Shown here: positions 1-64,000 of the stretch, piece after piece
How the letters are laid out: the number at the start of each line of letters is the position of its first letter
Position numbering within the stretch: the stretch's first letter is position 1
DNA from: Candidatus Latescibacterota bacterium
GTDB taxonomy: Bacteria > Latescibacterota > UBA2968 > UBA8231
Direction: 5' to 3'
Assembly (NCBI GenBank): GCA_965204725.1
Contig: OZ242005.1
Location: 2,432,001 to 2,496,000, forward strand
DNA length: 64,000 bases
Made by a program: the position numbers and the translations under genes
Notes under the pieces: model-generated
Told to the model about the DNA's origin: nothing
Database searches by the model: none
The model's input: the letters and a program-made list of their open reading frames with translations, nothing else

Positions 1-948
1 TTCGACTTCCGCGACGAAATCCTCCAAGAGTTGCAAGAGGAAAGGCTCGGGGAAGCGCGGGCGGCGCGGGCCGAGCAGTTGGCCCACCAATACGACTGGA
101 CCCTCCACGAGCCGGGATGGCGTCTCCTGCTCAAAAAGGGGCCGCTGTCGATCTCCTTAGCGGAAGAACAGACGCCTTTGTTCGAGTTTGCCGGTGGCCA
201 AGTCCCCCTAGGCGAGCTACTCGACCAACTCAAAAGCCGCAATATCAACGCCCCAGCCGACAGCGCCGCCTTAGTCCAGCTTGCCGAGCGCGTACTGCTC
301 CAGCCTTACATCTTTGCGGCCGCGGCCCGCCACGAGGAACTAATTGACCGCGAGGCCCTCGCAACGGTGCGGCAGAGCCTGCGTGAAGAGGTCGTCATAA
401 GCCAACTGCGCCAGCAAAAAGTAGTCGCATCCATCGCCATCGCCCCAGAGGCCGTGCGCCGCTACTACGACGAGCAAACCGAGCGCTTCTATGGCCGGGA
501 CCAGATCGACGTGGCCGAAGTGCTCGTCGAGACCGAGGAAGAGGCCCTCGCCGTGCGGCGGCAAATCGAAGCCGGGGCCGCCATCGCCGCCATCGCCCAA
601 CAGCGCAGCAAACGCCGCGGCGCCCAAGCGCGGGGCGGAGTCTTTCCCTTGGAGAAAACCTCGGACTTAGTGCCCCATATCCTAGCCGCGCAGCCGGGCG
701 AGTTGGTCGGGCCAGTCCCAGTCCACGACGGCTTCTCGGTATTTACCATAGTCCGCCGCCAACCGGGGGAGCGCATGCCTTTCGCTCAAGTCCGCCGTCA
801 GATTGGCGACCAGTTGCGCCGGGCCGAGGAGCGGGAGCGGTTCCAAGCCTACATCGAAACCCTGCGCCGCCAATACGCCGATCGGATCCAAGTGGACCAA
901 GCGCAATTAGCGGCCGCCCTCCCCGACGATTTCCTCGCCGCTTTCTAG
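1..948 (+). CDS. Parvulin/PpiC-type peptidyl-prolyl isomerase-like chaperone (SurA/PrsA-like), 5'-truncated by the window edge
   Basis: Frame is open from base 1. Rotamase-like segment IDVAEVLVETEEEA...AIAQQRS...RGG...QPGELVGPVPVHDGFSVF. C-terminus LAAALPDDFL matches paralog 48632-50371 (LEAALPDTFL). Confidence 0.8.
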   Translation, partial: FDFRDEILQELQEERLGEARAARAEQLAHQYDWTLHEPGWRLLLKKGPLSISLAEEQTPLFEFAGGQVPLGELLDQLKSRNINAPADSAALVQLAERVLLQPYIFAAAARHEELIDREALATVRQSLREEVVISQLRQQKVVASIAIAPEAVRRYYDEQTERFYGRDQIDVAEVLVETEEEALAVRRQIEAGAAIAAIAQQRSKRRGAQARGGVFPLEKTSDLVPHILAAQPGELVGPVPVHDGFSVFTIVRRQPGERMPFAQVRRQIGDQLRRAEERERFQAYIETLRRQYADRIQVDQAQLAAALPDDFLAAF

Positions 949-957
949 AGAGACGCC

Positions 958-3900
958 ATGAACCGCAAGCACTACAGCCGTTGGAGCCGAGTTGGGGCCT
1001 TGGCCTTGGGGTGGTTGGCCCTTCAGCCCGTCAGCGCCCAAGCCCCCTTAGGCCACCGCCTACAGGGCGACCGCATCCTCGTCGATCAGGCTTCCTACTG
1101 GCGGCACTGGAGCGGGCCTTCGCACGTGGTCGATGTGCATTTAGACGGGACGGTTAGGCCCCATTTCTTTCGCCACGTGTACGACATCATTGCCGAAGAC
1201 CGCACGGTATTTGCCAAACCCGTGGCCCGACCGGGCATCCGCAAGGCGGACCGGGCGATTATGAACCTCGGGCGCACCCCGACGTTGGAAGCGGACGGCA
1301 GCTTGGCCCTCGGCAAATCCGAGCAATTGATCAAGTTCCTCAACCGCGACTTCAAACGCTTCCCCGGCAACGACAGCCAAATCCCCCTGAACGGCCGGCT
1401 CCTAACCATCATGGATACCACGCTCAGCCGCGACGGCAAGACCGTGACCCTGAGCTTGCGCGACGAGCGCACGGGCGCCGCATCGACCCGCGAGTTTGGC
1501 ACCAAGGACAAAATCGCATTTCCGGTGTACGACTACGTCCAGCGCGTCGGCGTCAGCCGGGTCGGTTCCAACGAGGCCCTAGCCCCCCACATTGTCGATG
1601 GCGACCGCACCACCTTTTGGGAACCGGACTTAACGGCCCCCCCAGACCAATGGTGGATCGAAATCGACTTGGGCCGCGCAGTCGTGGTCGAGAAAGTGGT
1701 GCTGCACTTTGTCGATGCGACCTTGGGCGATCCCTTCCGCCAATTCCGCGTCATGCTAGCCCCCCAGCAAAAGCTCATTCAAGCGCAAAGCCGCGTCCTC
1801 CAATTCAAGGTGGTCGGCCAGACCCGAGCGCCCAATACGGACCAGCGGACGGTGGCGTTTTCTTCTGCGGACACGCCCGGCTTTTCCGAAGACGACGACG
1901 GCCGCACCGAGTGGACCGGCCGCATGGCCCAGACCGTGCGCATTCTCATCGGCGACAGCAAGCTGGGGCGGGCACACCCCATCGACGAGGCGGCGTGGGA
2001 TGCGTTGCCGGCCGCCGAGCGCGGCGATGTGCTCTACTATATCCGCGACGACGTCGGCTTTGAGGAGCCAGTGGCGCAGGCCATTTACGAGAGCCTTCCC
2101 CAAGACCAGCAAGGCCGCAAAGAGTACTATATCCGCGAGCGGCCCCGGCTGGCCGAGGTCGAGGTCTGGGGTTGGGGCGACAACCTATCGCCCAAGCTCA
2201 TTGACGGCGGCGGCAGCGTCCGCTTTACTGGGCCGGAAGTCCCGGCCGGCGGCTTTGACGGCGACTGGAACACCACCTTTCGCATGCCGGCTTGGTTTAG
2301 TTCCAACCCCACCGCTGGCATTCTCACCGTCGATATTGGCGCCCGCGTCTGGCTCGATGCCATGCGCTTGGCCGTTCCCTTTATTCCCGGCTATATCGCC
2401 GAGGTGGCCGACGGCAGCCGCGATCCCAACGGCCAGCTCCGGTGGCGTCAGATCAGCCTACCCGACCGCATGGAAGGGGGATTCACGCGCGCCGCCGACC
2501 TGTTTGACCCCCCCCTAGATATTCGCTTCCTCAACCTGCGCCTGCCGGGTATCGCCCGGACTTCGGGCTTTTTCTACGACCTGACCGAAGTCCTGCTCTA
2601 TACCCAAGGGTTTGTCAGCCAAGCCTCGTTGGTGTCCGATATCATCCGCCTGCCGGGGCCGCGCAACTTCGGGGCCATCCGCTGGGATCCGCCCCCCGAC
2701 GCCCAACCGCCCGGCACGACCGCGGAAGTGCGGACGCGCACCGGCGACCTGCTGGTGCAGCAAATTCGCCATTTCGACGTCAACGGCAACGAGAAAACCA
2801 AAGCAGAGTGGGACAAGCTGATCAGCAGTTGGAAGGGGCCGATTGACACCACCTTTGCCCTCGGCAGCGGCTGGAGTCCTTGGAGCCAGCAGTACCTGCG
2901 GCCGGGCGACCGAGTCCGGTCCCCAGGACTACACAATTACATGCAGTTGCAGGTGCGCTTTACCAGCCAAGATCGCCTCCAAGCGGCCTCCATTCGGTCG
3001 ATTGAAGTCAAGCTCGCTCCGCCCGTAGCCCGCGCCCTCACCGCCGAAGTATGGCCCACGCAGGCCGCGATTGGCCGGTTGGACACCTTTGACCTGTACC
3101 TGCGCCCGACATTCATAGACGCACCAGCGGCCGACCGCACCCCCGGCTTTGACGAAATCCTCCTCCAAGCCCCGCCCGGGCTCGCGCTGCACCTGTTGAG
3201 TCTGAGCATCGGCACCGACGAAGAGCTAGGCCGAGGAGCCCCCTTGCAGACGTTCACCCTAGCGGCCGATGGCGACCTGATTGACGCGGCCGGCAGCATC
3301 GCCCAAGTGCGGCGCAACCACGCCGACTCGATCTGGGTCCAACTACCCCAACTCCACGAGACCCTACCGGCGGAGTTGGCGGTTCAGACCTACCATCGCA
3401 TTACCCCCCAAGGGGCCGAAGTCATCGTGGGCGCGGGCGGCGACCGGATCACCGAAGCGGCCTACGGGCTGCTCACCGAGGCCGAGCGCGGGGCCATCCT
3501 CTTTTTGCGGCAAACGGCCGATGGCCTGCAAGCGGTCTCGGGCCGGGCTGAGTACGAGGCCCTGCCCTCGGCCGAGCAAGGGCCGATTCGCTACTTTCGC
3601 AAACTGCGCGGCGGCGGGGCCCAATCGTCCTTTGACGCCTTGGGCGACTCCCTGACGCGCTCAGCGTACTACGCGCTGCCCCCAGCCGAGCGCGGGGCTG
3701 TCTTGGGGCAAGGCCGCTTGCTCCACTTGCGCTTTGCCGCGACCGTCTTTCGCAACGGAACCACCTTTACGCCGTTTGTGCGTCGCACAGCGGCGGGCGG
3801 CAACGGGAACTTGTGGCAGCAAGCCACTCCGGGCGATGCCACGTTGCTAACGGACAGCCGCCAACTGACCCTGAGCATTCCCGTGGGCGGGCAAGTCCTC

Positions 3901-4218
3901 GGCGACCTGACCTTGGCCCCCAATCCATTTACGCCCAACGGCGACGGGGTCAACGACGAACTCACGGTCGCGTTTTCCATCTTCCAAGTGACCCAAGCCC
4001 GCCAAGCGCGTCTGCGGCTCTACGCCCTAAACGGGCGGCTGATCTGGGAAACTAGCACCCAAGTGGCCGGTGGCCCCCAACAGATTCGCTGGTCCGGTCG
4101 CGACGCCGCCGGCCGCACCGTACCGCCCGGACTCTATATCTGCCGGATTGACTTCGGCGCGGATTCGGACCGGGCCGCGGCCACGGCCTTGGCCCGCACC
4201 GTGGCCGTAGTCTATTAA
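958..4218 (+). CDS. Large secreted protein: signal peptide, discoidin/F5-8-like domains, C-terminal CHU_C/FlgD-Ig-like domain ending VVY
   Basis: 1086-aa ORF. Signal-like N-terminus (..QPVSA/QA); IVDGDRTTFWEP..WWIEIDLG; NPFTPNGDGVND; WSGRDAAGRTVPPGLY; ends TVAVVY. Collinear with 45926-48610. Confidence 0.8.
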   Translation: MNRKHYSRWSRVGALALGWLALQPVSAQAPLGHRLQGDRILVDQASYWRHWSGPSHVVDVHLDGTVRPHFFRHVYDIIAEDRTVFAKPVARPGIRKADRAIMNLGRTPTLEADGSLALGKSEQLIKFLNRDFKRFPGNDSQIPLNGRLLTIMDTTLSRDGKTVTLSLRDERTGAASTREFGTKDKIAFPVYDYVQRVGVSRVGSNEALAPHIVDGDRTTFWEPDLTAPPDQWWIEIDLGRAVVVEKVVLHFVDATLGDPFRQFRVMLAPQQKLIQAQSRVLQFKVVGQTRAPNTDQRTVAFSSADTPGFSEDDDGRTEWTGRMAQTVRILIGDSKLGRAHPIDEAAWDALPAAERGDVLYYIRDDVGFEEPVAQAIYESLPQDQQGRKEYYIRERPRLAEVEVWGWGDNLSPKLIDGGGSVRFTGPEVPAGGFDGDWNTTFRMPAWFSSNPTAGILTVDIGARVWLDAMRLAVPFIPGYIAEVADGSRDPNGQLRWRQISLPDRMEGGFTRAADLFDPPLDIRFLNLRLPGIARTSGFFYDLTEVLLYTQGFVSQASLVSDIIRLPGPRNFGAIRWDPPPDAQPPGTTAEVRTRTGDLLVQQIRHFDVNGNEKTKAEWDKLISSWKGPIDTTFALGSGWSPWSQQYLRPGDRVRSPGLHNYMQLQVRFTSQDRLQAASIRSIEVKLAPPVARALTAEVWPTQAAIGRLDTFDLYLRPTFIDAPAADRTPGFDEILLQAPPGLALHLLSLSIGTDEELGRGAPLQTFTLAADGDLIDAAGSIAQVRRNHADSIWVQLPQLHETLPAELAVQTYHRITPQGAEVIVGAGGDRITEAAYGLLTEAERGAILFLRQTADGLQAVSGRAEYEALPSAEQGPIRYFRKLRGGGAQSSFDALGDSLTRSAYYALPPAERGAVLGQGRLLHLRFAATVFRNGTTFTPFVRRTAAGGNGNLWQQATPGDATLLTDSRQLTLSIPVGGQVLGDLTLAPNPFTPNGDGVNDELTVAFSIFQVTQARQARLRLYALNGRLIWETSTQVAGGPQQIRWSGRDAAGRTVPPGLYICRIDFGADSDRAAATALARTVAVVY

Positions 4219-4242
4219 CCTACACGAGCCAAAGGGAAAATT

Positions 4243-6903
4243 ATGGAAGCGATCAGGCTAAAAACCGCGTCGGTGTCGGTGGTTTTGAGCTGCTTGCTCA
4301 GCCCGGCTTACAGCCAACCCGACTATGGGACGCGGCTGGGCGTCCCCCGCGGGAGCGGCGAGACCAGCTACGCCCCTTATGGCCCGGGCGTCCTCTTCGA
4401 CGCGCTGGACCCGGCCATTAAAAAGTGGTACGTGCCGCAGGAGCTCTACAACGAGTACCGCTGGCGTCAGTGGGAGTACAGCAACTACGCCCGCCACCAG
4501 TACCAGCGCTACGTCGATATCCAGCTAGAGGGCGACTACTACTACGACCTATTTGGCAACGCCATCACCCGCGGCTGGCTCATCTTTAGCAACTCCCAGA
4601 CCCAGCCGCGGCAATTTGGCAGCTCGCTGGTCAAGGCGACTCGCTTCAACAACTGGTTTTCGGGCGTGGCGATTGCCTCGGACAGCAAGGGGCAGTACCA
4701 CTACGCCCTGACCGTGTCGAATCGCCTGCGCACCACGCTCACCCCGATGAGCTTTTCCAAACCCGCTTGGGACGGGGTGCAATTCGACTTGGCGACCGAC
4801 AAGTACCAAGGCACCGTCATCTACTCGCGCCTTAGTTCGCCCGGCGGGGCCTCAACCGACAACACCGAAGTCCTCACCACCAACCTCACCACGCTCATGG
4901 GGGGACGGGCCACCGCTCAGATCGGCGACTTCACCCAACTCGGGGTCCACTTCGTCAACACCCACCAATCCAACACCCTGCGCGACGGCTTTAAGGGCAA
5001 CCCCATTGCCGGGGCCTTGACCGTGGACCAGAACCAGACCGTTTCCTTTATCGAGCTGGTCCTGCGCGACGACTCGCCCGAAGACGGCAGCGGGGGCGCG
5101 GCCTTCTTCCCGGTGGGTTCGGACATCCTCATTACGTACAACGACGGCGCGGTGGACCGCGGCCGGGAAATCCGCTTTGAACCCGCCATCCAAGGGGGGT
5201 TCGTGCAAGAAGGCTTTATCTCGGCCGATGGGTCTGAAGAGATCCGCCTGCTCTACGACTTCGACACGCCGGCCTTCGTCAACCGGGCCTCGGGTCCCAA
5301 AGAAGAAATCGCCCAAGTCGAGTTCGAGCTGACCATTGGCAACGACTATCAGGTGTGGATGACGTCCAACAACCAGACCAATCGCAGCGGCGAACCGGTG
5401 CTGTTGCTCGTGGCGCAGGCCGAGGGCAACGTGCAGGACAACACCAACCTGCGCATCCTCAAATTCGAGTACGGCTTGCCGACGGCGACCCAAATTGTCG
5501 GGGCCACCCTAGAGCTGCGGGATGTGGCCGGCTTCAACTTCTACGGCGAGTACGATCTGAGTGTGGCGTACCGCAAATACCCCAGCGTGACGCGGACCAG
5601 CCACACCACTTCGGCCGGCGTGGCCGGGGAGCAGGTCGAGCCCGCTTGGATGATCAACCTGTCCAAGGTCGCCCATCCGTGGTTCTTTTTTGGCGAAGCG
5701 TACAGCATGGACCCGCTCTACAACACCCGCACCTTTGTCACCGGCTCGGCCGGCAACATCGACTACGAAAACGAGCGGTTCCACGTGGTCGAGCTGGTCG
5801 AGGACAACGACGATCAAGACCGGGCACCCGACCTCGTGCGCGCCGATTCCCAAGCCGGCGACCGCCGAGTCTTTCCCGGCTGGGACGAAAATTACGACTT
5901 CATCTCGGACTTCAACCAAAACGACAACCTAACCATCTCCAACGGCATTCCCGACTACGACGAAGCCTTCCTCCGCCACCGCGTCGATCGCCCCGACTTC
6001 CTCTACGGGATTGACATGAACAACAATCTGTGGGTTGACCGCTTTGAAAACGACGAATCCCCAGACTATCCCTATCAGAAAGACCACCGAGGGTTCAACG
6101 TATATCTGGGCTACCGGCTGACCCCGGACCTCCGCCTTACCGTCGGGCACTTGCGCGAGGAACTCATCTCGGCCGACAAGCGCAATCACACGTCCTACGC
6201 CCTGTTGAGCCTAGACCGGGACGATCCCCAACAGGGGCGCGTCCGCTTTATGCAGATGGTCAAGCTGGCCCAAGACAACATGCCGGACGACCTGCTGCAG
6301 TGGTTCCCGGAAAACACGCAACGCGACGGCCAGTTGCAAAAAGTGGTAGATCCTCTTTTGGCCCAAGACACTTGGATCAATACCACTTGGCTGGGACACT
6401 CCTACAACCGCGGCGGCTTGGAGACGTACAACTATCTCAACTTGGAGCTTTTTCACCAGCGCGACGAAGCGGCCCGGCGCACGACGGACTCCTTTTTTGG
6501 CGTCATCAACAAATTCAGCTATCGCTACGATCTAGGGGCGGTCCAACTCGAGCCGCGCTGGAAAAGCGAATTCCGGCGTCAGACCGTGGGGCTGTTCACC
6601 GCCGACGAGGAGACCGTGCTGACCGAGATCTTGGGGTTCCTCTTGGGGTTTCCCATCCTCAACAACACCCGCATTCAAACCGGGATCGAGTACTCGTTCG
6701 CCAACGACATGAAGCGCGACAACAACGATTTCACCGGGCTGGCCGGCGCCTTGCAGCTAGCTAATGTGAGTTCCTACTTGGGCTACGAGGTATCCGCCCA
6801 AGTGGGGCTCAAAGCCGATTGGCGCGATTTCAAAAGCATTGAACGCGAATCCGAAATCCTGACCCAAGGCTTTATCACCCTGTATGCTGGCTTGGGCAAA
6901 TAA
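4243..6903 (+). CDS. Conserved ~890-aa exported protein, putative outer-membrane beta-barrel with Asp-rich Ca-binding-like motifs
   Basis: Signal peptide (..SPAYS/QP). Long near-identical blocks with 53403-56096 (WYVPQELY, WEYSNYAR, RGWLI, VEDNDDQDR, GIDMNNN). Alternating hydrophobic beta-strand pattern toward the C-terminus. Confidence 0.7.
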   Translation: MEAIRLKTASVSVVLSCLLSPAYSQPDYGTRLGVPRGSGETSYAPYGPGVLFDALDPAIKKWYVPQELYNEYRWRQWEYSNYARHQYQRYVDIQLEGDYYYDLFGNAITRGWLIFSNSQTQPRQFGSSLVKATRFNNWFSGVAIASDSKGQYHYALTVSNRLRTTLTPMSFSKPAWDGVQFDLATDKYQGTVIYSRLSSPGGASTDNTEVLTTNLTTLMGGRATAQIGDFTQLGVHFVNTHQSNTLRDGFKGNPIAGALTVDQNQTVSFIELVLRDDSPEDGSGGAAFFPVGSDILITYNDGAVDRGREIRFEPAIQGGFVQEGFISADGSEEIRLLYDFDTPAFVNRASGPKEEIAQVEFELTIGNDYQVWMTSNNQTNRSGEPVLLLVAQAEGNVQDNTNLRILKFEYGLPTATQIVGATLELRDVAGFNFYGEYDLSVAYRKYPSVTRTSHTTSAGVAGEQVEPAWMINLSKVAHPWFFFGEAYSMDPLYNTRTFVTGSAGNIDYENERFHVVELVEDNDDQDRAPDLVRADSQAGDRRVFPGWDENYDFISDFNQNDNLTISNGIPDYDEAFLRHRVDRPDFLYGIDMNNNLWVDRFENDESPDYPYQKDHRGFNVYLGYRLTPDLRLTVGHLREELISADKRNHTSYALLSLDRDDPQQGRVRFMQMVKLAQDNMPDDLLQWFPENTQRDGQLQKVVDPLLAQDTWINTTWLGHSYNRGGLETYNYLNLELFHQRDEAARRTTDSFFGVINKFSYRYDLGAVQLEPRWKSEFRRQTVGLFTADEETVLTEILGFLLGFPILNNTRIQTGIEYSFANDMKRDNNDFTGLAGALQLANVSSYLGYEVSAQVGLKADWRDFKSIERESEILTQGFITLYAGLGK

Positions 6904-9115
6904 GGCGCGGCCCTGGCACTCGCTGGCGGCCTTAGCAGTCTTGGCCTTGGGCCTGCGCCTAGCCTACCTGTTCCAAGCCGCGGACAGCCCTTTTTTCGAC
7001 GCGCCCATTGTAGATGCCCGAAGCTATACCGAATACGCCCACGAGTTGACGACCGGCACTTGGGCTGGGCGTCCGATGCCGTTCTGGCAAGCACCTTTTT
7101 ACCCGTACTTCCTAGCCGTTCTCTTCTCTCTTTTTGGCGAAAACTACTACCTGCCGCGGCTGCTCCAAGCCCTAGCCGGGACGACCACTTGCCTGATCGT
7201 CTTTAAGCTAGGTCGCACGGTCTTTTCGCCGACTGTAGGCTGGGTGGCCGGCTTAGGCGCGGCTTTGTACGGCCCCTTCCTCTACTTTGAGGGCGAACTT
7301 TTGCCCACGAGTTGGGCCGTGTTTTTCGACGCGGCACTGCTGGTGGTCTTGTTGCGGGGTCAGCGCCGGGGCGGCGTCTTGCCCGCGCTTAGTGCCGGTC
7401 TCGTCCTAGGGCTGGGGACCTTGGCCGTGCCGAATGTGTTGCTCTTTGCGCCGGTCGCGGCTTGGTGGGTGTACCGCATGGCAACGGGTCGCCGCGCCCT
7501 CCACGTGGCGGTCTTTGCCGCCGGTCTGCTACTGCTGGTCGGCCCGGTGACCCTGCGCAATCGCATCGTCGGCAACGAGTGGGTGCTCATCTCCTTCAAC
7601 GCGGGGGTCAACTTCTACATCGGCAACAACCCGGACTACGACCGCACCGTGGCCGCGCGGCCCGGAGCCGGGTGGAGCGAGGTGGTTGACTTGCCGCGAC
7701 GCGAGGCCGGCATCACCGAGCCGGGCGCGGGTTCAAGCTACCTTTTGGGCAAGGCTTGGGAGTATATACGCACCGATCCGAGCGGCTATGTGGCCCTGCT
7801 TTTGCACAAGGGCTACCTATTCTGGCAAGGAGCCGAGATCCCCCGCAATACCGATCCGTACGCCGCTGCTGAGTACTCGCCGCTGTTGCGCCTTTTGCTG
7901 TGGAAGTACGGCCTCGCGTTTCCCTTTGGGTTGGTCTCGGCCCTCGCCCTGCTCGGGGCGGCCTACGTCCTGCTCAAACCAGAGCGTCGCACTCCAGCGG
8001 CCTATCTCGTCTTGCTCTTTGCCGGGGTCTATATGCTGTCGGTGGTGCTGTTTTTCGTCACGGGCCGCTACCGCTTGCCGGCCGTGCCCTGTCTCTTGCT
8101 GCTGGCCGCCTATGGGGCTTGCACCTTGGCTGGTTTGCGCCGTAGGCCCTTGTATCTGTCGGCTGGGACCTTCGCCGGGCTGCTGGTGCTCACCAACGCC
8201 GGGACCGCAGCGACGAGCCCGCACGTAGCCGCCTTCCACCACTACTCGCTGGCCGCGGTCTATGAGAGTAAAGGCATGAAGACCAACGCCTTGCAGCACT
8301 ATCGCCGCGCCATCGAACTCGATCCGGCCCACGGCCGCGCCCTGCTGGGCCTGGCCTATATGTACGGAACGACCCAGCGCTACGATGATGCCGCTCACAC
8401 GTGGCGGCAATTCCTCAACCACTATCCCGACCAAGACGACGTCCGCCTCCAGCTAGCGGATTTTCTTCGGCTGCGGGGCCAGCCCCAAGAGGCGGCGGTC
8501 GAGTACCAAAAGCTCCTCGTGCGGCAGCCCGATCGAGCCGACCTCTACCTCCGCCTCGGTCGGGCCGAAGCCGCGGCCGGTCAATGGGTGCAAGCCGAAG
8601 CGGCCTATCGCCGCGCCCTCGAACTAGGCTCCCCGTCGGCTCACTACCTGCTAGGCCAGCTATACGAAGGCCAAGGCCAGCCTGCCCGCGCCGAGCAAGC
8701 CTATCAGCAGCTAATCGCCCTCCAACCCGATCATCTCGCCGGGTTGTGCCATTTAGCCGATCTGCTGCTCAAGCGGGGGGATGCGGAAACAGCCAAAAAC
8801 CATTTGCTCGCAGTGCTGACGCTCGACCCCGACAACGCCCACGCCTTGCGCAGCATGGGCACCTTAGAAGCCAACCAAGGCCAGTACCGCCAAGCCCTCC
8901 AGCGTTTTGAGCGCATCTTGCAACACCATCCCCGCGATTTGCCAGCCCGCCGCTCCCTATCCCACCTCCTGCTCAAAACGGGCCAGCGCGCCCGCGCCGA
9001 TGCCGAGTACGCACACTACCAACGCCTAAAGCGGCAGCACCGCATGCAGCAACAGACGCTAGAAAAAACCAAGGAACTAGCCGATCAACTGCGGCAGGTG
9101 TTCAAAGCGCACTAG
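6884..9115 (+). CDS. GT-C fold membrane glycosyltransferase (GT39/PMT/ArnT-like) with C-terminal TPR repeats
   Basis: Many TM segments; PIVDARSY, PFYPYFLA, NFYIGNNP and RYRLP motifs; TPR pattern (YRRAIELDP, AYRRALEL). Overlaps the upstream gene by 20 bp. Confidence 0.8.
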   Translation: MLAWANKARPWHSLAALAVLALGLRLAYLFQAADSPFFDAPIVDARSYTEYAHELTTGTWAGRPMPFWQAPFYPYFLAVLFSLFGENYYLPRLLQALAGTTTCLIVFKLGRTVFSPTVGWVAGLGAALYGPFLYFEGELLPTSWAVFFDAALLVVLLRGQRRGGVLPALSAGLVLGLGTLAVPNVLLFAPVAAWWVYRMATGRRALHVAVFAAGLLLLVGPVTLRNRIVGNEWVLISFNAGVNFYIGNNPDYDRTVAARPGAGWSEVVDLPRREAGITEPGAGSSYLLGKAWEYIRTDPSGYVALLLHKGYLFWQGAEIPRNTDPYAAAEYSPLLRLLLWKYGLAFPFGLVSALALLGAAYVLLKPERRTPAAYLVLLFAGVYMLSVVLFFVTGRYRLPAVPCLLLLAAYGACTLAGLRRRPLYLSAGTFAGLLVLTNAGTAATSPHVAAFHHYSLAAVYESKGMKTNALQHYRRAIELDPAHGRALLGLAYMYGTTQRYDDAAHTWRQFLNHYPDQDDVRLQLADFLRLRGQPQEAAVEYQKLLVRQPDRADLYLRLGRAEAAAGQWVQAEAAYRRALELGSPSAHYLLGQLYEGQGQPARAEQAYQQLIALQPDHLAGLCHLADLLLKRGDAETAKNHLLAVLTLDPDNAHALRSMGTLEANQGQYRQALQRFERILQHHPRDLPARRSLSHLLLKTGQRARADAEYAHYQRLKRQHRMQQQTLEKTKELADQLRQVFKAH

Positions 9116-9130
9116 ACGTGCCGTTATATG

Positions 9131-9251
9131 GTTGCGTTGAATAAGCCAGAATAAGCCAGAATAAGCCAGAATAAGCCAACTCATTAAATCACAAATAGTT
9201 GCGTTATTAGAACACCGAATAAGCCAAATAAGCCAAGCTATTAAATCACAA
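9131..9251. repeat. Tandem GAATAAGCCA array nested in an imperfect direct duplication
   Basis: GAATAAGCCA x4 at 9139-9178, again at 9217-9226, plus AATAAGCCA at 9227-9235. GTTGCGTT at 9131 and 9198. ATTAAATCACAA at 9183 and 9240. Confidence 0.9.
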
Positions 9252-10628
9252 GCATTTCCATCGGGCACCGCGTCCGCGTCCCTCCGCAACAGCTAGACCG
9301 GCCGACCGCAAAATCTCCAGATCGGCCCGCACTTGGCGTTCCGTTGCCCCGCCCCCAAGCCTCGACAGAATCTCCCGCAACGCAAGGCCCGTCGTGGAAA
9401 ATTGCTCAAGGATGGCCAAGACTTCTCGCTGGCGTTGGGTAATTTCGCGTTCCTCCCGAAGCGGCGGCCGGAAACGAACGGTTACACATCCGCCAGCGTC
9501 TTCTATTGCTAGCTTGGGCAAGCCGGCTTTCTCTATCAGTTCTGCCATCTTGAGCGTCCCGCGTCCCCACGCCTCAATTAACCCGCGCCGGTAGAACACC
9601 CGGGCGATTAGGGGATTCCAAGGAAGCGATTCGTGTGGAGCAAACAAGGCTTCGGCCGTCAGACCAAAGTGGAGGGCACCCGAGGAGGTTATTTCGAGCT
9701 TATCGTCGTACACGGCTACGGCCACAGAGCCGCCGCCGATGGAGTAGTCCCGGTGGCAAAAGGCATTTGCCAAAGCCTCGCGCAGCACGACGGGCGGATA
9801 AAGCGGGTCGTCCAAACGTTCAAACAGGCTCGGGGTGATGCGCCCGGCTATCGGCAGGTTTTCGCGCAGAAATAACTCCGCCTTCCTCAAGAGATCAAAG
9901 GCATTGCCGAACACTTGCCGATTGTCGAGGAACTCGGTCCGATCTACGCCCCGAAATCTGGCCACTCGCAACAGGCATTGAGGGTAAAACATCTCCAAGC
10001 GTTCAGCGCGACCGAACAATACCACGGCTGCTCGCAACAAGCGGTCCTCGTGAAGTAGCCCTAGCCCGCGCAGCAATTCCACCGGGTCGCGAGTGCCCGG
10101 ATCTTCTGCGCGTCCCCGTCGTATGGCTTCCTCTACCGTCCGCACGATTTCGGTCTGGTTGAGATCGGCCACCGTCCAGCCCGAAGCCGACTCGTTTTCC
10201 CAGCGGTGCTCGCTGTGTACCTGCTCAAGCAACAAGCGATTGTATTCGGCACGCGACATAGCTCGGTCTGTCGCTCCAACTCGACGATATGCCTGTCCGC
10301 GGTAGCTATACGGCCGGTTCTGGCCAGTCAGGACGCTCACGATCAGAACTTGGCGACCCGTTCCAAGGTCCACTCGATCAATGCTCGGAAATGCCGGTGG
10401 GTCTATTTCTGCTATCTCTTCTGCGATGTCTGTAAGCGTCCGGTCACCAACCTCTTGGCCAATAACCTGACCATTGGGTTCCACGCCGAACAACACGCGC
10501 CCGCCCCTGTGGTTCAGCATGGCGCATATAGACTTCGCTGCCTCCCTGCGTTGACCGGTGCTGCGCTTCAGTTCCAACGTCTCCGATTCGCCAGCAGCGG
10601 CCCAAGCGGCGACCTGATCGGGGAGCAT
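9246..10628 (-). CDS. AlbA_2 (Schlafen-like) domain + HATPase_c_4 + C-terminal wHTH protein (often annotated RecG-like or transcriptional regulator)
   Basis: GESETLELKRS..ICAMLNHRGGRVLFGV; YPPVVLREALANAFCHRDY; NPLIARVF..IEAWGRG; C-terminal helix-turn-helix pattern. Confidence 0.85.
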   Translation of the reverse strand: MLPDQVAAWAAAGESETLELKRSTGQRREAAKSICAMLNHRGGRVLFGVEPNGQVIGQEVGDRTLTDIAEEIAEIDPPAFPSIDRVDLGTGRQVLIVSVLTGQNRPYSYRGQAYRRVGATDRAMSRAEYNRLLLEQVHSEHRWENESASGWTVADLNQTEIVRTVEEAIRRGRAEDPGTRDPVELLRGLGLLHEDRLLRAAVVLFGRAERLEMFYPQCLLRVARFRGVDRTEFLDNRQVFGNAFDLLRKAELFLRENLPIAGRITPSLFERLDDPLYPPVVLREALANAFCHRDYSIGGGSVAVAVYDDKLEITSSGALHFGLTAEALFAPHESLPWNPLIARVFYRRGLIEAWGRGTLKMAELIEKAGLPKLAIEDAGGCVTVRFRPPLREEREITQRQREVLAILEQFSTTGLALREILSRLGGGATERQVRADLEILRSAGLAVAEGRGRGARWKCL

Positions 10629-10632
10629 AGGG

Positions 10633-13600
10633 CTATCCGTCCTGTTTCTCAGAGGAGCTTTGTAGGTTTGTTTTCATGTCCTGCCGATGGGTCTGCACAA
10701 ACCGGATACTCGTCTCTAACTCGCCTAATTGCAGCGGCACCTTGAGATCGTCCGAGTCTTTCAAGACGCGATGTAATTCTTCCATGGCGTCTTCGTCGAG
10801 TTCCACAAATTCCTTGTACATTGCCGCGCACAGGGGACATAACGCGAGGAATTGAGCTCCGTGTTCCTTGATAAAATAGTCTATTGAAAGTGTCTCGACT
10901 GCTTCAAAGTAATACTCGCCATCTCGTTTTTTGAATGGCATTTCCTCCTTGCAAATCTGGCAGACCATCTCGCCGGAATCATTCGTGTATTGCTCTTTAA
11001 GGTAGATTTTGGGGTCAACGTCTCCTCGTGATATGCGGACGCTTCTATCTCGGCTATCGTATTCTTTTTCAGGAGAGTTGGAGAGTTGTTCCTTAACCTT
11101 TTCTTGCCTACGATCTGGATTATTTGATATTTTCTCTGGAAATGTCGGCTTCTGCTGCTTATTCTGCTGCTGAATAAACTCGTCTATCATTCCGGGATTT
11201 TCATTATCCATCCTTACAAGCTCTTGACTGCGTTCGTATGAAGCAAATCCTATGCTTTTAGCAGCCTCTTCCTTGCGTTGATATTCTTGAGTAGCTTGTT
11301 CCTTTTCTTTCCATTTCTGTTCCTCACGATCCCGCCTGCCTTTTCCAAATTCTATTGCTTTTAACCATTGTACTCCAGCCTCATACAAAAAACCTTTTGG
11401 GAGCAGATCTGCAATGGCTTCATAAGGCTTCACGAACTTCACTCTACCATTCTCTGTTTGCGGCACCCACTCTCCTTTTATCAACCTCCAGACAAGAGTA
11501 GAATTTGCTGTACTAGTAGGACAGCTTTTATTTGGACGATACCTAGCATCAAGACAATCAATTTCAAACAATCCGTTCATTGTATTCCATATAAGTCTAG
11601 ACTTTCTCAAATCGGGTTCATTCAATAATATATCAAACTCTAGTATATCGTAATCTTCATCTATAGAATAGTAGGTTATCCGATCGCTGCTATATCTATG
11701 TAGCCTTGAGCTATCTGGATGATCCCAAGAAACCCATTGTTTTTTAATACATAGCTTAGTTAATGCGCCAACTGCTTCCGCAAATTTTCCGATCTTCTCG
11801 GCACTAACCCCACACTTTTTGTACTCTTCGGATAACGCCCGGTGTTGTGCATCATCTCCTAATACGTCATAATAGGCTGATAGTCCTGTTTCATAGAACG
11901 GCGAATCAAGGTAAACCTCACTCGGTTTGCCCCACTTCCCATCAGTCAGTTTGAATATGTAGTAAGACTTGAAAATATATGCCTGTTCGGAATGTTGTTC
12001 CACAAAATCAACGAAACGCTTGATGTCCTTGATTTTTGGTGCGAATCCTTCATTATTTCCATACCTATCCCTCAGAATGGCCTCAATCCGCTCTTTCTCG
12101 CCGACCTCACGAACCCCAATTTTTTTAAGAAATTCACGGACTTTATCCCGCTGGTTCTCGTCTTTGCCTGACGCATAGAGGCCCTTGGCAACGCGAGGCA
12201 TAGCTTTATCATGCTCCACCCCATCACTTGGAAAAAAGCAATCCTTTCCTTTTCTGTATTCTTTATCGCTGCATCGAACAATGCGAAGATTTAGTATCTC
12301 GCCCGACCAAGTTCTTTCTGATTCGTTCAGTAACAACACATAAAGCCTCTGATGCCACTCGTACGTTTTTCCTTTAAGCCACTTCATTATCGTCTCAGAC
12401 TCTTTGGATAATTCATCTACGAGGCTTGAGACAGTCCATGGTGTGATCTCCAACTCCGACATGGCTAAAAAACGATCTTCCCGCTGGTGCGGAGGATTCT
12501 CAATCCACAGCGGCGGGGAGTGTCCTTCACCTAGAATCGTCGCTAAATCTTTGTCGGCGATAAGGTCAGATAGCCGTACCAGCCCTCTGAAGGCATCCTT
12601 TGCAGGAGCATGACCTCCCTGTTTCATCGGGACCAGTTTTTCATTATTGAATACCTCAACTAGTCTCTCCATGATTGGCTTATAACGTAGGGGCAGGCTG
12701 TCTTGATCATTAGGGAGCGTTGCCAAAAACCTTACGGTCAACAGTCCTCGGTCGCGTATAGTGGTCATTGATTCCGCGATTAAATCCGCCAAGTGGTCCC
12801 GCAACTCATCATTTTCCGGGCAATCGCGGACGCTGTCTCGGGCAACGGTTGAAGCAAAAGGAGCGTGGAGATGAAACCGCAGATTGGACGTTTCCTTTTC
12901 GGCAGGGAAGTAAATGAAGACTTGCCCCGGCTCTAACGGCTTTATCCTCCATTGAACACTTTGGGATCGCTTTTGTTTTTTGGTTGGTCTTTTAGTTGGT
13001 CTTTTTGCAGTCTGTTCTTGTTCTCTCTCCAAAAGGAAAGCAGCGGCGATTCGACACGACTTCACTGCACCATCTTCGTCGTTTACCTCGACCTCCCTTT
13101 CAAACCGAAGAAAAGAGACTGATGTCGGTTCCGAGTCTTCGGGGTGTTGGACGAGAACCTCAATTCTGTTTTCTTGACCTGTTTCTCTCCGCTCGATAAA
13201 ACCCTCGGTCGAATCAGGCAGCCGATACTCTATTCTTTTGATATTGCTGAGGAAGAGAAGCGTACTTTCGTCCAGTTGCCGCAGATTTTTTTCTACTTCA
13301 TCACGAGCTTTTTCAGGTGGCTTTGCGTCATTATTAAAAGGGAACGAGAAATAAGTTTTTTTCTTACCCAGAGGGCGGGGAGCCAATTCTTCCATATCGG
13401 GCACGACTAAATCACGAATGCGGAAATGGTATTCGCCCGATGCAATTTCAGGCGTCTCCGTATAGGCAAATACAGCCTTAAAACCAACACCAAACTTGCC
13501 GATGCTAGTATGATCCTCTCTCTTCGTGCTAAAGCCGATGCTTGTAATAGAGTCCACATCCTCTAGAGTGAACAGTCGATCCCCGTTGTGTTCAAACTCG

Positions 13601-13794
13601 ACCCTGTTCTCTCTGAGCGTGAAGCGCACCTCTGTTGCGAGAGCATCCTCGGCATTTTGCAGAAGTTCATAAATGAAGTGCGCGTTATCGGGATACAGAT
13701 CGGTTAGTAAACGCTTGATGCCATCATCAAAGCCGTTTTCTCGGTTCGCCTCTACCCACTTCAAACGCTTCTTTCGTAATTCTTCCAAGCTCAT
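10633..13794 (-). CDS. Sacsin-like GHKL (HATPase) protein with C-terminal CxxC...CxxC HNH-like domain
   Basis: FIYELLQNAEDA, FEHNG, IGKFGVGFKAVF, FHLHAPF; C-terminal CQIC..MPF..YFEAVE..LALCPLC. Confidence 0.8.
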   Translation of the reverse strand: MSLEELRKKRLKWVEANRENGFDDGIKRLLTDLYPDNAHFIYELLQNAEDALATEVRFTLRENRVEFEHNGDRLFTLEDVDSITSIGFSTKREDHTSIGKFGVGFKAVFAYTETPEIASGEYHFRIRDLVVPDMEELAPRPLGKKKTYFSFPFNNDAKPPEKARDEVEKNLRQLDESTLLFLSNIKRIEYRLPDSTEGFIERRETGQENRIEVLVQHPEDSEPTSVSFLRFEREVEVNDEDGAVKSCRIAAAFLLEREQEQTAKRPTKRPTKKQKRSQSVQWRIKPLEPGQVFIYFPAEKETSNLRFHLHAPFASTVARDSVRDCPENDELRDHLADLIAESMTTIRDRGLLTVRFLATLPNDQDSLPLRYKPIMERLVEVFNNEKLVPMKQGGHAPAKDAFRGLVRLSDLIADKDLATILGEGHSPPLWIENPPHQREDRFLAMSELEITPWTVSSLVDELSKESETIMKWLKGKTYEWHQRLYVLLLNESERTWSGEILNLRIVRCSDKEYRKGKDCFFPSDGVEHDKAMPRVAKGLYASGKDENQRDKVREFLKKIGVREVGEKERIEAILRDRYGNNEGFAPKIKDIKRFVDFVEQHSEQAYIFKSYYIFKLTDGKWGKPSEVYLDSPFYETGLSAYYDVLGDDAQHRALSEEYKKCGVSAEKIGKFAEAVGALTKLCIKKQWVSWDHPDSSRLHRYSSDRITYYSIDEDYDILEFDILLNEPDLRKSRLIWNTMNGLFEIDCLDARYRPNKSCPTSTANSTLVWRLIKGEWVPQTENGRVKFVKPYEAIADLLPKGFLYEAGVQWLKAIEFGKGRRDREEQKWKEKEQATQEYQRKEEAAKSIGFASYERSQELVRMDNENPGMIDEFIQQQNKQQKPTFPEKISNNPDRRQEKVKEQLSNSPEKEYDSRDRSVRISRGDVDPKIYLKEQYTNDSGEMVCQICKEEMPFKKRDGEYYFEAVETLSIDYFIKEHGAQFLALCPLCAAMYKEFVELDEDAMEELHRVLKDSDDLKVPLQLGELETSIRFVQTHRQDMKTNLQSSSEKQDG

Positions 13795-16700
13795 TTTATC
13801 GCCTCAATGTTGAGCGTCCCATACGCCACCGGCTCCGTAATAATATCAACGGTTCCCTCGGCCCGCTCCAACTCCTCAATGCGCCGGTTGTAATCAGCCC
13901 CTGCCCGGTCCATCTGCGACCGCCGCATCCTCTGTATCTTCTCATCATTTGCCTGTTCAAGCTGCTCCCTGAGAAGTTCCATCTGCGCCCGATGGCTCGT
14001 CCTCAAACTCTCTTTGCGGTACGCTGCCAATTCCTCAGTCCGTTGCCGATGCGCCGACCATGCCTCAGACCACTGCCGACGATGCTCCTTCTCCAGTTCG
14101 TCCCACTCACCCTGTTCCCCTGCCTCGGCATCCTCCGCCTTTTCTAGCAGGCGACCCAAGTGCGGCGTTATCGTGTCCGACGAAGCAATTAGCTTGAGTT
14201 TCAAATCCTCCTTAATACCGTAGAACCGCCACTGGTAAACCACGAACGGATACCGGCCAGTAGGCACATCATCATCCCGCACCTTTAGATTGACGACAGC
14301 CCGTTCATTACGATCAAAAAACCGGGCTGCCTGTTTCACCAAAGGATGCAGCGGCGTGACGAAAGCAGCCTTTGGATGCTGGGTGGCGCAATCCTGATCA
14401 AAGGTTATTGATAGATGCGGCTCACCCCCTTTCAACCACGTCTCCCACTCCCGATAGATGCTCTGTCTAGGAAGCTGTTGGAAATCGTCCAACAAGCGGT
14501 TGCGCCCATCCTGCGAAAGCCGCAGCGTTTTCAGAGGTTTCTCGCCGAGGATAAAATCCCGCTCTTCTTCGCATCGCTGCTGCAAATAGAGCGCGACGAG
14601 CCTTTGCAGCGAACCCGGCGTCAGCCAAAAGCTCGAAGCGTCTTTAATCTCCTTCTTCATCTGGTCTTCAGGCAGGCGAATGCCAAAAAGCTCCATCTGC
14701 TTCTGTTCCAACTGTTCCTGTTCTTGTATTAAGCGAATCTCATTGTCTGCCAACTGCTGGAGTCGGGCTTGGCGTTCCGTTTCGCTCAAGGCATAGTTCT
14801 CGGCGATGTTCTTTATTTCTTTGGAAATCGCCCCGAGAATTTCTTCGCTACCGCCGAGAGCCTGCTCGAACACGCCGATGCGCTTGAGGCAACGGTCATA
14901 AATGTCCGCATCAACAGTGCCCGGCGTAATCAGGTTGACGATGGCAACGCTCTCGCTCTGCTGGCCGTTGCGGTCAATGCGACCGATTCGTTGCTCCACC
15001 CGCATCGGGTTCCAAGGCAAGTCGTAGTTCACAATGCAATCGCAGAACTGGTAATCCAAGCCCTCGCAACCAATTTCCGAGAACAGCAAAACATCGAGAG
15101 CACCGTTGTCCTCACGCGGTTTCTCAAACAGACGCCGCAGTTCAACGCGCTCCTCGTCAGGCGTCCCGCCGTGAACCATGGCGACGCGCACGCCATCCGC
15201 CTTGAGCTTCTCGTAAAGATAGCGCAACGTGTGGCGAAAGCTGCTGAACAACATGACCTTGTTGTTGGGCAGGGCTTGCTTGTCTTTAATGATCTTGCAC
15301 AGTTCCGCCAACTTGGGATCGTAGGGGTCGAGCGTACGCGCTTTCTCAAGCACACCCTCAATCTGGGATTGGATCGCGCCGACAGCCTCTCCCGCCGGGA
15401 CGGATTCTCCATCGTCGGCTTCCTCCCATTCCAATTCGTCGAGCCGGCGATGTAGAATGCTCTCGAGGAAAGGGACCAATCCATACAGGCAACTCGCAGC
15501 CTGGCGTCTAATCGTGGTCATCATAAACTTAACATTTCGATCCTCGTGCAGCCGGCTGAATATGTCTGCCTGAACAGCGAGCAATTCGTCGTGAAGTTGC
15601 TTTTGGCCGGGAGTAAACTCAACCCGTACCGTCTCCGGCTTCCGCACGGTGAATGCCCCAATATCGCGCCGCCGCGTCCTGTTAATCATGCCCGCAAACG
15701 TGTGCAGCGTTTCTATATCCGTAATGAGCTGAATGCGTTCACCCGCATCCACGCACCCCTCAGCAAGTTGTTCCCGGACTCGCTTAAATTCGGGATTGCG
15801 GCTGAGAATGGCCCGCCCCCAACCCGTAGCGGCCGCGTCGTCAAGTGCTTCCATGGCCTGAGTCGTCCAATCCGCCTCTTGGGTCCGCGCATGGTCCACC
15901 GCTTTATTGATAAATGGATTCGGCGCAGCTATAATCTCAAAACTCTCCATATCCTGAATCAGATCGGGCCGTAGCACGTTCAGCAGCACAAATAGGTCTC
16001 CGCTGCCAAGCTGGATCGGGGTCGCGGTCAAAAAGACCGCAGCCTCGGCGTAGTCACAGAAAAACCGGACAGCCTCATGAGAACGAGTGTTCGGATTGCG
16101 GATATGATGTGCTTCATCCACGATCACGAGATCGAAACAAGGCGGCGGGTCCAAATCGAGCAGTCCTTTTCCCTGCCTTCTTCGGCCTCTGCCCTTGCCC
16201 TCTGGTCCGTAAAGAAACACTTCGTCCAACAGCGAGTACGGGAGAATCACTTTCTGATGCTGAGCGGGCCATTCGCCTTCCCAATCCATCTCCTTGATAC
16301 AATACCTTAGCGTCGAGCCATCCAAATGGGTGAAGTCTTCGCCAAACCGCTTCATCTCACTTCTCCACTTGCTCTCGGTCACCAACGGACGGGGACATAT
16401 AATGAGGACAGACTTGATCTCCCGCCTCGCTTGTAGCTCCCGCAAGATCAATCCGGCTTCAATGGTCTTACCAACCCCGACGCCATCCGCGATCAACAGA
16501 CGCGGACGGTCTGACCGAATGAACCGCAGCACGGGCCGGAACTGATACGGAATGAAATTGACGCGCGCCGCGTTCAGCGAATACAACGTCGATAGGCTGG
16601 GGTGCCGAATCTGTAGCGCGGTCAGGTACGCGTGAAACAGGTCGCACGAAAGCGGCTGCGCCTCGTCATCGGGCTGGTCCTCGGCCTGCAACTGGGAGGC

Positions 16701-17672
16701 GTAATACGTCTGGACGCGGCTGTCCATAAACACCTCAACCCGATTTTCGGCCTGTCCCGAAAGCACCCTCACCACCGCACCCCGCAGGGAGGGGTTGGAC
16801 TTCAAGACAACGATCTGACCCGGTTCAAACTCCGTTTGGTCTAGCATATACGTTGGCGCCTTTTCGGCTGTTTGCGAAGCTAGGCGGCGGGTACGCGCTA
16901 GCTCCCTTTTTTGAGCTATCTGCACGGCACTGGCGGCAAGCAGACGACCGAGCACTTCCAAGTCGATCATTCGCACATGTTCGCAGACAGCTAGTACTTG
17001 GCCAAAATGCGTATCGAGCGATTGGCGTATCTGGTGTTTTCCGTCCACGGCCTCATCGGTCATGTAGCCGACTAAAATCTCGGCGGCCTTGGCGAGGTGA
17101 TAGAGTCCGATCAATTCGAGCGCGACCACCTTGGCATGGGCCGGTTCTCGTCCTGCCAGATGGTTCTTTTCAAAATCGGATTGGGCATCGCGCAGGCGGG
17201 AGATTCGTTCCAAAGCGACATTGAGGTCGGCGTAGTGATCCCGGCGAATCAGCCGTAGCCAAACGTCGAGGACGGTCGCCCAAGTGCGCTCGGGCCAATT
17301 TTCTGAGTCAATGGGAAGCTCAGCCCAAGGTTCATTCTTCAACCACTGCGCTGCATCAGCCCCTTTGTCGCCCAATACGGCGAGGCTGCCCGCTCTCAAT
17401 AGGGATTTCCCGGCGGCGAGTGGGTCAGCCGGACGAGGCAAAGCGCACAACAAGCAAAAGGCATCAGCAGCGGCGAGTTGCAGTTGCCTTTGTTTTTGCC
17501 CATCATGCGCTGCGTTCTCAAACACGAGATCGAGCACCACCATCTCCAGCACATCAGCAGCCCGTCGGATCAATTTTTCGTCTGCCAACTCGTGCGAATT
17601 CTGTGCATGTTGAGCTAGGTTCAGCGCCTGTTGGCGCATCTCTTCCTGATCTTCGAGCAGCCAATGACTCAT
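13791..17672 (-). CDS. SNF2-family (RapA/DrmD-like) helicase with an extra ~255-aa N-terminal helical domain
   Basis: PYQ, ADGVGVGKT, IVDEAHH, LTATP, EGLDYQ, NYDLPWNPMRVEQRIGRIDR. ATGA overlaps with both neighbours. Confidence 0.9.
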   Translation of the reverse strand: MSHWLLEDQEEMRQQALNLAQHAQNSHELADEKLIRRAADVLEMVVLDLVFENAAHDGQKQRQLQLAAADAFCLLCALPRPADPLAAGKSLLRAGSLAVLGDKGADAAQWLKNEPWAELPIDSENWPERTWATVLDVWLRLIRRDHYADLNVALERISRLRDAQSDFEKNHLAGREPAHAKVVALELIGLYHLAKAAEILVGYMTDEAVDGKHQIRQSLDTHFGQVLAVCEHVRMIDLEVLGRLLAASAVQIAQKRELARTRRLASQTAEKAPTYMLDQTEFEPGQIVVLKSNPSLRGAVVRVLSGQAENRVEVFMDSRVQTYYASQLQAEDQPDDEAQPLSCDLFHAYLTALQIRHPSLSTLYSLNAARVNFIPYQFRPVLRFIRSDRPRLLIADGVGVGKTIEAGLILRELQARREIKSVLIICPRPLVTESKWRSEMKRFGEDFTHLDGSTLRYCIKEMDWEGEWPAQHQKVILPYSLLDEVFLYGPEGKGRGRRRQGKGLLDLDPPPCFDLVIVDEAHHIRNPNTRSHEAVRFFCDYAEAAVFLTATPIQLGSGDLFVLLNVLRPDLIQDMESFEIIAAPNPFINKAVDHARTQEADWTTQAMEALDDAAATGWGRAILSRNPEFKRVREQLAEGCVDAGERIQLITDIETLHTFAGMINRTRRRDIGAFTVRKPETVRVEFTPGQKQLHDELLAVQADIFSRLHEDRNVKFMMTTIRRQAASCLYGLVPFLESILHRRLDELEWEEADDGESVPAGEAVGAIQSQIEGVLEKARTLDPYDPKLAELCKIIKDKQALPNNKVMLFSSFRHTLRYLYEKLKADGVRVAMVHGGTPDEERVELRRLFEKPREDNGALDVLLFSEIGCEGLDYQFCDCIVNYDLPWNPMRVEQRIGRIDRNGQQSESVAIVNLITPGTVDADIYDRCLKRIGVFEQALGGSEEILGAISKEIKNIAENYALSETERQARLQQLADNEIRLIQEQEQLEQKQMELFGIRLPEDQMKKEIKDASSFWLTPGSLQRLVALYLQQRCEEERDFILGEKPLKTLRLSQDGRNRLLDDFQQLPRQSIYREWETWLKGGEPHLSITFDQDCATQHPKAAFVTPLHPLVKQAARFFDRNERAVVNLKVRDDDVPTGRYPFVVYQWRFYGIKEDLKLKLIASSDTITPHLGRLLEKAEDAEAGEQGEWDELEKEHRRQWSEAWSAHRQRTEELAAYRKESLRTSHRAQMELLREQLEQANDEKIQRMRRSQMDRAGADYNRRIEELERAEGTVDIITEPVAYGTLNIEAIK

Positions 17673-18463
17673 GGTTCACCTCCAAGTATGCGGGCTGGAA
17701 GGGCACTGATGGCACAAGGCAGATATATGGCGATCAAGCGGCATGTTGTCGGGTATTGCAGTTTTTCCGCCATAGTTCGTCCTCGTGTCCGCAGATCCAA
17801 CTCATTGGGCTGCGTATCCCGAATCAGAACCCCAAAGAGTGCAAGAGCCTTGTTTTCCGACCCAAGGAATAGTCTAACCGCTGCCTTGAATGATGTTTCA
17901 TAGACCGTTCCTTTACAACGGGGTAGGAGCCACCTAAGAAGTTGACGAACCAAGGATAGGTTGTTTGCTAAGTTGTCTAGCTGAGGTATTAAACCGCTCC
18001 GACCGCTCATTACACTCGGTGGCGTTCTAATGTCAGTGGATGATTTCACCTCACCCAGTAGGAGGCGTGTAGCCCCATCTTCAACTATAAACCCAACCAG
18101 ATCTGCGCCTTGAAGGCTCGCATTAGGATGCCTCTTATCGCGTTTCGTGTTCCAAGGCCATATAATTCTATACTCGCGGCTCAGGTGCGCTTCAGCTACT
18201 GCTTCTCCCACCGCCCAGCTTGGTTCTTCGCTTATTTCGGCGGCCAGAATTTCCTCAAGGCTATCTCGAGCGAATCCCGTGTCGGCTAAGTCTTGAAGAT
18301 ACATTTCAAATTCGGCCTCGCCATCTTCGTCGTAAAGCCGTGCCGAAACTTCGTTGGACATAAACGAACTGAACGCATCGCCGTCTTTCATACCTACACC
18401 CTGCCAAGATACCTGACGGTCCTGTCCTTCGTAGTTTACGGTTAATAGATCTGGCTCTGTCAT
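17669..18463 (-). CDS. PD-(D/E)XK nuclease-like protein, Hachiman HamA-like
   Basis: VGEAVAE...GADLVGF...LLGEVKSS catalytic-type motif; coupled (ATGA) to a helicase gene. HamA likeness is from recall, not from a search. Confidence 0.6.
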   Translation of the reverse strand: MTEPDLLTVNYEGQDRQVSWQGVGMKDGDAFSSFMSNEVSARLYDEDGEAEFEMYLQDLADTGFARDSLEEILAAEISEEPSWAVGEAVAEAHLSREYRIIWPWNTKRDKRHPNASLQGADLVGFIVEDGATRLLLGEVKSSTDIRTPPSVMSGRSGLIPQLDNLANNLSLVRQLLRWLLPRCKGTVYETSFKAAVRLFLGSENKALALFGVLIRDTQPNELDLRTRGRTMAEKLQYPTTCRLIAIYLPCAISALPARILGGEP

Positions 18464-18560
18464 ACCCTCATCTCGCGGGCTATCAGCCGCGCTACCGTTT
18501 TAATAGGCCCCACCAGCATAGAAATCTAGGCGATGCGCTAGCTCAGCATAGCGTCGCGCC

Positions 18561-19367
18561 CTAGTACCCCAACCCGCGCAAATAATCGCGCATCCCCGCA
18601 CTCCGCCTCGCCTCGCTGACCGCGTCCTCGCCCTCGTAGGCCGGTTCGCCCGGACAGCTTGTTACCCAGCGGTCAAAGCCCCGCTCGGCGAGCGTGTTGA
18701 GCACCCCGGCAAAGTCGAGGCACTCGCCCTCGCCGACCGAAACCCACGCGGGATTGTAACGCCCCGGCTCGCGCACCGTGCAAGACGTATAGTCCTGTAG
18801 GTGGACGTAGTTGAGCGGTTCCCAAAAGTCAATCAGCGACTGCACTGGATCATAGCCCCACAGCTCGGCGTGCGAGACATCGATGCACAGCCGCGCCTTG
18901 TCCAGCAAGCTCATGTACAGCCGCCAATCCTCGGCCGAATCCACCAGCAAGTTGGTGTGGATGTGGTAGCTTAGCTCCAGCCCGTACTGGGCCGCGTACT
19001 CGGCCCACCGCTCGGCCCCCTCGGCCGCTCGCTCAATGTCGGCGCGTTCCGTCGGCCGGCCCTCGGGCTTGCGACCGCTCATAAACATAAAGCAATCCAC
19101 ACCCATCTCGGCGGCGAAATCCATCCGCCGCTTGTTGCGCTCGGTGTGCGCCCAGTCGCGGTCTTCGGGCGAGCCGCTAGCCGTAAACGCGCACAGCGGC
19201 AGGTCTGCGTCTTCGCACACTTGCTTCAGCCGCTTGGGCGGTCCTAACCAGTCGAGCGGCAAGCGCCCCTCCCAGCCGTCCCAACCGGCCTTTTTGAGCG
19301 CGGGCAGAGCCTCGGTCAAATCCGGCTGCCGCCAGCGCAGGGTCGCGTATCCCATCTTGAGTGCCAT
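18561..19367 (-). CDS. Sugar phosphate isomerase/epimerase (xylose-isomerase-like TIM barrel, IolE-like)
   Basis: GWDGWE, LSYHIH, LCIDVSH, YVHLQD, VGEG..DF motifs. Confidence 0.8.
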   Translation of the reverse strand: MALKMGYATLRWRQPDLTEALPALKKAGWDGWEGRLPLDWLGPPKRLKQVCEDADLPLCAFTASGSPEDRDWAHTERNKRRMDFAAEMGVDCFMFMSGRKPEGRPTERADIERAAEGAERWAEYAAQYGLELSYHIHTNLLVDSAEDWRLYMSLLDKARLCIDVSHAELWGYDPVQSLIDFWEPLNYVHLQDYTSCTVREPGRYNPAWVSVGEGECLDFAGVLNTLAERGFDRWVTSCPGEPAYEGEDAVSEARRSAGMRDYLRGLGY

Positions 19368-19471
19368 AATTCGCCTCCTCGGTCGTGGTGGTGGTTTAAC
19401 GTACAGTCGAACAGCGATCTACGGGCAAAGTTCGTTGCTCTTTTCTGGCATCGCAACGATATTTTTTTACC

Positions 19472-21766
19472 ATGGAAAATGCTCCTTCTCTCTCGCGCGG
19501 CCAAGTGCATCGCGCCCTCCGCTCCTTCGTCGTCGCCAGCGGCTTGTGGGGCGCTTGGGGACAAGCCTGTGGGCTGGGGACGGCCGCCTTTACCGGCTTT
19601 GCGCTGTACCTAGGGGCCGACGGGGCCTTTATCGCCCTGTTTACCTCGGCCGCGTACTTCCTCGCTCTGACGCAACTGCTCGCGCCCCTGTTGAGCGCCC
19701 GCGTCCGCGACAAAAAGCGCTTTGTCGTCATCGGGGGGTACGTGGAAGTCGCCTTCCGCGGGCTGCCGCTGCTCATCCCCCTCTTCGTCCCAGCGCAGTA
19801 CCGGCTCGCGGCCTTGGTCGCCATGGTCTGCCTCAGCATGTTCAGCGGCTATGCGATTTCGCCCTTTTACAGCACTTGGATCGCCAACGCCGTGCCGGAG
19901 AATATCCGGGCGCGCTTTGCCAGTCGCCAGACCATCGTCAGCACCGTAGTAGCTATGATCGCCGGTTTTGCGATCGGCCAATTCCTCGACCTTTTCCCCG
20001 GAACGAGCGGCTTTGTCTGGGTCTTTGCGGCCGGGACGCTTTTTGGCCTCTTGGGGTACTCCTATTTCCTCCGCGCCCCCTTCCCCCAACAAACGGCCGC
20101 CACCGACGAACAAAGCACACGCTTGCGCGACCTCTTGCAGCCCTTCCACGACGCCAACTTCCGCCGCGCCGCCCTCTTTTTTGGCCTGTGGACCTTTGGC
20201 GTTGGGCTGGCCGGGCCGCTCTACAGCGTCTTTATGCTCGACCGCTTGCAGATTTCCTATACCGAGGTCTCGATTTTCAACGCCCTGTTCATGCTGACCA
20301 GCATCGCGGGCTACCGGCTCTGGGCCGGCCTCATCGACCGCTTCGGCTCCAGACCGGTGCTGCAAATCCTGATGACGCCGGCCGCGTTCCTGCCGCTGGT
20401 GTGGGCCTTTAACCAGCCGGGGGCCTACTCGCTAGTACCCGTGGCCTTGGTCCTGAGCGGCATCTTATTCTCCGGGATCGGGGTTGGCATCAACCCCTTG
20501 CTCTACGGCCTGTTGCCCCAAGGGGAGAAGCGCACGATGTACTTGGCGACTTGGTCGGTGACGGTCAACTTAATGGGGGCGCTCGGCCCTTTGTTGGGCG
20601 GCTTGCTCGTCGCTCAACTGGCGGGCTTGCGCTTTTCCGTGTTCGGCGTGAACATGGGCGATTTGCAGGTCATCTTTGCCCTCAGCGCCTTGATCCGGCT
20701 AGCGCCCTTGTTCATCCTCCGCACCGTCCGGGACGCGCGGAGCGCGACTTCGCGCAGCCTGCTCTCGCGGATGCTGCGCGGCAACGTCCTCAGCTACGCT
20801 TACAACGCCACCATCTTCAGCCTCGCCACGGCCGAGGGGACTAGGGCGCGCGCGGCCGAGGCCCTCGGCCGGTCGGGCAACCCCCTCGCCATCGAGCAAT
20901 TGGTCCAAGCCCTCGCCGACGCCAGCCCTCGGGTGCGCCGCGCGGCCGCCCGCGCCTTGGGCGAGAGCCGGTCGGAAAGCGCGGCCGAACCCCTAGTGCG
21001 CGAGCTTATTGACGGGGCCTCGGACATCCGCAGCGAAGCGGCCGAGGCACTGGGCCGCCTCGGATATTCCACGAGTATCGATCCCCTCGTCGATGCGCTG
21101 AGCGACGCCGATCCCCGAGTGCGCCTCAGCGCCATCCGCGGCCTAGCCAGCATCCGCGGGGACGAAGTCCACGAGCTATTATTCTGGCACTTTGGCAGCG
21201 ATTTCGACCCCTTGACGTTCCCGACGTTGGTCGATGTCCTCGGCGAGCGCCAAGACCGCCGCATTGTCAAACCCGCGCTGGGCCGCCTGACCGACTTTCC
21301 GTCTCCGGCCGTGCGCTTGCAGTTGCTCAACGGGGTCTGCCGTGCGCTCGGTGCTGGCGACCGGTTCTACCGCTTGCTCTCGCGTGAGGACACCGACCGC
21401 GTCGCGGCCATCTCCCGCCTGTTGCGCCGGGCGACCGACTCCTTGGGCGCGGGGCACTGCATCCGCGCGGCATACCGCACGCAGCTAAAAACCCTGTGCC
21501 GGGAAGTAGTAGTAGCGTATGAAGAGGAAAAGGCCGAGGCCCTAGTCGAGGCTATGCGGCAGGTGATGCGCACCGTGCGCGACGGACTCTCGGCCACCAG
21601 CGATCAAGCCTACGACGTGCTCTCGGTGTACGTGGTTCTCATCGCCATCGGCAACTTCATCAACAGCCCGGTGCGGCAAGAGTCGCCCGTGGCCCAAGAG
21701 ATTTTTCTCGCCGTGTGCCTCGCGCGTCTAGCCACCTTGGTCCGCCAGATCGACGACAGCACTTGA
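19472..21766 (+). CDS. MFS transporter fused to C-terminal HEAT/PBS-lyase repeats
   Basis: About 12 hydrophobic segments with GLIDRFGSRP (MFS motif A-like), followed by LADASPRVRRAAARALGE-type repeats. Confidence 0.85.
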   Translation: MENAPSLSRGQVHRALRSFVVASGLWGAWGQACGLGTAAFTGFALYLGADGAFIALFTSAAYFLALTQLLAPLLSARVRDKKRFVVIGGYVEVAFRGLPLLIPLFVPAQYRLAALVAMVCLSMFSGYAISPFYSTWIANAVPENIRARFASRQTIVSTVVAMIAGFAIGQFLDLFPGTSGFVWVFAAGTLFGLLGYSYFLRAPFPQQTAATDEQSTRLRDLLQPFHDANFRRAALFFGLWTFGVGLAGPLYSVFMLDRLQISYTEVSIFNALFMLTSIAGYRLWAGLIDRFGSRPVLQILMTPAAFLPLVWAFNQPGAYSLVPVALVLSGILFSGIGVGINPLLYGLLPQGEKRTMYLATWSVTVNLMGALGPLLGGLLVAQLAGLRFSVFGVNMGDLQVIFALSALIRLAPLFILRTVRDARSATSRSLLSRMLRGNVLSYAYNATIFSLATAEGTRARAAEALGRSGNPLAIEQLVQALADASPRVRRAAARALGESRSESAAEPLVRELIDGASDIRSEAAEALGRLGYSTSIDPLVDALSDADPRVRLSAIRGLASIRGDEVHELLFWHFGSDFDPLTFPTLVDVLGERQDRRIVKPALGRLTDFPSPAVRLQLLNGVCRALGAGDRFYRLLSREDTDRVAAISRLLRRATDSLGAGHCIRAAYRTQLKTLCREVVVAYEEEKAEALVEAMRQVMRTVRDGLSATSDQAYDVLSVYVVLIAIGNFINSPVRQESPVAQEIFLAVCLARLATLVRQIDDST

Positions 21767-21770
21767 CCGC

Positions 21771-22487
21771 TCAGGCGCGGCGGCGATGCGCCCAGCGGAC
21801 GCGCGCCAAGTCCTTGAGACTAGCCAACGTTCCGGTCACCGGGTTAAAGCGACTGTCCGCGTCGAAACGCCACTTCACGGGGATTTTTGCAATGCGGTAG
21901 CTCGACTGGCGCGCCAGCAGCAAAAGCTCCACATCGAACATGAAGCCGGCGGTCTGCTGCCGAGCGCAGAGGTCGCGCACCACTGCGGCCTGAAAAAACT
22001 TAAATCCACACTGCGTATCGCCGAACTCGCTCAAGCCCATCAACACGCGCGAGAGCCAGCTAAACGCCGCCGACCCCCACTGCCGGTAGCGCCGGCGCGC
22101 AACGACGAATTCGGTCGCGCTCAGCGTCCGGTCGCCGATCACTCCATCCCACCCGGCGGCCAATAGAGGCATTACCTCGTCGAGCGCGGCGATGTCGGTC
22201 TTATAGTCGCCATCCATAAAGCCGATGTAGCGGCCTTGGGCCTCGGCCACGCCGCGCTGCACGGAATAGCCCTTGCCGCGGTTGCGGCTGTTTTGCACGC
22301 AACGGACTTGCGGATGCTCGCGAGCGTACTCGGCAATGCGGGCGGCCGTGCGGTCGGTGCTGCCGTCATCTACGACCAGCAATTCACAAGACCACGTCCG
22401 CTGTTGCAGCAACTCAATGGTTTGCTCCAAGGCGATGAGAATCCGCTTTTCTTCGTTGTACGCGGGTATGACGATGCTCAAATCCAT
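21771..22487 (-). CDS. GT2 glycosyltransferase (dolichyl/polyprenyl-phosphate glycosyltransferase-like)
   Basis: Start re-assigned to MDLSIVIPAYNEE; VVDDGSTD, NRGKG, FMDGD, DTQCGFK, FDVELL. Confidence 0.9.
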   Translation of the reverse strand: MDLSIVIPAYNEEKRILIALEQTIELLQQRTWSCELLVVDDGSTDRTAARIAEYAREHPQVRCVQNSRNRGKGYSVQRGVAEAQGRYIGFMDGDYKTDIAALDEVMPLLAAGWDGVIGDRTLSATEFVVARRRYRQWGSAAFSWLSRVLMGLSEFGDTQCGFKFFQAAVVRDLCARQQTAGFMFDVELLLLARQSSYRIAKIPVKWRFDADSRFNPVTGTLASLKDLARVRWAHRRRA

Positions 22488-22511
22488 AGTAGCGCAATAG
22501 CGGCGGCCCGC

Positions 22512-22540
22512 TTGACGTTGCGAGCCGCCGCCCCTATAAT
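22512..22540 (+). promoter_or_regulatory. Sigma70-type promoter for hinT
   Basis: TTGACG (22512-22517), 17-bp spacer, TATAAT (22535-22540). Confidence 0.75.
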
Positions 22541-22580
22541 CCGCCGCAACCTGTGCCCCTAAGCCATGCGAGAAAGGCCC

Positions 22581-22928
22581 ATGAGCGAGGAAACCATTTT
22601 TAGCAAAATCATCCGCCGCGAAATTCCCGCTGCCATCGTCTATGAGGACGACGACTGCTTGGCTTTCCGCGACATCCAGCCTCAAGCCCCAACGCACATC
22701 CTCGTCATACCCAAGGAAGCAGTCGCTGGCGTCCAACACGCCGCGCCCGAACACGGGCGTCTGCTCGGGCACCTGCTGCTCAAGGCCAGCCAAATCGCCG
22801 CCGAGCAGGGCCTAGCCGCAACGGGCTATCGCTTGGTCATCAACGCCGGCGACGACGGCGGGCAAACGGTAGGCCACCTCCACGTCCACCTGCTCGGGGG
22901 CCGCCCCATGCAGTGGCCGCCCGGATAA
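22581..22928 (+). CDS. hinT: Histidine triad nucleotide-binding protein
   Basis: TIFSKII, AFRDIQPQAPTHILVIPK, GQTVGHLHVHLLGGR, WPPG. Start at 22581 or 22566. Confidence 0.95.
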   Translation: MSEETIFSKIIRREIPAAIVYEDDDCLAFRDIQPQAPTHILVIPKEAVAGVQHAAPEHGRLLGHLLLKASQIAAEQGLAATGYRLVINAGDDGGQTVGHLHVHLLGGRPMQWPPG

Positions 22929-22961
22929 AAAAAGAGGCGATGCCGCGCCGGGCACCGCCTC
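22927..22961 (-). terminator. Intrinsic terminator downstream of rplC (possibly bidirectional)
   Basis: Stem GAGGCGATGCC / GGCACCGCCTC next to an A7 run (a U-tract on the minus strand). Confidence 0.8.
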
Positions 22962-22985
22962 GCAAGTGCTCTTAAAACCGGGGGG

Positions 22986-23603
22986 TTATATGGTCTGGAT
23001 CAGGACATAGCCATTGGTCCCGCCCGGGACAGCCCCCTTGAGGAAGAGCAAATTGCGATCCGCGTCGATCCGCTCGACCGTCAATCCCTTTGTGGAGACT
23101 CGCTTGTTGCCCATCTGGCCAGACATTTTCTTGCCCTTCCACACCTTACCCGGCGTCGTGCCTTGGCCGATGGAGCCGCCGTGGCGCACGGTATCCGGGG
23201 TGCCGTGGCTCGCGTTCTTGCCGCGAAAACCGTGGCGCTTGACCACGCCGGCAAAGCCCTTGCCCTTGGATTTACCCGTCACTTTGACCCGCCGACCGAC
23301 CTCAAACTGGCTCACATCCAAGACTTGGCCGACCTCAAACTCGCCCTCTTCGCCGCGAAATTCGCGCAGGATGCGGTGCCCGCTCACGCCAGCCTTGGCC
23401 AGATGGCCCTTTTGCGGCTTGGTCAGCTTGCGCTCTGGCACTTCGTCGAATGCGAGCTGCAAAGCCGAGTATCCGTTGTCCCCTTCGGTCCGCACCTGTA
23501 CCACCGGGCAGGGGCCGGCCGCGACGATCGTCACCGGCGTGAGCTCCTCGCGGCTGTTGTACACCTGCGTCATTCCCAATTTCTTGCCAATCAAGGCCCC
23601 CAT
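22986..23603 (-). CDS. rplC: 50S ribosomal protein L3
   Basis: GKKLGMTQ, PVTIV.AGPC, SKGKGFAGVVKRHGF, GSIG..TPGKVWKGKKM.G.MG, KGAVPG. AAGGAG RBS. Confidence 0.97.
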   Translation of the reverse strand: MGALIGKKLGMTQVYNSREELTPVTIVAAGPCPVVQVRTEGDNGYSALQLAFDEVPERKLTKPQKGHLAKAGVSGHRILREFRGEEGEFEVGQVLDVSQFEVGRRVKVTGKSKGKGFAGVVKRHGFRGKNASHGTPDTVRHGGSIGQGTTPGKVWKGKKMSGQMGNKRVSTKGLTVERIDADRNLLFLKGAVPGGTNGYVLIQTI

Positions 23604-23647
23604 AAAGCCAACTCCTTCAGATAGTTGTCGCGCAAACAGAATTGTAA

Positions 23648-23676
23648 AAATTACGCAAAATTTTTCTAGCGAGCAA
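23648..23676 (-). promoter_or_regulatory. Putative sigma70 promoter of rplC
   Basis: On the minus strand TTGCTC-N17-TAATTT, in an AT-rich intergenic stretch. Confidence 0.5.
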
Positions 23677-23702
23677 GAGCGGCCCGCGGCAAGGCGGCAA
23701 AG

Positions 23703-24602
23703 TTGAGCGCGATAACCATATTTCGCGGCGGGGCAATCGGCGATTTCGTCCTCACCCTACCCGCCATCGCGGCCGTGCGCCTGGCCCTTCCCGCGGCCGC
23801 CTTGCGCCTCATCGGCCGGCCGACGACCCTAGTGCTCGGCCCAGCGGCCTCCATCCTCAACGGCGAAGACCCGCGCCTGATTGCCCTGCACCGCGCCGGG
23901 CCGCTTCCCCCGGCCACCCGCCAGCTCTTCGCCGCTACGCAGCGCGTACTAGCCTATACAGTGGATGCCCAACAACACGTAGGCCCGCAACTGCGCCGAG
24001 CGGTCGCCGGGCCGGTGCTGCTGTGGGACCCGCGGCCCCCCGCCAATTTCCGCGGCCACATCGTCGATCACTTGCTAAGTCCCTTGCAACAATGGGGCTT
24101 ACCCGTCTGCAACCGCACCCCCCACATCGAACTGCGTCCCGACGACTATGGCTACGTAGAAACGCTCGCATCTCCCCCCGAAGTGGTCATCCACCTAGGC
24201 AGCGGCTCGCCGGCCAAGTGCTGGCCCGCGGCGAATTTCCGCGCCCTCGCCAGCGCGCTGCAAAAAAGAGGCTGGCACACCGCATTCCTGTGCGGCCCGG
24301 TCGAGCGCGAACGCTCGCTCTCCGTCGGCGGCTGGCCCCTGCTCCACCCCCCAGACCTGCGCGCCCTCGCCGGCTTGCTCTCCCAAGCCGCGCTCTTTAT
24401 CGGCAACGACTCCGGTCCTGGGCACATCGCCGCGGCAGTCGGCACTCCGACCTTGACGCTGTTTGGCCCCACCGACCCCCGGCTGTGGGCACCACGCGGC
24501 CCATTCAGTCGAGTCCTGCAAGCACCGGCCAAAGACATCGCTGCAATCCCCATCCCGGCCGCCATAGATGCGGCCCTAGCCATCCTCCACAGGGCGCGAT
24601 GA
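23703..24602 (+). CDS. Glycosyltransferase family 9 (LPS heptosyltransferase-like)
   Basis: [47 protein letters not shown]. Confidence 0.9.
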
Positions 24603-25219
24603 CCTCTTACGCCGACCAACGCCGCGCTATGGTGCGCGAGCAACTCAGCCACCGCGGCCTTGACGACCCGCGCGTCCTCGCCGCGTTCGCCCGCGTCCCC
24701 AGGCATCGCTACGTCCCGGAGGCCCTGCGTCCCCATGCGTATGCCGACCACCCACTGGCCATTGGCGCAGAGCAAACCATCTCTCAGCCCTACGTAGTGG
24801 CTTACATGCTCTCGGTGCTCGGCCTGCAGGGCACAGAACGGGTCTTGGAGATTGGCACCGGCTCTGGGTACCAGACTGCCCTGCTCGCCGAACTGGCCGG
24901 TCCAGTCTATAGCATTGAATTCTTCTCTGACCTCGCCGCACAGGCCCGGCGCGTCCTCGCCGCCACGGGCTATGGCCGCGTCGCCCTCCGCGTCGGCGAC
25001 GGCCGCGCAGGCTGGCCCGAGGCCGCCCCTTTTGACGCCATCGCCTGCTCGGCCGCACCCGCTGCCATCCCACCGGCTCTACTCGAACAACTAGCCCCGG
25101 CCGGCCGCCTCATCCTCCCGCTCGGCACCCAACGCCAGCACTTGGTCTTGGTCGAGCGCACCGCGACCGGCCTCAGCCAGCGCAAACTCCTGCCCGTGCG
25201 CTTTGTGCCGATGCAGTAA
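24599..25219 (+). CDS. pcm: Protein-L-isoaspartate O-methyltransferase
   Basis: Start re-assigned (ATGA overlap); [41 protein letters not shown]. Confidence 0.95.
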
Positions 25220-25327
25220 GCGGATTTAAGCGGGGCCTGTTCTTGCTCTAGTGCCGACCAGATACGTTTTTTAGACAGACTACCCGTAGGTACGTATCAC
25301 CTGCCGCTCTAGCACGGATGCTCCGCA

Positions 25328-27523
25328 ATGACCATTGAGACCCGCTTCGACATCCCGCTGGTTGCGGCCCTCGCCCTCCGAGAAAAGCAAATTCAGCAGC
25401 ATTACCGCCCCATCATCGCCGTCCACAAATGGTTTGCCCGGCGGCCGGGGACGCTTTTCCGCGCACTGACCTTAGCCGAATTTGGCGATGCCCCCCTCGC
25501 GGACCTGTTCTTTACCGCCAACGAATTTCGCGGTCGGAAGGTAGCCGATCCCTTCATGGGCGGTGGCACCCCGCTCATTGAGGCCAACCGCGTCGGCTGC
25601 GATGTAACCGGCTTTGATATCAACCCCATGGCTTGGTGGATTGTCCGCGAAGCGATCGAACATATTGACCTAGCTGTTTACGAGCGCACCGTCAGCGAGC
25701 TGATCGCCGCGCTCCACGCTGAGATCGGTCCTCTCTACCGCACTGACTGCCCTATATACGGCGACGAGAACGTGCCCGTAAAATACTTCCTTTGGGTCAA
25801 GGTGCTCGACTGTGCGGCCTGCGGCACTCAGTTTGACCTTTTCCCCGGCTACCTGCTCTCCGAGGACGCACGCCACCCGAAAAACGTTCTGGTCTGCGCC
25901 GATTGTGGTGAACTGAACGAAGTGGCCGACCGCAAAACTCCCGGACATTGCCAGAACTGTCGCGCCGGGCTGCGCTTGCAAGGTCCGGCTAGCCGCAGCC
26001 GTTGCGCCTGCCCGCACTGTGGTTGCGTCAATAGCTATCCGCGTGGGGAGTGTGGGCCGCCTCAGCACCGCCTATTTGCCATCGAGTACTACAATCCTGA
26101 GCATAAGGCAACGCACAAAGGTCGGTTTTTCAAAAAACCGGATGCCAAGGATCTCGCCCACTTCCAAGCGGCTGAGAATCGCTGGCATGACCAAGCGGCG
26201 CAGTTTGCCCCAACTCAAGAAATTCTCCCCGGCGATGAAACAAACCGCCTGCACCGCTGGGGCTACACCCAGTACCGACAGATGTTCAATGCGCGGCAAC
26301 TCCTCGGGCTAGAACTAAGCTGTCGCCTCATATCTGCGATCGACGACGAGCGCGTCCGCCGCGCCTTGGCGACCAATTTTTCAGACCTGCTGCGCTATCA
26401 GAACATGCTCTGCCGCTACAACACTTGGGCACTCAAATCCCTCGATATCTTCTCGGTGCATGGGTTCCCGGTGGGCTTAATCCAGTGCGAGTCCAACTTG
26501 TTTGGGATCCGCAACGGCAAAGGAGCGAACATCGGCTCCGGCGGCTGGCACAACATCGCCGCCAAGTACGCGAAGGCCAAGCGGTATTGCGACGAGCCGT
26601 TTGAGGTCTGCCGCAACGGGACCCGCAAATACGTCGTGCCTGTCAAAGGCGAGTGGATCGGCGAGCACCGCACCGGCAAACGCCCGCGCAATGTCGCGGT
26701 TCGCTGCGCGAGCGCCACGGCCGAATCGCTCGCGCCGGGCACCCTCGACGCCGTATTTACCGACCCGCCGTACTTCGGCAATGTCCAGTACGGTGAATTG
26801 ATGGATTTCTGCTATGCGTGGTTGCGCCGCCTCATAGGAGATCGGGCCGAAGGCTTCCGCCGTACTTCTACCCGCTCTCCTCTTGAACTAACTGGCAACG
26901 CAACCCAAGACCGGGGTCTCGAACAATTTGCCGCTGGCCTCTCCGAGGTCTATCAACGGATGGCCCGCGCCCTGAAACCGGGTGCCCCCCTCGTTTTTAC
27001 CTATCACCACAACAAAATCGGGGTGTACCATGCGGCTGGCGTCGCCATTCTCGACGCCGGGCTAACCTGTTCGGCCACCCTCTCTTGCCCTGCGGAAATG
27101 GCTGGTTCCATCCACATCCACGGCACGGCCTCATCCATCGTTGATACCGTTTTTGTCTGCCGCTCAACGGGCACCATTCCGCGCCAATGGCTTTTTGAGA
27201 CGCCGGAGGAGCTCGTCGCTATTGTCGCTGAAGATCGAGAGCAACTTGGTGCCGCCGGATACAAGCCCACGCTCGGCGATATCCGCTGCATCGTCTTTGG
27301 GCATCTAACCCGAATGGCCATCTGGAATCTACGTCGAGAATGGTGTGCCAAGCGTCCTACGTCGGAAAAGTTGCACCGCTTCGCCGAGGCAGTGTCCGCC
27401 CTCGGCGATCCCGACCGCATAAGCGAAATCCTCGCTACTAAAAAACCCACACTGTCTGCTGCCGGGCCGCTGTTTGCAGGTGGCAACCTCGTAGAGAGCA
27501 AGCACGATGCCGTTTGCTTTTGA
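25328..27523 (+). CDS. Amino-DNA methyltransferase with Zn-ribbon insert (DUF1156-type)
   Basis: HKWFARR, DPFMGGG (motif I), several CxxC pairs, TDPPY (motif IV). Confidence 0.9.
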   Translation: MTIETRFDIPLVAALALREKQIQQHYRPIIAVHKWFARRPGTLFRALTLAEFGDAPLADLFFTANEFRGRKVADPFMGGGTPLIEANRVGCDVTGFDINPMAWWIVREAIEHIDLAVYERTVSELIAALHAEIGPLYRTDCPIYGDENVPVKYFLWVKVLDCAACGTQFDLFPGYLLSEDARHPKNVLVCADCGELNEVADRKTPGHCQNCRAGLRLQGPASRSRCACPHCGCVNSYPRGECGPPQHRLFAIEYYNPEHKATHKGRFFKKPDAKDLAHFQAAENRWHDQAAQFAPTQEILPGDETNRLHRWGYTQYRQMFNARQLLGLELSCRLISAIDDERVRRALATNFSDLLRYQNMLCRYNTWALKSLDIFSVHGFPVGLIQCESNLFGIRNGKGANIGSGGWHNIAAKYAKAKRYCDEPFEVCRNGTRKYVVPVKGEWIGEHRTGKRPRNVAVRCASATAESLAPGTLDAVFTDPPYFGNVQYGELMDFCYAWLRRLIGDRAEGFRRTSTRSPLELTGNATQDRGLEQFAAGLSEVYQRMARALKPGAPLVFTYHHNKIGVYHAAGVAILDAGLTCSATLSCPAEMAGSIHIHGTASSIVDTVFVCRSTGTIPRQWLFETPEELVAIVAEDREQLGAAGYKPTLGDIRCIVFGHLTRMAIWNLRREWCAKRPTSEKLHRFAEAVSALGDPDRISEILATKKPTLSAAGPLFAGGNLVESKHDAVCF

Positions 27524-28538
27524 GGATACTTTTACAGAGGTACAGGCGAACCTCGACGTGTATGTCGATGAGGTGTTCGCCTGTCTGGAGTCGGAGTTTC
27601 TGGTCATGCCCAGAGGACCCGATTTCGTCGAATACTCCACCTTCGCGAGCGGGTACGAGGCCCTGAAACGGGCTACTACCGGCTTTCGGGACGCAACTCC
27701 AGAAACCGTCGCGCCAGTCGTATTCAGGCTGCCGATTGCGCTGATCGTTCTTCGCTGCATGTTGGGGTTCACGCCGCCGGAATGGGCTTACTATGCCACG
27801 CAAGAGACCGACGTGAAGATCCCACTAGGGGCTGTGCGGGCTCTCGATCGGCAAATCCGCAAGGATCCGAAAAAGCCGCTCAACCGGAACGGCGGGACCA
27901 CCGAGCAGCGCGTCCATGCTCTGATTACCGCCGCCTGCCAAATCCTCAATGAGGGAGCCCCTACTGTTGCACCCGACAAGCTCCACCGGCTCGATAAAGC
28001 CGACACCGCTGAAGGTCTCATCGGTATGCAATCCCTAGCGGACCGGGGCGTTCCCTATGCCATGTTGCTCTATGAACGCTTTCTGGGGCGTCCTTTTGCC
28101 GGACACCGGGATTCGGTCAGTGAGTTGGTCGGCGATCTCGTCGAAAACGCGATAGAAGAAGTGCTCCATCGCGCCGGCATTAGTTTCCGCAAAACCGGAC
28201 GCGCTGAGCGCATACCCGGCTTCGACCAAGCCCCCGACTTTATTGTCCCTGACGAGTTCAACCCCCAAATCATTATCGAGGCCAAGCTCACCGAGGACGA
28301 TGGCACCGCCCGCGACAAGATAACGCGCATCCAACATCTCGCTGAACTCGCCGTGAAGGACCAGCCAGCCGATCAGCCCAAATTTGAGGTGGTTGCTTGT
28401 ATTGCGGGGCGCGGCTTCAAGGTGCGCCGCGAGGATATGAAGAAGTTGCTAATAGCTACGCGAGGCAAAGTGTTCACCTTGCAAAATCTACAACAACTCG
28501 TCGAATGCACCGGCCTACAGGAGTTTCGCTCCCAATGA
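27507..28538 (+). CDS. Putative type II restriction endonuclease (PD-(D/E)XK), partner of the upstream methyltransferase
   Basis: APDFIVPDEFNPQIIIEAK motif; overlaps the MTase gene by 17 bp. Confidence 0.7.
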   Translation: MPFAFEDTFTEVQANLDVYVDEVFACLESEFLVMPRGPDFVEYSTFASGYEALKRATTGFRDATPETVAPVVFRLPIALIVLRCMLGFTPPEWAYYATQETDVKIPLGAVRALDRQIRKDPKKPLNRNGGTTEQRVHALITAACQILNEGAPTVAPDKLHRLDKADTAEGLIGMQSLADRGVPYAMLLYERFLGRPFAGHRDSVSELVGDLVENAIEEVLHRAGISFRKTGRAERIPGFDQAPDFIVPDEFNPQIIIEAKLTEDDGTARDKITRIQHLAELAVKDQPADQPKFEVVACIAGRGFKVRREDMKKLLIATRGKVFTLQNLQQLVECTGLQEFRSQ

Positions 28539-28593
28539 GCCGACGACGAAATTCTTTAATATGTCCTATCCGCAATGTGCGGCACCGTTGCCT

Positions 28594-28992
28594 CTAAGGC
28601 ATCTCGCGTTCGTCAAAGTTTTCTGGGGACACTTCTTCTTTGCTGAGCACTTCTACGAGGTGGTAGGCGTACCGTCCTACATCTTGGATATCCGCTCCCC
28701 GGTCCACCAGCCGCACTTTCAGCGTATAGATAAACCCCTCTGCAAAGTCAAATCCTTCTATGCTTTCATAGAACAATTCCCACGTTTGCAGATCGTCGTT
28801 GTATATGAGGAAACATTCCTGCTCGATAAACCCCTGACAGGTTTGGGTATAAGGGCCTATGGTGATAACCTGTGTTTGCTCGGCGGAGCGTACGCCGTTG
28901 TCGCAACCCACCAACACCAGCAAGACGAGGGCTAGGCAAGATGTAAAAGCCCCTTGACAACGAGGCGTTCTGACAACAAAAGCTCTATACAT
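28594..28992 (-). CDS. DUF4377-like lipoprotein
   Basis: Lipobox LVGC; TIGP..QTCQG...CFL; FYESIEGFDFAEGFIYTLKV; YHLVEVLSK. Confidence 0.75.
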   Translation of the reverse strand: MYRAFVVRTPRCQGAFTSCLALVLLVLVGCDNGVRSAEQTQVITIGPYTQTCQGFIEQECFLIYNDDLQTWELFYESIEGFDFAEGFIYTLKVRLVDRGADIQDVGRYAYHLVEVLSKEEVSPENFDEREMP

Positions 28993-29155
28993 CGTCGCCT
29001 CCTTTGACCTAGACCAGCCGGCCGTTTTGCAAGTCCAGCGGCAAGACTCGTGGGCCGGTGTAGCGCAGAATTTATAGGATTCTAGAGGTCCAGCGCGGAA
29101 TCATAACCTTGCAAAATTAAAGTGGGGCTTTAAAAAAACAAGGATGGGTGCGCGT

Positions 29156-30082
29156 TCAGGGTATTCGCAAGCTGCCCACCAGCGAGGCGAGGCGGTCGAT
29201 GCCGCGCTCGGCGCAATAGGCGTGGAGGCCCTCGACGATTTCGACGCCGGCGTTGGGGTTGGTGAAACTGGCCGTGCCGACTTGGACGGCGCAAGCACCG
29301 GCAACCATAAACTCTAGGGCGTCGCACGCAGTGGCGATTCCGCCGATGCCCATAACCGGCACGGCGACCGCTTGGGCCACCTTCCACACCATGGCGAGGG
29401 CTACGGGCTTGATCGCCGGGCCGGACAAGCCGCCGGTAATGCCGCCCAAGACCGGCCGCCGCCGCTCCACGTCAATGGCCATGCCAACGAGCGTATTGAT
29501 CAGGGAGACCGCATCCGCACCCGCATCCACTACGGCGCGGGCAATTTCGGCAATATCCGCGACATTGGGCGTCAGCTTGGCGATGACCGGCCGCTGCGTA
29601 CGGGCGCGGACCGCGGCAATGGCAGCGGCCGCCGTCTGGGGCCGAGTGGCAAAATTGTCGCCCCCGGCCTCGACATTGGGACAGGATATATTGACTTCGA
29701 GCGCGGCAATGCCTTCCAACGCTTCGAGCCGCGCCGCCATCTGCCCGAACTCCTCGACCGCGAATCCGGCGATGTTCACCACGACCTGCGCGTCCAAACC
29801 GGCCAACAAGGGCCATTGCTCCCGGGCGAAAGCCGCCAGCCCGGGGTTTTGCAAGCCAATGGAGTTGAGCAGCCCGGCCGGCGTCTCGACGATGCGCTGA
29901 GGAGGGTTGCCGCCCCGAGGCTGCGGAGTAATGGTTTTGGTGACCAGCCCACCCAAGCGGGCAAAATCGGTCAGCGGCAAAAGCTCCTGACCGTAGTTGC
30001 ACGTGCCCGAGGCCAACAGCACCGGGTTCCGCAGTCGCACACCGGCAAAGTCTAGGCTCAGGTCGGCCACGCGCTGCCCCAT
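29156..30082 (-). CDS. pyrD: Dihydroorotate dehydrogenase B, catalytic subunit
   Basis: NPVLLASGT, LNSIGLQNPG, EVNISCPNV, KLTPNV, GGLSGPAIKP. Start at 30082 or 30070. Confidence 0.95.
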   Translation of the reverse strand: MGQRVADLSLDFAGVRLRNPVLLASGTCNYGQELLPLTDFARLGGLVTKTITPQPRGGNPPQRIVETPAGLLNSIGLQNPGLAAFAREQWPLLAGLDAQVVVNIAGFAVEEFGQMAARLEALEGIAALEVNISCPNVEAGGDNFATRPQTAAAAIAAVRARTQRPVIAKLTPNVADIAEIARAVVDAGADAVSLINTLVGMAIDVERRRPVLGGITGGLSGPAIKPVALAMVWKVAQAVAVPVMGIGGIATACDALEFMVAGACAVQVGTASFTNPNAGVEIVEGLHAYCAERGIDRLASLVGSLRIP

Positions 30083-30870
30083 TGTATCTGCCGCGCATCG
30101 AACGCCGGCCCATCCACGCAGACGCGGCCATAGCGGCCGTAGTCGGGGGCGTCTTGGCCCGTCTTGAGCGCAACGGCGCAGCCCACGCAGATGCCAATGC
30201 CACACGCCATGTACTCTTCGAGGGAAACCTGACACGGCACTTGGGCCGCCAAGCAGATAGCGGCCACGGCCTGCATCATCCCGTGCGGGCCACAGCAATA
30301 GACCGCGCACGGCCCGTTTGCAGTTAGCTCGTGCTGCAACAAATCGGTGACCAAGCCGGCGTGGCCGAGGCTGCCATCGTCGGTAGCGCAGCGCACCACA
30401 TCCGCAGCCGGCGCGAGCAATTCGCTGGGCAGGTGCTTGTCCGCCGTCCGCGCCCCGACCAACAGCGCAGTCGGGTGCGCCCGCTGCCTCAGCGTCAGTC
30501 CCCAGTACAGCAGCGGCGGTACGCCGATGCCGCCCCCGACCAATACGACGCGCACCTCTTCGGGCGGCGGCGCGAACCCCTTGCCCAACGGGCCGAGGGT
30601 CGGCACGAGTGCGCCCGGCCCAAGTTGACTCAGCACTCGCGTCTTAGGCCCGACCTCCTCGAACAATACCTCAATGATACCGGCCTGGCGATCTACGCCG
30701 CTCACGCTCAGGGGAATGCGCAACAAGGGCGCGACCCCCGCGCCGACTTGGATGTTGACGAACTGACCCGGCTCAATGCGGGCGGCAATGTGGGGTGCGT
30801 TGAGACGCGCCCAATAAAAGTCCGCCGCGACTTCGCGGTTGCTCAACAGGCGCGCTTGCTCGTCGATCAC
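30058..30870 (-). CDS. pyrK: Dihydroorotate dehydrogenase electron-transfer subunit
   Basis: PGQFV, GPLGKGF, GGGIGVPP, CGP..M, EEYMACGIGICVGC, VCVDGP. GTG start overlaps the upstream stop. Confidence 0.93.
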   Translation of the reverse strand: MIDEQARLLSNREVAADFYWARLNAPHIAARIEPGQFVNIQVGAGVAPLLRIPLSVSGVDRQAGIIEVLFEEVGPKTRVLSQLGPGALVPTLGPLGKGFAPPPEEVRVVLVGGGIGVPPLLYWGLTLRQRAHPTALLVGARTADKHLPSELLAPAADVVRCATDDGSLGHAGLVTDLLQHELTANGPCAVYCCGPHGMMQAVAAICLAAQVPCQVSLEEYMACGIGICVGCAVALKTGQDAPDYGRYGRVCVDGPAFDARQIQWGSAWPT

Positions 30871-33497
30871 GGCTCTTCCCCTGCTTCTTGCGGTACGCCA
30901 AACGGCACGGCCAACTCGACCCAAGACTTGATCTCCGCGCCGTTGCGGCGCACCGCCGGATAGAAGCGATAGCCATAAGCGGCTGCGACCGCACGCTCCA
31001 CAAACGGGGGATCGCCGCGAAAGACTTCCACTTGCTCGGGCCGCCCTTCGCGGTCGATTAGCACGTCGAGCAATACCTCGGCCGAATCCTCGGCGGCCGC
31101 TGGATAAACGGGTCGCACCATCTGCCGGACTAGCGGCCAGTCGCTCAGCGACAGGTCGCCCTCCTTCCATCCGAGCTCGTCGGGGGGGAGCGATAACTCG
31201 AGCGCGATCATCGCCCTTATGTCCAAGTCCTCGCCGCCCTCTCTCGCCTGAAAATCCGGGTGCTTCTCCATTAGGAAGCGAATTTGCGGGCTGTTGCGAT
31301 CGCGTCGTGCGACCTCCCGCAGGTAGTGGTTGGCCGAGTCCTCCACGCCTTGCTCGGTAAAGGAATGCCAGAGCCGGTAGTAGAGGTTGAGGTTCCGCTT
31401 GTCAAAGGACAGCGCTCGGCGGTAAAAATCGAGGGCGTCGTTGGCATAGCCCTCCTCCGAGTTGATGTTGCCGAGTTGATACAGGGCGCGCGGGTTGGCG
31501 ACCTGCTGGTCGATGCTGCGCTCGTAAAAATCGCGGGCTAGCGCCACGTCCCCGCGCCGCTGGGCGCGCTCGGCAAAGCCGATGTATTTGCGCGCCAAGG
31601 CCACGGTGTCGAGCGTGTCTGGCTCCAAGGCGAGCAGCTCGATTCGCTCCCCCGGGGCGAGCTGGCCGCCGACCGCCTTCAGGCTGCGCTCCAGCTTGTC
31701 GATGAGCTTTTCCTCGCGCACTTCCCACCGCTGCTGGGCCAGCTTGCCAAACCGCGTCTCGGCGAACTCGTCGCGCAACAATTGATAGCGCTCCTCGGCG
31801 GCGGATGTGTCCCCGACGACATTCTCGTAAAGATGGGCCGTCAAAAAGGCCGCTTGCCCCCCAGTATGCGTACCGGCGAAGGCCCGGCTCAAGCTGTCCA
31901 ACCGGGGGATGTACGCCGCGGTATTGGCCGGCTGCGCTAGGCGCAAGGTCTCGATGCGGGCGAACTCGCGCGCCGCGAGCTCCTCGGCTGTGGCCTCGGA
32001 CTCTTGTCCCAGCAGGCGGCGGGCCTCATTGGCGTGCGCCGAGGTGGGAAACTCCTCGATCAGCCGCAGTAAATGGGGCCTAGCGCCCTCTTGGTCCTCG
32101 CGCTTGTGCAATTCGATCCAAGCGAGGCTGTACACCGCGCGGGACAACTGGTCGCTGTCGGGGAAGCGGCGGATTACTTCCTTGTAATACGCGCGAGCCG
32201 AATCGGCCTGACCGATGTCGTCGCGATAGAGCTCGCACGCGCTGAATAGATCGTCGAGCACCTCCAAACTCCGCGCCACGACCACCGTGTCGGCCGGGGG
32301 CGCTGCTGCCAGCCACAACAGCGGCCCCTGCGTCGCGCCCAGCGAGTCGGCGTAGAGCGAATCAGCGCGGTGGATCTGGCGCTGGAACTGATGCAGCCGA
32401 CGCAGATGCCCCAGCATCTCCTGCGCCAAGAGCACGCCCTGCGCCCCCGCGCTCTCGCGGCTGCTTTCTTCGAGATAATCGCGCCCCCGCTCGGTATCCC
32501 CGTATTCCTGTAGATGCAGCAAGCCGATGCGATACAGGGCCATGGCCGCAGAGGGCGTCTGGGGAAAGTCGTTGCGGACCTGCTCGTACTCGGCTAGGGC
32601 CTCGTCGAGCAAGCGGCGGGCCTGATACCACTCGCCGATTAGGATCCGGGTGCGGCCCTCAAAGCGGCGGAAGCGGCCCTCGTTGAGCAGGGCGAGGTAC
32701 GTGGCTAGGGCCTCGTCCTCCGCGCCCGTGGCGTAGAGGGTGCGGCCCCTGTTGAGCAGGGCGCGGTACTTTTGGTCCGCGCTTGGACCGGCCTGCAATA
32801 CCTCGTCGAAGGCCGCTAGGGCCTCGGCGAAGCGGGCCGGATCGGCTAAGGCCATCAACGCCTCGCCCAAGCGCAACCACAACTGGGCGCGCACCACGCT
32901 CTTGGGAAAGGCCGTTAGCACCGCCTGATATTCTCGCACGGCCGCGCTGTAATCCTCGCGGTCGTGCGCCATCTCGGCCAAGTGCAGGCCCGCTTGGACG
33001 GCGATCTTTTCTTGGGCCTCGGCAAAAAGCACTCGATAGAGGGCCTGCGCTTGATCGTCCATCCGCTGCTCCTCTAGGCAGCGGGCGCGCCAGTAGCGGG
33101 CTTGATCGAAGTGCGGACTGGAGGGGAAAAAGGTCTCCAAGTCGCGGAAGGACTCTTGGGCGTTGAGGTATTCGCCGCGCCAGTAATAGGCTTGGCCAAT
33201 CAAAAACATGGCGTCGTCAACCAAGTCGCTCTCCTTGTACTCGTCGAGCACCTTGGACGCCTTGCGCACCACTTTGTCGTAGAGTTGGTCGGCTTGGTGT
33301 GAGCGCTGCCGCTGCAATTCCGGGCCAGCCCGGTCAAAGGCCCAGTCGGCGTAGGTCTCTTCGTGCTTATGCCGTTCCTTCTCGGCCTCGCGGAAGAATT
33401 TTTTGGCGTTGTAAAACGTATTGAAATAGACGCAGGCCGAAATCGCCAGACAACCCGCCAGCAACAGCCCCAAGGGCGCGATCCGCACGAGCCGCAC
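30867..33497 (-). CDS. TPR-repeat lipoprotein with C-terminal TonB_C-like domain
   Basis: GTG start after AGGAGG; lipobox ISAC; VYFNTFYNA; many TPRs; C-terminal PVYP..VLLDVLIDREG..F...AVAAA..YRFYPA...G....WV...V.F. Confidence 0.8.
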   Translation of the reverse strand: MRLVRIAPLGLLLAGCLAISACVYFNTFYNAKKFFREAEKERHKHEETYADWAFDRAGPELQRQRSHQADQLYDKVVRKASKVLDEYKESDLVDDAMFLIGQAYYWRGEYLNAQESFRDLETFFPSSPHFDQARYWRARCLEEQRMDDQAQALYRVLFAEAQEKIAVQAGLHLAEMAHDREDYSAAVREYQAVLTAFPKSVVRAQLWLRLGEALMALADPARFAEALAAFDEVLQAGPSADQKYRALLNRGRTLYATGAEDEALATYLALLNEGRFRRFEGRTRILIGEWYQARRLLDEALAEYEQVRNDFPQTPSAAMALYRIGLLHLQEYGDTERGRDYLEESSRESAGAQGVLLAQEMLGHLRRLHQFQRQIHRADSLYADSLGATQGPLLWLAAAPPADTVVVARSLEVLDDLFSACELYRDDIGQADSARAYYKEVIRRFPDSDQLSRAVYSLAWIELHKREDQEGARPHLLRLIEEFPTSAHANEARRLLGQESEATAEELAAREFARIETLRLAQPANTAAYIPRLDSLSRAFAGTHTGGQAAFLTAHLYENVVGDTSAAEERYQLLRDEFAETRFGKLAQQRWEVREEKLIDKLERSLKAVGGQLAPGERIELLALEPDTLDTVALARKYIGFAERAQRRGDVALARDFYERSIDQQVANPRALYQLGNINSEEGYANDALDFYRRALSFDKRNLNLYYRLWHSFTEQGVEDSANHYLREVARRDRNSPQIRFLMEKHPDFQAREGGEDLDIRAMIALELSLPPDELGWKEGDLSLSDWPLVRQMVRPVYPAAAEDSAEVLLDVLIDREGRPEQVEVFRGDPPFVERAVAAAYGYRFYPAVRRNGAEIKSWVELAVPFGVPQEAGEEP

Positions 33498-33507
33498 GAG
33501 CCGCCTC

Positions 33508-36500
33508 CTAGCCCCGATGGTAATCCTGCAGGGCTCGCACCTCCAGTTCGGCGCGTTGCAGTGCTTCAATGCCCGCAGCCGCAGCGCGGGCCCCGGCCAT
33601 GGTCGTCGTATAGGGCACGCCGTTTACGACTGCGGCCCGACGCATCGCAAAGTCGTCGTAGTGCGAAGGCTCGCCGAGGGGGGTGTTGATAATCAGGTCG
33701 ATCTGGCGGCTGCGAATGGAGTCTTCAATGTGCGGGCGACCTTCGTGAATTTTGTGAATCCGCTCGGCGGCGATGTCGTGCTGGCCGAGAAAGTTGCACG
33801 TGCCCTCCGTAGCCACCAATTCAAACCCAGCCGCACGCAGCCGACGAGCCACCGGCAAGACCTCCTCTTTGTCGCAGTCGGCGACGCTGATAAAGACCCG
33901 ACCGCGCGACGGCAGCAGCGAACCCGCTCCCATCTGCGCCTTGAGGAAGGCCGTGCCAAAGTCGGGGCCAATGCCCATGACTTCGCCCGTGGATTTCATC
34001 TCCGGCCCGAGCAGGCTATCGGCCCCGGGGAATTTTATAAAGGGCAGCACGGCCTCTTTAACGGATATGTGCGCCGGCGCGACCTCCGCGGTGAAGCCCT
34101 GTTCGCGCAAGCTCATTCCCACCATGGCCCGGGCCGCGATCTTGGCCAGCGGCCGGCCAATGGCCTTGCTGACAAAAGGCACGGTGCGCGAGGCCCGGGG
34201 ATTCACTTCAATCGCATAGACCTCGCCTTGATAGACGGCGTATTGCACGTTCATCAGGCCGACCACGCCGAGGGCGCGCGCCAGCGCGTGGGTGTACTCG
34301 CGCATGGCCTCGATGTGCTCGGCCGGGGTGTCGTAGGGCGGCAAGGTACAGGCACTGTCGCCCGAATGCACGCCGGCATGCTCGATGTGCTGCATGATCC
34401 CGCCGACGACCACGTCCGTCCCGTCGGCCACGGCATCCACGTCAAATTCCTCCGCGCCTTGCAGGTAGCGGTCGATGAGCACGGGCCGCTCGGGCGCGAC
34501 CTCAATGGCCTCGTTCATGTAGGTTTCGAGTGCCCCAACATCGTAGGCGACGACCATGGCCCGCCCGCCGAGCACGTACGAGGGCCGCACCAAGACCGGG
34601 AAGCCGATCTGCTCGGCAATCGCCCCGGCCTCGGCACAACTGGCGGCCATGCCGTTGGCCGGCTGGCGGATGCCCAGCTCGTCGAGCAGTTGGCCGAAGC
34701 GCCGGCGGTCCTCGGCCAAGTCGATGCTGCGGGGCGAGGTGCCGATGATGGGTACGCCCTCGCGCGCTAGTTCGGCCGCCAAGTTCAGCGGAGTCTGTCC
34801 CCCAAACTGCACGATGACGCCGTCTGGGGCTTCGCGCTCGACGATGTGCAGCACATCTTCGATCGTCAGCGGCTCAAAGTAGAGCTTGTCGGCCGTGTCG
34901 TAATCTGTGCTGACCGTCTCGGGATTGGAGTTGACCATAATGGTTTCATAGCCGATTTCGCGCAGCGCGAAGCACGCGTGTACGCAACAGTAATCGAACT
35001 CAATTCCTTGGCCGATGCGGTTTGGCCCCCCGCCGAGGATGGCGATTTTCTTGCGCGTTGAGCGCGCTACCTCGTCCTCGCGGTCGTACGTCGAGTAGTG
35101 ATAAGGCGTGTAGGCTTCAAACTCTGCGGCGCAGGTATCGACCGTTTTGTACACCGGGCGCAGGTCCAACTCGCGGCGACGCCGCCGGACGCTCGCCTCG
35201 TCGCAGCCGTTGAGATGCGCGAGTTGGCGGTCGCTAAATCCCCACTCCTTGGCGCGGCGCAACAAGGCGGCATCGGCGAGTCCGTCTGCTTGCGCGAGCT
35301 GCTGTTCGAGTTCAAAAAGTTGGTAGAGCTGGTCGAGGAACCACGGATCAATGCCCGTGAGGCCATAGATCGCATCGTGGGTATAGCCTTTGGCAATGGC
35401 CAGCTTGAGGTACGACACGCGCTGGGAGTTGGGACGCATCAATTTTTCGCGCAGTTCCTTGTCGCTTACCTTGGCCGCACTGAGGTCCTTGCCATCGGCA
35501 CCAAACCCCGCGCGGCCGACCTCCAGCGAGCGCAGGCCCTTTTGCAGGGACTCCTTAAAGGTCCGGCCAATGGCCATGGTTTCGCCCACCGAGCGCATCT
35601 GGGTGTCGAGGGCGTCGGGCGTACTGGGAAATTTTTCAAAGGTAAAGCGCGGAATTTTGGTCACCACGTAGTCAATGGTCGGCTCAAAGGAGGCCGGGGT
35701 CTCGCGGGTGATGTCGTTGCGGATTTCGTCCAGCCCGTACCCGACAGCTAGTTTGGCGGCAATTTTGGCGATGGGAAAGCCCGTTGCTTTGGACGCCAGC
35801 GCCGAGGAGCGCGACACCCGGGGGTTCATCTCAATAACGACCATGCGGCCGTCTGTGGGGTTGACCGCGAACTGGATATTGGACCCGCCGGTATCTACGC
35901 CGATCTCGCGCATGATGCGGATGGCCGCGTCGCGCATCGGCTGATATTCCTTGTCGGACAAGGTCTGCGCCGGCGCGACCGTGATGCTGTCGCCGGTGTG
36001 AATGCCCATGGGGTCGAAGTTTTCAATGGAGCAGATAATGACCACGTTGTCGCGGTGGTCGCGCATGACCTCCAGCTCGAACTCCTTCCACCCGAGCACT
36101 GATTCCTCGATCAGCACCTCGTCAATCGGGCTTAGGTCGAGGCCGTGGCGGACGATCCGCTCAAATTCCTCGGCGTTGTACGCCACGCCGCCGCCAGAGC
36201 CTCCCAGCGTGAAGGCGGGGCGGATGATCGTCGGGTAGCCCAAGTCGGCTTGGTGCTTTTGGGCCTCTTCGAGGCTGTGGACGAAAGCTCCCCGGGGCAT
36301 GTCCAACCCGGCCCGGTCCATGGCGGCTTTGAAGAGCGCGCGGTCTTCGGCCATCTTGATGGCGTCGAGTGGCGCGCCGATCATCTCGACGCCGTGCTCG
36401 GCGAGCGCGCCGCTTTCGGCCAAGGCCACCGCCGTATTGAGCGCGGTCTGGCCTCCGAGCGTCGGCAAGAGGGCCTGCGGCTTTTCCGCGGCCATGATCC

Positions 36501-36726
36501 GCGCACAAATCTCCGGCGTGATCGGCTCGATATAGGTCCGGTCGGCCACTTCGGGATCGGTCATAATCGTGGCCGGATTGCTATTGACCAAGACGATGTC
36601 GTAGCCTTCTTCGGCCAGTGCCTTACAGGCTTGCGTTCCCGAATAGTCGAACTCGCAGGCTTGGCCAATGACGATGGGGCCGGAGCCGATGAGCATTATT
36701 TTTTGAATGTCTGTGCGTTTGGGCAT
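33508..36726 (-). CDS. carB: Carbamoyl-phosphate synthase large subunit
   Basis: [25 protein letters not shown]; two ATP-grasp halves; C-terminal MGS domain. Confidence 0.99.
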
Positions 36727-36816
36727 GGAGTTTTAGCGAGGATGAAGGGCTATGCAGCTTTGCTCGGATGCCGTATCTGCACAGTCCAGACCCCAGAAAG
36801 CTGAGAATCTCAAGAT

Positions 36817-39741
36817 TTACATCCTTCGTAGCGCAGCTTGGTTTGACCCATGCACCGACGGCTCGCTGCACCACAGCCGCCGCAAGTCTTCGAGTGCCTT
36901 CATGGTGCTGCACGGCAAGCCCAGCAGTCGGACAACGGCCTCGTCGATGGCGATTCGCGCTGCATCGACATGCGCTTGGCAAGCCGGCAGCAGATCGGTT
37001 TTGGACAGCGAATCAAAGTCAGCTACCCCTTGATTCAGTGCCGCGTCGTCTAGGTCGTCTAGGCGCGGGCAGGGCATCTTCTTCAACGCCCCAATCTGCG
37101 TAGTAGAACGACCTGCGTGTGTGCGCTGTCCTTTTGTCCAATGCATCACCATGCCAAATGTCGAGTTCGCCCACAACGCAAACGCCTTGAGGATTCGTGC
37201 ATCTTCATGGCCAAGCGTTGTCCAAGCGCGACCACCCAGTGCCGATCTCTTGGTCGTCGCCGCAAGGAGTGCTTGTGACGTCCACCGCATGTTACGTGCG
37301 TAGAATAGAGTGCTCTGACACGCTCGCATGGCCTGCCGGTCACGCTCCGAGCCGACGTTAGCTGGGGCACTTCCTTTGTGTGTAGGCAATACCACGAGCC
37401 TTCGCTGCTTCTCACCGTTCGCTTCCCACAGTGCCCGGTCCTTGCCAATGGCATCCGTGGAGCTTATCACCGGGTGGAACTCGAAAGCACCTATCTCATC
37501 GCCGCCATGCAAATGGCCAATCAGATGATGCGTAGGCCCGACTTCAAACACTTCCCCGATGGTGGACATGTCCACGCCAAGGGGTATGAGTGCATCCCCA
37601 AGGTGGGTAAGTCTCCCCGTCGTCAGTCCGTCCGCAGCAAAGGCAAGCCCCGCATGCTTAACCCCAAGCGGACTCCACGGCGCACCATTCCCACCAGCAT
37701 TGAACACCGCCACCTGCCCCAATTCGTCTTCACCAACCCTGATGGGCCGGCTTGTGCCTGCTCCGCCAATACCTTTGAGGGCTGCCTCAATAGCACGGGC
37801 AATTTCTCCGGCCTCCCCGATCCTGATAGGCGGGCTATGGAGCGTCACGCAGTGAATGGGGGCCGCGTTGCCCTCATCTTTCATCGGACGCCGTGTTGCC
37901 ACCAGCAACATTTCTTCCATATCAGTGTCCGCGGACAGTGCTTCTTGTCCCAATGCTTGGCCAGCGGCCACCGCGATAGCGGTAATATCTGTGAATTCTC
38001 GTTCGATCATCTGCCGCGTAACCGCCCACGAATCGGCGAATGCGGCCGTCAGCGGCAGCACAAACCCGATGCGCCCGTTGCGCCTAACTTTCCTTCTTGC
38101 CAGTGCCAGAAACGATGCTGCCATGCCGGCCTTATTATTGACAGGCTCGTCCTTCACCAAGCGGCCCCACCTCTTCTGACATGCCTTGCGTTCACTTTCG
38201 GTCAACCCGGCAATGTCGAAAGCACTTTGCCCTCCTCTAGTCCGAGAATACGGCGGATTCATTAGAATCCAGTCAACGCTCGCCGCACCTATGACGACAG
38301 AAAGCTCGCCGCTTCCACCGCCAGTAGATCGACCGGCAACATCTTCAAATAAGTCTCTCACCTCGTCGGTATGAAAATACTCGAGTGCCCCGGTCAAGCC
38401 GACGCCCCCCACAGCTACCCACCCAATCTGCGTGTCGCCATAAGGTTCGCCCGAACCGAGGGCCGCCAAGGAAGATGAAGTCAAGTGTGCGGCAATAGGA
38501 CTGACATCCGTTCCAATCAGACCCGACTCCATAGCGGTACGATGCAGTTGACGGATGGTCTCCTCCGTGCCGCCGGCTTCTTCATGTAATTCGCTAATAC
38601 GCCGATATCCGGCCCGCAATAACGTCCCGGTTCCACACGCTAAATCCGCTAGCCTACAGCGTTCAAATAATCGACCCGATCTCCATTGGTTGTGCCGTAA
38701 CGAATCAGCCCGGATCGTCAAAGCAGCAAGCAATTCCGCGGTAGCGGGTTGCGTGTAGAAAGCGGCAGCCCGCTTTCTATCTTCACTTAGCTTAGGAAAC
38801 AACTCCGCCCCGACGTTGATATATAGCCCGAGGCGGGCCAGTTCGATTTTTTCTACCGCACGGATGAGTTGCTTGAGTGCTTGTCCGGTCGCACTGGGAT
38901 GGATGTTCCCCAACTTGCTAAGGACGCGAATAGCCGGATCGAAAATCGAACGCCAGTTCTCTCCAAGAACGGCCTGCCACACCTCCACTTGCTTGGAAGG
39001 AACAGGCAACGGAGAGGCACTAAAATCTAAGGGTGGTATCTCCTCCACTCCCTGCATGGAAAGCCGCTGTTGGGTAAGTAGCGCGTTGAGCCACAGCACC
39101 ATCGTGGTCCGCAGACCCTTCAACGGCGTCCGCTGCTGCACGAGGGCCGCAACCTGTTGAAGTTGCTTTGGCGGCAACGCCGTTTCGAGCAGGTCAGCCG
39201 ACTGATTCACCCGCTCGGCGATATCTGACGCAACCTGTTCCACAGACTCTCTCGGCAATGCCGCTGCGGACACGAGCCGCGCTATGTCATGGACGGTGCC
39301 TCTTATGAATCCCTTCGTAGGCCAGCGACGAAATTCCTCATTGTCGATCCGTTGGTGGAGCGCATACTGCATCTTCTTGCCGCTAACCAACGCCTCCTTG
39401 ATTTCTGGCAGCGCAAGGGTTCGGTACTTCGGGTCAATATACAGTGCCAGCGTGGTGTCAACTTGGAGGCCGCGGTCCGCGGTCCGTGCTCCTAGGCGTG
39501 CCTTGGCATCCTTATCCGCATCGGCCTTGCCAAACGATGTCTCTATGATCACCGGCGGCGACAGGGCATCGACGATCAAAATGTCGGGCCGCTTGGCCTT
39601 GTTGCCCGCACCCGCCAGCGTCTGCGTTTGCTCCACTTGGACGATACTGGACTTCGCCCGCCAACGTGCAGTTGTCGCAGCAAGAGCCGCCCCTAATGCT
39701 TGATTGAACGTTCCTTCAACGCTTTTGCCAGTCTTTGCCAT
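36817..39741 (-). CDS. Fused restriction-modification enzyme (type IIG-like; endonuclease + N6-adenine MTase + TRD)
   Basis: N-terminal RPDILI..VIIE; FYT; DLACGTGTLL (motif I); ILMNPPYSR (motif IV); GFVLP. Confidence 0.8.
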   Translation of the reverse strand: MAKTGKSVEGTFNQALGAALAATTARWRAKSSIVQVEQTQTLAGAGNKAKRPDILIVDALSPPVIIETSFGKADADKDAKARLGARTADRGLQVDTTLALYIDPKYRTLALPEIKEALVSGKKMQYALHQRIDNEEFRRWPTKGFIRGTVHDIARLVSAAALPRESVEQVASDIAERVNQSADLLETALPPKQLQQVAALVQQRTPLKGLRTTMVLWLNALLTQQRLSMQGVEEIPPLDFSASPLPVPSKQVEVWQAVLGENWRSIFDPAIRVLSKLGNIHPSATGQALKQLIRAVEKIELARLGLYINVGAELFPKLSEDRKRAAAFYTQPATAELLAALTIRADSLRHNQWRSGRLFERCRLADLACGTGTLLRAGYRRISELHEEAGGTEETIRQLHRTAMESGLIGTDVSPIAAHLTSSSLAALGSGEPYGDTQIGWVAVGGVGLTGALEYFHTDEVRDLFEDVAGRSTGGGSGELSVVIGAASVDWILMNPPYSRTRGGQSAFDIAGLTESERKACQKRWGRLVKDEPVNNKAGMAASFLALARRKVRRNGRIGFVLPLTAAFADSWAVTRQMIEREFTDITAIAVAAGQALGQEALSADTDMEEMLLVATRRPMKDEGNAAPIHCVTLHSPPIRIGEAGEIARAIEAALKGIGGAGTSRPIRVGEDELGQVAVFNAGGNGAPWSPLGVKHAGLAFAADGLTTGRLTHLGDALIPLGVDMSTIGEVFEVGPTHHLIGHLHGGDEIGAFEFHPVISSTDAIGKDRALWEANGEKQRRLVVLPTHKGSAPANVGSERDRQAMRACQSTLFYARNMRWTSQALLAATTKRSALGGRAWTTLGHEDARILKAFALWANSTFGMVMHWTKGQRTHAGRSTTQIGALKKMPCPRLDDLDDAALNQGVADFDSLSKTDLLPACQAHVDAARIAIDEAVVRLLGLPCSTMKALEDLRRLWCSEPSVHGSNQAALRRM

Positions 39742-39790
39742 GATGTCTTTTTGATGGATGAGTTCATGCCGCGCAAGGCCAGCAAGTTGT

Positions 39791-40084
39791 CTATTCGGCG
39801 AGGTCGGACCAAAGGAGTTCTTCCTGATTGGTTAGCTGAATGCCCCGCTCGCTCCCGTGAGTGCTCAGATGTAGGATTGGAGGCTTGCGGAATTCGTCTA
39901 TCGCCTCGTCAACCTCATCGGTCATTGCGATGTGGAACTGATCCAAGTCAACGGCGAGGCTATACGAGTATGGAATTCCGGCGACGGCGAGAACCGAGCA
40001 AAGCGCTTGGCCCTCGGTACGGAGCTCGCGCAGATCGGCTGGCGACGGCGATTCGACGATGTGGACGTAGAAATCGGCGGACAT
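39791..40084 (-). pseudogene. Truncated CHAT/caspase-like domain protein
   Basis: AAGGAG RBS + ATG. PILHLSTHG..GIQL...LLWSDL then stops at 97 aa, before the expected catalytic Cys motif. Confidence 0.5.
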
Positions 40085-40159
40085 TTCAATCTCTCCTTGA
40101 CATAATACCGCGACGGATTCACTAAAACCCATCCCTGCTTGGCGGCCCAATGCAAGCGG

Positions 40160-40651
40160 TTAAAGCCTTAGATAAACGAGGAGCACGAGGAGCATGAGCA
40201 CAGCGGTGATGCCGACCTGGAGCACGAGATAGCCGCAGCGTTCCCAATCGAGGCTCTGACGGACCTTGCGCTTGTGGCGCGCCACTTCCTTGAAATCGAC
40301 CTGAAAGCGCTGCTCGTTGATGAGGCGGACGAGGTGGGGGTCGTAGTCGGCAATGGCCTTTAGGACCATGCGCTTGCGGCGCGCCGCTTTTTCAGCGCAA
40401 GCCCGCTGGGCGTCCCTAGCCGCGACCTTGCCCAGCGGGATGGCGAGGTCGGCGTTGCGAGTATTGGTCTTCTCGCGCGCCAAATTCTCGGCCAAGCGGC
40501 TGAGCGCTTCGCGGCTTTTTACGTTGTCTTCAATAACGGTATAGCAAGTGTCGATAAAGCGGCTGAAATCCGCGAGGATCTCTTCTTCTGAAAGCCCCAG
40601 CAAGTAGGACTCTTCGATCATTTCTTCAATGGCGTCTTTGACGTCGGCCAT
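40160..40651 (-). CDS. Hypothetical protein with C-terminal membrane anchor
   Basis: Start re-assigned to MADVKDAIEE; helical charged body plus a terminal hydrophobic segment. Confidence 0.65.
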   Translation of the reverse strand: MADVKDAIEEMIEESYLLGLSEEEILADFSRFIDTCYTVIEDNVKSREALSRLAENLAREKTNTRNADLAIPLGKVAARDAQRACAEKAARRKRMVLKAIADYDPHLVRLINEQRFQVDFKEVARHKRKVRQSLDWERCGYLVLQVGITAVLMLLVLLVYLRL

Positions 40652-40752
40652 AGCGCAAGCCCTGTAAATTAAATGTGCAAAAGCCAAGCAACACCCATCC
40701 CGGCACCCCGTTTCCTCTTCCGTTTTCACAGTACAGCATCGCTGCAAGCGTG

Positions 40753-42315
40753 TCAAGCAGACCGCGCCGCATCCACCAAGGCCAAGGCGGTTTCGTCGGC
40801 TATATCGCCCGCCCGCATCCCCCATTCCCCCAGCCGCTCGGCCGCCCGGTCGCCGGCCCGGCCATGGACATAGACTCCGAGACAAGCCGCCTCGCCCGCG
40901 CCGAGCCCTTGGGCCATCAGCCCGGCGATGATCCCGGTCAGCACGTCGCCCGATCCGGCCGTAGCCATGCCCGCATTGCCCGTGGAGTTGACGGCCACGC
41001 GCCCATCGGCCAAGGCCACGACGGTCGGCGCGCCCTTCAACACGAGCGTCGCCCCCAATTCGCCGGCAAAGTCGCGGGCCACCGCCATGGGCGCGTCGGC
41101 AAGCTGGCGTTTGTCCAAGCCGCTCAAGCGGGCGAACTCGCCGGCGTGGGGCGTGAGGACCAGCGGGGCCGAGCGGGCCTTTAGCGCGTCGGCGCGTCCG
41201 GCGAAAGCACTCAGCCCGTCCGCGTCCAACACGAGGGGCTGCTCGGTTTGCAACACCAGCCGTCTCACCAGCTCTGCGGTCTCTCGATAACGCCCCAAAC
41301 CCGGGCCCAAGGCCAAGACGTCGGCCCGCGTCAACATCGCACGCACTTCGCCCAAGGCCCGCAGCGACAAACAACGCCGCTTGCGCACTTCGGGCAACGG
41401 CCGGGTCATCACCTCAGAGAGCTTGACCTCGACGATGTCGTTGAGACTTGCCGGCACCCCTAAATGGACGCGACCCGCCCCGCTTCTGAGTGCAGCATCC
41501 GCCGTCAGCGCGGCCGCCCCGGTCATGCCCACCGACCCCGCTATCGCGACCACCGTTCCACAGCTTCCCTTGTGCTCGTCGCCGCGGCGGCGCGGTACGA
41601 GCGACCCCACCCCCTCGGCCGAAAGCAGCAGAGCCTCGGCGGCCGCAGCGCGCAGGATGGGCTCGGGAAAGCCGATATTGACCAAGTGCAACGCACCGCA
41701 ATGCGACCGGCCGGGATAGAATAGGTGCCCGACTTTGACCAATCCAAAGGTCACCGTCAGCAGGGCTTGGACGACCGCGCCGTGAACCCTTCCGGTGTCG
41801 GCTTCGACCCCCGAGGGCATATCCACGGCCACCACCGGCCGCGCACAATCGGCAAGGCACTCAATGACACGGGCCATGGCGGGACGGGGTGCTCCGCGCA
41901 ATCCGGTTCCCAACAGCGCGTCAATCACCAAGTCGGCTTCGCGGAGGGCCGCGTCGAGCGGGGCCAAGTCTGCGCCGAGTGCTTCGACCGCACAACCGGC
42001 CTGTTCGCAACGCCGCAAGTGCTCGGCCGCCGCCCCTTGCACGGCCGCGCGGTCGGCCGCGAGGAAGACACGCGCCGAGCCACCGCCAACTCCTAAGAGC
42101 CGGGCCGCGGCAAATCCATCGCCGCCATTGTTGCCCTTGCCGCACAGGACTACGGCCCGCAAACCGGCCAAGCCATCCCAGCGCGCCGCAATGGCCGCAA
42201 CCACCTCTGCGCCCGCCCGCTCTATGAGTTCGGCGCTGGAGATGCCCGCCTCAGCGATGGTGCGCCGATCGATCTCCGCCATTTCGCGGCCCGTTATCAG
42301 TTTGGGCAAGTCCAA
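40753..42315 (-). CDS. nnr: Bifunctional NAD(P)H-hydrate epimerase/dehydratase (YjeF)
   Basis: CGKGNNGGDG, DALLGTG, VDMPSG, HKGSCG, LGPGLG, LDADGL, TPHAGE, MATAGSGDVLTG. Confidence 0.95.
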   Translation of the reverse strand: MDLPKLITGREMAEIDRRTIAEAGISSAELIERAGAEVVAAIAARWDGLAGLRAVVLCGKGNNGGDGFAAARLLGVGGGSARVFLAADRAAVQGAAAEHLRRCEQAGCAVEALGADLAPLDAALREADLVIDALLGTGLRGAPRPAMARVIECLADCARPVVAVDMPSGVEADTGRVHGAVVQALLTVTFGLVKVGHLFYPGRSHCGALHLVNIGFPEPILRAAAAEALLLSAEGVGSLVPRRRGDEHKGSCGTVVAIAGSVGMTGAAALTADAALRSGAGRVHLGVPASLNDIVEVKLSEVMTRPLPEVRKRRCLSLRALGEVRAMLTRADVLALGPGLGRYRETAELVRRLVLQTEQPLVLDADGLSAFAGRADALKARSAPLVLTPHAGEFARLSGLDKRQLADAPMAVARDFAGELGATLVLKGAPTVVALADGRVAVNSTGNAGMATAGSGDVLTGIIAGLMAQGLGAGEAACLGVYVHGRAGDRAAERLGEWGMRAGDIADETALALVDAARSA

Positions 42316-42318
42316 TGC

Positions 42319-43059
42319 TCAAGCCTCCCAAGGGCGGATCAGTTCGCGCAGCCGACGCGGGGCTTCGCTGGGTAGCGGTTGGCCCGTGTACTTGGGCAAG
42401 AGCGCGCGAAAGCCGACGCTGATCCACAAGGCCCACGCCGACAAACCGCCGCAGAACAAGCCCAAGCCCGAAGCCACGCCAAGGCCCAAGGCCAAGACGG
42501 CGGTCAGCAGAAAAACCAACGACAGCTTTACGTTATCAACCGACAGGAGAAAGCTGTGGCGCACCGTGGCCCACACCGACCCCTCTTGGGTGACCAGCAC
42601 CGGAAAGACGTACATCGCAACCATGCCCACCAGCAGCAGGAACCAAACCATCAGCCCGCCCAAAAACACCCCCAGCCAGCCGCCGAGCCGCTGATAAAAG
42701 ACCGCGTTGACCAGCACCAGCGCGACCGCGGCGACCATGAGCAAGCCCAGCGCGACGGCGCGCCAAAAAAGCGCACGGCCAGCCGCCCAGAAGGCCCGCA
42801 GGCCAAAGTCCCGGCCCCGCGCCCAAGCCGCCCCAGCCGCGAAGAGCACGGCCGTGGCCGGTGCGCCCAATAGCAAGGCACCGGCTAAGACGGCGGCCCC
42901 CACCAAGCCCAAGCCACCCACCCCAAACCCCAGTTGCAAAAGCACGTAGGCCCCGCCAATCCAAGGCAGGCTCAACGCGCCCCACAGCAGGTTGTACCCC
43001 ACCAGCCCGCCCAAGCGGTCGTACGCCGTCCACAAGAAGCGTTGTAGGTTTTCGCTCAA
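42319..43059 (-). CDS. Integral membrane protein (DUF624/YesL-like)
   Basis: Several TM helices, NLLW...GAPATAVL pattern; coupled to the M20 gene. Confidence 0.65.
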   Translation of the reverse strand: MSENLQRFLWTAYDRLGGLVGYNLLWGALSLPWIGGAYVLLQLGFGVGGLGLVGAAVLAGALLLGAPATAVLFAAGAAWARGRDFGLRAFWAAGRALFWRAVALGLLMVAAVALVLVNAVFYQRLGGWLGVFLGGLMVWFLLLVGMVAMYVFPVLVTQEGSVWATVRHSFLLSVDNVKLSLVFLLTAVLALGLGVASGLGLFCGGLSAWALWISVGFRALLPKYTGQPLPSEAPRRLRELIRPWEA

Positions 43060-44339
43060 GGGGCCTCCAAGCCGCGCAGCATAAACTCGGCGTACGTGCG
43101 GGCCGTCAACACCAAGTCGCGCACGCGCACGCGCTCATCCACTCCGTGAATGCGCTCGCCCTTTACGCCATAGCCAATGCCGGGCAGGCCGCCGGCAACC
43201 GCAAAGTAATGCAGGTCCGTAAAGCCCGCGCTGAGCCGGTAGCTGGCGGCGCGGCGGCGCACGGCTTGCACGGCCCGGGCAAAGGCTTGGGGCAGGGCGT
43301 GATCGGCATCGACGACGCACGGCTCAATCCGCAAGGGCGCGGCCACCCGGCAGGGCAGCGCGGCGGCCTGCGCCACGGCGCGTCTCAGCGTGCGCTCAAC
43401 TGTAGCGAGTTGTTCGCCCGGGACTAAGCGGCGGTCCAGCGCAAAGCGGGCGCGGGCGGGCACGGTGTTGATCTTGTCGCCCTCCCCGCCCGAGAAGGTG
43501 CCGCCGATATTGAGCGTTGGGTTGCGCACCTCGCCATCGCAGTCCACATAGCGGTGCTCGGCCGCGTTGAGGCGCGCCTTGTAGGCTTGCAGCTTTTGCA
43601 CCACATCCACCATGGCTTCAAAGGCATTGACCCCTTGCTCGGGTCTCGAAGCGTGTGCGGCCTTGCCCGTCAGCTCGACCTCTAACCAGAGCACGCCGTT
43701 GTGGCCGCACCCGACCTGCGTCCCGGCCGCTCCCTCACAGACGACTGCGAAATCGGCGTTTACCAGCCCCTTGTTTACGATCCATCCCGCGCCCAATTGG
43801 CCGCCGGTCTCCTCGTCGGCCGTAAACGAACACTCAATGTTAAAAGCCGGTTGAATGTCCAGCACCTTGAGGGCCTCCACCGCCATGAGCAACGCGGCAA
43901 TCGAGCCTTTCATGTCGCCGGCTCCGCGTCCGTACAGCGCCCCGGCGACCAACCCCGGCTCAAAAGGGTCGCCGAACCGCCACGACCCCGCGCAGGGCAC
44001 CACATCGTAGTGGGCGTTGAAATGCACGGTCTGCGCCCGGCCGGCGTCCCAGCGAGCGAGCAGGTTGTAGCGCGGGAACTCGGCCGAGCCGAGCACGCGG
44101 CGCACCTCTGGGTCGGGGACGCGGTGGACTTGGGCCGACATCCCCAAGCCCTGACAGCGCACCAAGAGCGCGTCAGTCATCGCTTGGTAGTTATGCCCCG
44201 GCGGATTGACCGTGTTCACGCGCACTAGCGCCTGGGCACTGCCGAGCAACTGCTCTTGGTGCTTTTCGATGTATTGGTGTACCTCGGCCTTCACCCGTGA
44301 TTCGCTCAGAACGTGGTCTCCTTGGTCGTGAGGGGGCAC
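43056..44339 (-). CDS. M20 family metallo-hydrolase (ArgE/DapE-like)
   Basis: TVNPPG, FNAHYDVVP, YGRGAGDMKG, DEETGG, GFTDL, IHGVDE. True start may be ~30-45 nt further in. Confidence 0.9.
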   Translation of the reverse strand: MPPHDQGDHVLSESRVKAEVHQYIEKHQEQLLGSAQALVRVNTVNPPGHNYQAMTDALLVRCQGLGMSAQVHRVPDPEVRRVLGSAEFPRYNLLARWDAGRAQTVHFNAHYDVVPCAGSWRFGDPFEPGLVAGALYGRGAGDMKGSIAALLMAVEALKVLDIQPAFNIECSFTADEETGGQLGAGWIVNKGLVNADFAVVCEGAAGTQVGCGHNGVLWLEVELTGKAAHASRPEQGVNAFEAMVDVVQKLQAYKARLNAAEHRYVDCDGEVRNPTLNIGGTFSGGEGDKINTVPARARFALDRRLVPGEQLATVERTLRRAVAQAAALPCRVAAPLRIEPCVVDADHALPQAFARAVQAVRRRAASYRLSAGFTDLHYFAVAGGLPGIGYGVKGERIHGVDERVRVRDLVLTARTYAEFMLRGLEAP

Positions 44340-45787
44340 CAGCGCGCCGCGGTCAGATGATGCAGCAAGACGCCTTGGGCTTGGGGCGTACCAATCTGTT
44401 GCAGGGCGGCCGTGCTGTGCCCTTGGACGTAGCGATTCTCGTCGCTGAGGGCCGCAGCCAGCGCGTCCGTAGCCGGGGCGGCCGCCGGGCCGAAGTGGGC
44501 CAGTGCGTACGCGGCATTGAAGCGCACTTGCTCGTCCTCGTCCGCCAGCAGGGCCGCCAACGCCGGCACGGCTCCTTCGGGATGCAGCTCAATGGTTCCG
44601 AGGGCCTCGGCCACGTTGCGCCGCACCCATGGGTCTGGATCATCGCGCAGCGCACACAGGGAGACCGCGGCCTCAGCACCCGCCCGCGCCCCCATGTCGC
44701 CCAGCGCGTACGCGGCAAACCCCCGCACGTGGGCGCGCTCGTCGCTGAGGGCCGCCAGCAAGGCCGCCACCGCCTCTTCCCCCACTACACCCAGCGAATA
44801 CGCCGCGTGTTCGCGCACGTATTCGCGCTCGTCGTCGAGGGCCGCCAGCAACGGGCCTACGGCGACCGCACCCACTGCACCCAGCGCGTACGCGGCGTTG
44901 AGGCGCACCGGTTCGGCCTCGTCGCCCAGCGCCTTGAGCAGCGCGTCGAGGGCCGGGGCGGCCTTTTCCCCCAACGCGCCGAGGGCGTCGGTCGCTGCCA
45001 AGCGTTGTTCCAACGTCCCATCGAGGGGTGCGCTCGGTTGCTCGATTGGCCCGTTGGCCTCGGCGCGGCTTGGAGCACTCGCGTGCCAGTCCCATATCCG
45101 CGACCACACGACTCGATGCTTGGTGGAAGGCGCAGAGCCGTTGGCCGGCCACCCCGGGGCTTGGATGTTCCAACTGGGCCGGCTCGGCTCGCTGAGGCGG
45201 GTAAACTGAAACTTCATCATGTAGCGGTTGGCGGCCGAGTGGTTGGGCATGGCCCGGTGCCACAAGTCAAAGTGTACTAGGGTGCAAGTGCCGGCTTGGC
45301 CGCAGACGGGCAAATGGCACTCGTCCTTCTCGTCGGCTGCGCGGTCGTTGTAGTAATGCGTGCCGGGCATGACTGCGGTGGGGCCGTTTTCCATGGTGAC
45401 GTCTTGGGGGTAGTAGAAGATCATCACCCAGCGATTGCGGTGGTAACGCATCTTGTGGTAGCCCCAATAGCTGTCCTTGTGCCAGCCGCCGCCCTCGCTG
45501 CCGGGCGGATTGATGTGGCAGTGGCGATGGGCATGCATGATGTAATCCGGCCCGACCACCGACGCGAGGGCCCCTCGTATGACGGGATCGTCAAAGACTT
45601 GTTGCAACGCCGGGATGCGGGGCAGGACGTTGTTGCCGGGATTGCCCTCCTTGGCAAAGACCTCTTCGGTGCGCTGGTAGATGGCTTGGTGGAGGGAGGC
45701 GGGCAGCGAGGATTTGAGCGTGAGACAGCCCTCGGCAATGAACTGCTGCATCTCCTCGTCGCCGAGGAGGTACTGAGGGTCTAACAT
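44306..45787 (-). CDS. Phytanoyl-CoA dioxygenase (PhyH)-family Fe/2OG enzyme fused to HEAT repeats
   Basis: WHKD (HxD), NGPT.VMPGTH, LWHR; then VRLNAAYALG-type repeats. Confidence 0.85.
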   Translation of the reverse strand: MLDPQYLLGDEEMQQFIAEGCLTLKSSLPASLHQAIYQRTEEVFAKEGNPGNNVLPRIPALQQVFDDPVIRGALASVVGPDYIMHAHRHCHINPPGSEGGGWHKDSYWGYHKMRYHRNRWVMIFYYPQDVTMENGPTAVMPGTHYYNDRAADEKDECHLPVCGQAGTCTLVHFDLWHRAMPNHSAANRYMMKFQFTRLSEPSRPSWNIQAPGWPANGSAPSTKHRVVWSRIWDWHASAPSRAEANGPIEQPSAPLDGTLEQRLAATDALGALGEKAAPALDALLKALGDEAEPVRLNAAYALGAVGAVAVGPLLAALDDEREYVREHAAYSLGVVGEEAVAALLAALSDERAHVRGFAAYALGDMGARAGAEAAVSLCALRDDPDPWVRRNVAEALGTIELHPEGAVPALAALLADEDEQVRFNAAYALAHFGPAAAPATDALAAALSDENRYVQGHSTAALQQIGTPQAQGVLLHHLTAARWCPLTTKETTF

Positions 45788-45925
45788 GAGCGGTCTCCTG
45801 AGATGATGGGAACAGGGGCGAGTTCGGCCAAAAAAGTATCGTTGGCGGCCGGATAGGGCAATCCTAGGCTAAGGGCCGCGGCCCTAAGACTTGGTGGCTT
45901 TCTGGCTTGCCGTCAGTGGTGAAAG

Positions 45926-48610
45926 TCAATACACCACCCCAACTAGGCGGGCAGCCGAGTTGGCATCCCTCGCGTCGTCGTCTATTTCAACACGGGCGAG
46001 GTAAAGGCCCGGGGATACTAACGTTCCCCCTTCGTCCCGTCCGTCCCAGACGAGGCGATACAGCCCGTTAGCCATATCGCGCTTCTCAGAAAGGCGCCTC
46101 ACTTTCCGGCCCGCCAAGTCGTAGAAGTCCACCGCTACTTGCCGGGCTACATTGACTTTGAGCACGGCAAACGAAAAGACGACCGCGTCGTTAATGCCGT
46201 CGCCATTTGGGGTAAAGGTGGCGGGGTTTACCTCGATCATCCCGATCTGCCCGCGGCGGTCGGTCGTCAATACTGTCAACCCCTCACCCGCGGCCAATTC
46301 GTCTCCGACGGGGTCTGCCGAATCGACCCGCTGCCAGTTGTCCGCTTGCGTCGAACGCCCGACCTCGGCGGCAAAAGTGGCACCGCTCAGGAAGACACGC
46401 GACGAAAAAGAGATCCGCACAATGTCCGCACTGCCTCGCCGCAGTATCCTAGGCAACTCGAATTGCAGCGTGTCGCTTGCCACCTTGGTCAACTCTAGTT
46501 CCTCCCCCGCCTCATTCTCAAAACGACCTTTTGCCACTTCGGCAAATGTTTCCTCGTTTCCGGCGGCAAATCCGCGTTCGTCTCCTAGACTCACTTGGCG
46601 CAGTTTGATATTCGCTCGCGCCGGAGCGATGAGACGGATGCGGTCGAATCCCGGATCTCGAACAGCGAAGGAGGGGCGGATGAATAGATCAAAAGCGGTG
46701 AGTTCTCCTATGGGGACATTCCGCTTGGGCTCTATTTCCCCGGCGATGCGCTCTGCCAGCGGTGCTGTGAAGTGGACTTGGATGGACTGTAGGCTGGGGG
46801 CCGCGGCCGCCTCTTTACTGAGCAGTCTCGTCTGGATCATCATATATTGCCGAGGACTGGGGGAACGCATGACTTCGCCCGGTTCGATGTAGGCTTGACT
46901 CCAGTTGCTCCAGCCCGGTCCCGGCAGGAACTCAGTAAGAATCTCTCCCCGGTAGAACGACGGCTGAGCCTCGTATTCTTCTTTGTTAGCTACCTCCGTG
47001 CCGTCTTTTTTGAAATAGCGGTTTACTTCGCGCAGATCGTTTCCCGTCCGGGTGCGGATTTCCACCGCTGTGCCCAAGGGGGTACTAGCTTCCCATTCGA
47101 TGGTAGTCAGCGTCTTAGAACTCGCCAGATCAATGAGACCGGAAGTCATCTCAATCATGGGCAGGTAGCCGTTGGCAAAGACTTGGATTTCGGTCACCGT
47201 GCTCAGTATCCGGTGCCCCTCATGGGCCCTAGTGCGGCGAGCAATGTCTAGGTTGCGGAATTCTAGAAAGCGCATCGGGCGCGGCGCAAAGCGATCCTCA
47301 AACAGCCGCGTATTCTGGTTCAGCCGCCGCGTCTCACGACTCAATTCCTCCCAGATCAAACTGCCATCGGGTGCCAGCGAGCCGTCCGAACCGCGCAACA
47401 GATAACCAATCAGGTTTCTTCCGCCGACGCGGGTAATGATGCGCACGGCATGGACTAGGAAGTGGGTGCCCAGATCTACGTTCAACAGACCCCATTCAGC
47501 GGTCTCCCCAGTGGGAAAGTAAACCATGCCCTGCCACTCGGTACGCACGTTGCCGTCAACGGCAAGTTCGGGCGAAGAATTGGGATTGACGTCGCGTAAG
47601 CTACCGCCGCGCTCTACGATTCCCAAGGCAATGTTCTCACCCACACTCCAGACCTCCACCTCGGCGAGTTGCGGCCGTTCGCGGCGGTAATAGCGCACCC
47701 CGCCCTGCTGGTCAACCGGCAACTGGTCGTAGTCATCAACCGCTACTAGACGCTCTTCGCCAGCGATTTTCCAGACGTATTCCACAGCGCCTTGGTCCTC
47801 TGCTGCCAGTGCCTGATAATCCTCGGCCGAGATCTGTTGCGCCCGCTCGCCCCTGGTGGCCGTGGCCGCGATGCGCAGGTACTGCATAAGGCGGCCGGTC
47901 CACTCCTCTGTATGAGTGCCCAGCGGTGCGAGGTCAAACTCAAAGACCCGTTGGGTGCGATTGGGCTGGGTGGTACTGCCGACCAAGGTGTAGTCCAAAG
48001 CACCGCTGCGGTCGGCCGTGCCGAAGGGGTTTTGCCCCCCGGCCGAATGCACTCTGAATTGCAGGAACGGATCCCCTGCTTCGGCAAAGCGCAAAACAAC
48101 CTTGGTGGCCGACACCAGACGGCCGAGATCAATCTCTAACACCCAGTCTTGCAGGGGATCGGCCGGGGCCGGCTCCCAAGCTGTAGCCGGATTTGCGTCA
48201 ATCGCCCGCTCCGCTAGCTGCGGATTTGAACCAGCCCTTTTGATGCCGCCGCGTGCCAGCAGGGCGTTGGTTTCGTCCTTGAACGAATTGGCGTACTGAT
48301 CCCGCAAGCTGCCATCAATGGGATAGCTAAAGTCGGCCGCATCCACTAGGGCGTTGTGCGGTACTTGTACCAATCTGGACTGCACCGAGCCAGACGGCGT
48401 TATCGTCACCATATCCCGCGGAAAATCCCAAGCCTGCCAGTGCGCCTCGGTTCGCACCTCCACCTGACCCTCGCCCAGACTGTACCCGCTCGACTGGGCC
48501 CATACCCCGTTTAGAGCCGTAGAGAAGAAAACAGCTCCACAACAAAGAACCGTGGGCAAAAGACCGGATCGCCTCGTGGTCGTCGCCGAAATCATCGAGC
48601 GGTGTCCCAT
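45926..48610 (-). CDS. Large secreted discoidin-domain protein with CHU_C/FlgD-like C-terminus ending VVY (paralog of 958-4218)
   Basis: Signal peptide (..GVWA/QS); WVLEIDLGR; GDPFLQFRV; RERPQLAEVEVW; TFTPNGDGIND; WDGRDEGG..VSPGLY; ends GVVY. Confidence 0.8.
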   Translation of the reverse strand: MGHRSMISATTTRRSGLLPTVLCCGAVFFSTALNGVWAQSSGYSLGEGQVEVRTEAHWQAWDFPRDMVTITPSGSVQSRLVQVPHNALVDAADFSYPIDGSLRDQYANSFKDETNALLARGGIKRAGSNPQLAERAIDANPATAWEPAPADPLQDWVLEIDLGRLVSATKVVLRFAEAGDPFLQFRVHSAGGQNPFGTADRSGALDYTLVGSTTQPNRTQRVFEFDLAPLGTHTEEWTGRLMQYLRIAATATRGERAQQISAEDYQALAAEDQGAVEYVWKIAGEERLVAVDDYDQLPVDQQGGVRYYRRERPQLAEVEVWSVGENIALGIVERGGSLRDVNPNSSPELAVDGNVRTEWQGMVYFPTGETAEWGLLNVDLGTHFLVHAVRIITRVGGRNLIGYLLRGSDGSLAPDGSLIWEELSRETRRLNQNTRLFEDRFAPRPMRFLEFRNLDIARRTRAHEGHRILSTVTEIQVFANGYLPMIEMTSGLIDLASSKTLTTIEWEASTPLGTAVEIRTRTGNDLREVNRYFKKDGTEVANKEEYEAQPSFYRGEILTEFLPGPGWSNWSQAYIEPGEVMRSPSPRQYMMIQTRLLSKEAAAAPSLQSIQVHFTAPLAERIAGEIEPKRNVPIGELTAFDLFIRPSFAVRDPGFDRIRLIAPARANIKLRQVSLGDERGFAAGNEETFAEVAKGRFENEAGEELELTKVASDTLQFELPRILRRGSADIVRISFSSRVFLSGATFAAEVGRSTQADNWQRVDSADPVGDELAAGEGLTVLTTDRRGQIGMIEVNPATFTPNGDGINDAVVFSFAVLKVNVARQVAVDFYDLAGRKVRRLSEKRDMANGLYRLVWDGRDEGGTLVSPGLYLARVEIDDDARDANSAARLVGVVY

Positions 48611-48631
48611 AGCTTATGGTCCCGGTTATCG

Positions 48632-50371
48632 CTACCCATCGCTCTTGGGCGGGGCTTTCCAAGCATGGCGCTGCAAGAAGGTATCGGGCAGGGCCGCCTC
48701 CAACGCCCTAGCAGATACAGCGATCCGCTCTTTGTATTTGTCCAGCAGGTCATCAACCAAGTCTTCAAAAAGTTGCTCTCGCTTCTGGCCGCGTACTAAG
48801 GCCCGCGCCTTTTTCTCGACTTGAAAAAAGGAGGATAACTCTCCGCCCTCGCGGTTGAGAACTTTGAAAATGCTGTATCCATCTTTAAGGTGTACCGGGC
48901 CGGTTATTTTGTCGAGGCTGGCCGCCTGTACTGCTTTGAAGAGCTGCGGCTGGGTCAAGCGCTCGTACTCGCCCAGATGCATCAAGCCATCTTTCTTTTT
49001 CATATCTCGGCGAATGGTGTGCTCTTGGGCGAGCGTTCCGAGGGTCGCACCCTGTTCGATAGCGCGCAGCAAACCGGCGGCTTCCACCTCGGTCTCGACC
49101 AGCACTTCAACGACGATGTATTGGGCCGGCTCCCGGAACAACTCCTTATTGTTCTCGTAAAAGTCCCTCGCTTCCTCCCGGCTCGCCTCGGATTGGTCGA
49201 TGATCTCTTCCGCACGCAGTTGTTTGATCATGAATTCTGTGCGTATTTCCTCCAACCGCTGTTGTCCATCCGCCATCTCCTCCAACCCAGCCCGCTGCGC
49301 CGCCGCTGCCAGTAAAGCCGGTATCAGAACCAGTTCCCTCGCGGTATCAACCACCTCGGCGCTGTCCCGCATGCCCCAGCCGGACAAGGCCCGCATATCC
49401 GTCCACAGGGCATTGAGGTACTCTCTCAGCGAGACCTGTCCCCCCTTATAGGTAAAGAGGGGCTGGGCCGCTTCCTCGGCGGCCAGATGGGTGAGTCGCA
49501 CCCGGGTGTGGAGTGCCGCTTTATCCAACAGGAGCTCCACGCCCGCTGGGACTAGCTGCACGTCCAGCTTACGGACGAGGGCCGCGATTTCCACTTCCTC
49601 CTGCTCTAGGCGCTTGCGTTCGTAGAGTATATCGCGAATCTGCTGTCGTTTCTCCGCTAGCGGGACGGGCTGGTCCTGGAGGAAGCGCACGATCTGGTAG
49701 CGCGTGCCCATGGGCAGAATGGAAGACGGCTGTCCACTCGGCAGGTTGCGGAACACCTCGTCTGGAATCTGCAACCTGCGGGCCTGCTCCAGATCGATAA
49801 ACCCCAGCACTCCTCCTTGGGCAGCCGACCGTTCGTCTATGGTGTACTCGGCGGCCAGCCGGGCAAAATCCCCGCCCGCTTTGAGTTGCTCATAGACTTG
49901 CTTTGCGGTGCTGTCCTTTTCGACCAAAATGCCCGCCATCTGGCGCTTGCGGTCCAAGCCGCTGCGAGCGAAATAGGCGCGTACCTCCTCCGCGGAAACC
50001 TGCACGTTGGGTGCCAATACGAGCCGGCGATAGGTGTTGACCAAGTACTGACGCCAGTAGGGCATCACCTTGGCCTGTACCACCTCGGCGGTATCCAATC
50101 CCCGCTCTTTGGCCTCCAGTACGAGCAGGTGCTTGGCCAGCAGACTGCGCAGGTAGCGCTCCCTCACTCGGTTTCCCTGCCCAGAGAGGCGCAAGGACTG
50201 GGGCATCTCGAAGACGAAATCGCGCATCTCGGCCGCCGAGATGGAAGTAGAATCAACGCGCGCCACCACCCCGGGTTCGAGGGCAACCTCCGCATCCGGC
50301 GAACACGCCGCGAGGCTCCAGATAAGGGCCAACTCGCATCCTTGCCGAGCCCGGGGTTTTCTGTTTCTCAT
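48632..50371 (-). CDS. Lipoprotein chaperone with two parvulin/PpiC-like domains (SurA/PrsA-like)
   Basis: Lipobox LAAC; VVARVD..IS; DFARLAAEYTID.RSAAQGGVLGFI; second domain EVLVETEVEA...ITGPVHLKDGYSIF. Confidence 0.85.
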   Translation of the reverse strand: MRNRKPRARQGCELALIWSLAACSPDAEVALEPGVVARVDSTSISAAEMRDFVFEMPQSLRLSGQGNRVRERYLRSLLAKHLLVLEAKERGLDTAEVVQAKVMPYWRQYLVNTYRRLVLAPNVQVSAEEVRAYFARSGLDRKRQMAGILVEKDSTAKQVYEQLKAGGDFARLAAEYTIDERSAAQGGVLGFIDLEQARRLQIPDEVFRNLPSGQPSSILPMGTRYQIVRFLQDQPVPLAEKRQQIRDILYERKRLEQEEVEIAALVRKLDVQLVPAGVELLLDKAALHTRVRLTHLAAEEAAQPLFTYKGGQVSLREYLNALWTDMRALSGWGMRDSAEVVDTARELVLIPALLAAAAQRAGLEEMADGQQRLEEIRTEFMIKQLRAEEIIDQSEASREEARDFYENNKELFREPAQYIVVEVLVETEVEAAGLLRAIEQGATLGTLAQEHTIRRDMKKKDGLMHLGEYERLTQPQLFKAVQAASLDKITGPVHLKDGYSIFKVLNREGGELSSFFQVEKKARALVRGQKREQLFEDLVDDLLDKYKERIAVSARALEAALPDTFLQRHAWKAPPKSDG

Positions 50372-50379
50372 GTCTTCTA

Positions 50380-52230
50380 TCAGTACACCACAGCGATAGG
50401 CCCCAGTCGCTCCGCCCGACCGCTGCCTGCTTCTACCGCGACGCGGTAAATGTATAGTCCTGGAGCTACCAATTCGCCTTGGTCATCTCGCCCGTCCCAA
50501 GCAGTTTGATAAAGCGCACTTCCCCCCTCTCCACGGACCAAGGCGCGCACTCGCCTTCCAGCCAGCGTGTAGATTTCCGTCTCAAGGGGCACGCCATCGG
50601 TCAGACTCAGTAAAGTATAGGAGAACTGCACTTGGTCGTTGACGCCGTCTCCATTGGGTGAAAATGGGTTGGGAACCGCCTGCACGGCACTGAGCAGACA
50701 GCCCTTGAGCGGTGTGCGGACGTCCAAGGCGTCGCTCAACAACTCGCTCATAGCATCTCCGGGCATAACGCTCTGGGGGACTGAATCGCTGTCCGCATCC
50801 GACACCGCGCCGCTGAAGGTGGTTCCATAATTGAATACTCGGGCGTCGAAATCCACTTCGAGGAGCGTCTGGTCTCGGTCGATGCGGGCAAATTGGACCG
50901 CGAACTGGTGGGGATCCGCCGGATCGAAATTCGGGGTAAAATCGACTGCTTCGCGGTCAATGCGCACCTCGTGGACGGCCTCCAGACGAGCGGGCGTCCG
51001 CACCGCTAGAACATTGAAACCCGATTGCTCCGCCTCGAGCCGAGTCCGCACCGCATAAGTGAACCGAACCGGGTCGGAGGACTCGACAAAAGGAGGGAAA
51101 ATCTCACCAATCGCCGCGGTGGCGATAGGAGGTTGAGAAAATTCAAAGAACAGCGAGTCGATCTGGCCTCCCGCCAAGCTGGCGGAAAAAAAAGCGATGC
51201 GTACTTGCACGTACTGCCGGGGGCTGGGAGAGAGCATCGGGATGCCGGCGAGTCCGTCCGCATACTCATAGGTGTGCCACACGCTCCAATTTTCCAGATC
51301 TTGGGTAATGCGCCCCTGCACATTCTGGGGCATGGCCCTATAGGCTTGGCGGCTCATGGGCCGACCGTTGGCCCCGAATGGGACTTCCTCTCCCCCCACT
51401 CCGGTCTTGCGCCAGTAGATCTCGGGCTGGTCGTCGCGGCCGCTGCGGCTCTGGATGACTACTTTCGCTCCCATATCGAGCTGACCGCTCCACCAGATGC
51501 GTCCCAAACTGGATGCTCGTCCCAGATCGATCGGGTCGGACAGAAACGAGGCTTGGGGAACAAACCCCTGACCGTACACCTCGAATTCGGCCACTTCCCA
51601 CGTCTCCCCCACTTCTAGGGGATGGAGATAGACGTGGCGTACTATCTGGGGTGGTATATCCAGTTCGACCTCTGGGCTTAGGTTGTCTTTCTCATCGCGC
51701 ACCAAGGTCCAGATGAGATTCCCCTTTTCGTTTTTGCTCTCTTCCCTGCCGTCGTTGACGTAAAGCCTGAACTGGCGAATCTTGTGCCCTACATGATCGG
51801 CGCGGGTTGCAAAGCGGACCCTTTCAATGGGGAATGGCGCCCCCAAATCGAAGAACATCGGCGTAGTATAGAAGAATCCGGGGCCGCGAAAGAAATTGAT
51901 GCGCGGCGGATGCACAAAAGCCGTAGTCGAATCGCCATCTACTACCAGTACGCGGTCGTCGAGCCAGTTCGCTGGCAGAGTGTAAATGCTCACCAAGCTG
52001 GTAATATCGCCATTCCGCTCGCCCATTGAGGCGATTAGGTTCTCGCCGCTTTCGGCGCTGAGCGGGCGGATGGCGTCCGGCACTTTTTCCACATCGATAA
52101 AGCTCAGGGCACCGCTTTCACTCCAAGGGTTTCCGGCACGGCCCCCCAGTTGGTAAAATTGGCGCGCCTCGGCCCGATAGCCCGGTCCCGTCCCCAACAC
52201 TGTCAGGACTATAATCAGGACCTGTCTCAC
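50380..52230 (-). CDS. Secreted protein (~616 aa), single discoidin-like domain, CHU_C/FlgD-like C-terminus ending VVY
   Basis: Start re-assigned to GTG 52230 after AGGAGG; FDLGAPF; AEFEVYGQGFVP; SDPIDLG; NPFSPNGDGVND; WDGRDDQG..VAPGLY; ends AVVY. Confidence 0.8.
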   Translation of the reverse strand: MRQVLIIVLTVLGTGPGYRAEARQFYQLGGRAGNPWSESGALSFIDVEKVPDAIRPLSAESGENLIASMGERNGDITSLVSIYTLPANWLDDRVLVVDGDSTTAFVHPPRINFFRGPGFFYTTPMFFDLGAPFPIERVRFATRADHVGHKIRQFRLYVNDGREESKNEKGNLIWTLVRDEKDNLSPEVELDIPPQIVRHVYLHPLEVGETWEVAEFEVYGQGFVPQASFLSDPIDLGRASSLGRIWWSGQLDMGAKVVIQSRSGRDDQPEIYWRKTGVGGEEVPFGANGRPMSRQAYRAMPQNVQGRITQDLENWSVWHTYEYADGLAGIPMLSPSPRQYVQVRIAFFSASLAGGQIDSLFFEFSQPPIATAAIGEIFPPFVESSDPVRFTYAVRTRLEAEQSGFNVLAVRTPARLEAVHEVRIDREAVDFTPNFDPADPHQFAVQFARIDRDQTLLEVDFDARVFNYGTTFSGAVSDADSDSVPQSVMPGDAMSELLSDALDVRTPLKGCLLSAVQAVPNPFSPNGDGVNDQVQFSYTLLSLTDGVPLETEIYTLAGRRVRALVRGEGGSALYQTAWDGRDDQGELVAPGLYIYRVAVEAGSGRAERLGPIAVVY

Positions 52231-52260
52231 CCAGTGCCTCCTTTGCTCGATTGTCACCAA

Positions 52261-52298
52261 GAAAACGGCGGGGTTCACAGTCGCCTGCAAACCCCGCC
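52261..52298 (-). terminator. Intrinsic terminator/attenuator-like hairpin after the TWGQIK protein gene
   Basis: GGCGGGGTT...AACCCCGCC stem (52267-52298), followed on the minus strand by GTTTTCTT. Confidence 0.65.
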
Positions 52299-52342
52299 TG
52301 AAAATGCCTTCAACGTCTGTGGTGCAGGCAGTCGAGTCGGCC

Positions 52343-53218
52343 TTATTGGAAGGTAGCCTTGATCTGGCCCCAAGTGTTGGCCTCGACCGAGGTAGGTCCG
52401 GCGTCGGGCAATCCCTCTTCAATGGGGGCCAGCAGATAGTCGCCGAACTGGTCGGCATCCCTAGAAGCACCTATGCCGCCAAAACCGGACCAGTAGGCAT
52501 CGTCGTAGGAGCCGGGATCGGCATCCTTGTCGCCCCAGTTGACCTCTAGGCCGACGACCGTGCCTTCCACCCAATTGTGCCTGATACTTTGCTCGGGGCC
52601 GTCAGGGTGGATGTCGTCAAAGGGCACGATAGAGTATTCGCCGAACATTTCGGCTGGCTCTTGGGTATCGACATTGCCGCGGAGAAACCGGCCGGCCCAC
52701 TCCACGTACGGGGACTGGCCCGCCCACGCTTTGGAGCCATCGATAATCCGGGTATAATAACCAGAAGAACTGAAAATCGGGCCGGCCAGATCGTAGCGCT
52801 GGGCTTGGGCGCTGGCCCAGCGGGTCTCGAAGTCATCCCCTTGGTCGAAACCGCGAAAGATGCCGCCCGTGTGATCCCAATCCGTGGTCGTCGACCACTT
52901 CTCGGTGTTGTTGATAAAATCGTCGGCGATCCAAGCTCCAAAATAAGCCTTGCCATCGTTGATGTTGTAGCCCCAGACGAGCCACGCATTGAAATCGCTC
53001 AAATCCATGGGGGCTCCGAACTGGTTGAACATGGTTTCGGCTTTGATCTTGTACACATCGCTGACAATGTCCCAGTCCGACATATCGCCATCCAACACCG
53101 GAGTCAGATGATCCGGGAACTGGAACATGAACTTCATCTCGCCTTGGTGGCCAAAAGCCGCGCCGACCACGAAGGCCGAGACCAGTAAAGCAACTGATAC
53201 CTCGTAGATCCTCTTCAT
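52343..53218 (-). CDS. Secreted acidic protein (~291 aa), CBM9/DOMON-like, with C-terminal VEANTWGQIK tail
   Basis: Start re-assigned to MKRIYE (AGAGG RBS); signal peptide; PVLDGDMSDW; VVGLEVNWGDKD; ends TSVEANTWGQIKATFQ. Confidence 0.7.
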   Translation of the reverse strand: MKRIYEVSVALLVSAFVVGAAFGHQGEMKFMFQFPDHLTPVLDGDMSDWDIVSDVYKIKAETMFNQFGAPMDLSDFNAWLVWGYNINDGKAYFGAWIADDFINNTEKWSTTTDWDHTGGIFRGFDQGDDFETRWASAQAQRYDLAGPIFSSSGYYTRIIDGSKAWAGQSPYVEWAGRFLRGNVDTQEPAEMFGEYSIVPFDDIHPDGPEQSIRHNWVEGTVVGLEVNWGDKDADPGSYDDAYWSGFGGIGASRDADQFGDYLLAPIEEGLPDAGPTSVEANTWGQIKATFQ

Positions 53219-53402
53219 TGCAATACCTCTTTTTTTGGTTGGTGTGAGGACATTGCGCCCCTTGCTGCCCAAGCGGGCCGCCTGAAACGACGACTGTATC
53301 TTTCTCCTCCTTTCTGCTGCCAACAGATCGTCTCGTCTATTAGAGCAATATAGCTTCAATATCAATTTTAACCTAACTCAACTTTGAAGCCGGTCAAATC
53401 CA

Positions 53403-56096
53403 CTAGCGTTCGAGCCCTGCATAGGCCGTCATGAATATCTTGCTGGTCGTGCTAGGAGACAGATTTTCAAACGTCAGCTTCTGTAGACGAAATCCCGTTT
53501 GCAGATGGAGCCTGTAGCCGAGGTAATCCGAGGCGTTATTAAATTGCACCGCGACGATGCGGCTGAAGGAATCCGGATCCAAGTCGCGATGAACCGGCAC
53601 CCCCTCGGCGTCGCGGAACTGCTCAAAGTGGGACAGTTCTAGTCCTAACTCGATGAGCGTATGGGAGAGCAGGGGAATGCGAGCAATAAGAAAAAGCGTC
53701 TCGGTCAACTCACGGCGCTCTGGATCGCGCTGGCGAACGGGGCGCGTGCGCAAAAATTCGCTCTTGAAACGCGGTTCAAATTCGATGGTTCCCACCGAGA
53801 AGGTGTAATCAACCTTGTTGATGAGACCGACAAAGCTGGCCGTGCGGCGCAGATCGCGCTGATCCCGGCGCTGGTTGTAGATTTCAGTCTTGAACTTGTT
53901 GATTACATTCAGGTTCCCTAGGCGCGTAAAATCGAACTGCATATAAGAAGCGTTGACCCAAGTGTCGCGAGCCGGGAACGGATCGAAAATGCGCTGTTGA
54001 GTACCGCGGGAATTAGATGGCTGCACCCACTGAAAGAGGTTGTCGGGAATATTGTCCTCGACCAGCTTGAAATTGTCGAACACTCGCAAACGGCCCAGCC
54101 CGGCAAAATCCCGGTCGTAGGTGAAGAGCAGGTACGTGGATTTGTTTGTGCGATCCCCCGCTAGCAGTTCTTCGCGCAGATGCCCGACGGTCAGCCGAGC
54201 CTCGGCCCCGATGTGGGTTCCCGCGTACATATTGTAGCCGCGGTGGTCCCGTCCGTAGGGATAGTCGGGCTCCTCGTCGTTTTCAAAGCGGTCGACCCAG
54301 CCGTTGTTGTTCATGTCGATGCCAAAGAGGTATTCGGGTCTATCGGCGTGATAGCGCAGGAAGGGCTCTTCGTAGTCGGGAACGAAGTTTTGGCGATCCT
54401 CCGTATCGTTCTGGTTGAAATCCGAGATGAAATCGTTGTTCTCGTCAAAGCCCGGAAATACCGCATTGTCCGACAACATACCAAAGCGGTTCCAGTCCGG
54501 CCGGCGGTCCTGGTCGTCGTTGTCCTCGACGAACTCGTAGATATAGGATATTTCGTCTTCGTAATCGATTTCGTCCTGGCCGCGCGTGCCGGCCAAGAAG
54601 GTGCGGGTCGAATAGTCGTCGTCCATGCTATAGCCTTCGAGAAAGACGAAATAGGGATAGGACGCCTTGGACAGGTTGAACATCCATGCCTCGGCGTCGT
54701 TGACCGCTTTGCGGTGATCCTTCCGATTGAGGTTGGGATATTGGCGGTATTGCTTGTTGAAATCGTACTCCCCGTAAAAGTCAAAACCCCAGATCTTGTT
54801 GGCCGCCAAGGTAACGCCGAGGATGGTATTGGCCGTCGGCAGACCGTAATCGAATTGCAACAGGTGCTGGTTGGAGTTGTCGCGGATGTTGTTTTGCGCC
54901 CGTTCGATCAGCAAGAAGACGGGCTGCGAGTCCCGGTTGGTCTGGCGGTCCGACGTGATTTCCACCTTGTAGTCGTTGGAGATCACCAATTCAAAGGATA
55001 TTCTCTCAATAACTGTAGGATCGGGTCCTAGATACAAAGGGTCGGTAAAATCGTAGGTGAGGGTAATGCGCTCGTCCCCATCCGCGGCCAAAAATCCCAC
55101 CCGTTGGAAACCCCCTTCGCGTATGGGCTCGAATCCTATGGCACTGCCTCTGAAAACGTTGCCATCTACATCCTCGATGATGATTTCGTCGTCGAATAGG
55201 GCCGCCCCACCCACCCCGTCTGCGGGCGAGTCGTCCGACAGCCGGATGATGATGCGGGATATGGGCAGCGCATTCTGGTCGGTGGTCAGAGCCCCGCCGG
55301 TGAAAGGGTTGCCGGTGAAATCGTCGAATAGCGTCTGGCCTTGGAAGGCGGTCACATAGGTCGCTCCGACCTCGACGAAGTCGCCAACTTGGACGGTGCC
55401 CCGCCCGCCCAGTAAATTGGTAACACTCGTTTTCTGATCGGGAATATCGAGAGAAGTGGCCACTGCCGGCCGACTAGGCCGGGCCAGCAGGAGAGTGCCT
55501 TGGTACTTGTCGGCCGCAAAGTCCCACTGAATGCCGTTGAAGGTGGGTTTAGAAAAAGTCATCGGCGTCAGAGTCGTGCGGATCTCATCCCCAATCGTGA
55601 TGCTATAGTAGTATTGTCCCTTGTGGTCCGAGGATACGACCACTCGGTTGAACCACTGGTTGAACCTGTTGGTCTTGAGGATGCTGCTGCCGAACTGCTG
55701 GGGACGGTCTTGCTGCCAATCGTAGATCAACCAGCCCCGGGTGACTAGATTGCCGAAGAAGTCGTAGAAGTAATCGCCCTCCAACGCGGTATCTACATAG
55801 CGCTGATAGGGGTCGCGGGCGTAGTTGGAGTACTCCCATTGTCTCCACTGATACTCCTCGTACAGTTCTTGGGGCACGTACCACTTGTGTACTGTCGGAT
55901 TCAGCGCACCGAATAATACCCCTGGTCCTTGGGGAGAAAAACTCACCGTTCCATCCTGCTTCACTCTACCGAGGCGCGAGCCGTACTCTTGAGCACCGGC
56001 CCCAAGCGGCGCACCCCAACCTAGCGCGTAGAGAACGGTGCCTATCGCAATCAGATATCGCTTGCTCAAAATCCTCCCTCCTCCCTTGGCTGGCAC
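53403..56096 (-). CDS. Conserved ~890-aa exported protein, putative outer-membrane beta-barrel (paralog of 4243-6903)
   Basis: Signal peptide (..GAGA/QE); same conserved blocks as the paralog; ends IFMTAYAGLER versus FITLYAGLGK. Start may be TTG 56069. Confidence 0.7.
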   Translation of the reverse strand: MPAKGGGRILSKRYLIAIGTVLYALGWGAPLGAGAQEYGSRLGRVKQDGTVSFSPQGPGVLFGALNPTVHKWYVPQELYEEYQWRQWEYSNYARDPYQRYVDTALEGDYFYDFFGNLVTRGWLIYDWQQDRPQQFGSSILKTNRFNQWFNRVVVSSDHKGQYYYSITIGDEIRTTLTPMTFSKPTFNGIQWDFAADKYQGTLLLARPSRPAVATSLDIPDQKTSVTNLLGGRGTVQVGDFVEVGATYVTAFQGQTLFDDFTGNPFTGGALTTDQNALPISRIIIRLSDDSPADGVGGAALFDDEIIIEDVDGNVFRGSAIGFEPIREGGFQRVGFLAADGDERITLTYDFTDPLYLGPDPTVIERISFELVISNDYKVEITSDRQTNRDSQPVFLLIERAQNNIRDNSNQHLLQFDYGLPTANTILGVTLAANKIWGFDFYGEYDFNKQYRQYPNLNRKDHRKAVNDAEAWMFNLSKASYPYFVFLEGYSMDDDYSTRTFLAGTRGQDEIDYEDEISYIYEFVEDNDDQDRRPDWNRFGMLSDNAVFPGFDENNDFISDFNQNDTEDRQNFVPDYEEPFLRYHADRPEYLFGIDMNNNGWVDRFENDEEPDYPYGRDHRGYNMYAGTHIGAEARLTVGHLREELLAGDRTNKSTYLLFTYDRDFAGLGRLRVFDNFKLVEDNIPDNLFQWVQPSNSRGTQQRIFDPFPARDTWVNASYMQFDFTRLGNLNVINKFKTEIYNQRRDQRDLRRTASFVGLINKVDYTFSVGTIEFEPRFKSEFLRTRPVRQRDPERRELTETLFLIARIPLLSHTLIELGLELSHFEQFRDAEGVPVHRDLDPDSFSRIVAVQFNNASDYLGYRLHLQTGFRLQKLTFENLSPSTTSKIFMTAYAGLER

Positions 56097-56105
56097 CTAC
56101 TACTG

Positions 56106-58091
56106 TTAATATACCACGGACACACTGCTCGAACGCCGCTCGGTCTCCCGGTCCGAGCGGATTTCCACTACCACTATGTAGATGCCCGGCGGCACTAGGC
56201 GACCGTCGCCGCCGCGACCATCCCACTGGAGCTCGATGCGGCCGTTTGGGACCTCAACCGAGTTGAGCCGCCGCACGTGGCCACCGGCCAAATCGCGGAT
56301 ATTTACCTCCGTCAGCGCGGGTTCGAGTAGGTGCAGAACCGCATAGCTTATTTGCGCCTCGTCATTGGCCCCATCTCCATTGGGGGTGAAGATCCGCGGC
56401 TGGATTGCCAGCGGACCAGCCACCTGCGAGCCTACGGTAATCCTCACCAGCAACTCGTCGGTATCCAGTTCGGCTGAAGCATCCCCGCCTGCGGTCTGTA
56501 GCGGCACTTGCACACTCGCATCGGCAAAGGCTCGCCCTTGGAAACGCGTACCATAGCGGAACACGGCCGCATCAAAGACAATTTTCAAAAGGGTGCCATC
56601 GGCGCTGATCAGGGGTAATTTTAGGGCAAAGTGGTCGTCCTCCACGGCCTCAATGGCGAACGATCCGACGCGCAGGGGCAAAGACACATCGGCTAGATCG
56701 CCGCTGAACTCGGCTCCATCTAGGCGATTGCCCGCCTCATCTTGGATCTCCACCGAATGGATGGCCGCGATGCGAGCCGGGGTTTCGATTGCAAAGCGCG
56801 TAAATCCCGGCCGACCCGTAGTATTGGCGATGTGGGCGAAGTACGTAAAAGTCGTCTGTTTGCCGACCTCGGTTCGCGGTGGTCCCACCTCGGCGATGAT
56901 GCGATCAACCGGGGGCCGTGCGAACTCAAAGCCCAAGTCGGCAACAGCGCGGCTAGCATCTAGGCTCAGATTGGTGAAGTCAATGCGAAACTGGAAGTAC
57001 GACCGTGGTGCCGGCACAGTCAGCGGGACCCCATTGTCGACCACTTGCCACTGGACCCAGCCGTTGTCGGTATCGGATTTGATGGGGCCTCGCTGATTTT
57101 TCGCCAGTTTCTCAAAGGTTTCCGCGGTCAGCGTATTGCCTTCGCTGTCGGTGGACACGTATTCGGGTTGCCGCCCCCCCACGTTGGCATTGCGGAAAAA
57201 GATATCTGGTGTCGTATCCCGCCCGCTGCGTACGCGAACTTCCATCTTGGAATCCGCGCTATTGCCCGCGGCTATTTCGCTCCAAGCAATTCGGCCCCAG
57301 ACCACCTCCTCGCCCAGATCCAGCACATTGGACACATAGCTAGCCGTCGGTACGAACCCCCTGCCGTACACCTCTATCTCGTCAATTTCAAATCCGAGGG
57401 TGGAAATCGACTTGAGTTGCAAAAAGCGGACAAATTGGGGATTGATTTGGGCTTCTACTCTGGCCTCGCGGTTGTCTGGATCGCGCCGCACCGGCGAGGT
57501 AAAAATGGGCTGCCCACTGGCAAAGAGGTTTTGCGGCAAGCCATCGTTGAGGAACAACTCATATCCCCGCATGAATTCGTTCCCAAAGGGAAATGCCGCC
57601 GTCATCCGCGGATAGAATACGATTTGGTCCACTCCAAAGCGCGCACCCAAGTCAATGCGAATGGTGACGCCGTTGTTGCGCACGATGCGACCGGCCACGA
57701 ACTTGCGGTCAAAAGCCACGCGGTGGTCGCCATTGAGCATACCCGCCAATTGCTCTGGGTCTTTCTGGCTGGCATCCAGCCCCGGAATATCTATAGTCCC
57801 TCCTCGCTCGAGAATACCGAGCGAAATGTTGAAGTCGGAGCGCAAGCGCAGCGGCATGATCCAGTTCCGCAGAGAATCCAAGCCATCGGCGAACACTTTT
57901 TCGCCGTTGGCGTCCTCGATAGTCCCCAGTTGCTCGACAAAATCGATTACGCCCCCGGGTGTTGTGCCAGAATTGCGCCAAGGACGTGCGTCGCCCCCGA
58001 CCGTAAAAACATCCTGTGCGCTGGTTGGGCACACGGACAGCAGGAGGAGAAGAAAAATTGGCGCAGGAGGGACTAAAAAACGAGCGTTCAT
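56106..58091 (-). CDS. Secreted protein (661 aa), single discoidin-like domain, CHU_C/FlgD-like C-terminus ending VVY
   Basis: Signal peptide (..PTSA/QD); IDLGARF; DEIEVYGRGFVP; SNVLDLG; IFTPNGDGAND; WDGRGGDG..VPPGIY; ends SVVY. Confidence 0.8.
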   Translation of the reverse strand: MNARFLVPPAPIFLLLLLSVCPTSAQDVFTVGGDARPWRNSGTTPGGVIDFVEQLGTIEDANGEKVFADGLDSLRNWIMPLRLRSDFNISLGILERGGTIDIPGLDASQKDPEQLAGMLNGDHRVAFDRKFVAGRIVRNNGVTIRIDLGARFGVDQIVFYPRMTAAFPFGNEFMRGYELFLNDGLPQNLFASGQPIFTSPVRRDPDNREARVEAQINPQFVRFLQLKSISTLGFEIDEIEVYGRGFVPTASYVSNVLDLGEEVVWGRIAWSEIAAGNSADSKMEVRVRSGRDTTPDIFFRNANVGGRQPEYVSTDSEGNTLTAETFEKLAKNQRGPIKSDTDNGWVQWQVVDNGVPLTVPAPRSYFQFRIDFTNLSLDASRAVADLGFEFARPPVDRIIAEVGPPRTEVGKQTTFTYFAHIANTTGRPGFTRFAIETPARIAAIHSVEIQDEAGNRLDGAEFSGDLADVSLPLRVGSFAIEAVEDDHFALKLPLISADGTLLKIVFDAAVFRYGTRFQGRAFADASVQVPLQTAGGDASAELDTDELLVRITVGSQVAGPLAIQPRIFTPNGDGANDEAQISYAVLHLLEPALTEVNIRDLAGGHVRRLNSVEVPNGRIELQWDGRGGDGRLVPPGIYIVVVEIRSDRETERRSSSVSVVY

Positions 58092-58240
58092 CTGAACGAT
58101 TGCAGCAGCTTGAAAAGGGGACCGATGGGACGATATGCCATAGTGAAGTTAGTTACAGGTTGTGGTGAGCTTCAATATATGATAAATCAAGAAAGCAAAA
58201 AAACTACGTATCTTATAGAATAGAGAAGCCGCGGACGCAC

Positions 58241-58369
58241 GGAACGATTGGAGACCAGCGCACCGGGCCGGAAATCGAAACGCTGATGGTCGAAGCCGGC
58301 TTCAGCGAGACGGAGTGCCGCCCCCTCGACCACGAACAGGGGATCGCAATCGGCTGGAAGCGCGTATAG
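58241..58369 (+). pseudogene. 3' remnant of a SAM-dependent O-methyltransferase-like gene
   Basis: Hand translation GTIGDQRTGPEIETLMVEAGFSETECRPLDHEQGIAIGWKRV* matches the G.eRT..E...L..AGF...K end typical of O-methyltransferases; no 5' part present. Confidence 0.5.
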
Positions 58370-58669
58370 TCAATCGTCGAGCGGTGTCAACCAAACCACG
58401 GTCGCCCCCCAACCGCCGCCGCCATCCCCAGCTAAGCGGAATGACTCCACTGCGGGCAAGCGGCCCAAGATGGCATGGACCGAGCGCCGCAACTGGCCCG
58501 TGCCCTTGCCGTGGATGACGCGCACTTGCAAAATGCCCGCTTGGCGACAGGCATCCAAATAGTCGGGTAACAACCCCTTGAGGTCGCGCGGATGGAAGGT
58601 GTGCAGATCCAGCGTACCGTCAATGGGAACTTCCACCGCTTCCGGCTCTTCCCATTCTTCTGCGGACAT
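58370..58669 (-). CDS. Smr/MutS2 C-terminal domain protein
   Basis: Start re-assigned to MSAEEW; [27 protein letters not shown]. Confidence 0.9.
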
Positions 58670-58684
58670 CGTCCTACCCCTCGC

Positions 58685-58809
58685 TTTTGTGCTTTCTGTG
58701 CCTCTTGTGGCCCTGTCCCGCCTACCCCTCGTACGCGGAGTGCCATTGTGTTTTTTGTGCTTCTTGTGCCTTTTGTGGCCCTGTCCCGCCTCAACCCCGC
58801 GCACGGAGT
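58685..58809. repeat. Imperfect direct duplication (68-bp period) containing a TTGTG-rich motif
   Basis: 58685 TTTTGTGCTTTCTGTGCCTCTTGTGGCCCTGTCCCGCC versus 58753 TTTTGTGCTTCTTGTGCCTTTTGTGGCCCTGTCCCGCC; both copies end in CGGAGT. Confidence 0.85.
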
Positions 58810-59972
58810 TCCGTAGAGCTAATATCCATCCTGAAAGGCACCGGCGCGAAGAGGTCCGCGTACTGTGCAGGTACATCTATATCTGCTAAGGTGTGGTACG
58901 CATTTCCATCCGCCCGCCCGGCCACCCAAAAGCGACACCCCTCAGCGGCAAACTCCGCCAAGGCCGCGGCCAAGCCCCGCTCCCCATCGTCGTAATACTG
59001 GCCTTGTAAGAGCCGCACAGCCGTATCGTAGCCCAGCGCGAAATGGCAACCGCCAAAAAGCCGGGCTTTCTGCAAAAAGGTCGGCGACCGCGTCACCACC
59101 ACTGGGAAGCGACCGCGCATTTGCGCCAAACGGCTTTCCACGGCGCTCCTTTGCAGCGGGGGCTTATCGACATTTTCGATGGACAGTTCCAAGCTCGGCT
59201 GGCGACCGCTTAGTTGTCCCGCGGCGGCCGCCAGCCGCTCGTGTCCCTCGTGCAGCGGATTGAAAGACCCGGACAAGAGCAGGCGCTGACCGCGCTCGAC
59301 CTCGGGCGCGAACCCCCCGTCGGAGCGCGTTTCGACGACGTCCAACTCGCCCGCAAACAGCAAGCTCAGCGGATCGTCCAACGCCAGCACGCGCCGCGTA
59401 AGATGCGCGTATTCGGGCCGCGATTCACCGGCGACCGGGCCGCCGCCAGCTTCCACTAGAGCCTCCAAGGCCAAGCGGCTCAAGACCTCCTCTTGCGCCA
59501 AGCGGTCGGCCGCACCCTTTTCAAAGCGCAGCGTGTACAAGCGGTAGGAATCCTCCAAGCGCAGCGCGAGACAGCCCCGGTCCGGCCCGCGCCGCGGCCT
59601 GTTCGTCGCCAAGGCCGCACTACAGCCCACGCCGATGCAGCATTGCCCGCGCTCGGCCAAGGAAGCGGCCCGCACAAAGGCCCGGCCCGCCAGATCGCGC
59701 GCCGTTTGCTCGCTCGCCCGATGCGGCCCCGGCGCAGCCAAATACGCCGCAAGCGCTCGCTCGCTATAGGGCACTTGGGCTTCGACGATAGCGTGCGAGG
59801 CCCCGGGATGATTCAAGAGCCAGCTAATGAGTTCGCTGCCGCCGCCAGTGGTTGCGAGCGCCAGCTTAGTGCCGCTGTGCAATACGGCTTCGACCTGCGT
59901 CCAGATGTCGCGGGAGACGCGCAAGCCCTCGCTAAGCGCGGGATAAGGCCGCACCTCACTCATGGAAACCAT
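58791..59972 (-). CDS. CinA-like domain fused to HxGH nucleotidyltransferase (NadD-like)
   Basis: TGGG..LISWLL..PGAS...E..VPYS; [11 protein letters not shown]; NVDKPPL; GYDTAVRL; DISSTELR. Confidence 0.75.
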
Positions 59973-59975
59973 TCC

Positions 59976-60156
59976 TATAGCAATCCTACATCCTTCATAA
60001 GGGATGTTCTGCGTGGCGTTTTGGGTATGAGATACTTCGCTACGCTCAGTATGACAAGGGCTGGGGTACGAAGCCCCCGTCTCGGTGTCATGCTGAGCGC
60101 AGCGCAGCGCAGTCGAAGCATCTCTACATGCTTACAAGTCATTTAGGACGGCTATA
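59976..60156. mobile_element. Putative 181-bp MITE with TA ends, enclosing a REP-like inverted repeat
   Basis: Left end TATAGCAATCCTACAT; right end ATTTAGGACGGCTATA (13/16 inverted match). Internal arms GAGATACTTCGCTACGCTCAGTATGACA (60029-60056) and TGTCATGCTGAGCGCAG..CGAAGCATCTC (60086-60124). Confidence 0.65.
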
Positions 60157-60242
60157 TTTGCCGGTGGAGCGCCCATAATATCGCGCCTCCTCCTGCTTGT
60201 CAAACACCCGCAGCGCGACCATATTTTTGCCAGAGCCATCCA

Positions 60243-61100
60243 ATGAACATCGCCAAAGCCATTGTGCCGGTAGCCGGTCTAGGCACCCGACTCCTGCCCA
60301 CGACCAAAGCCTTGCCCAAGGAAATGCTGCCCGTGGGTCGCCTGCCGGTCGTCCACCGCGTCGTCGAAGAGCTAGCGGCTGCCGGCATCCGCCAAATCCT
60401 CTTCGTCACCGGGCGCGGCAAGCGCGCGATTGAGGATCACTTCGACGACAGCGGCGCGGCGGGCCACCCCTTGGGCTACCGCGAGCGCGGCATCGAGTTT
60501 TTCTCCGTGCGCCAACCTCAGCCCCCCGGGACCGGCACGGCGGTCGCGGCCGGGGAAACCTTCGCGGCCGGCGAGCCTTTTGTCGTGGCCTTTGGCGACA
60601 GCATCGTGCGCACCCACAGCGGCCGCCCCCTGTTGCAGCGCATGATCCACTCGCACCTGCGCCATCGCGCCGCCTGCACCATCGGCGCACACGAAGTGCC
60701 CCCAGAGCGGATGCACCACTACGGCATCTTGGTCCCCCAAGGGGCCTCGGCTGAAAATTCCAAGCTGACCGCGATCCTCGAAAAACCAACGCCCGAGCAA
60801 ACCGCTAGCCGCTTAGCCGTTAGTGCGCGCTACGTGTTTTCTCCGGCCATTTTTTCCCACCTCCGCGCCACTACACCCGCTGCGAGCGGGGAGATATACC
60901 TCACCGACGCGATTGCCGCCCTCATCGCCGCTGGGGGCCTAGTCCGCGCCGTGCGCTTGGGCAGCGACGAGCAGCGCTGCGACATTGGCAACCACCTCTC
61001 TTATTTGTTGAGCTTTGTCGATTACGCGCTCGACGACCCAGAATGGGGGGCGCAAATCCGCGCCTATCTGCGGGAAAAACTAGCCGACGACCCGTCTTGA
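60243..61100 (+). CDS. galU: UTP--glucose-1-phosphate uridylyltransferase family
   Basis: KAIVPVAGLGTRLLPTTKALPKEMLP, VTGRGKRAIEDHFD, EKP, GEIYLTDAI. Confidence 0.85.
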   Translation: MNIAKAIVPVAGLGTRLLPTTKALPKEMLPVGRLPVVHRVVEELAAAGIRQILFVTGRGKRAIEDHFDDSGAAGHPLGYRERGIEFFSVRQPQPPGTGTAVAAGETFAAGEPFVVAFGDSIVRTHSGRPLLQRMIHSHLRHRAACTIGAHEVPPERMHHYGILVPQGASAENSKLTAILEKPTPEQTASRLAVSARYVFSPAIFSHLRATTPAASGEIYLTDAIAALIAAGGLVRAVRLGSDEQRCDIGNHLSYLLSFVDYALDDPEWGAQIRAYLREKLADDPS

Positions 61101-61124
61101 CAGCCCTTGGCAAATCCATAATGT
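61097..61124 (+). promoter_or_regulatory. Possible sigma70 promoter of the reductase operon
   Basis: TTGACA-N16-TAATGT upstream of 61167. Confidence 0.4.
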
Positions 61125-61166
61125 TAGTAAGGTTCAATTAGACGCTAACCGCATAGGGGTTTACGC

Positions 61167-63410
<2,244 letters not shown>

Positions 63411-63416
63411 GGCTGC

Positions 63417-63995
63417 ATGGAAGCCCTACAGCGCATCAACGTCAAATTCTATCTCGAAGACCCCGAGTCCCTGTCGGCCCAAGCGGCCTTTCGCATCTTC
63501 AATAGTTGGATCCCGACGACTCCCGACGAAGTGCTCATCGACGTGGCCGACTACAGCCACCTCGCTGAGGGACCGCTGACCTTGCTCGTCGGCCACGAAG
63601 CCAACTACAGCCTCGACAACCACCGCGCCGAGTTGGGCTTGCTCTACTCGCGCAAACAACCCACCGCTGGCAGCCTGACCGAGCGGCTTGCCAGCGCGTT
63701 CAAAGCGGCCCTCACAGCCTGCCGCCGCCTCGAAGAAGAGCCCAGCCTAGCCGGCGCAGTAAAATTTCGCCGCGGCGATGTGCTCCTCGTAGCCAACGAC
63801 CGCCTCAACGCCACCAACGACCCAGCCGGCGAAAGCGCCCTGCGGGCCGCGCTCGGCCCGGTCCTCGCCCGGCTCTTTGCCGGGGCCGAGTACGCCGTGG
63901 AGCGCGACCCAGCCCCTCAGGCGCGCCTCAACCTGCGAATCCGCTGCCAGACCGATGCCGACGCGGCCACCCTGCTGGGCAATCTCGCCGCTTGA
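63417..63995 (+). CDS. Conserved hypothetical protein co-transcribed with the reductase
   Basis: 192-aa ORF 6 bp downstream; LIDVADYSH..GP..LLVGHEANYS and NDRL look like conserved blocks. Confidence 0.7.
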   Translation: MEALQRINVKFYLEDPESLSAQAAFRIFNSWIPTTPDEVLIDVADYSHLAEGPLTLLVGHEANYSLDNHRAELGLLYSRKQPTAGSLTERLASAFKAALTACRRLEEEPSLAGAVKFRRGDVLLVANDRLNATNDPAGESALRAALGPVLARLFAGAEYAVERDPAPQARLNLRIRCQTDADAATLLGNLAA

Positions 63996-64000
63996 CAGAG

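Follow-up and report, generated by a model that had tools for sequence, protein, structure and literature searches.

The window is a stretch of 64,000 nt from the genome of an uncultured Latescibacterota bacterium. It opens within a gene cluster (locus 1), of which it holds four open reading frames, all on the plus strand:

1..948, plus strand: P, the 3'-terminal 315 codons of the gene for a lipoprotein parvulin (PPIase) of 547 aa, which starts 696 nt before base 1
958..4218, plus strand: L, a secreted protein of 1086 aa that combines an F5/8 type C (discoidin) domain with a C-terminal domain of T9SS type
4243..6903, plus strand: B, an 886-aa outer-membrane beta-barrel of an unnamed family
6884..9115, plus strand: G, an inner-membrane glycosyltransferase (PMT_2) of 743 aa with a GT-C fold and, C-terminally, a TPR arm

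P and L are separated by 9 bp and L and B by 24 bp, and B and G overlap by 20 bp; both the gene content and these spacings are exactly as given in the initial annotation. The window start truncates the parvulin gene as well as the operon. The full cluster comprises seven same-strand genes in the order C-D-D-P-L-B-G, with successive spacings of 42, -47, 1, 9, 24 and -20 nt, and the window retains the last four. The three upstream genes encode C, a predicted WGxIK-type protein of 310 aa (C-terminal SWARIKARFK), and two D proteins shorter than L with CHU_C/FlgD_ig tails (CHU_C at 27.4 and 32.7 bits, cut-off 27); these are the kinds of proteins that had been suspected to lie there. In our best explanation, C is a small secreted protein with an (S/T)WGxIK tail, and both D proteins and L are likewise secreted and have a C-terminal domain of T9SS type, to which L adds a discoidin lectin-type domain. 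L matches Pfam F5_F8_type_C and CHU_C (33.1 bits, cut-off 27), scores 16.3 bits with TIGR04131 (cut-off 35), has an N-terminus that reads like a signal peptide and ends in ...VAVVY. P matches Rotamase_2 at 53 bits (Pfam), and its N-terminus, in the full frame taken from the genome, carries the lipobox FLGGC. The nearest GT2 gene, at 21771-22793 of the window, gave generic matches only, and LPS heptosyltransferase-like and GT2 genes are located 12-15 kb downstream.

A true paralogue of this cluster, locus 2, lies at 45926-58091 on the minus strand. In the order of transcription it contains:

56106..58091, minus strand: D, 661 aa, with a tail of FlgD_ig/CHU_C type; FlgD_ig 37.1 bits, CHU_C 25.9 bits
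53403..56096, minus strand: B, an 897-aa barrel paralogue; a GT-C gene is absent after it
52343..53365, minus strand: C, a secreted protein with C-terminal NTWGQIKATFQ; no Pfam match
50380..52470, minus strand: D, a 696-aa tailed protein; CHU_C 26.1 bits and FlgD_ig 24.1 bits, both slightly below the cut-offs
48632..50371, minus strand: P, a 579-aa lipoprotein parvulin with two rotamase domains (Pfam); lipobox SLAAC
45926..48610, minus strand: L, a discoidin protein of 894 aa that bears a T9SS-type tail and immediately follows the parvulin

The likely start of C in this locus is an internal Met ahead of the signal peptide, giving ~292 aa, and the 897-aa barrel had no Pfam or NCBIfam match. Between the two loci, the barrels share 48% identity over 877 residues, the large proteins (1086 aa vs 894 aa) 36% and the parvulins 33%. 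As claimed initially, the order parvulin-large protein is common to both loci and the remaining genes are arranged differently. The loci, which are 36.8 kb apart, had also been described as divergently arranged; they are in fact convergent, because the reading direction is rightwards in locus 1 and leftwards in locus 2.

Barrel family and secretion context

B carries a signal peptide; a conserved region of ~110 aa lies N-terminally, and residues 522-610 are acidic and D/N-rich. By sequence, it had no match in Pfam, NCBIfam or PDB. Among 7998 candidates scored, 851 relatives were detected at E<=1e-3; these show 54-95% identity and similar length, and the genes are real. The AF2 model of B (mean pLDDT 65.5) contains about 24-26 long strands and, with Foldseek and VIA, matched exclusively beta-barrel membrane proteins, the best match being SlpA (7zgx_A, Z 13.6, rmsd 8.7, 412 aligned). 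TonB-dependent barrels were weak structural matches (Z 8.4-10.4), and Pfam detected no TonB_dep_Rec, Plug or SusD family in any cassette protein of either locus, which distinguishes the cassettes from SusC/SusD or TonB-dependent uptake systems.

The fold of B is that of a beta-barrel, and the cassettes are paralogous. We detected 37 barrel ORFs across 28 clusters in the genome, together with 29 tblastn matches to the parvulin, 26 to the WGxIK protein and 11 GT-C paralogues. Locus 1 is one of these 28 barrel-bearing cassettes, and the initial proposal of a paralogous module that has expanded, with a second and diverged copy in the window, was borne out. The cassettes are repeated, previously undescribed cell-surface gene cassettes of this organism.

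Several T9SS components were found in the genome: SprA_N, scoring 84.5 bits within a frame of 2198 aa, PorU at 623 bits (cut-off 420) and, adjoining PorU, a PorV-like gene at 150 bits, below the cut-off of 250. CHU_C scored 23.8-26.1 bits in the three tailed proteins of locus 2, below its cut-off of 27, and TIGR04131 scored 16-18 bits on cassette tails (cut-off 35). Because the C-terminal domains pass CHU_C in some members only and fail TIGR04131, the tailed proteins are treated here as putative T9SS cargo. PorP/SprF proteins are roughly 300-400 aa in size, whereas B is about 890 aa, and no match to PF11751 (PorP/SprF) was found in B886 or B897. PF11751 had no match genome-wide either, but this is a weak negative because control genomes were blank as well. 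The cassettes resemble T9SS type-B systems (SprB-SprF; PG1035-PorP) in that CHU_C-type cargo genes adjoin an outer-membrane beta-barrel gene, that this pairing is repeated many times per genome and that T9SS core genes are present (type-B CTD cargo and PorP/SprF are treated in the available text of PMC9143113 and PMC12618676). They differ from these systems in tails that fail TIGR04131 and in the extra presence of a WGxIK-tailed protein, a lipoprotein parvulin and, for one clade, the GT-C/TPR protein.

GT-C core and TPR arm of G

G matches Pfam PMT_2 (PF13231, GT39/GT83-like) at 29.3 bits (cut-off 26.1, residues 69-217) and many TPR families besides; PF02366 and MIR, which mark canonical protein O-mannosyltransferases (PMT, GT39), gave no Pfam match at E<=0.01, and the membrane core is followed by an arm of about ten TPR hairpins. 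Its AF2 model (mean pLDDT 86.7) was superposed by VIA-align, over residues about 3-460, on AglB (3waj_A, Z 23.6, rmsd 4.3, 321 aligned), ArnT (5f15_A, Z 22.3, rmsd 4.1, 329 aligned) and Pmt4 (9e61_A, Z 19.4, rmsd 3.7, 339 aligned), and further on STT3 (Z 20.2), Pmt2 (6p2r_B, Z 20.1) and PglB (Z 16.6). Thus, G has a GT-C fold; phmmer against the solved chains found no detectable sequence similarity. D44, an Asp in the first extracytoplasmic loop, is invariant in a 23-sequence alignment and present in 43 of 45 members of the GT-C family, including 20 of the 21 barrel-linked copies; the single linked copy that lacks it (own 421684) is very divergent. E318 and R397 are kept in all 21 linked copies. 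D44 may be catalytic, and the pattern of positive-inside loops (159-165, 198-206, 365-371 and 417-422) suggests that this residue, the long loop 231-347 and the TPR arm are in the periplasm. The GT-C fold, the conserved Asp and the predicted periplasmic side are consistent with a transferase using a lipid-linked sugar. In the cassettes examined we saw neither a polyprenyl-phosphate sugar synthase gene nor one for a flippase.

The fold and the conserved Asp in the first external loop are shared with ArnT, AglB/PglB/STT3 and Pmt1/2/4. However, G has a TPR arm where Pmt proteins have a MIR domain and where PglB/AglB have a soluble periplasmic domain. This arm gave sub-threshold matches to the BcsC, PgaA, BepA and PilW TPR models. 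In a sister cassette of the same genome, a 348-aa gene in the position of G retains of it only the TPR arm and the final TM helix.

The architecture of G, in which a C-terminal TPR array, predicted to lie on the non-cytoplasmic side, follows an N-terminal multi-pass GT-C core, is that of the animal protein O-mannosyltransferases TMTC1-4, and it is by architecture that we liken them. ArnT, the nearest solved structure for TMTC, is among the best structural matches of G. Eukaryotic TMTC enzymes, which combine GT-C and TPR, act on folded cadherin domains; these are beta-sandwich domains in exported proteins, and export and a high beta content also characterise the cassette proteins. On the other hand, the Pfam glycosyltransferase match of G is to PMT_2 and not to DUF1736, which we take to be the TMTC-associated domain, and G differs from TMTC in being a bacterial protein tied to an outer-membrane barrel cassette. 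The TMTC comparison draws on the available text of PMC11292533, and PMC7801869 describes uncharacterised full-length GT-C plus TPR homologues of TMTC in many poorly characterised prokaryotes.

Linkage and co-inheritance of barrel and GT-C genes

In this genome, 10 of the 11 GT-C paralogues are located inside cassette clusters and five start within about 30 nt of a barrel stop, and only 9 of the 28 barrel clusters have a GT-C gene. In three genomes of the same genus (G004, G005 and G009), 6 of 20 GT-C loci show the barrel-then-GT-C order and a seventh retains a barrel remnant; in G005, an orthologous GT-C gene is intact while its barrel has shrunk to 161 codons. A further 20 barrel loci were examined in 13 additional genomes, which belong to different genera of family f1 or to families f6 and f13. 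The GT-C gene directly followed the barrel in 10 of these loci and a TPR-only gene did so in 3, with a TPR-only gene 1.1 kb away in 1 more. The barrel-then-GT-C pair thus occurs in three families of the phylum. A census of the best 78 barrel loci in named Latescibacterota MAGs included 70 with at least 1.5 kb of downstream DNA; 37 of these have a GT-C gene and 13 a TPR-only gene instead. GT-C was kept in all four loci with a 95-96% identical barrel, and full-length GT-C frames persist across the three families at 33-90% identity, the pair being retained in f6 and f13 at a barrel identity of 45-48% and a GT-C identity of 33-38%. Wherever the GT-C start was not over-called, the spacing between the two genes was -58 to +104 nt.

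It had been considered initially that the GT-C gene might be unlinked in related genomes, or that its tree might disagree with those of other cassette genes; the gene is linked to the barrel there, and the barrel and GT-C trees are congruent. For 21 pairs, 11 of 18 splits are common to both trees, ten of them at 95 or above in both, with one shallow strong conflict. The distances correlate at r=0.906, a value reached in none of 5000 permutations, and no fewer than three old paralogous lineages retain the pair. The 11 barrels linked to GT-C all group within a single clade of 13 (SH-aLRT 100), and no column of the barrel alignment distinguishes linked from unlinked barrels. G is therefore a co-inherited partner of one barrel clade.

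Each component also occurs on its own. Barrels were found in 5 of 6 genomes of family f9 and 10 of 13 of family f10, with GT-C in none of either family (0/6 and 0/13), and family f2 has GT-C in 27 of 29 genomes and barrels in none of the 29. Since barrels occur without GT-C and GT-C without barrels, G is an accessory, and the barrel families without GT-C and the TPR-only replacements make the transferase an optional one. The replacements suggest that sugar transfer is not indispensable. G belongs to one cassette subtype as an optional module and is not a core part. What is new here is the GT-C/TPR gene as a conserved cassette partner.

Possible roles of the GT-C/TPR protein

G probably modifies or docks exported proteins of the cassette. 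Our tentative reading, to which we assign a probability somewhat short of even, is that G is a GT-C enzyme with a TPR arm that glycosylates cassette proteins within a T9SS-type surface cassette. In the mechanism that we infer, the tailed proteins would leave across the outer membrane through the T9SS of the genome and would be retained at the surface by the cognate barrel, as PorP/SprF does with type-B cargo, and the parvulin might act as a periplasmic chaperone of the barrel or cargo. The TPR arm of G would catch a cassette protein in the periplasm, and G would move a sugar onto it from a polyprenyl-phosphate donor. A more far-reaching version, which we consider doubtful, is that every barrel of the clade is paired with a periplasmic protein glycosyltransferase of its own. 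G would then give the TMTC-type enzymes of bacteria their first assigned role, its acceptors would be folded lectin/Ig-like cargo or the barrel, before surface display, and the whole cassette (large barrel, lipoprotein foldase, WGxIK-tailed protein, and glycosylation or docking module) would be a phylum-specific display pathway unrelated to PorP/SprF. In Caldicellulosiruptor bescii, a single PMT-type membrane glycosyltransferase (GT39) glycosylates secreted proteins, and the available text of PMC6151902 reports no TPR arm for it. That case differs in that the organism is Gram-positive, the enzyme has no outer-membrane partner and its gene is not multiplied with its clients.

The substrate might instead be a lipid. 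G could be an ArnT-like lipid or glycan transferase that acts, near the barrel, on lipid A, LPS core or another outer-membrane glycolipid and not on cassette proteins; one possible target would be an anchor glycolipid for T9SS cargo, like A-LPS in Porphyromonas. ArnT (5f15_A) is among the best structural matches, Pfam PMT_2 includes ArnT-like enzymes, the genome encodes PorU, which in Bacteroidota is the sortase attaching cargo to a glycolipid, and the LPS heptosyltransferase-like and GT2 genes 12-15 kb downstream would fit. We regard this as unlikely, however: the Z-scores do not discriminate ArnT from the protein-acting AglB, STT3 or Pmt, ArnT-type enzymes lack the TPR arm, such arms are protein-binding modules, and a TPR-only derivative still occupies the position after the barrel. 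Co-divergence with one barrel clade through several duplications would also be unexpected for a lipid modifier. The TPR-only genes, which replace G after same-clade barrels in 13 of 70 loci, raise the further possibility that the arm is the working part and that G is an inner-membrane-anchored periplasmic docking or assembly factor for the barrel or cargo, its transferase being secondary or vestigial. Parallels would be AlgK with AlgE, the TPR parts of BcsC and PgaA, and BepA or BamD with LptD and BAM. The sister-cassette gene made of the TPR arm and the final TM helix, the dedicated chaperone (parvulin) that the cassettes already include, and the sub-threshold matches of the arm to BcsC, PgaA, BepA and PilW models point the same way. 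Yet the transferase core is clearly constrained (D44 in 20/21 linked copies, E318 and R397 in 21/21); this constraint, and full-length frames at 33-90% identity in three families, are unexpected for a vestige, and we give this possibility, too, a low probability.

The modules for synthase-dependent exopolysaccharide export (AlgK/AlgE, BcsC, PgaA and PelB) are typified by TPR together with an outer-membrane barrel, and there, too, a periplasmic TPR is encoded with the barrel. B and G might accordingly form a trans-envelope glycan route (transferase, periplasmic TPR and porin), with the lectin-type proteins binding the exported glycan; the 20-bp overlap of the two genes and the discoidin lectin-type domains would suit such a route. 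We consider it very unlikely, as the TPR of G is fused to an inner-membrane GT-C enzyme and not to a porin, most barrels of the family have neither G nor a TPR gene beside them, and we know of no PMT_2-type GT-C enzyme that acts as a processive synthase. Furthermore, no GT2/GT4 synthase or polymer-modifying gene was found in the two window loci or four sister cassettes inspected, and no c-di-GMP receptor was seen in the cassettes examined. Finally, the adjacency could be a hitch-hiking accident of duplication, with G unrelated to the cassette. Within-genome counts are not independent, because block-copied paralogues carry their neighbors, and in G005 G outlives a destroyed barrel. But the pair is kept in f6 and f13 at identities as low as 45-48% (barrel) and 33-38% (GT-C), the trees are congruent through at least three old paralogous lineages and the spacing is constant within -58 to +104 nt, and this explanation is already disfavoured and highly improbable.

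Prokaryotic GT-C plus TPR proteins are widespread TMTC homologues, none with a known client. One GT-C/TPR subfamily is now genetically tied to an exported set, namely the barrel, the discoidin protein and the shorter tailed proteins, so that the function of bacterial TMTC-like enzymes can be addressed experimentally on a small number of candidate substrates. The cassette family gains a GT-C/TPR module and a TPR-only variant, and so bears on T9SS use and surface decoration in bacteria outside Bacteroidota. The undescribed, heavily expanded cassette makes up a sizeable part of this uncultured Latescibacterota genome. The runs that contain DNA of this genome are labelled sponge metagenome.

A complete seven-gene cassette and its paralogues

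ORF calling confirmed the four genes at the start of the window (C1:2432001-2496000 of the genome; locus 1, 1-9115). All are on the + strand; the first three are 9 and 24 bp apart and the last two overlap by 20 bp. The locus is truncated by the window start, and reading the genome sequence upstream completed the parvulin (547 aa) and added three further genes 5' of it. The initial annotation had suggested looking there for a WGxIK-type protein and shorter passengers; one such protein and two shorter tailed passengers were indeed found before the parvulin.

Genes of locus 1
Upstream of window: C, secreted WGxIK-tailed protein, 310 aa, C-terminal end SWARIKARFK
Upstream of window: D and D, shorter T9SS-type-tailed proteins, 742 and 703 aa, FlgD_ig/CHU_C tails above Pfam cut-offs
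1-948, +: P, lipoprotein parvulin, 3' part of the ORF, open at the 5' end, Pfam parvulin PPIase
958-4218, +: L, large discoidin tailed protein, 1086 aa, Pfam F5/8 type C and CHU_C T9SS-type C-terminal domain (33.1 bits, cut-off 27)
4243-6903, +: B (B886), outer-membrane barrel, 886 aa, without Pfam match
6884-9115, +: G, GT-C glycosyltransferase with TPR arm, 743 aa, PMT_2 (29.3 bits, cut-off 26.1) and a long TPR array

The full unit thus reads C-D-D-P-L-B-G on a single strand, with spacings of 42, -47, 1, 9, 24 and -20 nt. A scan of 1-9600 gave no promoter-like and five terminator-like sites, fewer than in shuffled sequences. All 15 tailed proteins examined end in [V/I/L][A/V]Y, and in all six C-type proteins examined the C-terminal motif is (S/T)W(G/A)x(I/L)K, followed by a few residues.

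The other copy in the window (locus 2, 45926-58091, - strand) is a true paralogue, with identities of 48% between the barrels (877 residues), 36% between the large proteins and 33% between the parvulins; each parvulin carries a lipobox, and the parvulin-then-large-protein order is common to both. The two loci had been described as divergently arranged, which is incorrect; they read towards each other and are convergent. The view of an expanded module was borne out genome-wide. Searching the genome with ten window proteins (tblastn) gave 28 clusters with at least one barrel; the barrel had 40 matches, which represent 37 ORFs (850 aa or longer in 36), the parvulin 29 and the WGxIK protein 26. 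A SusC/D-type reading of these repeated loci was rejected, as no TonB_dep_Rec, Plug or SusD family was detected in any cassette protein.

Predicted structures of the barrel and the GT-C/TPR enzyme

The N-terminus of B886 is signal-peptide-like, and sequence searches of Pfam, NCBIfam and PDB gave no match. The AlphaFold model, made with 34 relatives (mean pLDDT 65.5), has about two dozen long antiparallel strands, with a beta-rich domain inserted at ~269-375. The N-terminal region (residues 20-135) is strongly conserved and modelled poorly. Residues 522-610 are acidic, D/N-rich and nearly invariant in the 34 relatives (pLDDT <50); with motifs such as DNDDQD, DENxDFISDFNQND and IDMNNNxWxDRFENDExPDYPY, this segment looks like a calcium-binding loop cluster. 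Foldseek and VIA-align matched the model to membrane beta-barrels only. SlpA of Deinococcus was one of them (Z 13.6, rmsd 8.7, 412 aligned); the others were FhaC, porins, the PapC usher and members of the BamA/TamA and LptD classes, and none stood out. B is thus a large barrel of the outer membrane whose family has no name. ESM Atlas agreed, returning only unnamed clusters, the nearest named one being DUF6029 (score 0.88), which may serve as a lead only.

The model of G, from 23 relatives (mean pLDDT 86.7), combines a multi-pass membrane core (~10-438) with 20 helices at 446-742 that form about ten TPR hairpins. The same GT-C plus TPR architecture is found in animal TMTC enzymes, and a passage in PMC7801869 mentions full-length homologues of this kind in many uncharacterised prokaryotes; the same paper names ArnT as the TMTCs' nearest solved relative. 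A sequence search of PDB with the core gave no match and the whole GT-C/TPR profile retrieved TPR proteins only; Foldseek with the whole model likewise gave mostly TPR proteins, and the GT-C fold surfaced only in an exhaustive VIA search.

VIA-align matches of the G core, whose Z-scores do not separate lipid-acting from protein-acting relatives
AglB (3waj_A): Z 23.6, rmsd 4.3 Å, 321 aligned
ArnT (5f15_A): Z 22.3, rmsd 4.1 Å, 329 aligned
ALG12: Z 21.1
STT3: Z 20.2
Pmt2 (6p2r_B): Z 20.1
Pmt4 (9e61_A): Z 19.4, rmsd 3.7 Å, 339 aligned
PglB: Z 16.6
AftA: Z 16.0

The presumed catalytic residues are conserved. The first-loop Asp D44 (motif VDAxTY) is invariant in the family alignment, as are R225-N226, Y245/G247, K309, E318 and Y396-R397-x-P399, and D44 is kept in 43 of 45 family members (20 of 21 barrel-linked ones). 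The pattern of basic loops (159-165, 198-206, 365-371 and 417-422) fits an ArnT-like topology with 11 TM helices, in which D44, the loop 231-347 and the TPR arm would face the periplasm.

Linkage and joint inheritance of barrel and GT-C gene

The genome has 11 GT-C paralogues, ten of them inside cassette clusters (the exception lies at 1605 kb). Five begin within ~30 nt of a barrel stop codon, namely the locus 1 copy and those at 421684, 2626896, 5035622 and 5331765. Since paralogue counts within a genome are not independent, the linkage was checked in other genomes, where the GT-C gene was also found linked to the barrel. Among 20 of the 21 GT-C loci of three same-genus genomes, six had the barrel followed by GT-C. 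In G005, the closest single-contig relative examined, the intact ortholog of G (86% identical) adjoins a barrel remnant (last 161 codons, 89% identical); the cassette has been lost there by rearrangement. The remnant (10557-11042 of locus L004) lies beside an FGE-sulfatase-family gene.

A second sample, drawn from the top barrel matches and so biased towards the clade of the window's barrel, comprised 20 loci in 13 other genomes. GT-C directly followed the barrel in ten, a TPR-only gene did so in three and lay 1.1 kb away in one, and six had neither; the ten included loci of two other families, f6 and f13, with barrels 45-48% and GT-C 33-38% identical to those of locus 1. The third sample consisted of the best 78 barrel loci in species-representative genomes, 70 of which were followed by 1.5 kb or more of sequence; of these, 37 had GT-C, 13 a TPR-only gene and 20 neither. 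Barrels 95-96% identical to B886 kept GT-C in all four loci. Judging from coordinates among the matches listed, the pair occurs in further genomes too.

Phylogenetic analysis placed all 11 GT-C-linked barrels, in a tree of 44, within one clade of 13 (SH-aLRT 100); the two members without GT-C are both in one sister cassette. In the GT-C tree, linked copies need two label changes vs 9.6 in shuffles. In trees of 21 adjacent pairs, 11 of 18 splits are common to barrel and GT-C (ten with support of at least 95 in both) and pairwise distances correlate at r=0.906, a value reached by none of 5000 permutations, with species phylogeny contributing to these figures. For the five pairs of the window's genome alone, r was 0.69, a value that 7 of 120 permutations attained. 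The sole strong conflict involves three near-identical f6 copies. The trees are thus congruent, rather than those of a chance juxtaposition, and since old paralogous lineages are among the splits in common, barrel and GT-C duplicated as a pair and were passed on together. G evolves faster than B. An alignment of 21 GT-C-linked and 43 unlinked barrels had no column separating the groups (at least 90% in linked, at most 15% in unlinked).

The barrel, searched by its C-terminal part, matched in 67 of 121 sampled genomes of the phylum, among them members of several families besides the window's family (f1), and was absent from the f2 genomes and 13 f4 genomes searched. The names of its relatives place the organism among Latescibacterota MAGs; some relatives are filed under Gemmatimonadetes bins.

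Genomes with barrel and with GT-C, by family
f1: barrels 40/40, GT-C 35/40
f2: barrels 0/29, GT-C 27/29 (one or two copies each)
f9: barrels 5/6, GT-C 0/6
f10: barrels 10/13, GT-C 0/13

GT-C copies number 4-13 per genome in g1 (4-11 in eight g1 genomes of the 121-genome sample). No cassette gene was found within 9 kb of GT-C in four f2 loci examined. In one f2 locus (L024 of G022, 4144-12679), a single GT-C/TPR gene lies between DUF6785/DUF6784 genes on both sides, together with a TPR gene. This context hints at an ancestral stand-alone GT-C/TPR enzyme in another unstudied envelope system. The barrel and GT-C families each occur without the other and the f2 enzymes lie outside cassettes, which makes G an accessory: an older stand-alone enzyme was recruited and then multiplied along with a single clade of cassettes.

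A sister cassette in the same genome, P-L-B-t-D-D-B-C, has a different gene in G's position:

C1:2851134-2852180 (outside the window), -: t, TPR-only gene, 348 aa

Its product matches G over the last TM helix and the TPR arm and has a lipobox-like N-terminus (LNAC). The arm is thus able to stand alone, which argues for its binding something in the cassette. Complex prediction for the TPR arm (440-743) with the barrel N-terminal region (20-140), run without controls, scored 0.00 against a mark of 0.32 and gave no verdict.

A possible periplasmic glycosylation module, and alternatives

The genome encodes SprA, PorU (623 bits) and a PorV-like gene adjoining PorU. PorP/SprF had no match in it, a weak blank because control genomes also lacked matches. 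The cassette parts resemble known T9SS cargo and outer-membrane partner systems and TMTC/ArnT-like GT-C enzymes, but the barrel is not a PorP/SprF member. In the best-supported picture, the barrel would hold its cognate T9SS-type cargo (D, D and L) at the surface, with the parvulin as their periplasmic foldase. In the GT-C clade, the inner-membrane enzyme would catch a cassette protein in the periplasm via its TPR arm and glycosylate it from a polyprenyl-phosphate sugar; the initial annotation had likewise suggested glycosylation of the exported components from a lipid-linked sugar. A donor synthase or flippase was sought in the inspected cassettes without success. We consider it rather doubtful that the cassette is a dedicated periplasmic protein-glycosylation module; if it is, this would be the first role for bacterial TMTC-like enzymes.

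G might instead be an ArnT-like modifier of lipid or glycan. ArnT is among the best structural matches of the core; a TPR arm, which ArnT-type enzymes lack, fits such a role less readily. Alternatively, G may be a docking or assembly factor whose transferase activity is secondary, a role that the TPR-only variant would suit and that has to be weighed against the near-universal retention of D44.

That B and G together form a glycan-export route is unlikely, most barrels of the family having no G. Least likely is hitch-hiking as the source of the adjacency, given the joint duplication through old paralogous lineages. The barrel-GT-C combination is undescribed: searches of one literature library found no paper on the cassette or the pair, and none on Latescibacteria with type IX secretion.

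Other genes of the window and of sister cassettes

Downstream of G lies a low-GC island (9246-18463, GC 0.48 vs 0.60-0.65 around) with defence-type genes. It is missing at the syntenic place in G005, where GT-C is directly followed by AP_endonuc_2 and MFS-HEAT genes.

Genes of the island (within 9246-18463, all -)
Schlafen/AlbA_2 and HATPase_c_4 protein, 460 aa
TmtA-like sacsin ATPase, 1053 aa
DrmD-like SNF2 helicase, also matching PDC-M23B, 1293 aa
PDC-M23A, 264 aa, E 4e-98

No tRNA was found across the 64-kb window. At 25328-28538 (+), a 731-aa DUF1156/N6_N4 methylase-like protein, for which PADLOC gave PglX-like and DUF1156_MTase matches, precedes a 343-aa ORF without match. A TPR protein of 900 aa with TonB_C at its C-terminus (30867-33569, -) matched the T9SS lipoprotein PorW/SprE at a sub-threshold 111.7 bits (cut-off 250), and a 974-aa ORF (36817-39741, -) had no Pfam or NCBIfam match. 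Previously unassigned ORFs of sister cassettes were resolved as an R-M pair, a GDSL lipase, DUF2442 and an MFS-spermine synthase-TPR protein. The type II R-M pair (L049, C1:417852-419575 of the same genome), a TdeIII endonuclease and an N6_N4 methylase, sits between tailed-protein genes of a sister cassette.

Follow-up and report, generated by a model that had tools for sequence, protein, structure and literature searches.

We describe here a six-gene locus, one of the many copies of a previously undescribed Latescibacterota envelope cassette whose products probably build an unrecognised cell-surface complex. The locus lies within the window, the 64,000-nucleotide stretch of a Candidatus Latescibacterota genome that was analysed, and encodes three passenger proteins ending in tyrosine (Y-tailed passengers, T), a predicted giant outer-membrane β-barrel (B), a small secreted protein (C) and a lipoprotein with two parvulin domains (P). 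Searches of the open-access literature on Latescibacterota, a widespread, uncultured group of sediment and water bacteria, returned no description of such a cassette.

Gene content of the cassette

The sequence-only reading had placed six co-oriented genes with export signals at positions 45926–58091; all six were recovered as minus-strand open reading frames (Table 1), each with a signal-peptide-like N-terminus, and P579 bears a lipobox-like LAAC. C291 carries the tail TSVEANTWGQIKATFQ and has the C-terminus TWGQIKATFQ. Translation of T616/696 probably begins at position 52230, which gives a protein of 616 aa; its orthologues measure 616–625 aa. The recurrence of the part list at positions 1–6903 was likewise found, with a partial parvulin gene, T1086 and B886 located there. 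This second cassette extends upstream past the start of the window, the whole parvulin gene (547 aa; C1:2431305–2432948) beginning outside it. Following B886 is a PMT_2/TPR gene, the first 20 bases of which lie within the end of B886; the two are therefore probably co-transcribed. All four passengers in the window terminate in VVY (T616/696 in AVVY).

Table 1. Cassette genes in the window (positions counted from the first nucleotide of the window)
Feature	Positions	Strand	Description
T661	56106..58091	-	661 aa; signal peptide, CBM32-fold domain predicted at ~84–245, further β-sandwich domains, Y-type CTD at 555–661
B897	53403..56096	-	897 aa; predicted giant outer-membrane β-barrel, family undescribed
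C291	52343..53218	-	291 aa from the Met at 53218; longest ORF, to 53365, 340 aa
T616/696	50380..52470	-	Second Y-tailed passenger; longest ORF 696 aa
P579	48632..50371	-	579-aa lipoprotein with two parvulin (PPIC-type) domains, SurA/PpiD/PrsA type
T894	45926..48610	-	894 aa; third Y-tailed passenger
Parvulin, second cassette	1..948	+	3' part of a double-parvulin gene; Rotamase_2, 53.1 bits
T1086	958..4218	+	1086 aa; Y-tailed discoidin passenger of the second cassette
B886	4243..6903	+	886-aa giant barrel paralogue of the second cassette; 48% identity to B897 over 877 residues
PMT_2/TPR protein	6884..9115	+	Membrane glycosyltransferase-like with C-terminal TPR repeats; PMT_2, 29.3 bits, and many TPR families

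A predicted giant outer-membrane barrel

Neither B897 nor B886 matched any Pfam or NCBIfam model, and B897 also found no match among PDB sequences in a phmmer search; a profile of the B family gave only chance-level matches to PDB sequences, with SlpA not among them. A match of the ~890-aa protein to an already characterised family, which would have counted against the sequence-only reading, was thus not found. The family is large, comprising 773 clusters at 50% identity. The AlphaFold2 model of B897 (pLDDT 79.5, pTM 0.79) predicts an outer-membrane barrel of ~28–30 long strands, as counted by hand from the DSSP list of the model, and the top fold matches are all outer-membrane barrels, so that the suggestion of a barrel is supported at the level of modelled structure. 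Deinococcus SlpA ranks first (Foldseek E 2.9e-10 to 1.3e-9; VIA Z 15.0 over 423 residues and 14.0), with TM-scores of only 0.20–0.28 and an rmsd of 7.8 Å, the level expected of a generic large barrel. Further features of B897 are a conserved aromatic N-terminal stretch, a β-rich insert at ~281–400, and an acidic Asp/Asn block at ~523–617, which is the best-conserved region in the conservation profile. With the SlpA_C model (PF21620; cut-off 35 bits), 9 of 52 family members gave weak matches (best E 7.6e-5) and B897 gave nothing at E≤1; within this genome the best score was 17.9 bits, from one divergent B paralogue only.

Several candidate identities for B were rejected. DUF6029, a lead from the ESM Atlas (0.89), matched none of the 52 family members at E≤1. 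Assignment as a TonB-dependent receptor or SusC was discounted, there being no Plug or TonB_dep_Rec match in B897 or B886; the genome holds 20 Plug matches, all in genes other than B. Nor is B a PorV or PorP, as it matched neither family, and B897 and B886 gave no match to the PorP/SprF models PF11751 and TIGR03519. A genome-wide search with PF11751 returned nothing, but the controls were likewise silent; TIGR03519 detected two ~330-aa ORFs elsewhere in the genome, which scored 44 and 43 bits where the cut-off is 90.55.

Passenger proteins and their C-terminal domains

In the AlphaFold2 model of T661 (pLDDT 90.4), residues 84–245 superpose on the CBM32 module 4zxe with a VIA Z of 14.7 and an rmsd of 2.4 Å (131 of 136 residues), and many other CBM32 modules rank below it. 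Judged by this superposition, T661 carries a CBM32/discoidin galactose-binding-like jelly roll and the passengers are lectin-like, in line with their earlier description as discoidin proteins. Among Pfam models, T1086 is the sole window passenger over the F5/8 type C cut-offs (F5_F8_type_C, 28.7 bits; F5_F8_type_C_2, 31.2 bits; cut-offs 28.2 and 27.8 bits); T894 falls slightly below them (25.4 and 26.9 bits), and F5/8 type C is absent from the Pfam matches of T661 and T616/696. FlgD_ig passes in one of the four passengers (T661, 37.1 bits), with T616/696 scoring 24.1 bits. In the tree of the Y-tail family, subfamilies are tied to gene position: T616/696 belongs to a clade of 679–742 aa, and T894 to a clade of ~1020–1111 aa whose members elsewhere lie directly upstream of a barrel.

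The tail of T661 (residues 555–661) superposes on the C-terminal domain (CTD) of PorU (6za2_B, 1054–1157) with a VIA Z of 12.7 and an rmsd of 2.3 Å over 99 residues, at 19% identity; in the model, it therefore has the fold of a type IX secretion system (T9SS) CTD, an Ig-like β-sandwich. The genome encodes 188 CTD proteins, 104 ending in Y and 84 not, and the two classes are told apart by HMM cross-scores. Y-tails end in [VLI][AV]Y and share a core motif with the 84 type A tails of the genome; in the part before the tail, all 104 Y-tailed proteins form one homologous family. With the type A model TIGR04183 (cut-off 23 bits), none of ten random Y-tails passed (best 20.4 bits), in contrast to ten of ten random non-Y tails (30.7–41.7 bits), and T1086 was the only window passenger to match, at 13.1 bits and under the cut-off. 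The type B model TIGR04131 (cut-off 35 bits) was passed by none of the ten random Y-tails, seven of which matched weakly (best 20.2 bits), and by none of the four window passengers. For CHU_C (PF13585; cut-off 27 bits), the scores were 25.9 bits for T661, 26.1 for T616/696, 23.8 for T894 and 33.1 for T1086, the only one to pass; precomputed Pfam data annotate CHU_C on most T661 homologues. The sequence-only reading had taken these tails as type B (CHU_C) CTDs, an assignment that needs amending: they do not appear to be canonical members of that class, none of those scored reaching the TIGR04131 cut-off.

The small protein and the parvulin

Orthologues of C291 measure 285–291 aa. C291 and 20 homologues gave no match to Pfam, CBM9_1 (PF06452) included, and a profile of C found nothing in the PDB. 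The ESM Atlas clusters nearest to C291 carry CBM9_1 (scores 0.97, 0.95 and 0.93, with the domain in 13%, 37% and 94% of members, respectively), and a 318-aa paralogue of C with the same kind of tail matches CBM9_1 at 38.6 bits (cut-off 23.4). C291 is thus probably CBM9-like. In P579, Rotamase_2 (60.2 bits) and Rotamase (58.5 bits) exceed their cut-offs in two stretches of the protein. Whole-protein NCBIfam models of peptidylprolyl isomerases also match, all under their cut-offs, and SurA_N_3 was found only in a P paralogue, at 29.0 bits.

Copy number and linkage

Across this genome (94% complete, 10% contamination) we found 38 B genes in 28 loci, together with 26 small proteins with a WGxIK tail and ~25 double parvulins; the cassette parts together account for 7.5% of the genome DNA, ~407 kb. 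Within 12 kb of a B gene lie 82 of the 104 Y-tailed genes, as opposed to 7 of the 84 other CTD genes; the remaining 22 Y-tailed genes stand away from any B. The gene directly upstream of B is a Y-tailed gene in 26 of 38 cases and a second B in six, and four B genes have no recognised gene upstream. Parvulins (23 of 25) and small proteins (22 of 26) fall within 10 kb of a B gene, a distance within which only 12.7% of the genome lies. The adjacency of Y-tailed and B genes, together with this clustering of parvulins and small proteins, rules out a chance neighbourhood. Distances among B genes correlate with those among the adjacent Y-tailed genes (r=0.67), a value reached in none of 2000 permutations. 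The cassette modules diverge as units; linkage and co-divergence speak for shared inheritance, not for binding.

Conservation across Latescibacterota

In other Latescibacterota we identified 33 orthologous loci with B proteins 67–92% identical, and the order T-B-C-T-P-T is kept in 26 of them by hand count; the other seven are cut by contig ends. Among 151 genomes of the phylum, 95 carry B and 81 match the T661-type profile, and both occur in all 64 genomes of the window's own family. Two further families (f2 and f3) have neither in 48 genomes, and in a third (f10) the T661-type profile is absent at E≤1e-30 from 13 of 13 genomes, all of them B-bearing. Among distant families (five genomes), a Y-tailed gene lies directly upstream in only 4 of 12 B loci. 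The HMMs were built from one genome only, which may partly explain the gaps in T among distant families. The expectation that the parts co-occur therefore holds for the 28 loci of this genome and for 26 of the 33 orthologous loci, but 8 of the 12 B loci in distant families have no adjacent Y-tailed gene.

Secretion context and proposed model

As to secretion, SprA (485 and 116 bits) and PorU (623 bits), both scoring above cut-off, are encoded elsewhere in the genome, with a PorV-like gene adjoining porU (150 bits, under the cut-off of 250). Of the gldKLMN genes, gldM was not found in the genome and gldK returned only domain-level FGE-sulfatase matches. With a T9SS core encoded at other sites, the cassette resembles a T9SS add-on more closely than a secretion system of its own; the earlier proposal of an undescribed secretion system is borne out as regards the undescribed cassette and less so as regards a self-contained secretion route.

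We propose, with a probability of roughly 45%, that the cassette specifies lectins that are exported by the T9SS and retained by a giant barrel of their own, on the analogy of type-B cargo with its PorP/SprF partner. The T proteins would be exported by Sec and would then cross the outer membrane via the genome's T9SS (SprA, PorV-like protein and PorU), using the CTD that ends in [VLI][AV]Y. The cassette's own barrel B would capture T and hold it at the surface, as PorP/SprF holds type-B CTD cargo in Bacteroidota, and the SurA-like double-parvulin lipoprotein P may chaperone the very large B, its cargo, or both through the periplasm. An additional subunit could be supplied by C, with its probable CBM9-like character and WGxIK tail. 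Together these parts would form a surface complex that binds glycans, of which this genome would carry 28 diversified versions. Within this model we infer that export depends on the T9SS, that B holds the passengers, that the parvulin acts as a chaperone and that the ligands are glycans; the earlier casting of B as anchor, shuttle or translocon and of P as a foldase for the passengers similarly draws on gene order and on the PorP/SprF analogy. A complex prediction for B897 (36–897) with T661 (555–661), using an alignment for each, returned no answer (score 0.00, mark 0.32) and is evidence neither way.

According to PMC9143113 and PMC12618676, type-B CTD cargo pairs with a cognate PorP/SprF protein, as in SprB–SprF and PG1035–PorP–PorE of Bacteroidota. 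The cassette resembles these pairs in having Ig-like CTD cargo with an FxPNGDGxND-type start, a gene adjacent to that of a barrel, many cargo–barrel pairs per genome, and a T9SS core encoded elsewhere. It departs from them in that each barrel comes with a parvulin, a probably CBM9-like protein and between two and four cargo genes, which belong to fixed subfamilies, and in that it occurs in another phylum. Speaking against the holding model at the level of sequence, the Y-tails, with their [VLI][AV]Y ends, fall below the cut-offs of both T9SS tail models, TIGR04131 included, and B has no similarity to PorP/SprF, being about three times longer (~890 aa with ~28–30 predicted strands, compared with ~300 aa) and matching neither PF11751 nor TIGR03519. 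Further points against it are the results for gldM and gldK, the 22 Y-tailed genes remote from any B, the four B genes that lack a recognised upstream gene, the B-bearing f10 genomes with no T661-type match, and the B loci of distant families that have no Y-tailed gene directly upstream.

Alternative explanations

A rather improbable alternative, though one to be taken seriously, is a new outer-membrane machine that is no T9SS accessory, in which ~30-stranded barrels with their own SurA-like chaperones would export, thread and carry lectin subunits; the Y-ended CTD would serve for recognition of the lectins and a second short tail (TSVExxSWGxIK) for that of the small subunit, and the machine may also import material captured by the lectins. 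On this view Latescibacterota would have multiplied a modular surface organelle up to the 7.5% of the genome seen here. Unlikely, too, is a nutrient-capture or import port, similar in function to the polysaccharide-utilisation loci (PULs) of Bacteroidota, with B as a wide channel for glycans caught by T and C and a substrate specialisation that differs among all 28 cassettes; such a role would be compatible with B also holding the lectins. Like SusC/SusD loci, the cassettes are multi-copy and diversified, combining many diverged copies of an outer-membrane barrel with surface proteins that carry carbohydrate-binding modules, here the modelled CBM32 fold and CBM9-like features. The closest fold to B is that of SlpA, which forms a wide pore. 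Membrane proteins of the DUF6785/DUF6784 type are enriched near B (13 of 34 within 10 kb, against 12.7% of the genome), and the neighbours also include ABC permeases, a solute-binding protein and some genes of sugar metabolism. However, the 114 neighbour genes around the 28 loci, each 150 aa or longer, include no match at E≤1e-5 to any family of glycoside hydrolases or polysaccharide lyases. Unlike PULs, moreover, the cassette has no SusD, its binders have CTD tails in place of lipoprotein signals, and B has no Plug or other signature of a TonB-dependent receptor, although 20 Plug-bearing receptors are encoded elsewhere in the genome.

Resemblance to SlpA also bears on the idea, which we consider decidedly unlikely, that B is a distant SlpA-type barrel at the base of a glycoprotein surface coat, carrying a layer of T and C glycosylated by the PMT_2/TPR proteins; many copies would then vary the surface, for example against phages or grazers. 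SlpA of Deinococcus radiodurans (SDBC complex; 8ae1, 7zgx, 8agd) is, like B, a very large single-chain outer-membrane barrel and heads the fold matches (Foldseek E 2.9e-10; VIA Z 15.0, 423 residues); SlpA_C is weakly matched in the 9 of 52 family members noted above, and the PMT_2/TPR architecture is found seven times among the 114 genes that neighbour the 28 loci, and one such gene overlaps the end of B886. Yet the 7.8 Å rmsd is typical of large barrels in general, the PDB sequences matched by the family profile do not include SlpA, B897 itself has no SlpA_C match and one divergent paralogue alone reaches 17.9 of the required 35 bits. Pfam searches detected no SLH domain; B897 has neither an SLH nor a coiled-coil N-terminal part, and differs from SlpA in its own acidic block and insert and in having 38 paralogues per genome. 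Least probable to our minds is a T9SS-independent, chaperone–usher-like route of export and assembly, with P as the chaperone, B as an usher-like pore and T as the subunits of a fibre or array. Most loci do include a periplasmic folding helper (23 of 25 parvulins lie within 10 kb of B), T subfamilies stand in fixed order upstream of B, and FimD and PapC are among the fold matches of B897 (Z 14.2 and 13.1). Porins and AlgE score as high as these ushers, so the matches reflect the shared barrel only. LptD–LptE, MtrCAB and FimD/PapC, similar-sized barrels with a partner in or on the barrel, resemble B only as generic barrels (TM 0.15–0.33) with no sequence relation, and the partner of B is putative. 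LptD and FimD depend on SurA. Against an usher-like route, furthermore, neither an usher plug nor a pilin-like fold was observed, the tail has the modelled T9SS CTD fold and shares its core motif with the 84 type A tails, and SprA, PorU and a PorV-like gene are present in the genome.

Significance

One genome devotes ~407 kb to a cassette whose central protein is unnamed in Pfam, NCBIfam and the PDB. So far, cargo tails matched to a cognate barrel are known from a few Bacteroidota proteins. If B holds or passes T9SS-type cargo, as the lectin-holding model has it, this pairing would be older and more varied than thought, with one of the largest single-chain barrels predicted among its members, and T9SS biology would reach beyond Bacteroidota. 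If B is instead an import port, the cassette would stand as a counterpart of polysaccharide-utilisation loci that works without TonB. On either reading, ~25 putative dedicated SurA-like chaperones in a single genome offer a testable case of outer-membrane biogenesis.

Gene content of the two cassettes

Six minus-strand ORFs with short gaps between them fill the first cassette, and a second set comprises a parvulin gene truncated by the window start, the lectin-like passenger T1086 and the large protein B886, confirming the gene set proposed in the sequence-only reading. All six ORFs of the first cassette have signal-peptide-like N-termini, with a lipobox-like LAAC in the double-parvulin lipoprotein P579. 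The four window passengers (T) end in VVY, and the small secreted protein C291 (C) ends in TWGQIKATFQ. In Pfam, the three first-cassette passengers carry C-terminal FlgD_ig and CHU_C matches, mostly slightly below cut-offs, P579 has two parvulin domains and T894 has weak F5/8 type C matches; CHU_C and F5/8 type C were above cut-offs in T1086. Neither B897 nor C matched Pfam. B886 is 48% identical to B897, and its end is overlapped by 20 bases by a gene whose product resembles PMT_2 membrane glycosyltransferases and carries TPR repeats at its C-terminus. Elsewhere in the window, a segment with a G+C content of 0.52–0.54, versus ~0.62 in the rest, may be an acquired defence-like island, and a 974-aa ORF matches no Pfam family at E ≤ 0.01.

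Features of the window (positions in the 64,000-nt stretch)
Feature	Coordinates	Strand	Description
T661	56106–58091	−	First in transcription order of the first cassette (45926–58091)
B897	53403–56096	−	Second
C291	52343–53365	−	Third; longest ORF, 291 aa from Met at 53218
C291 tail	52343–52400	−	TSVExxSWGxIKxxF-type end
Second passenger	50380–52470	−	Fourth; longest ORF, 616 aa if the start is 52230
P579	48632–50371	−	Fifth
T894	45926–48610	−	Sixth
Second cassette	1–6903		Truncated parvulin, T1086, B886
PMT_2/TPR gene	6884–9115	+	Overlaps B886 end
Low-G+C segment	9246–17672	−	Schlafen AlbA_2/HATPase_c_4 protein, 1053-aa sacsin-domain protein, 1293-aa SNF2-type helicase
974-aa ORF	36817–39741	−

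Passengers and their tails

The T661 model (47 homologues, pLDDT 90.4) consists of β-sandwich domains. With VIA, residues 84–245 superpose on the CBM32 module 4zxe (Z 14.7, rmsd 2.4 Å, 131 of 136 residues), followed by several Clostridium perfringens CBM32 modules, and residues 555–661 superpose on the C-terminal domain (CTD) of PorU (6za2_B; Z 12.7, rmsd 2.3 Å, 99 residues, 19% identity). On the basis of these superpositions, the modelled tail has a type IX secretion system (T9SS) CTD fold, and the earlier description of the passengers as discoidin proteins holds even where Pfam is silent.

Tails ending in Y have a consensus that starts fTPNGDGvND and ends VaY, while non-Y tails start nyPNPFNp and have a last residue that is basic or aliphatic. 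The core WDGrD..G..v..G.Y is common to the two classes. Ten of ten randomly drawn non-Y tails passed the NCBIfam type A model. Among ten randomly drawn Y-tails, none passed either the type A or the type B model, and seven were listed weakly for type B; judged by sequence, the Y-tails therefore appear to form a separate class whose start is type-B-like. The type-B (CHU_C) motif noted initially recurs in the fTPNGDGvND start, and of the four window passengers T1086 alone exceeds the CHU_C cut-off.

A large predicted outer-membrane barrel

B897 found no match in NCBIfam or among PDB sequences either, and these searches placed it in no characterised family. More than 1091 relatives were found at E ≤ 0.001 among 8000 candidates scored, and those listed are all "hypothetical" where the source names them, none having a precomputed Pfam domain; an exhaustive search of 50%-identity representatives yielded 773 clusters. 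An AlphaFold2 model based on 52 diverse relatives (mean pLDDT 79.5, pTM 0.79) is nearly all long β-strands, ~28–30 by hand count from the DSSP list, interrupted by a β-rich insert (~281–400) and a strand-poor stretch (~491–617). Foldseek returned outer-membrane barrels only: Deinococcus SlpA entries first (E 2.9e-10 to 1.3e-9), then MtrB, FimD and LptD, with low TM-scores (0.15–0.33). In VIA, SlpA was likewise top (Z 15.0, rmsd 7.8 Å, 423 residues), with AlgE and FimD tied within 1 Z unit. Pfam SlpA_C matched 9 of the 52 relatives weakly (best E 7.6e-5) and B897 itself not at all; in the window's genome it matched one divergent B paralogue only (17.9 bits versus a cut-off of 35), and the B family profile found no SlpA among PDB sequences. 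In view of the model, the fold matches and these searches, the predicted barrel fold is well supported, in line with the barrel that was to be looked for in the ~890-aa protein. SlpA may at most be a relative, and this is an undescribed family. The most conserved part of B897 is an acidic Asp/Asn block at 541–630, which may resemble calcium-binding loops.

The most SlpA_C-like divergent paralogue (892 aa) lies within C1:2164624–2193734, on the same contig as the window, beside a Y-tailed gene of 555 aa and a run of eight CTD genes without the final Y (most 717–813 aa), an array of a different kind.

Census of the genome

The genome (5.43 Mb, 94% complete, 10% contamination; window at C1:2432001–2496000) was surveyed using our own six-frame list of ORFs (80 aa or longer), which leaves start codons uncertain. 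It contains 38 B genes in 28 loci; three of the genes are divergent, and one is broken into two. An HMM from the four window tails, iterated once, recovered 188 CTD proteins, of which 181 have the domain at their extreme C-terminus; 104 end in Y, and all of these form one BLAST-connected family in the pre-tail part. The distance to a B gene is at most 12 kb for 82/104 Y-tailed proteins versus 7/84 other CTD proteins; within 10 kb, a zone covering 12.7% of the genome, lie 22 of 26 C-like proteins and 23 of ~25 double parvulins (P). Together, B, Y-tailed, C and P genes occupy 7.5% of the genome.

Directly upstream of the 38 B genes is a Y-tailed gene (26), a second B (6), C or P (2) or nothing recognised (4). 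When the 104 Y-tailed proteins are placed in a tree, the clades follow gene position: T661 groups with 574–587-aa proteins directly upstream of B genes, and T894 with 1020–1111-aa proteins that sit directly upstream of B in other cassettes. Divergence of B correlates with that of the adjacent Y-tailed gene (r = 0.67, reached by 0/2000 permutations) and of its Y-tail alone (r = 0.60), which shows that cassette modules duplicate and diverge as units, not that their products are in contact.

Conservation in other genomes

Fifty-nine related loci come from MAGs titled mostly Latescibacterota, with some Gemmatimonadetes, Planctomycetota or Handelsmanbacteria. By hand count, the order T(~660)–B–C(~290)–T(~620)–P(~580)–T(~890) is complete in 26 of the 33 loci whose B is 67–92% identical to B897; the other seven are broken by contig ends and agree up to there. 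Paralogous loci carry the same parts in other orders.

In a sample of 151 genomes of the phylum, 95 matched the B profile, including 64/64 in the window's own family and none in two others (f2, 0/30; f3, 0/18). A T661-type profile (E ≤ 1e-30) matched 81/151 and followed the pattern of B in 10 of 14 families, the exceptions being f10 (0/13), f7 (0/1), f14 (0/1) and f8 (1/5). Twelve B loci were inspected in five genomes belonging to f10, f7 and f14. Four had a Y-tailed gene directly upstream of B or a B tandem, and three had C-like genes nearby; the remaining loci had type-A-like tails only, or nothing recognised by the HMMs used. The expected co-occurrence is thus borne out among orthologous loci and within the window's family, but only partly in distant ones: the B–T pairing is strong in the window's family and looser, or harder to detect, farther off.

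Neighbouring genes and the small protein C

A 20-kb segment centred on each of the 28 loci was scanned, and in these segments 114 genes of 150 aa or more fall outside the four families. They include ~16 pure TPR proteins, seven PMT_2 proteins (most with TPR repeats, the architecture of the gene beside B886), 12 FG-GAP/UnbV_ASPIC proteins, five DUF6785/DUF6784 membrane proteins, four GDSL lipases, two FGE-sulfatase proteins, two further parvulins, two ABC permeases, one solute-binding protein and one CBM9_1 protein. The overlap of a PMT_2/TPR gene with B886, and the recurrence of this architecture near the barrels, hints that the surface proteins may be glycosylated. Two more large paralogue families and one lipoprotein family gather near the cassettes: within 10 kb of a barrel lie 20 of the genome's 43 FG-GAP/UnbV_ASPIC (CRTAC1-like) paralogues, 13 of its 34 DUF6785/DUF6784 proteins and 12 of the 13 members of a 251-aa lipoprotein family.

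C has no PDB match. In the ESM Atlas it adjoins clusters carrying CBM9_1 (scores 0.97, 0.95, 0.93), and a 318-aa paralogue, which has a tail like that of C, passes CBM9_1. Of 98 ORFs bearing the motif W[GA]x[IVL]K, 52 have it in their final 16 residues, usually preceded by TSVE; 23 of the 52 belong to the C family. Other ORFs with the TSVExxSWGxIKxxF tail encode small secreted-looking proteins (150–380 aa). This tail matches no model searched and appears to be a distinct tag for sorting or docking.

Secretion genes and a possible mechanism

SprA (2198-aa frame) and PorU (1269-aa frame) are encoded above curated cut-offs, and a PorV-like gene adjoins porU. Of the T9SS genes to be sought, sprA and the porV-like gene were thus found; gldM was not found in this genome, and the gldK model gave partial matches only, to small FGE-sulfatase proteins. 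As judged from these matches, a T9SS core, perhaps an incomplete one, is present. The FGE-sulfatase proteins (289–411 aa; C1:89103, 891190, 2419847, 3339008 and others) match GldK over its C-terminal half. Several are neighbours of barrel loci, and one (2986470–2987381) has a WGQIK tail. PF11751 (PorP/SprF) found nothing in the genome, with controls equally silent, and TIGR03519 gave two sub-threshold ORFs of ~330 aa (44 and 43 bits versus a cut-off of 90.55) at C1:249156–249953 and 1653753–1654550. The former adjoins a C-like gene as well as an orphan Y-tailed gene (884 aa) at ~250–255 kb.

The holding of T9SS type-B cargo by PorP/SprF is documented in PMC9143113 and PMC12618676. The cassette resembles that system in pairing tail-tagged cargo with a putatively cognate barrel, but differs in that neither partner passes as a clear member of a known family. 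It is therefore conceivable, if unlikely, that the cassette is a categorically new machine; no publication on it was found in the open-access literature searched. We tentatively propose, with a probability of about 45%, that the T proteins exit via the T9SS and that the barrel of their own cassette holds them, as PorP/SprF does type-B cargo.

The barrel could instead serve as an import port, which we consider rather improbable, and import and holding are compatible, so that both can be true. Among the 114 neighbours there is no match to a glycoside hydrolase or polysaccharide lyase family, which argues against a catabolic locus of the polysaccharide-utilisation type, although uptake is still compatible. 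The reading of the barrel as SlpA-like and forming the base of a coat that is glycosylated draws on the leading SlpA fold matches and the PMT_2/TPR genes; against it stand the absence of an SlpA_C match in B897 and the sub-threshold score of the one paralogue in this genome, and we regard such a coat as distinctly improbable. FimD among the fold matches would suit a T9SS-independent, usher-like pathway; against it stand the predicted T9SS CTD fold of the modelled tail and the presence of SprA and PorU in the genome, and we hold this route to be very improbable. Under T9SS export with retention by the barrel, the lectin-like T proteins would leave the cell through the T9SS and be held at the surface by the B barrel of their cassette; P would chaperone the large barrel or its cargo, and C may be a further subunit of the complex.
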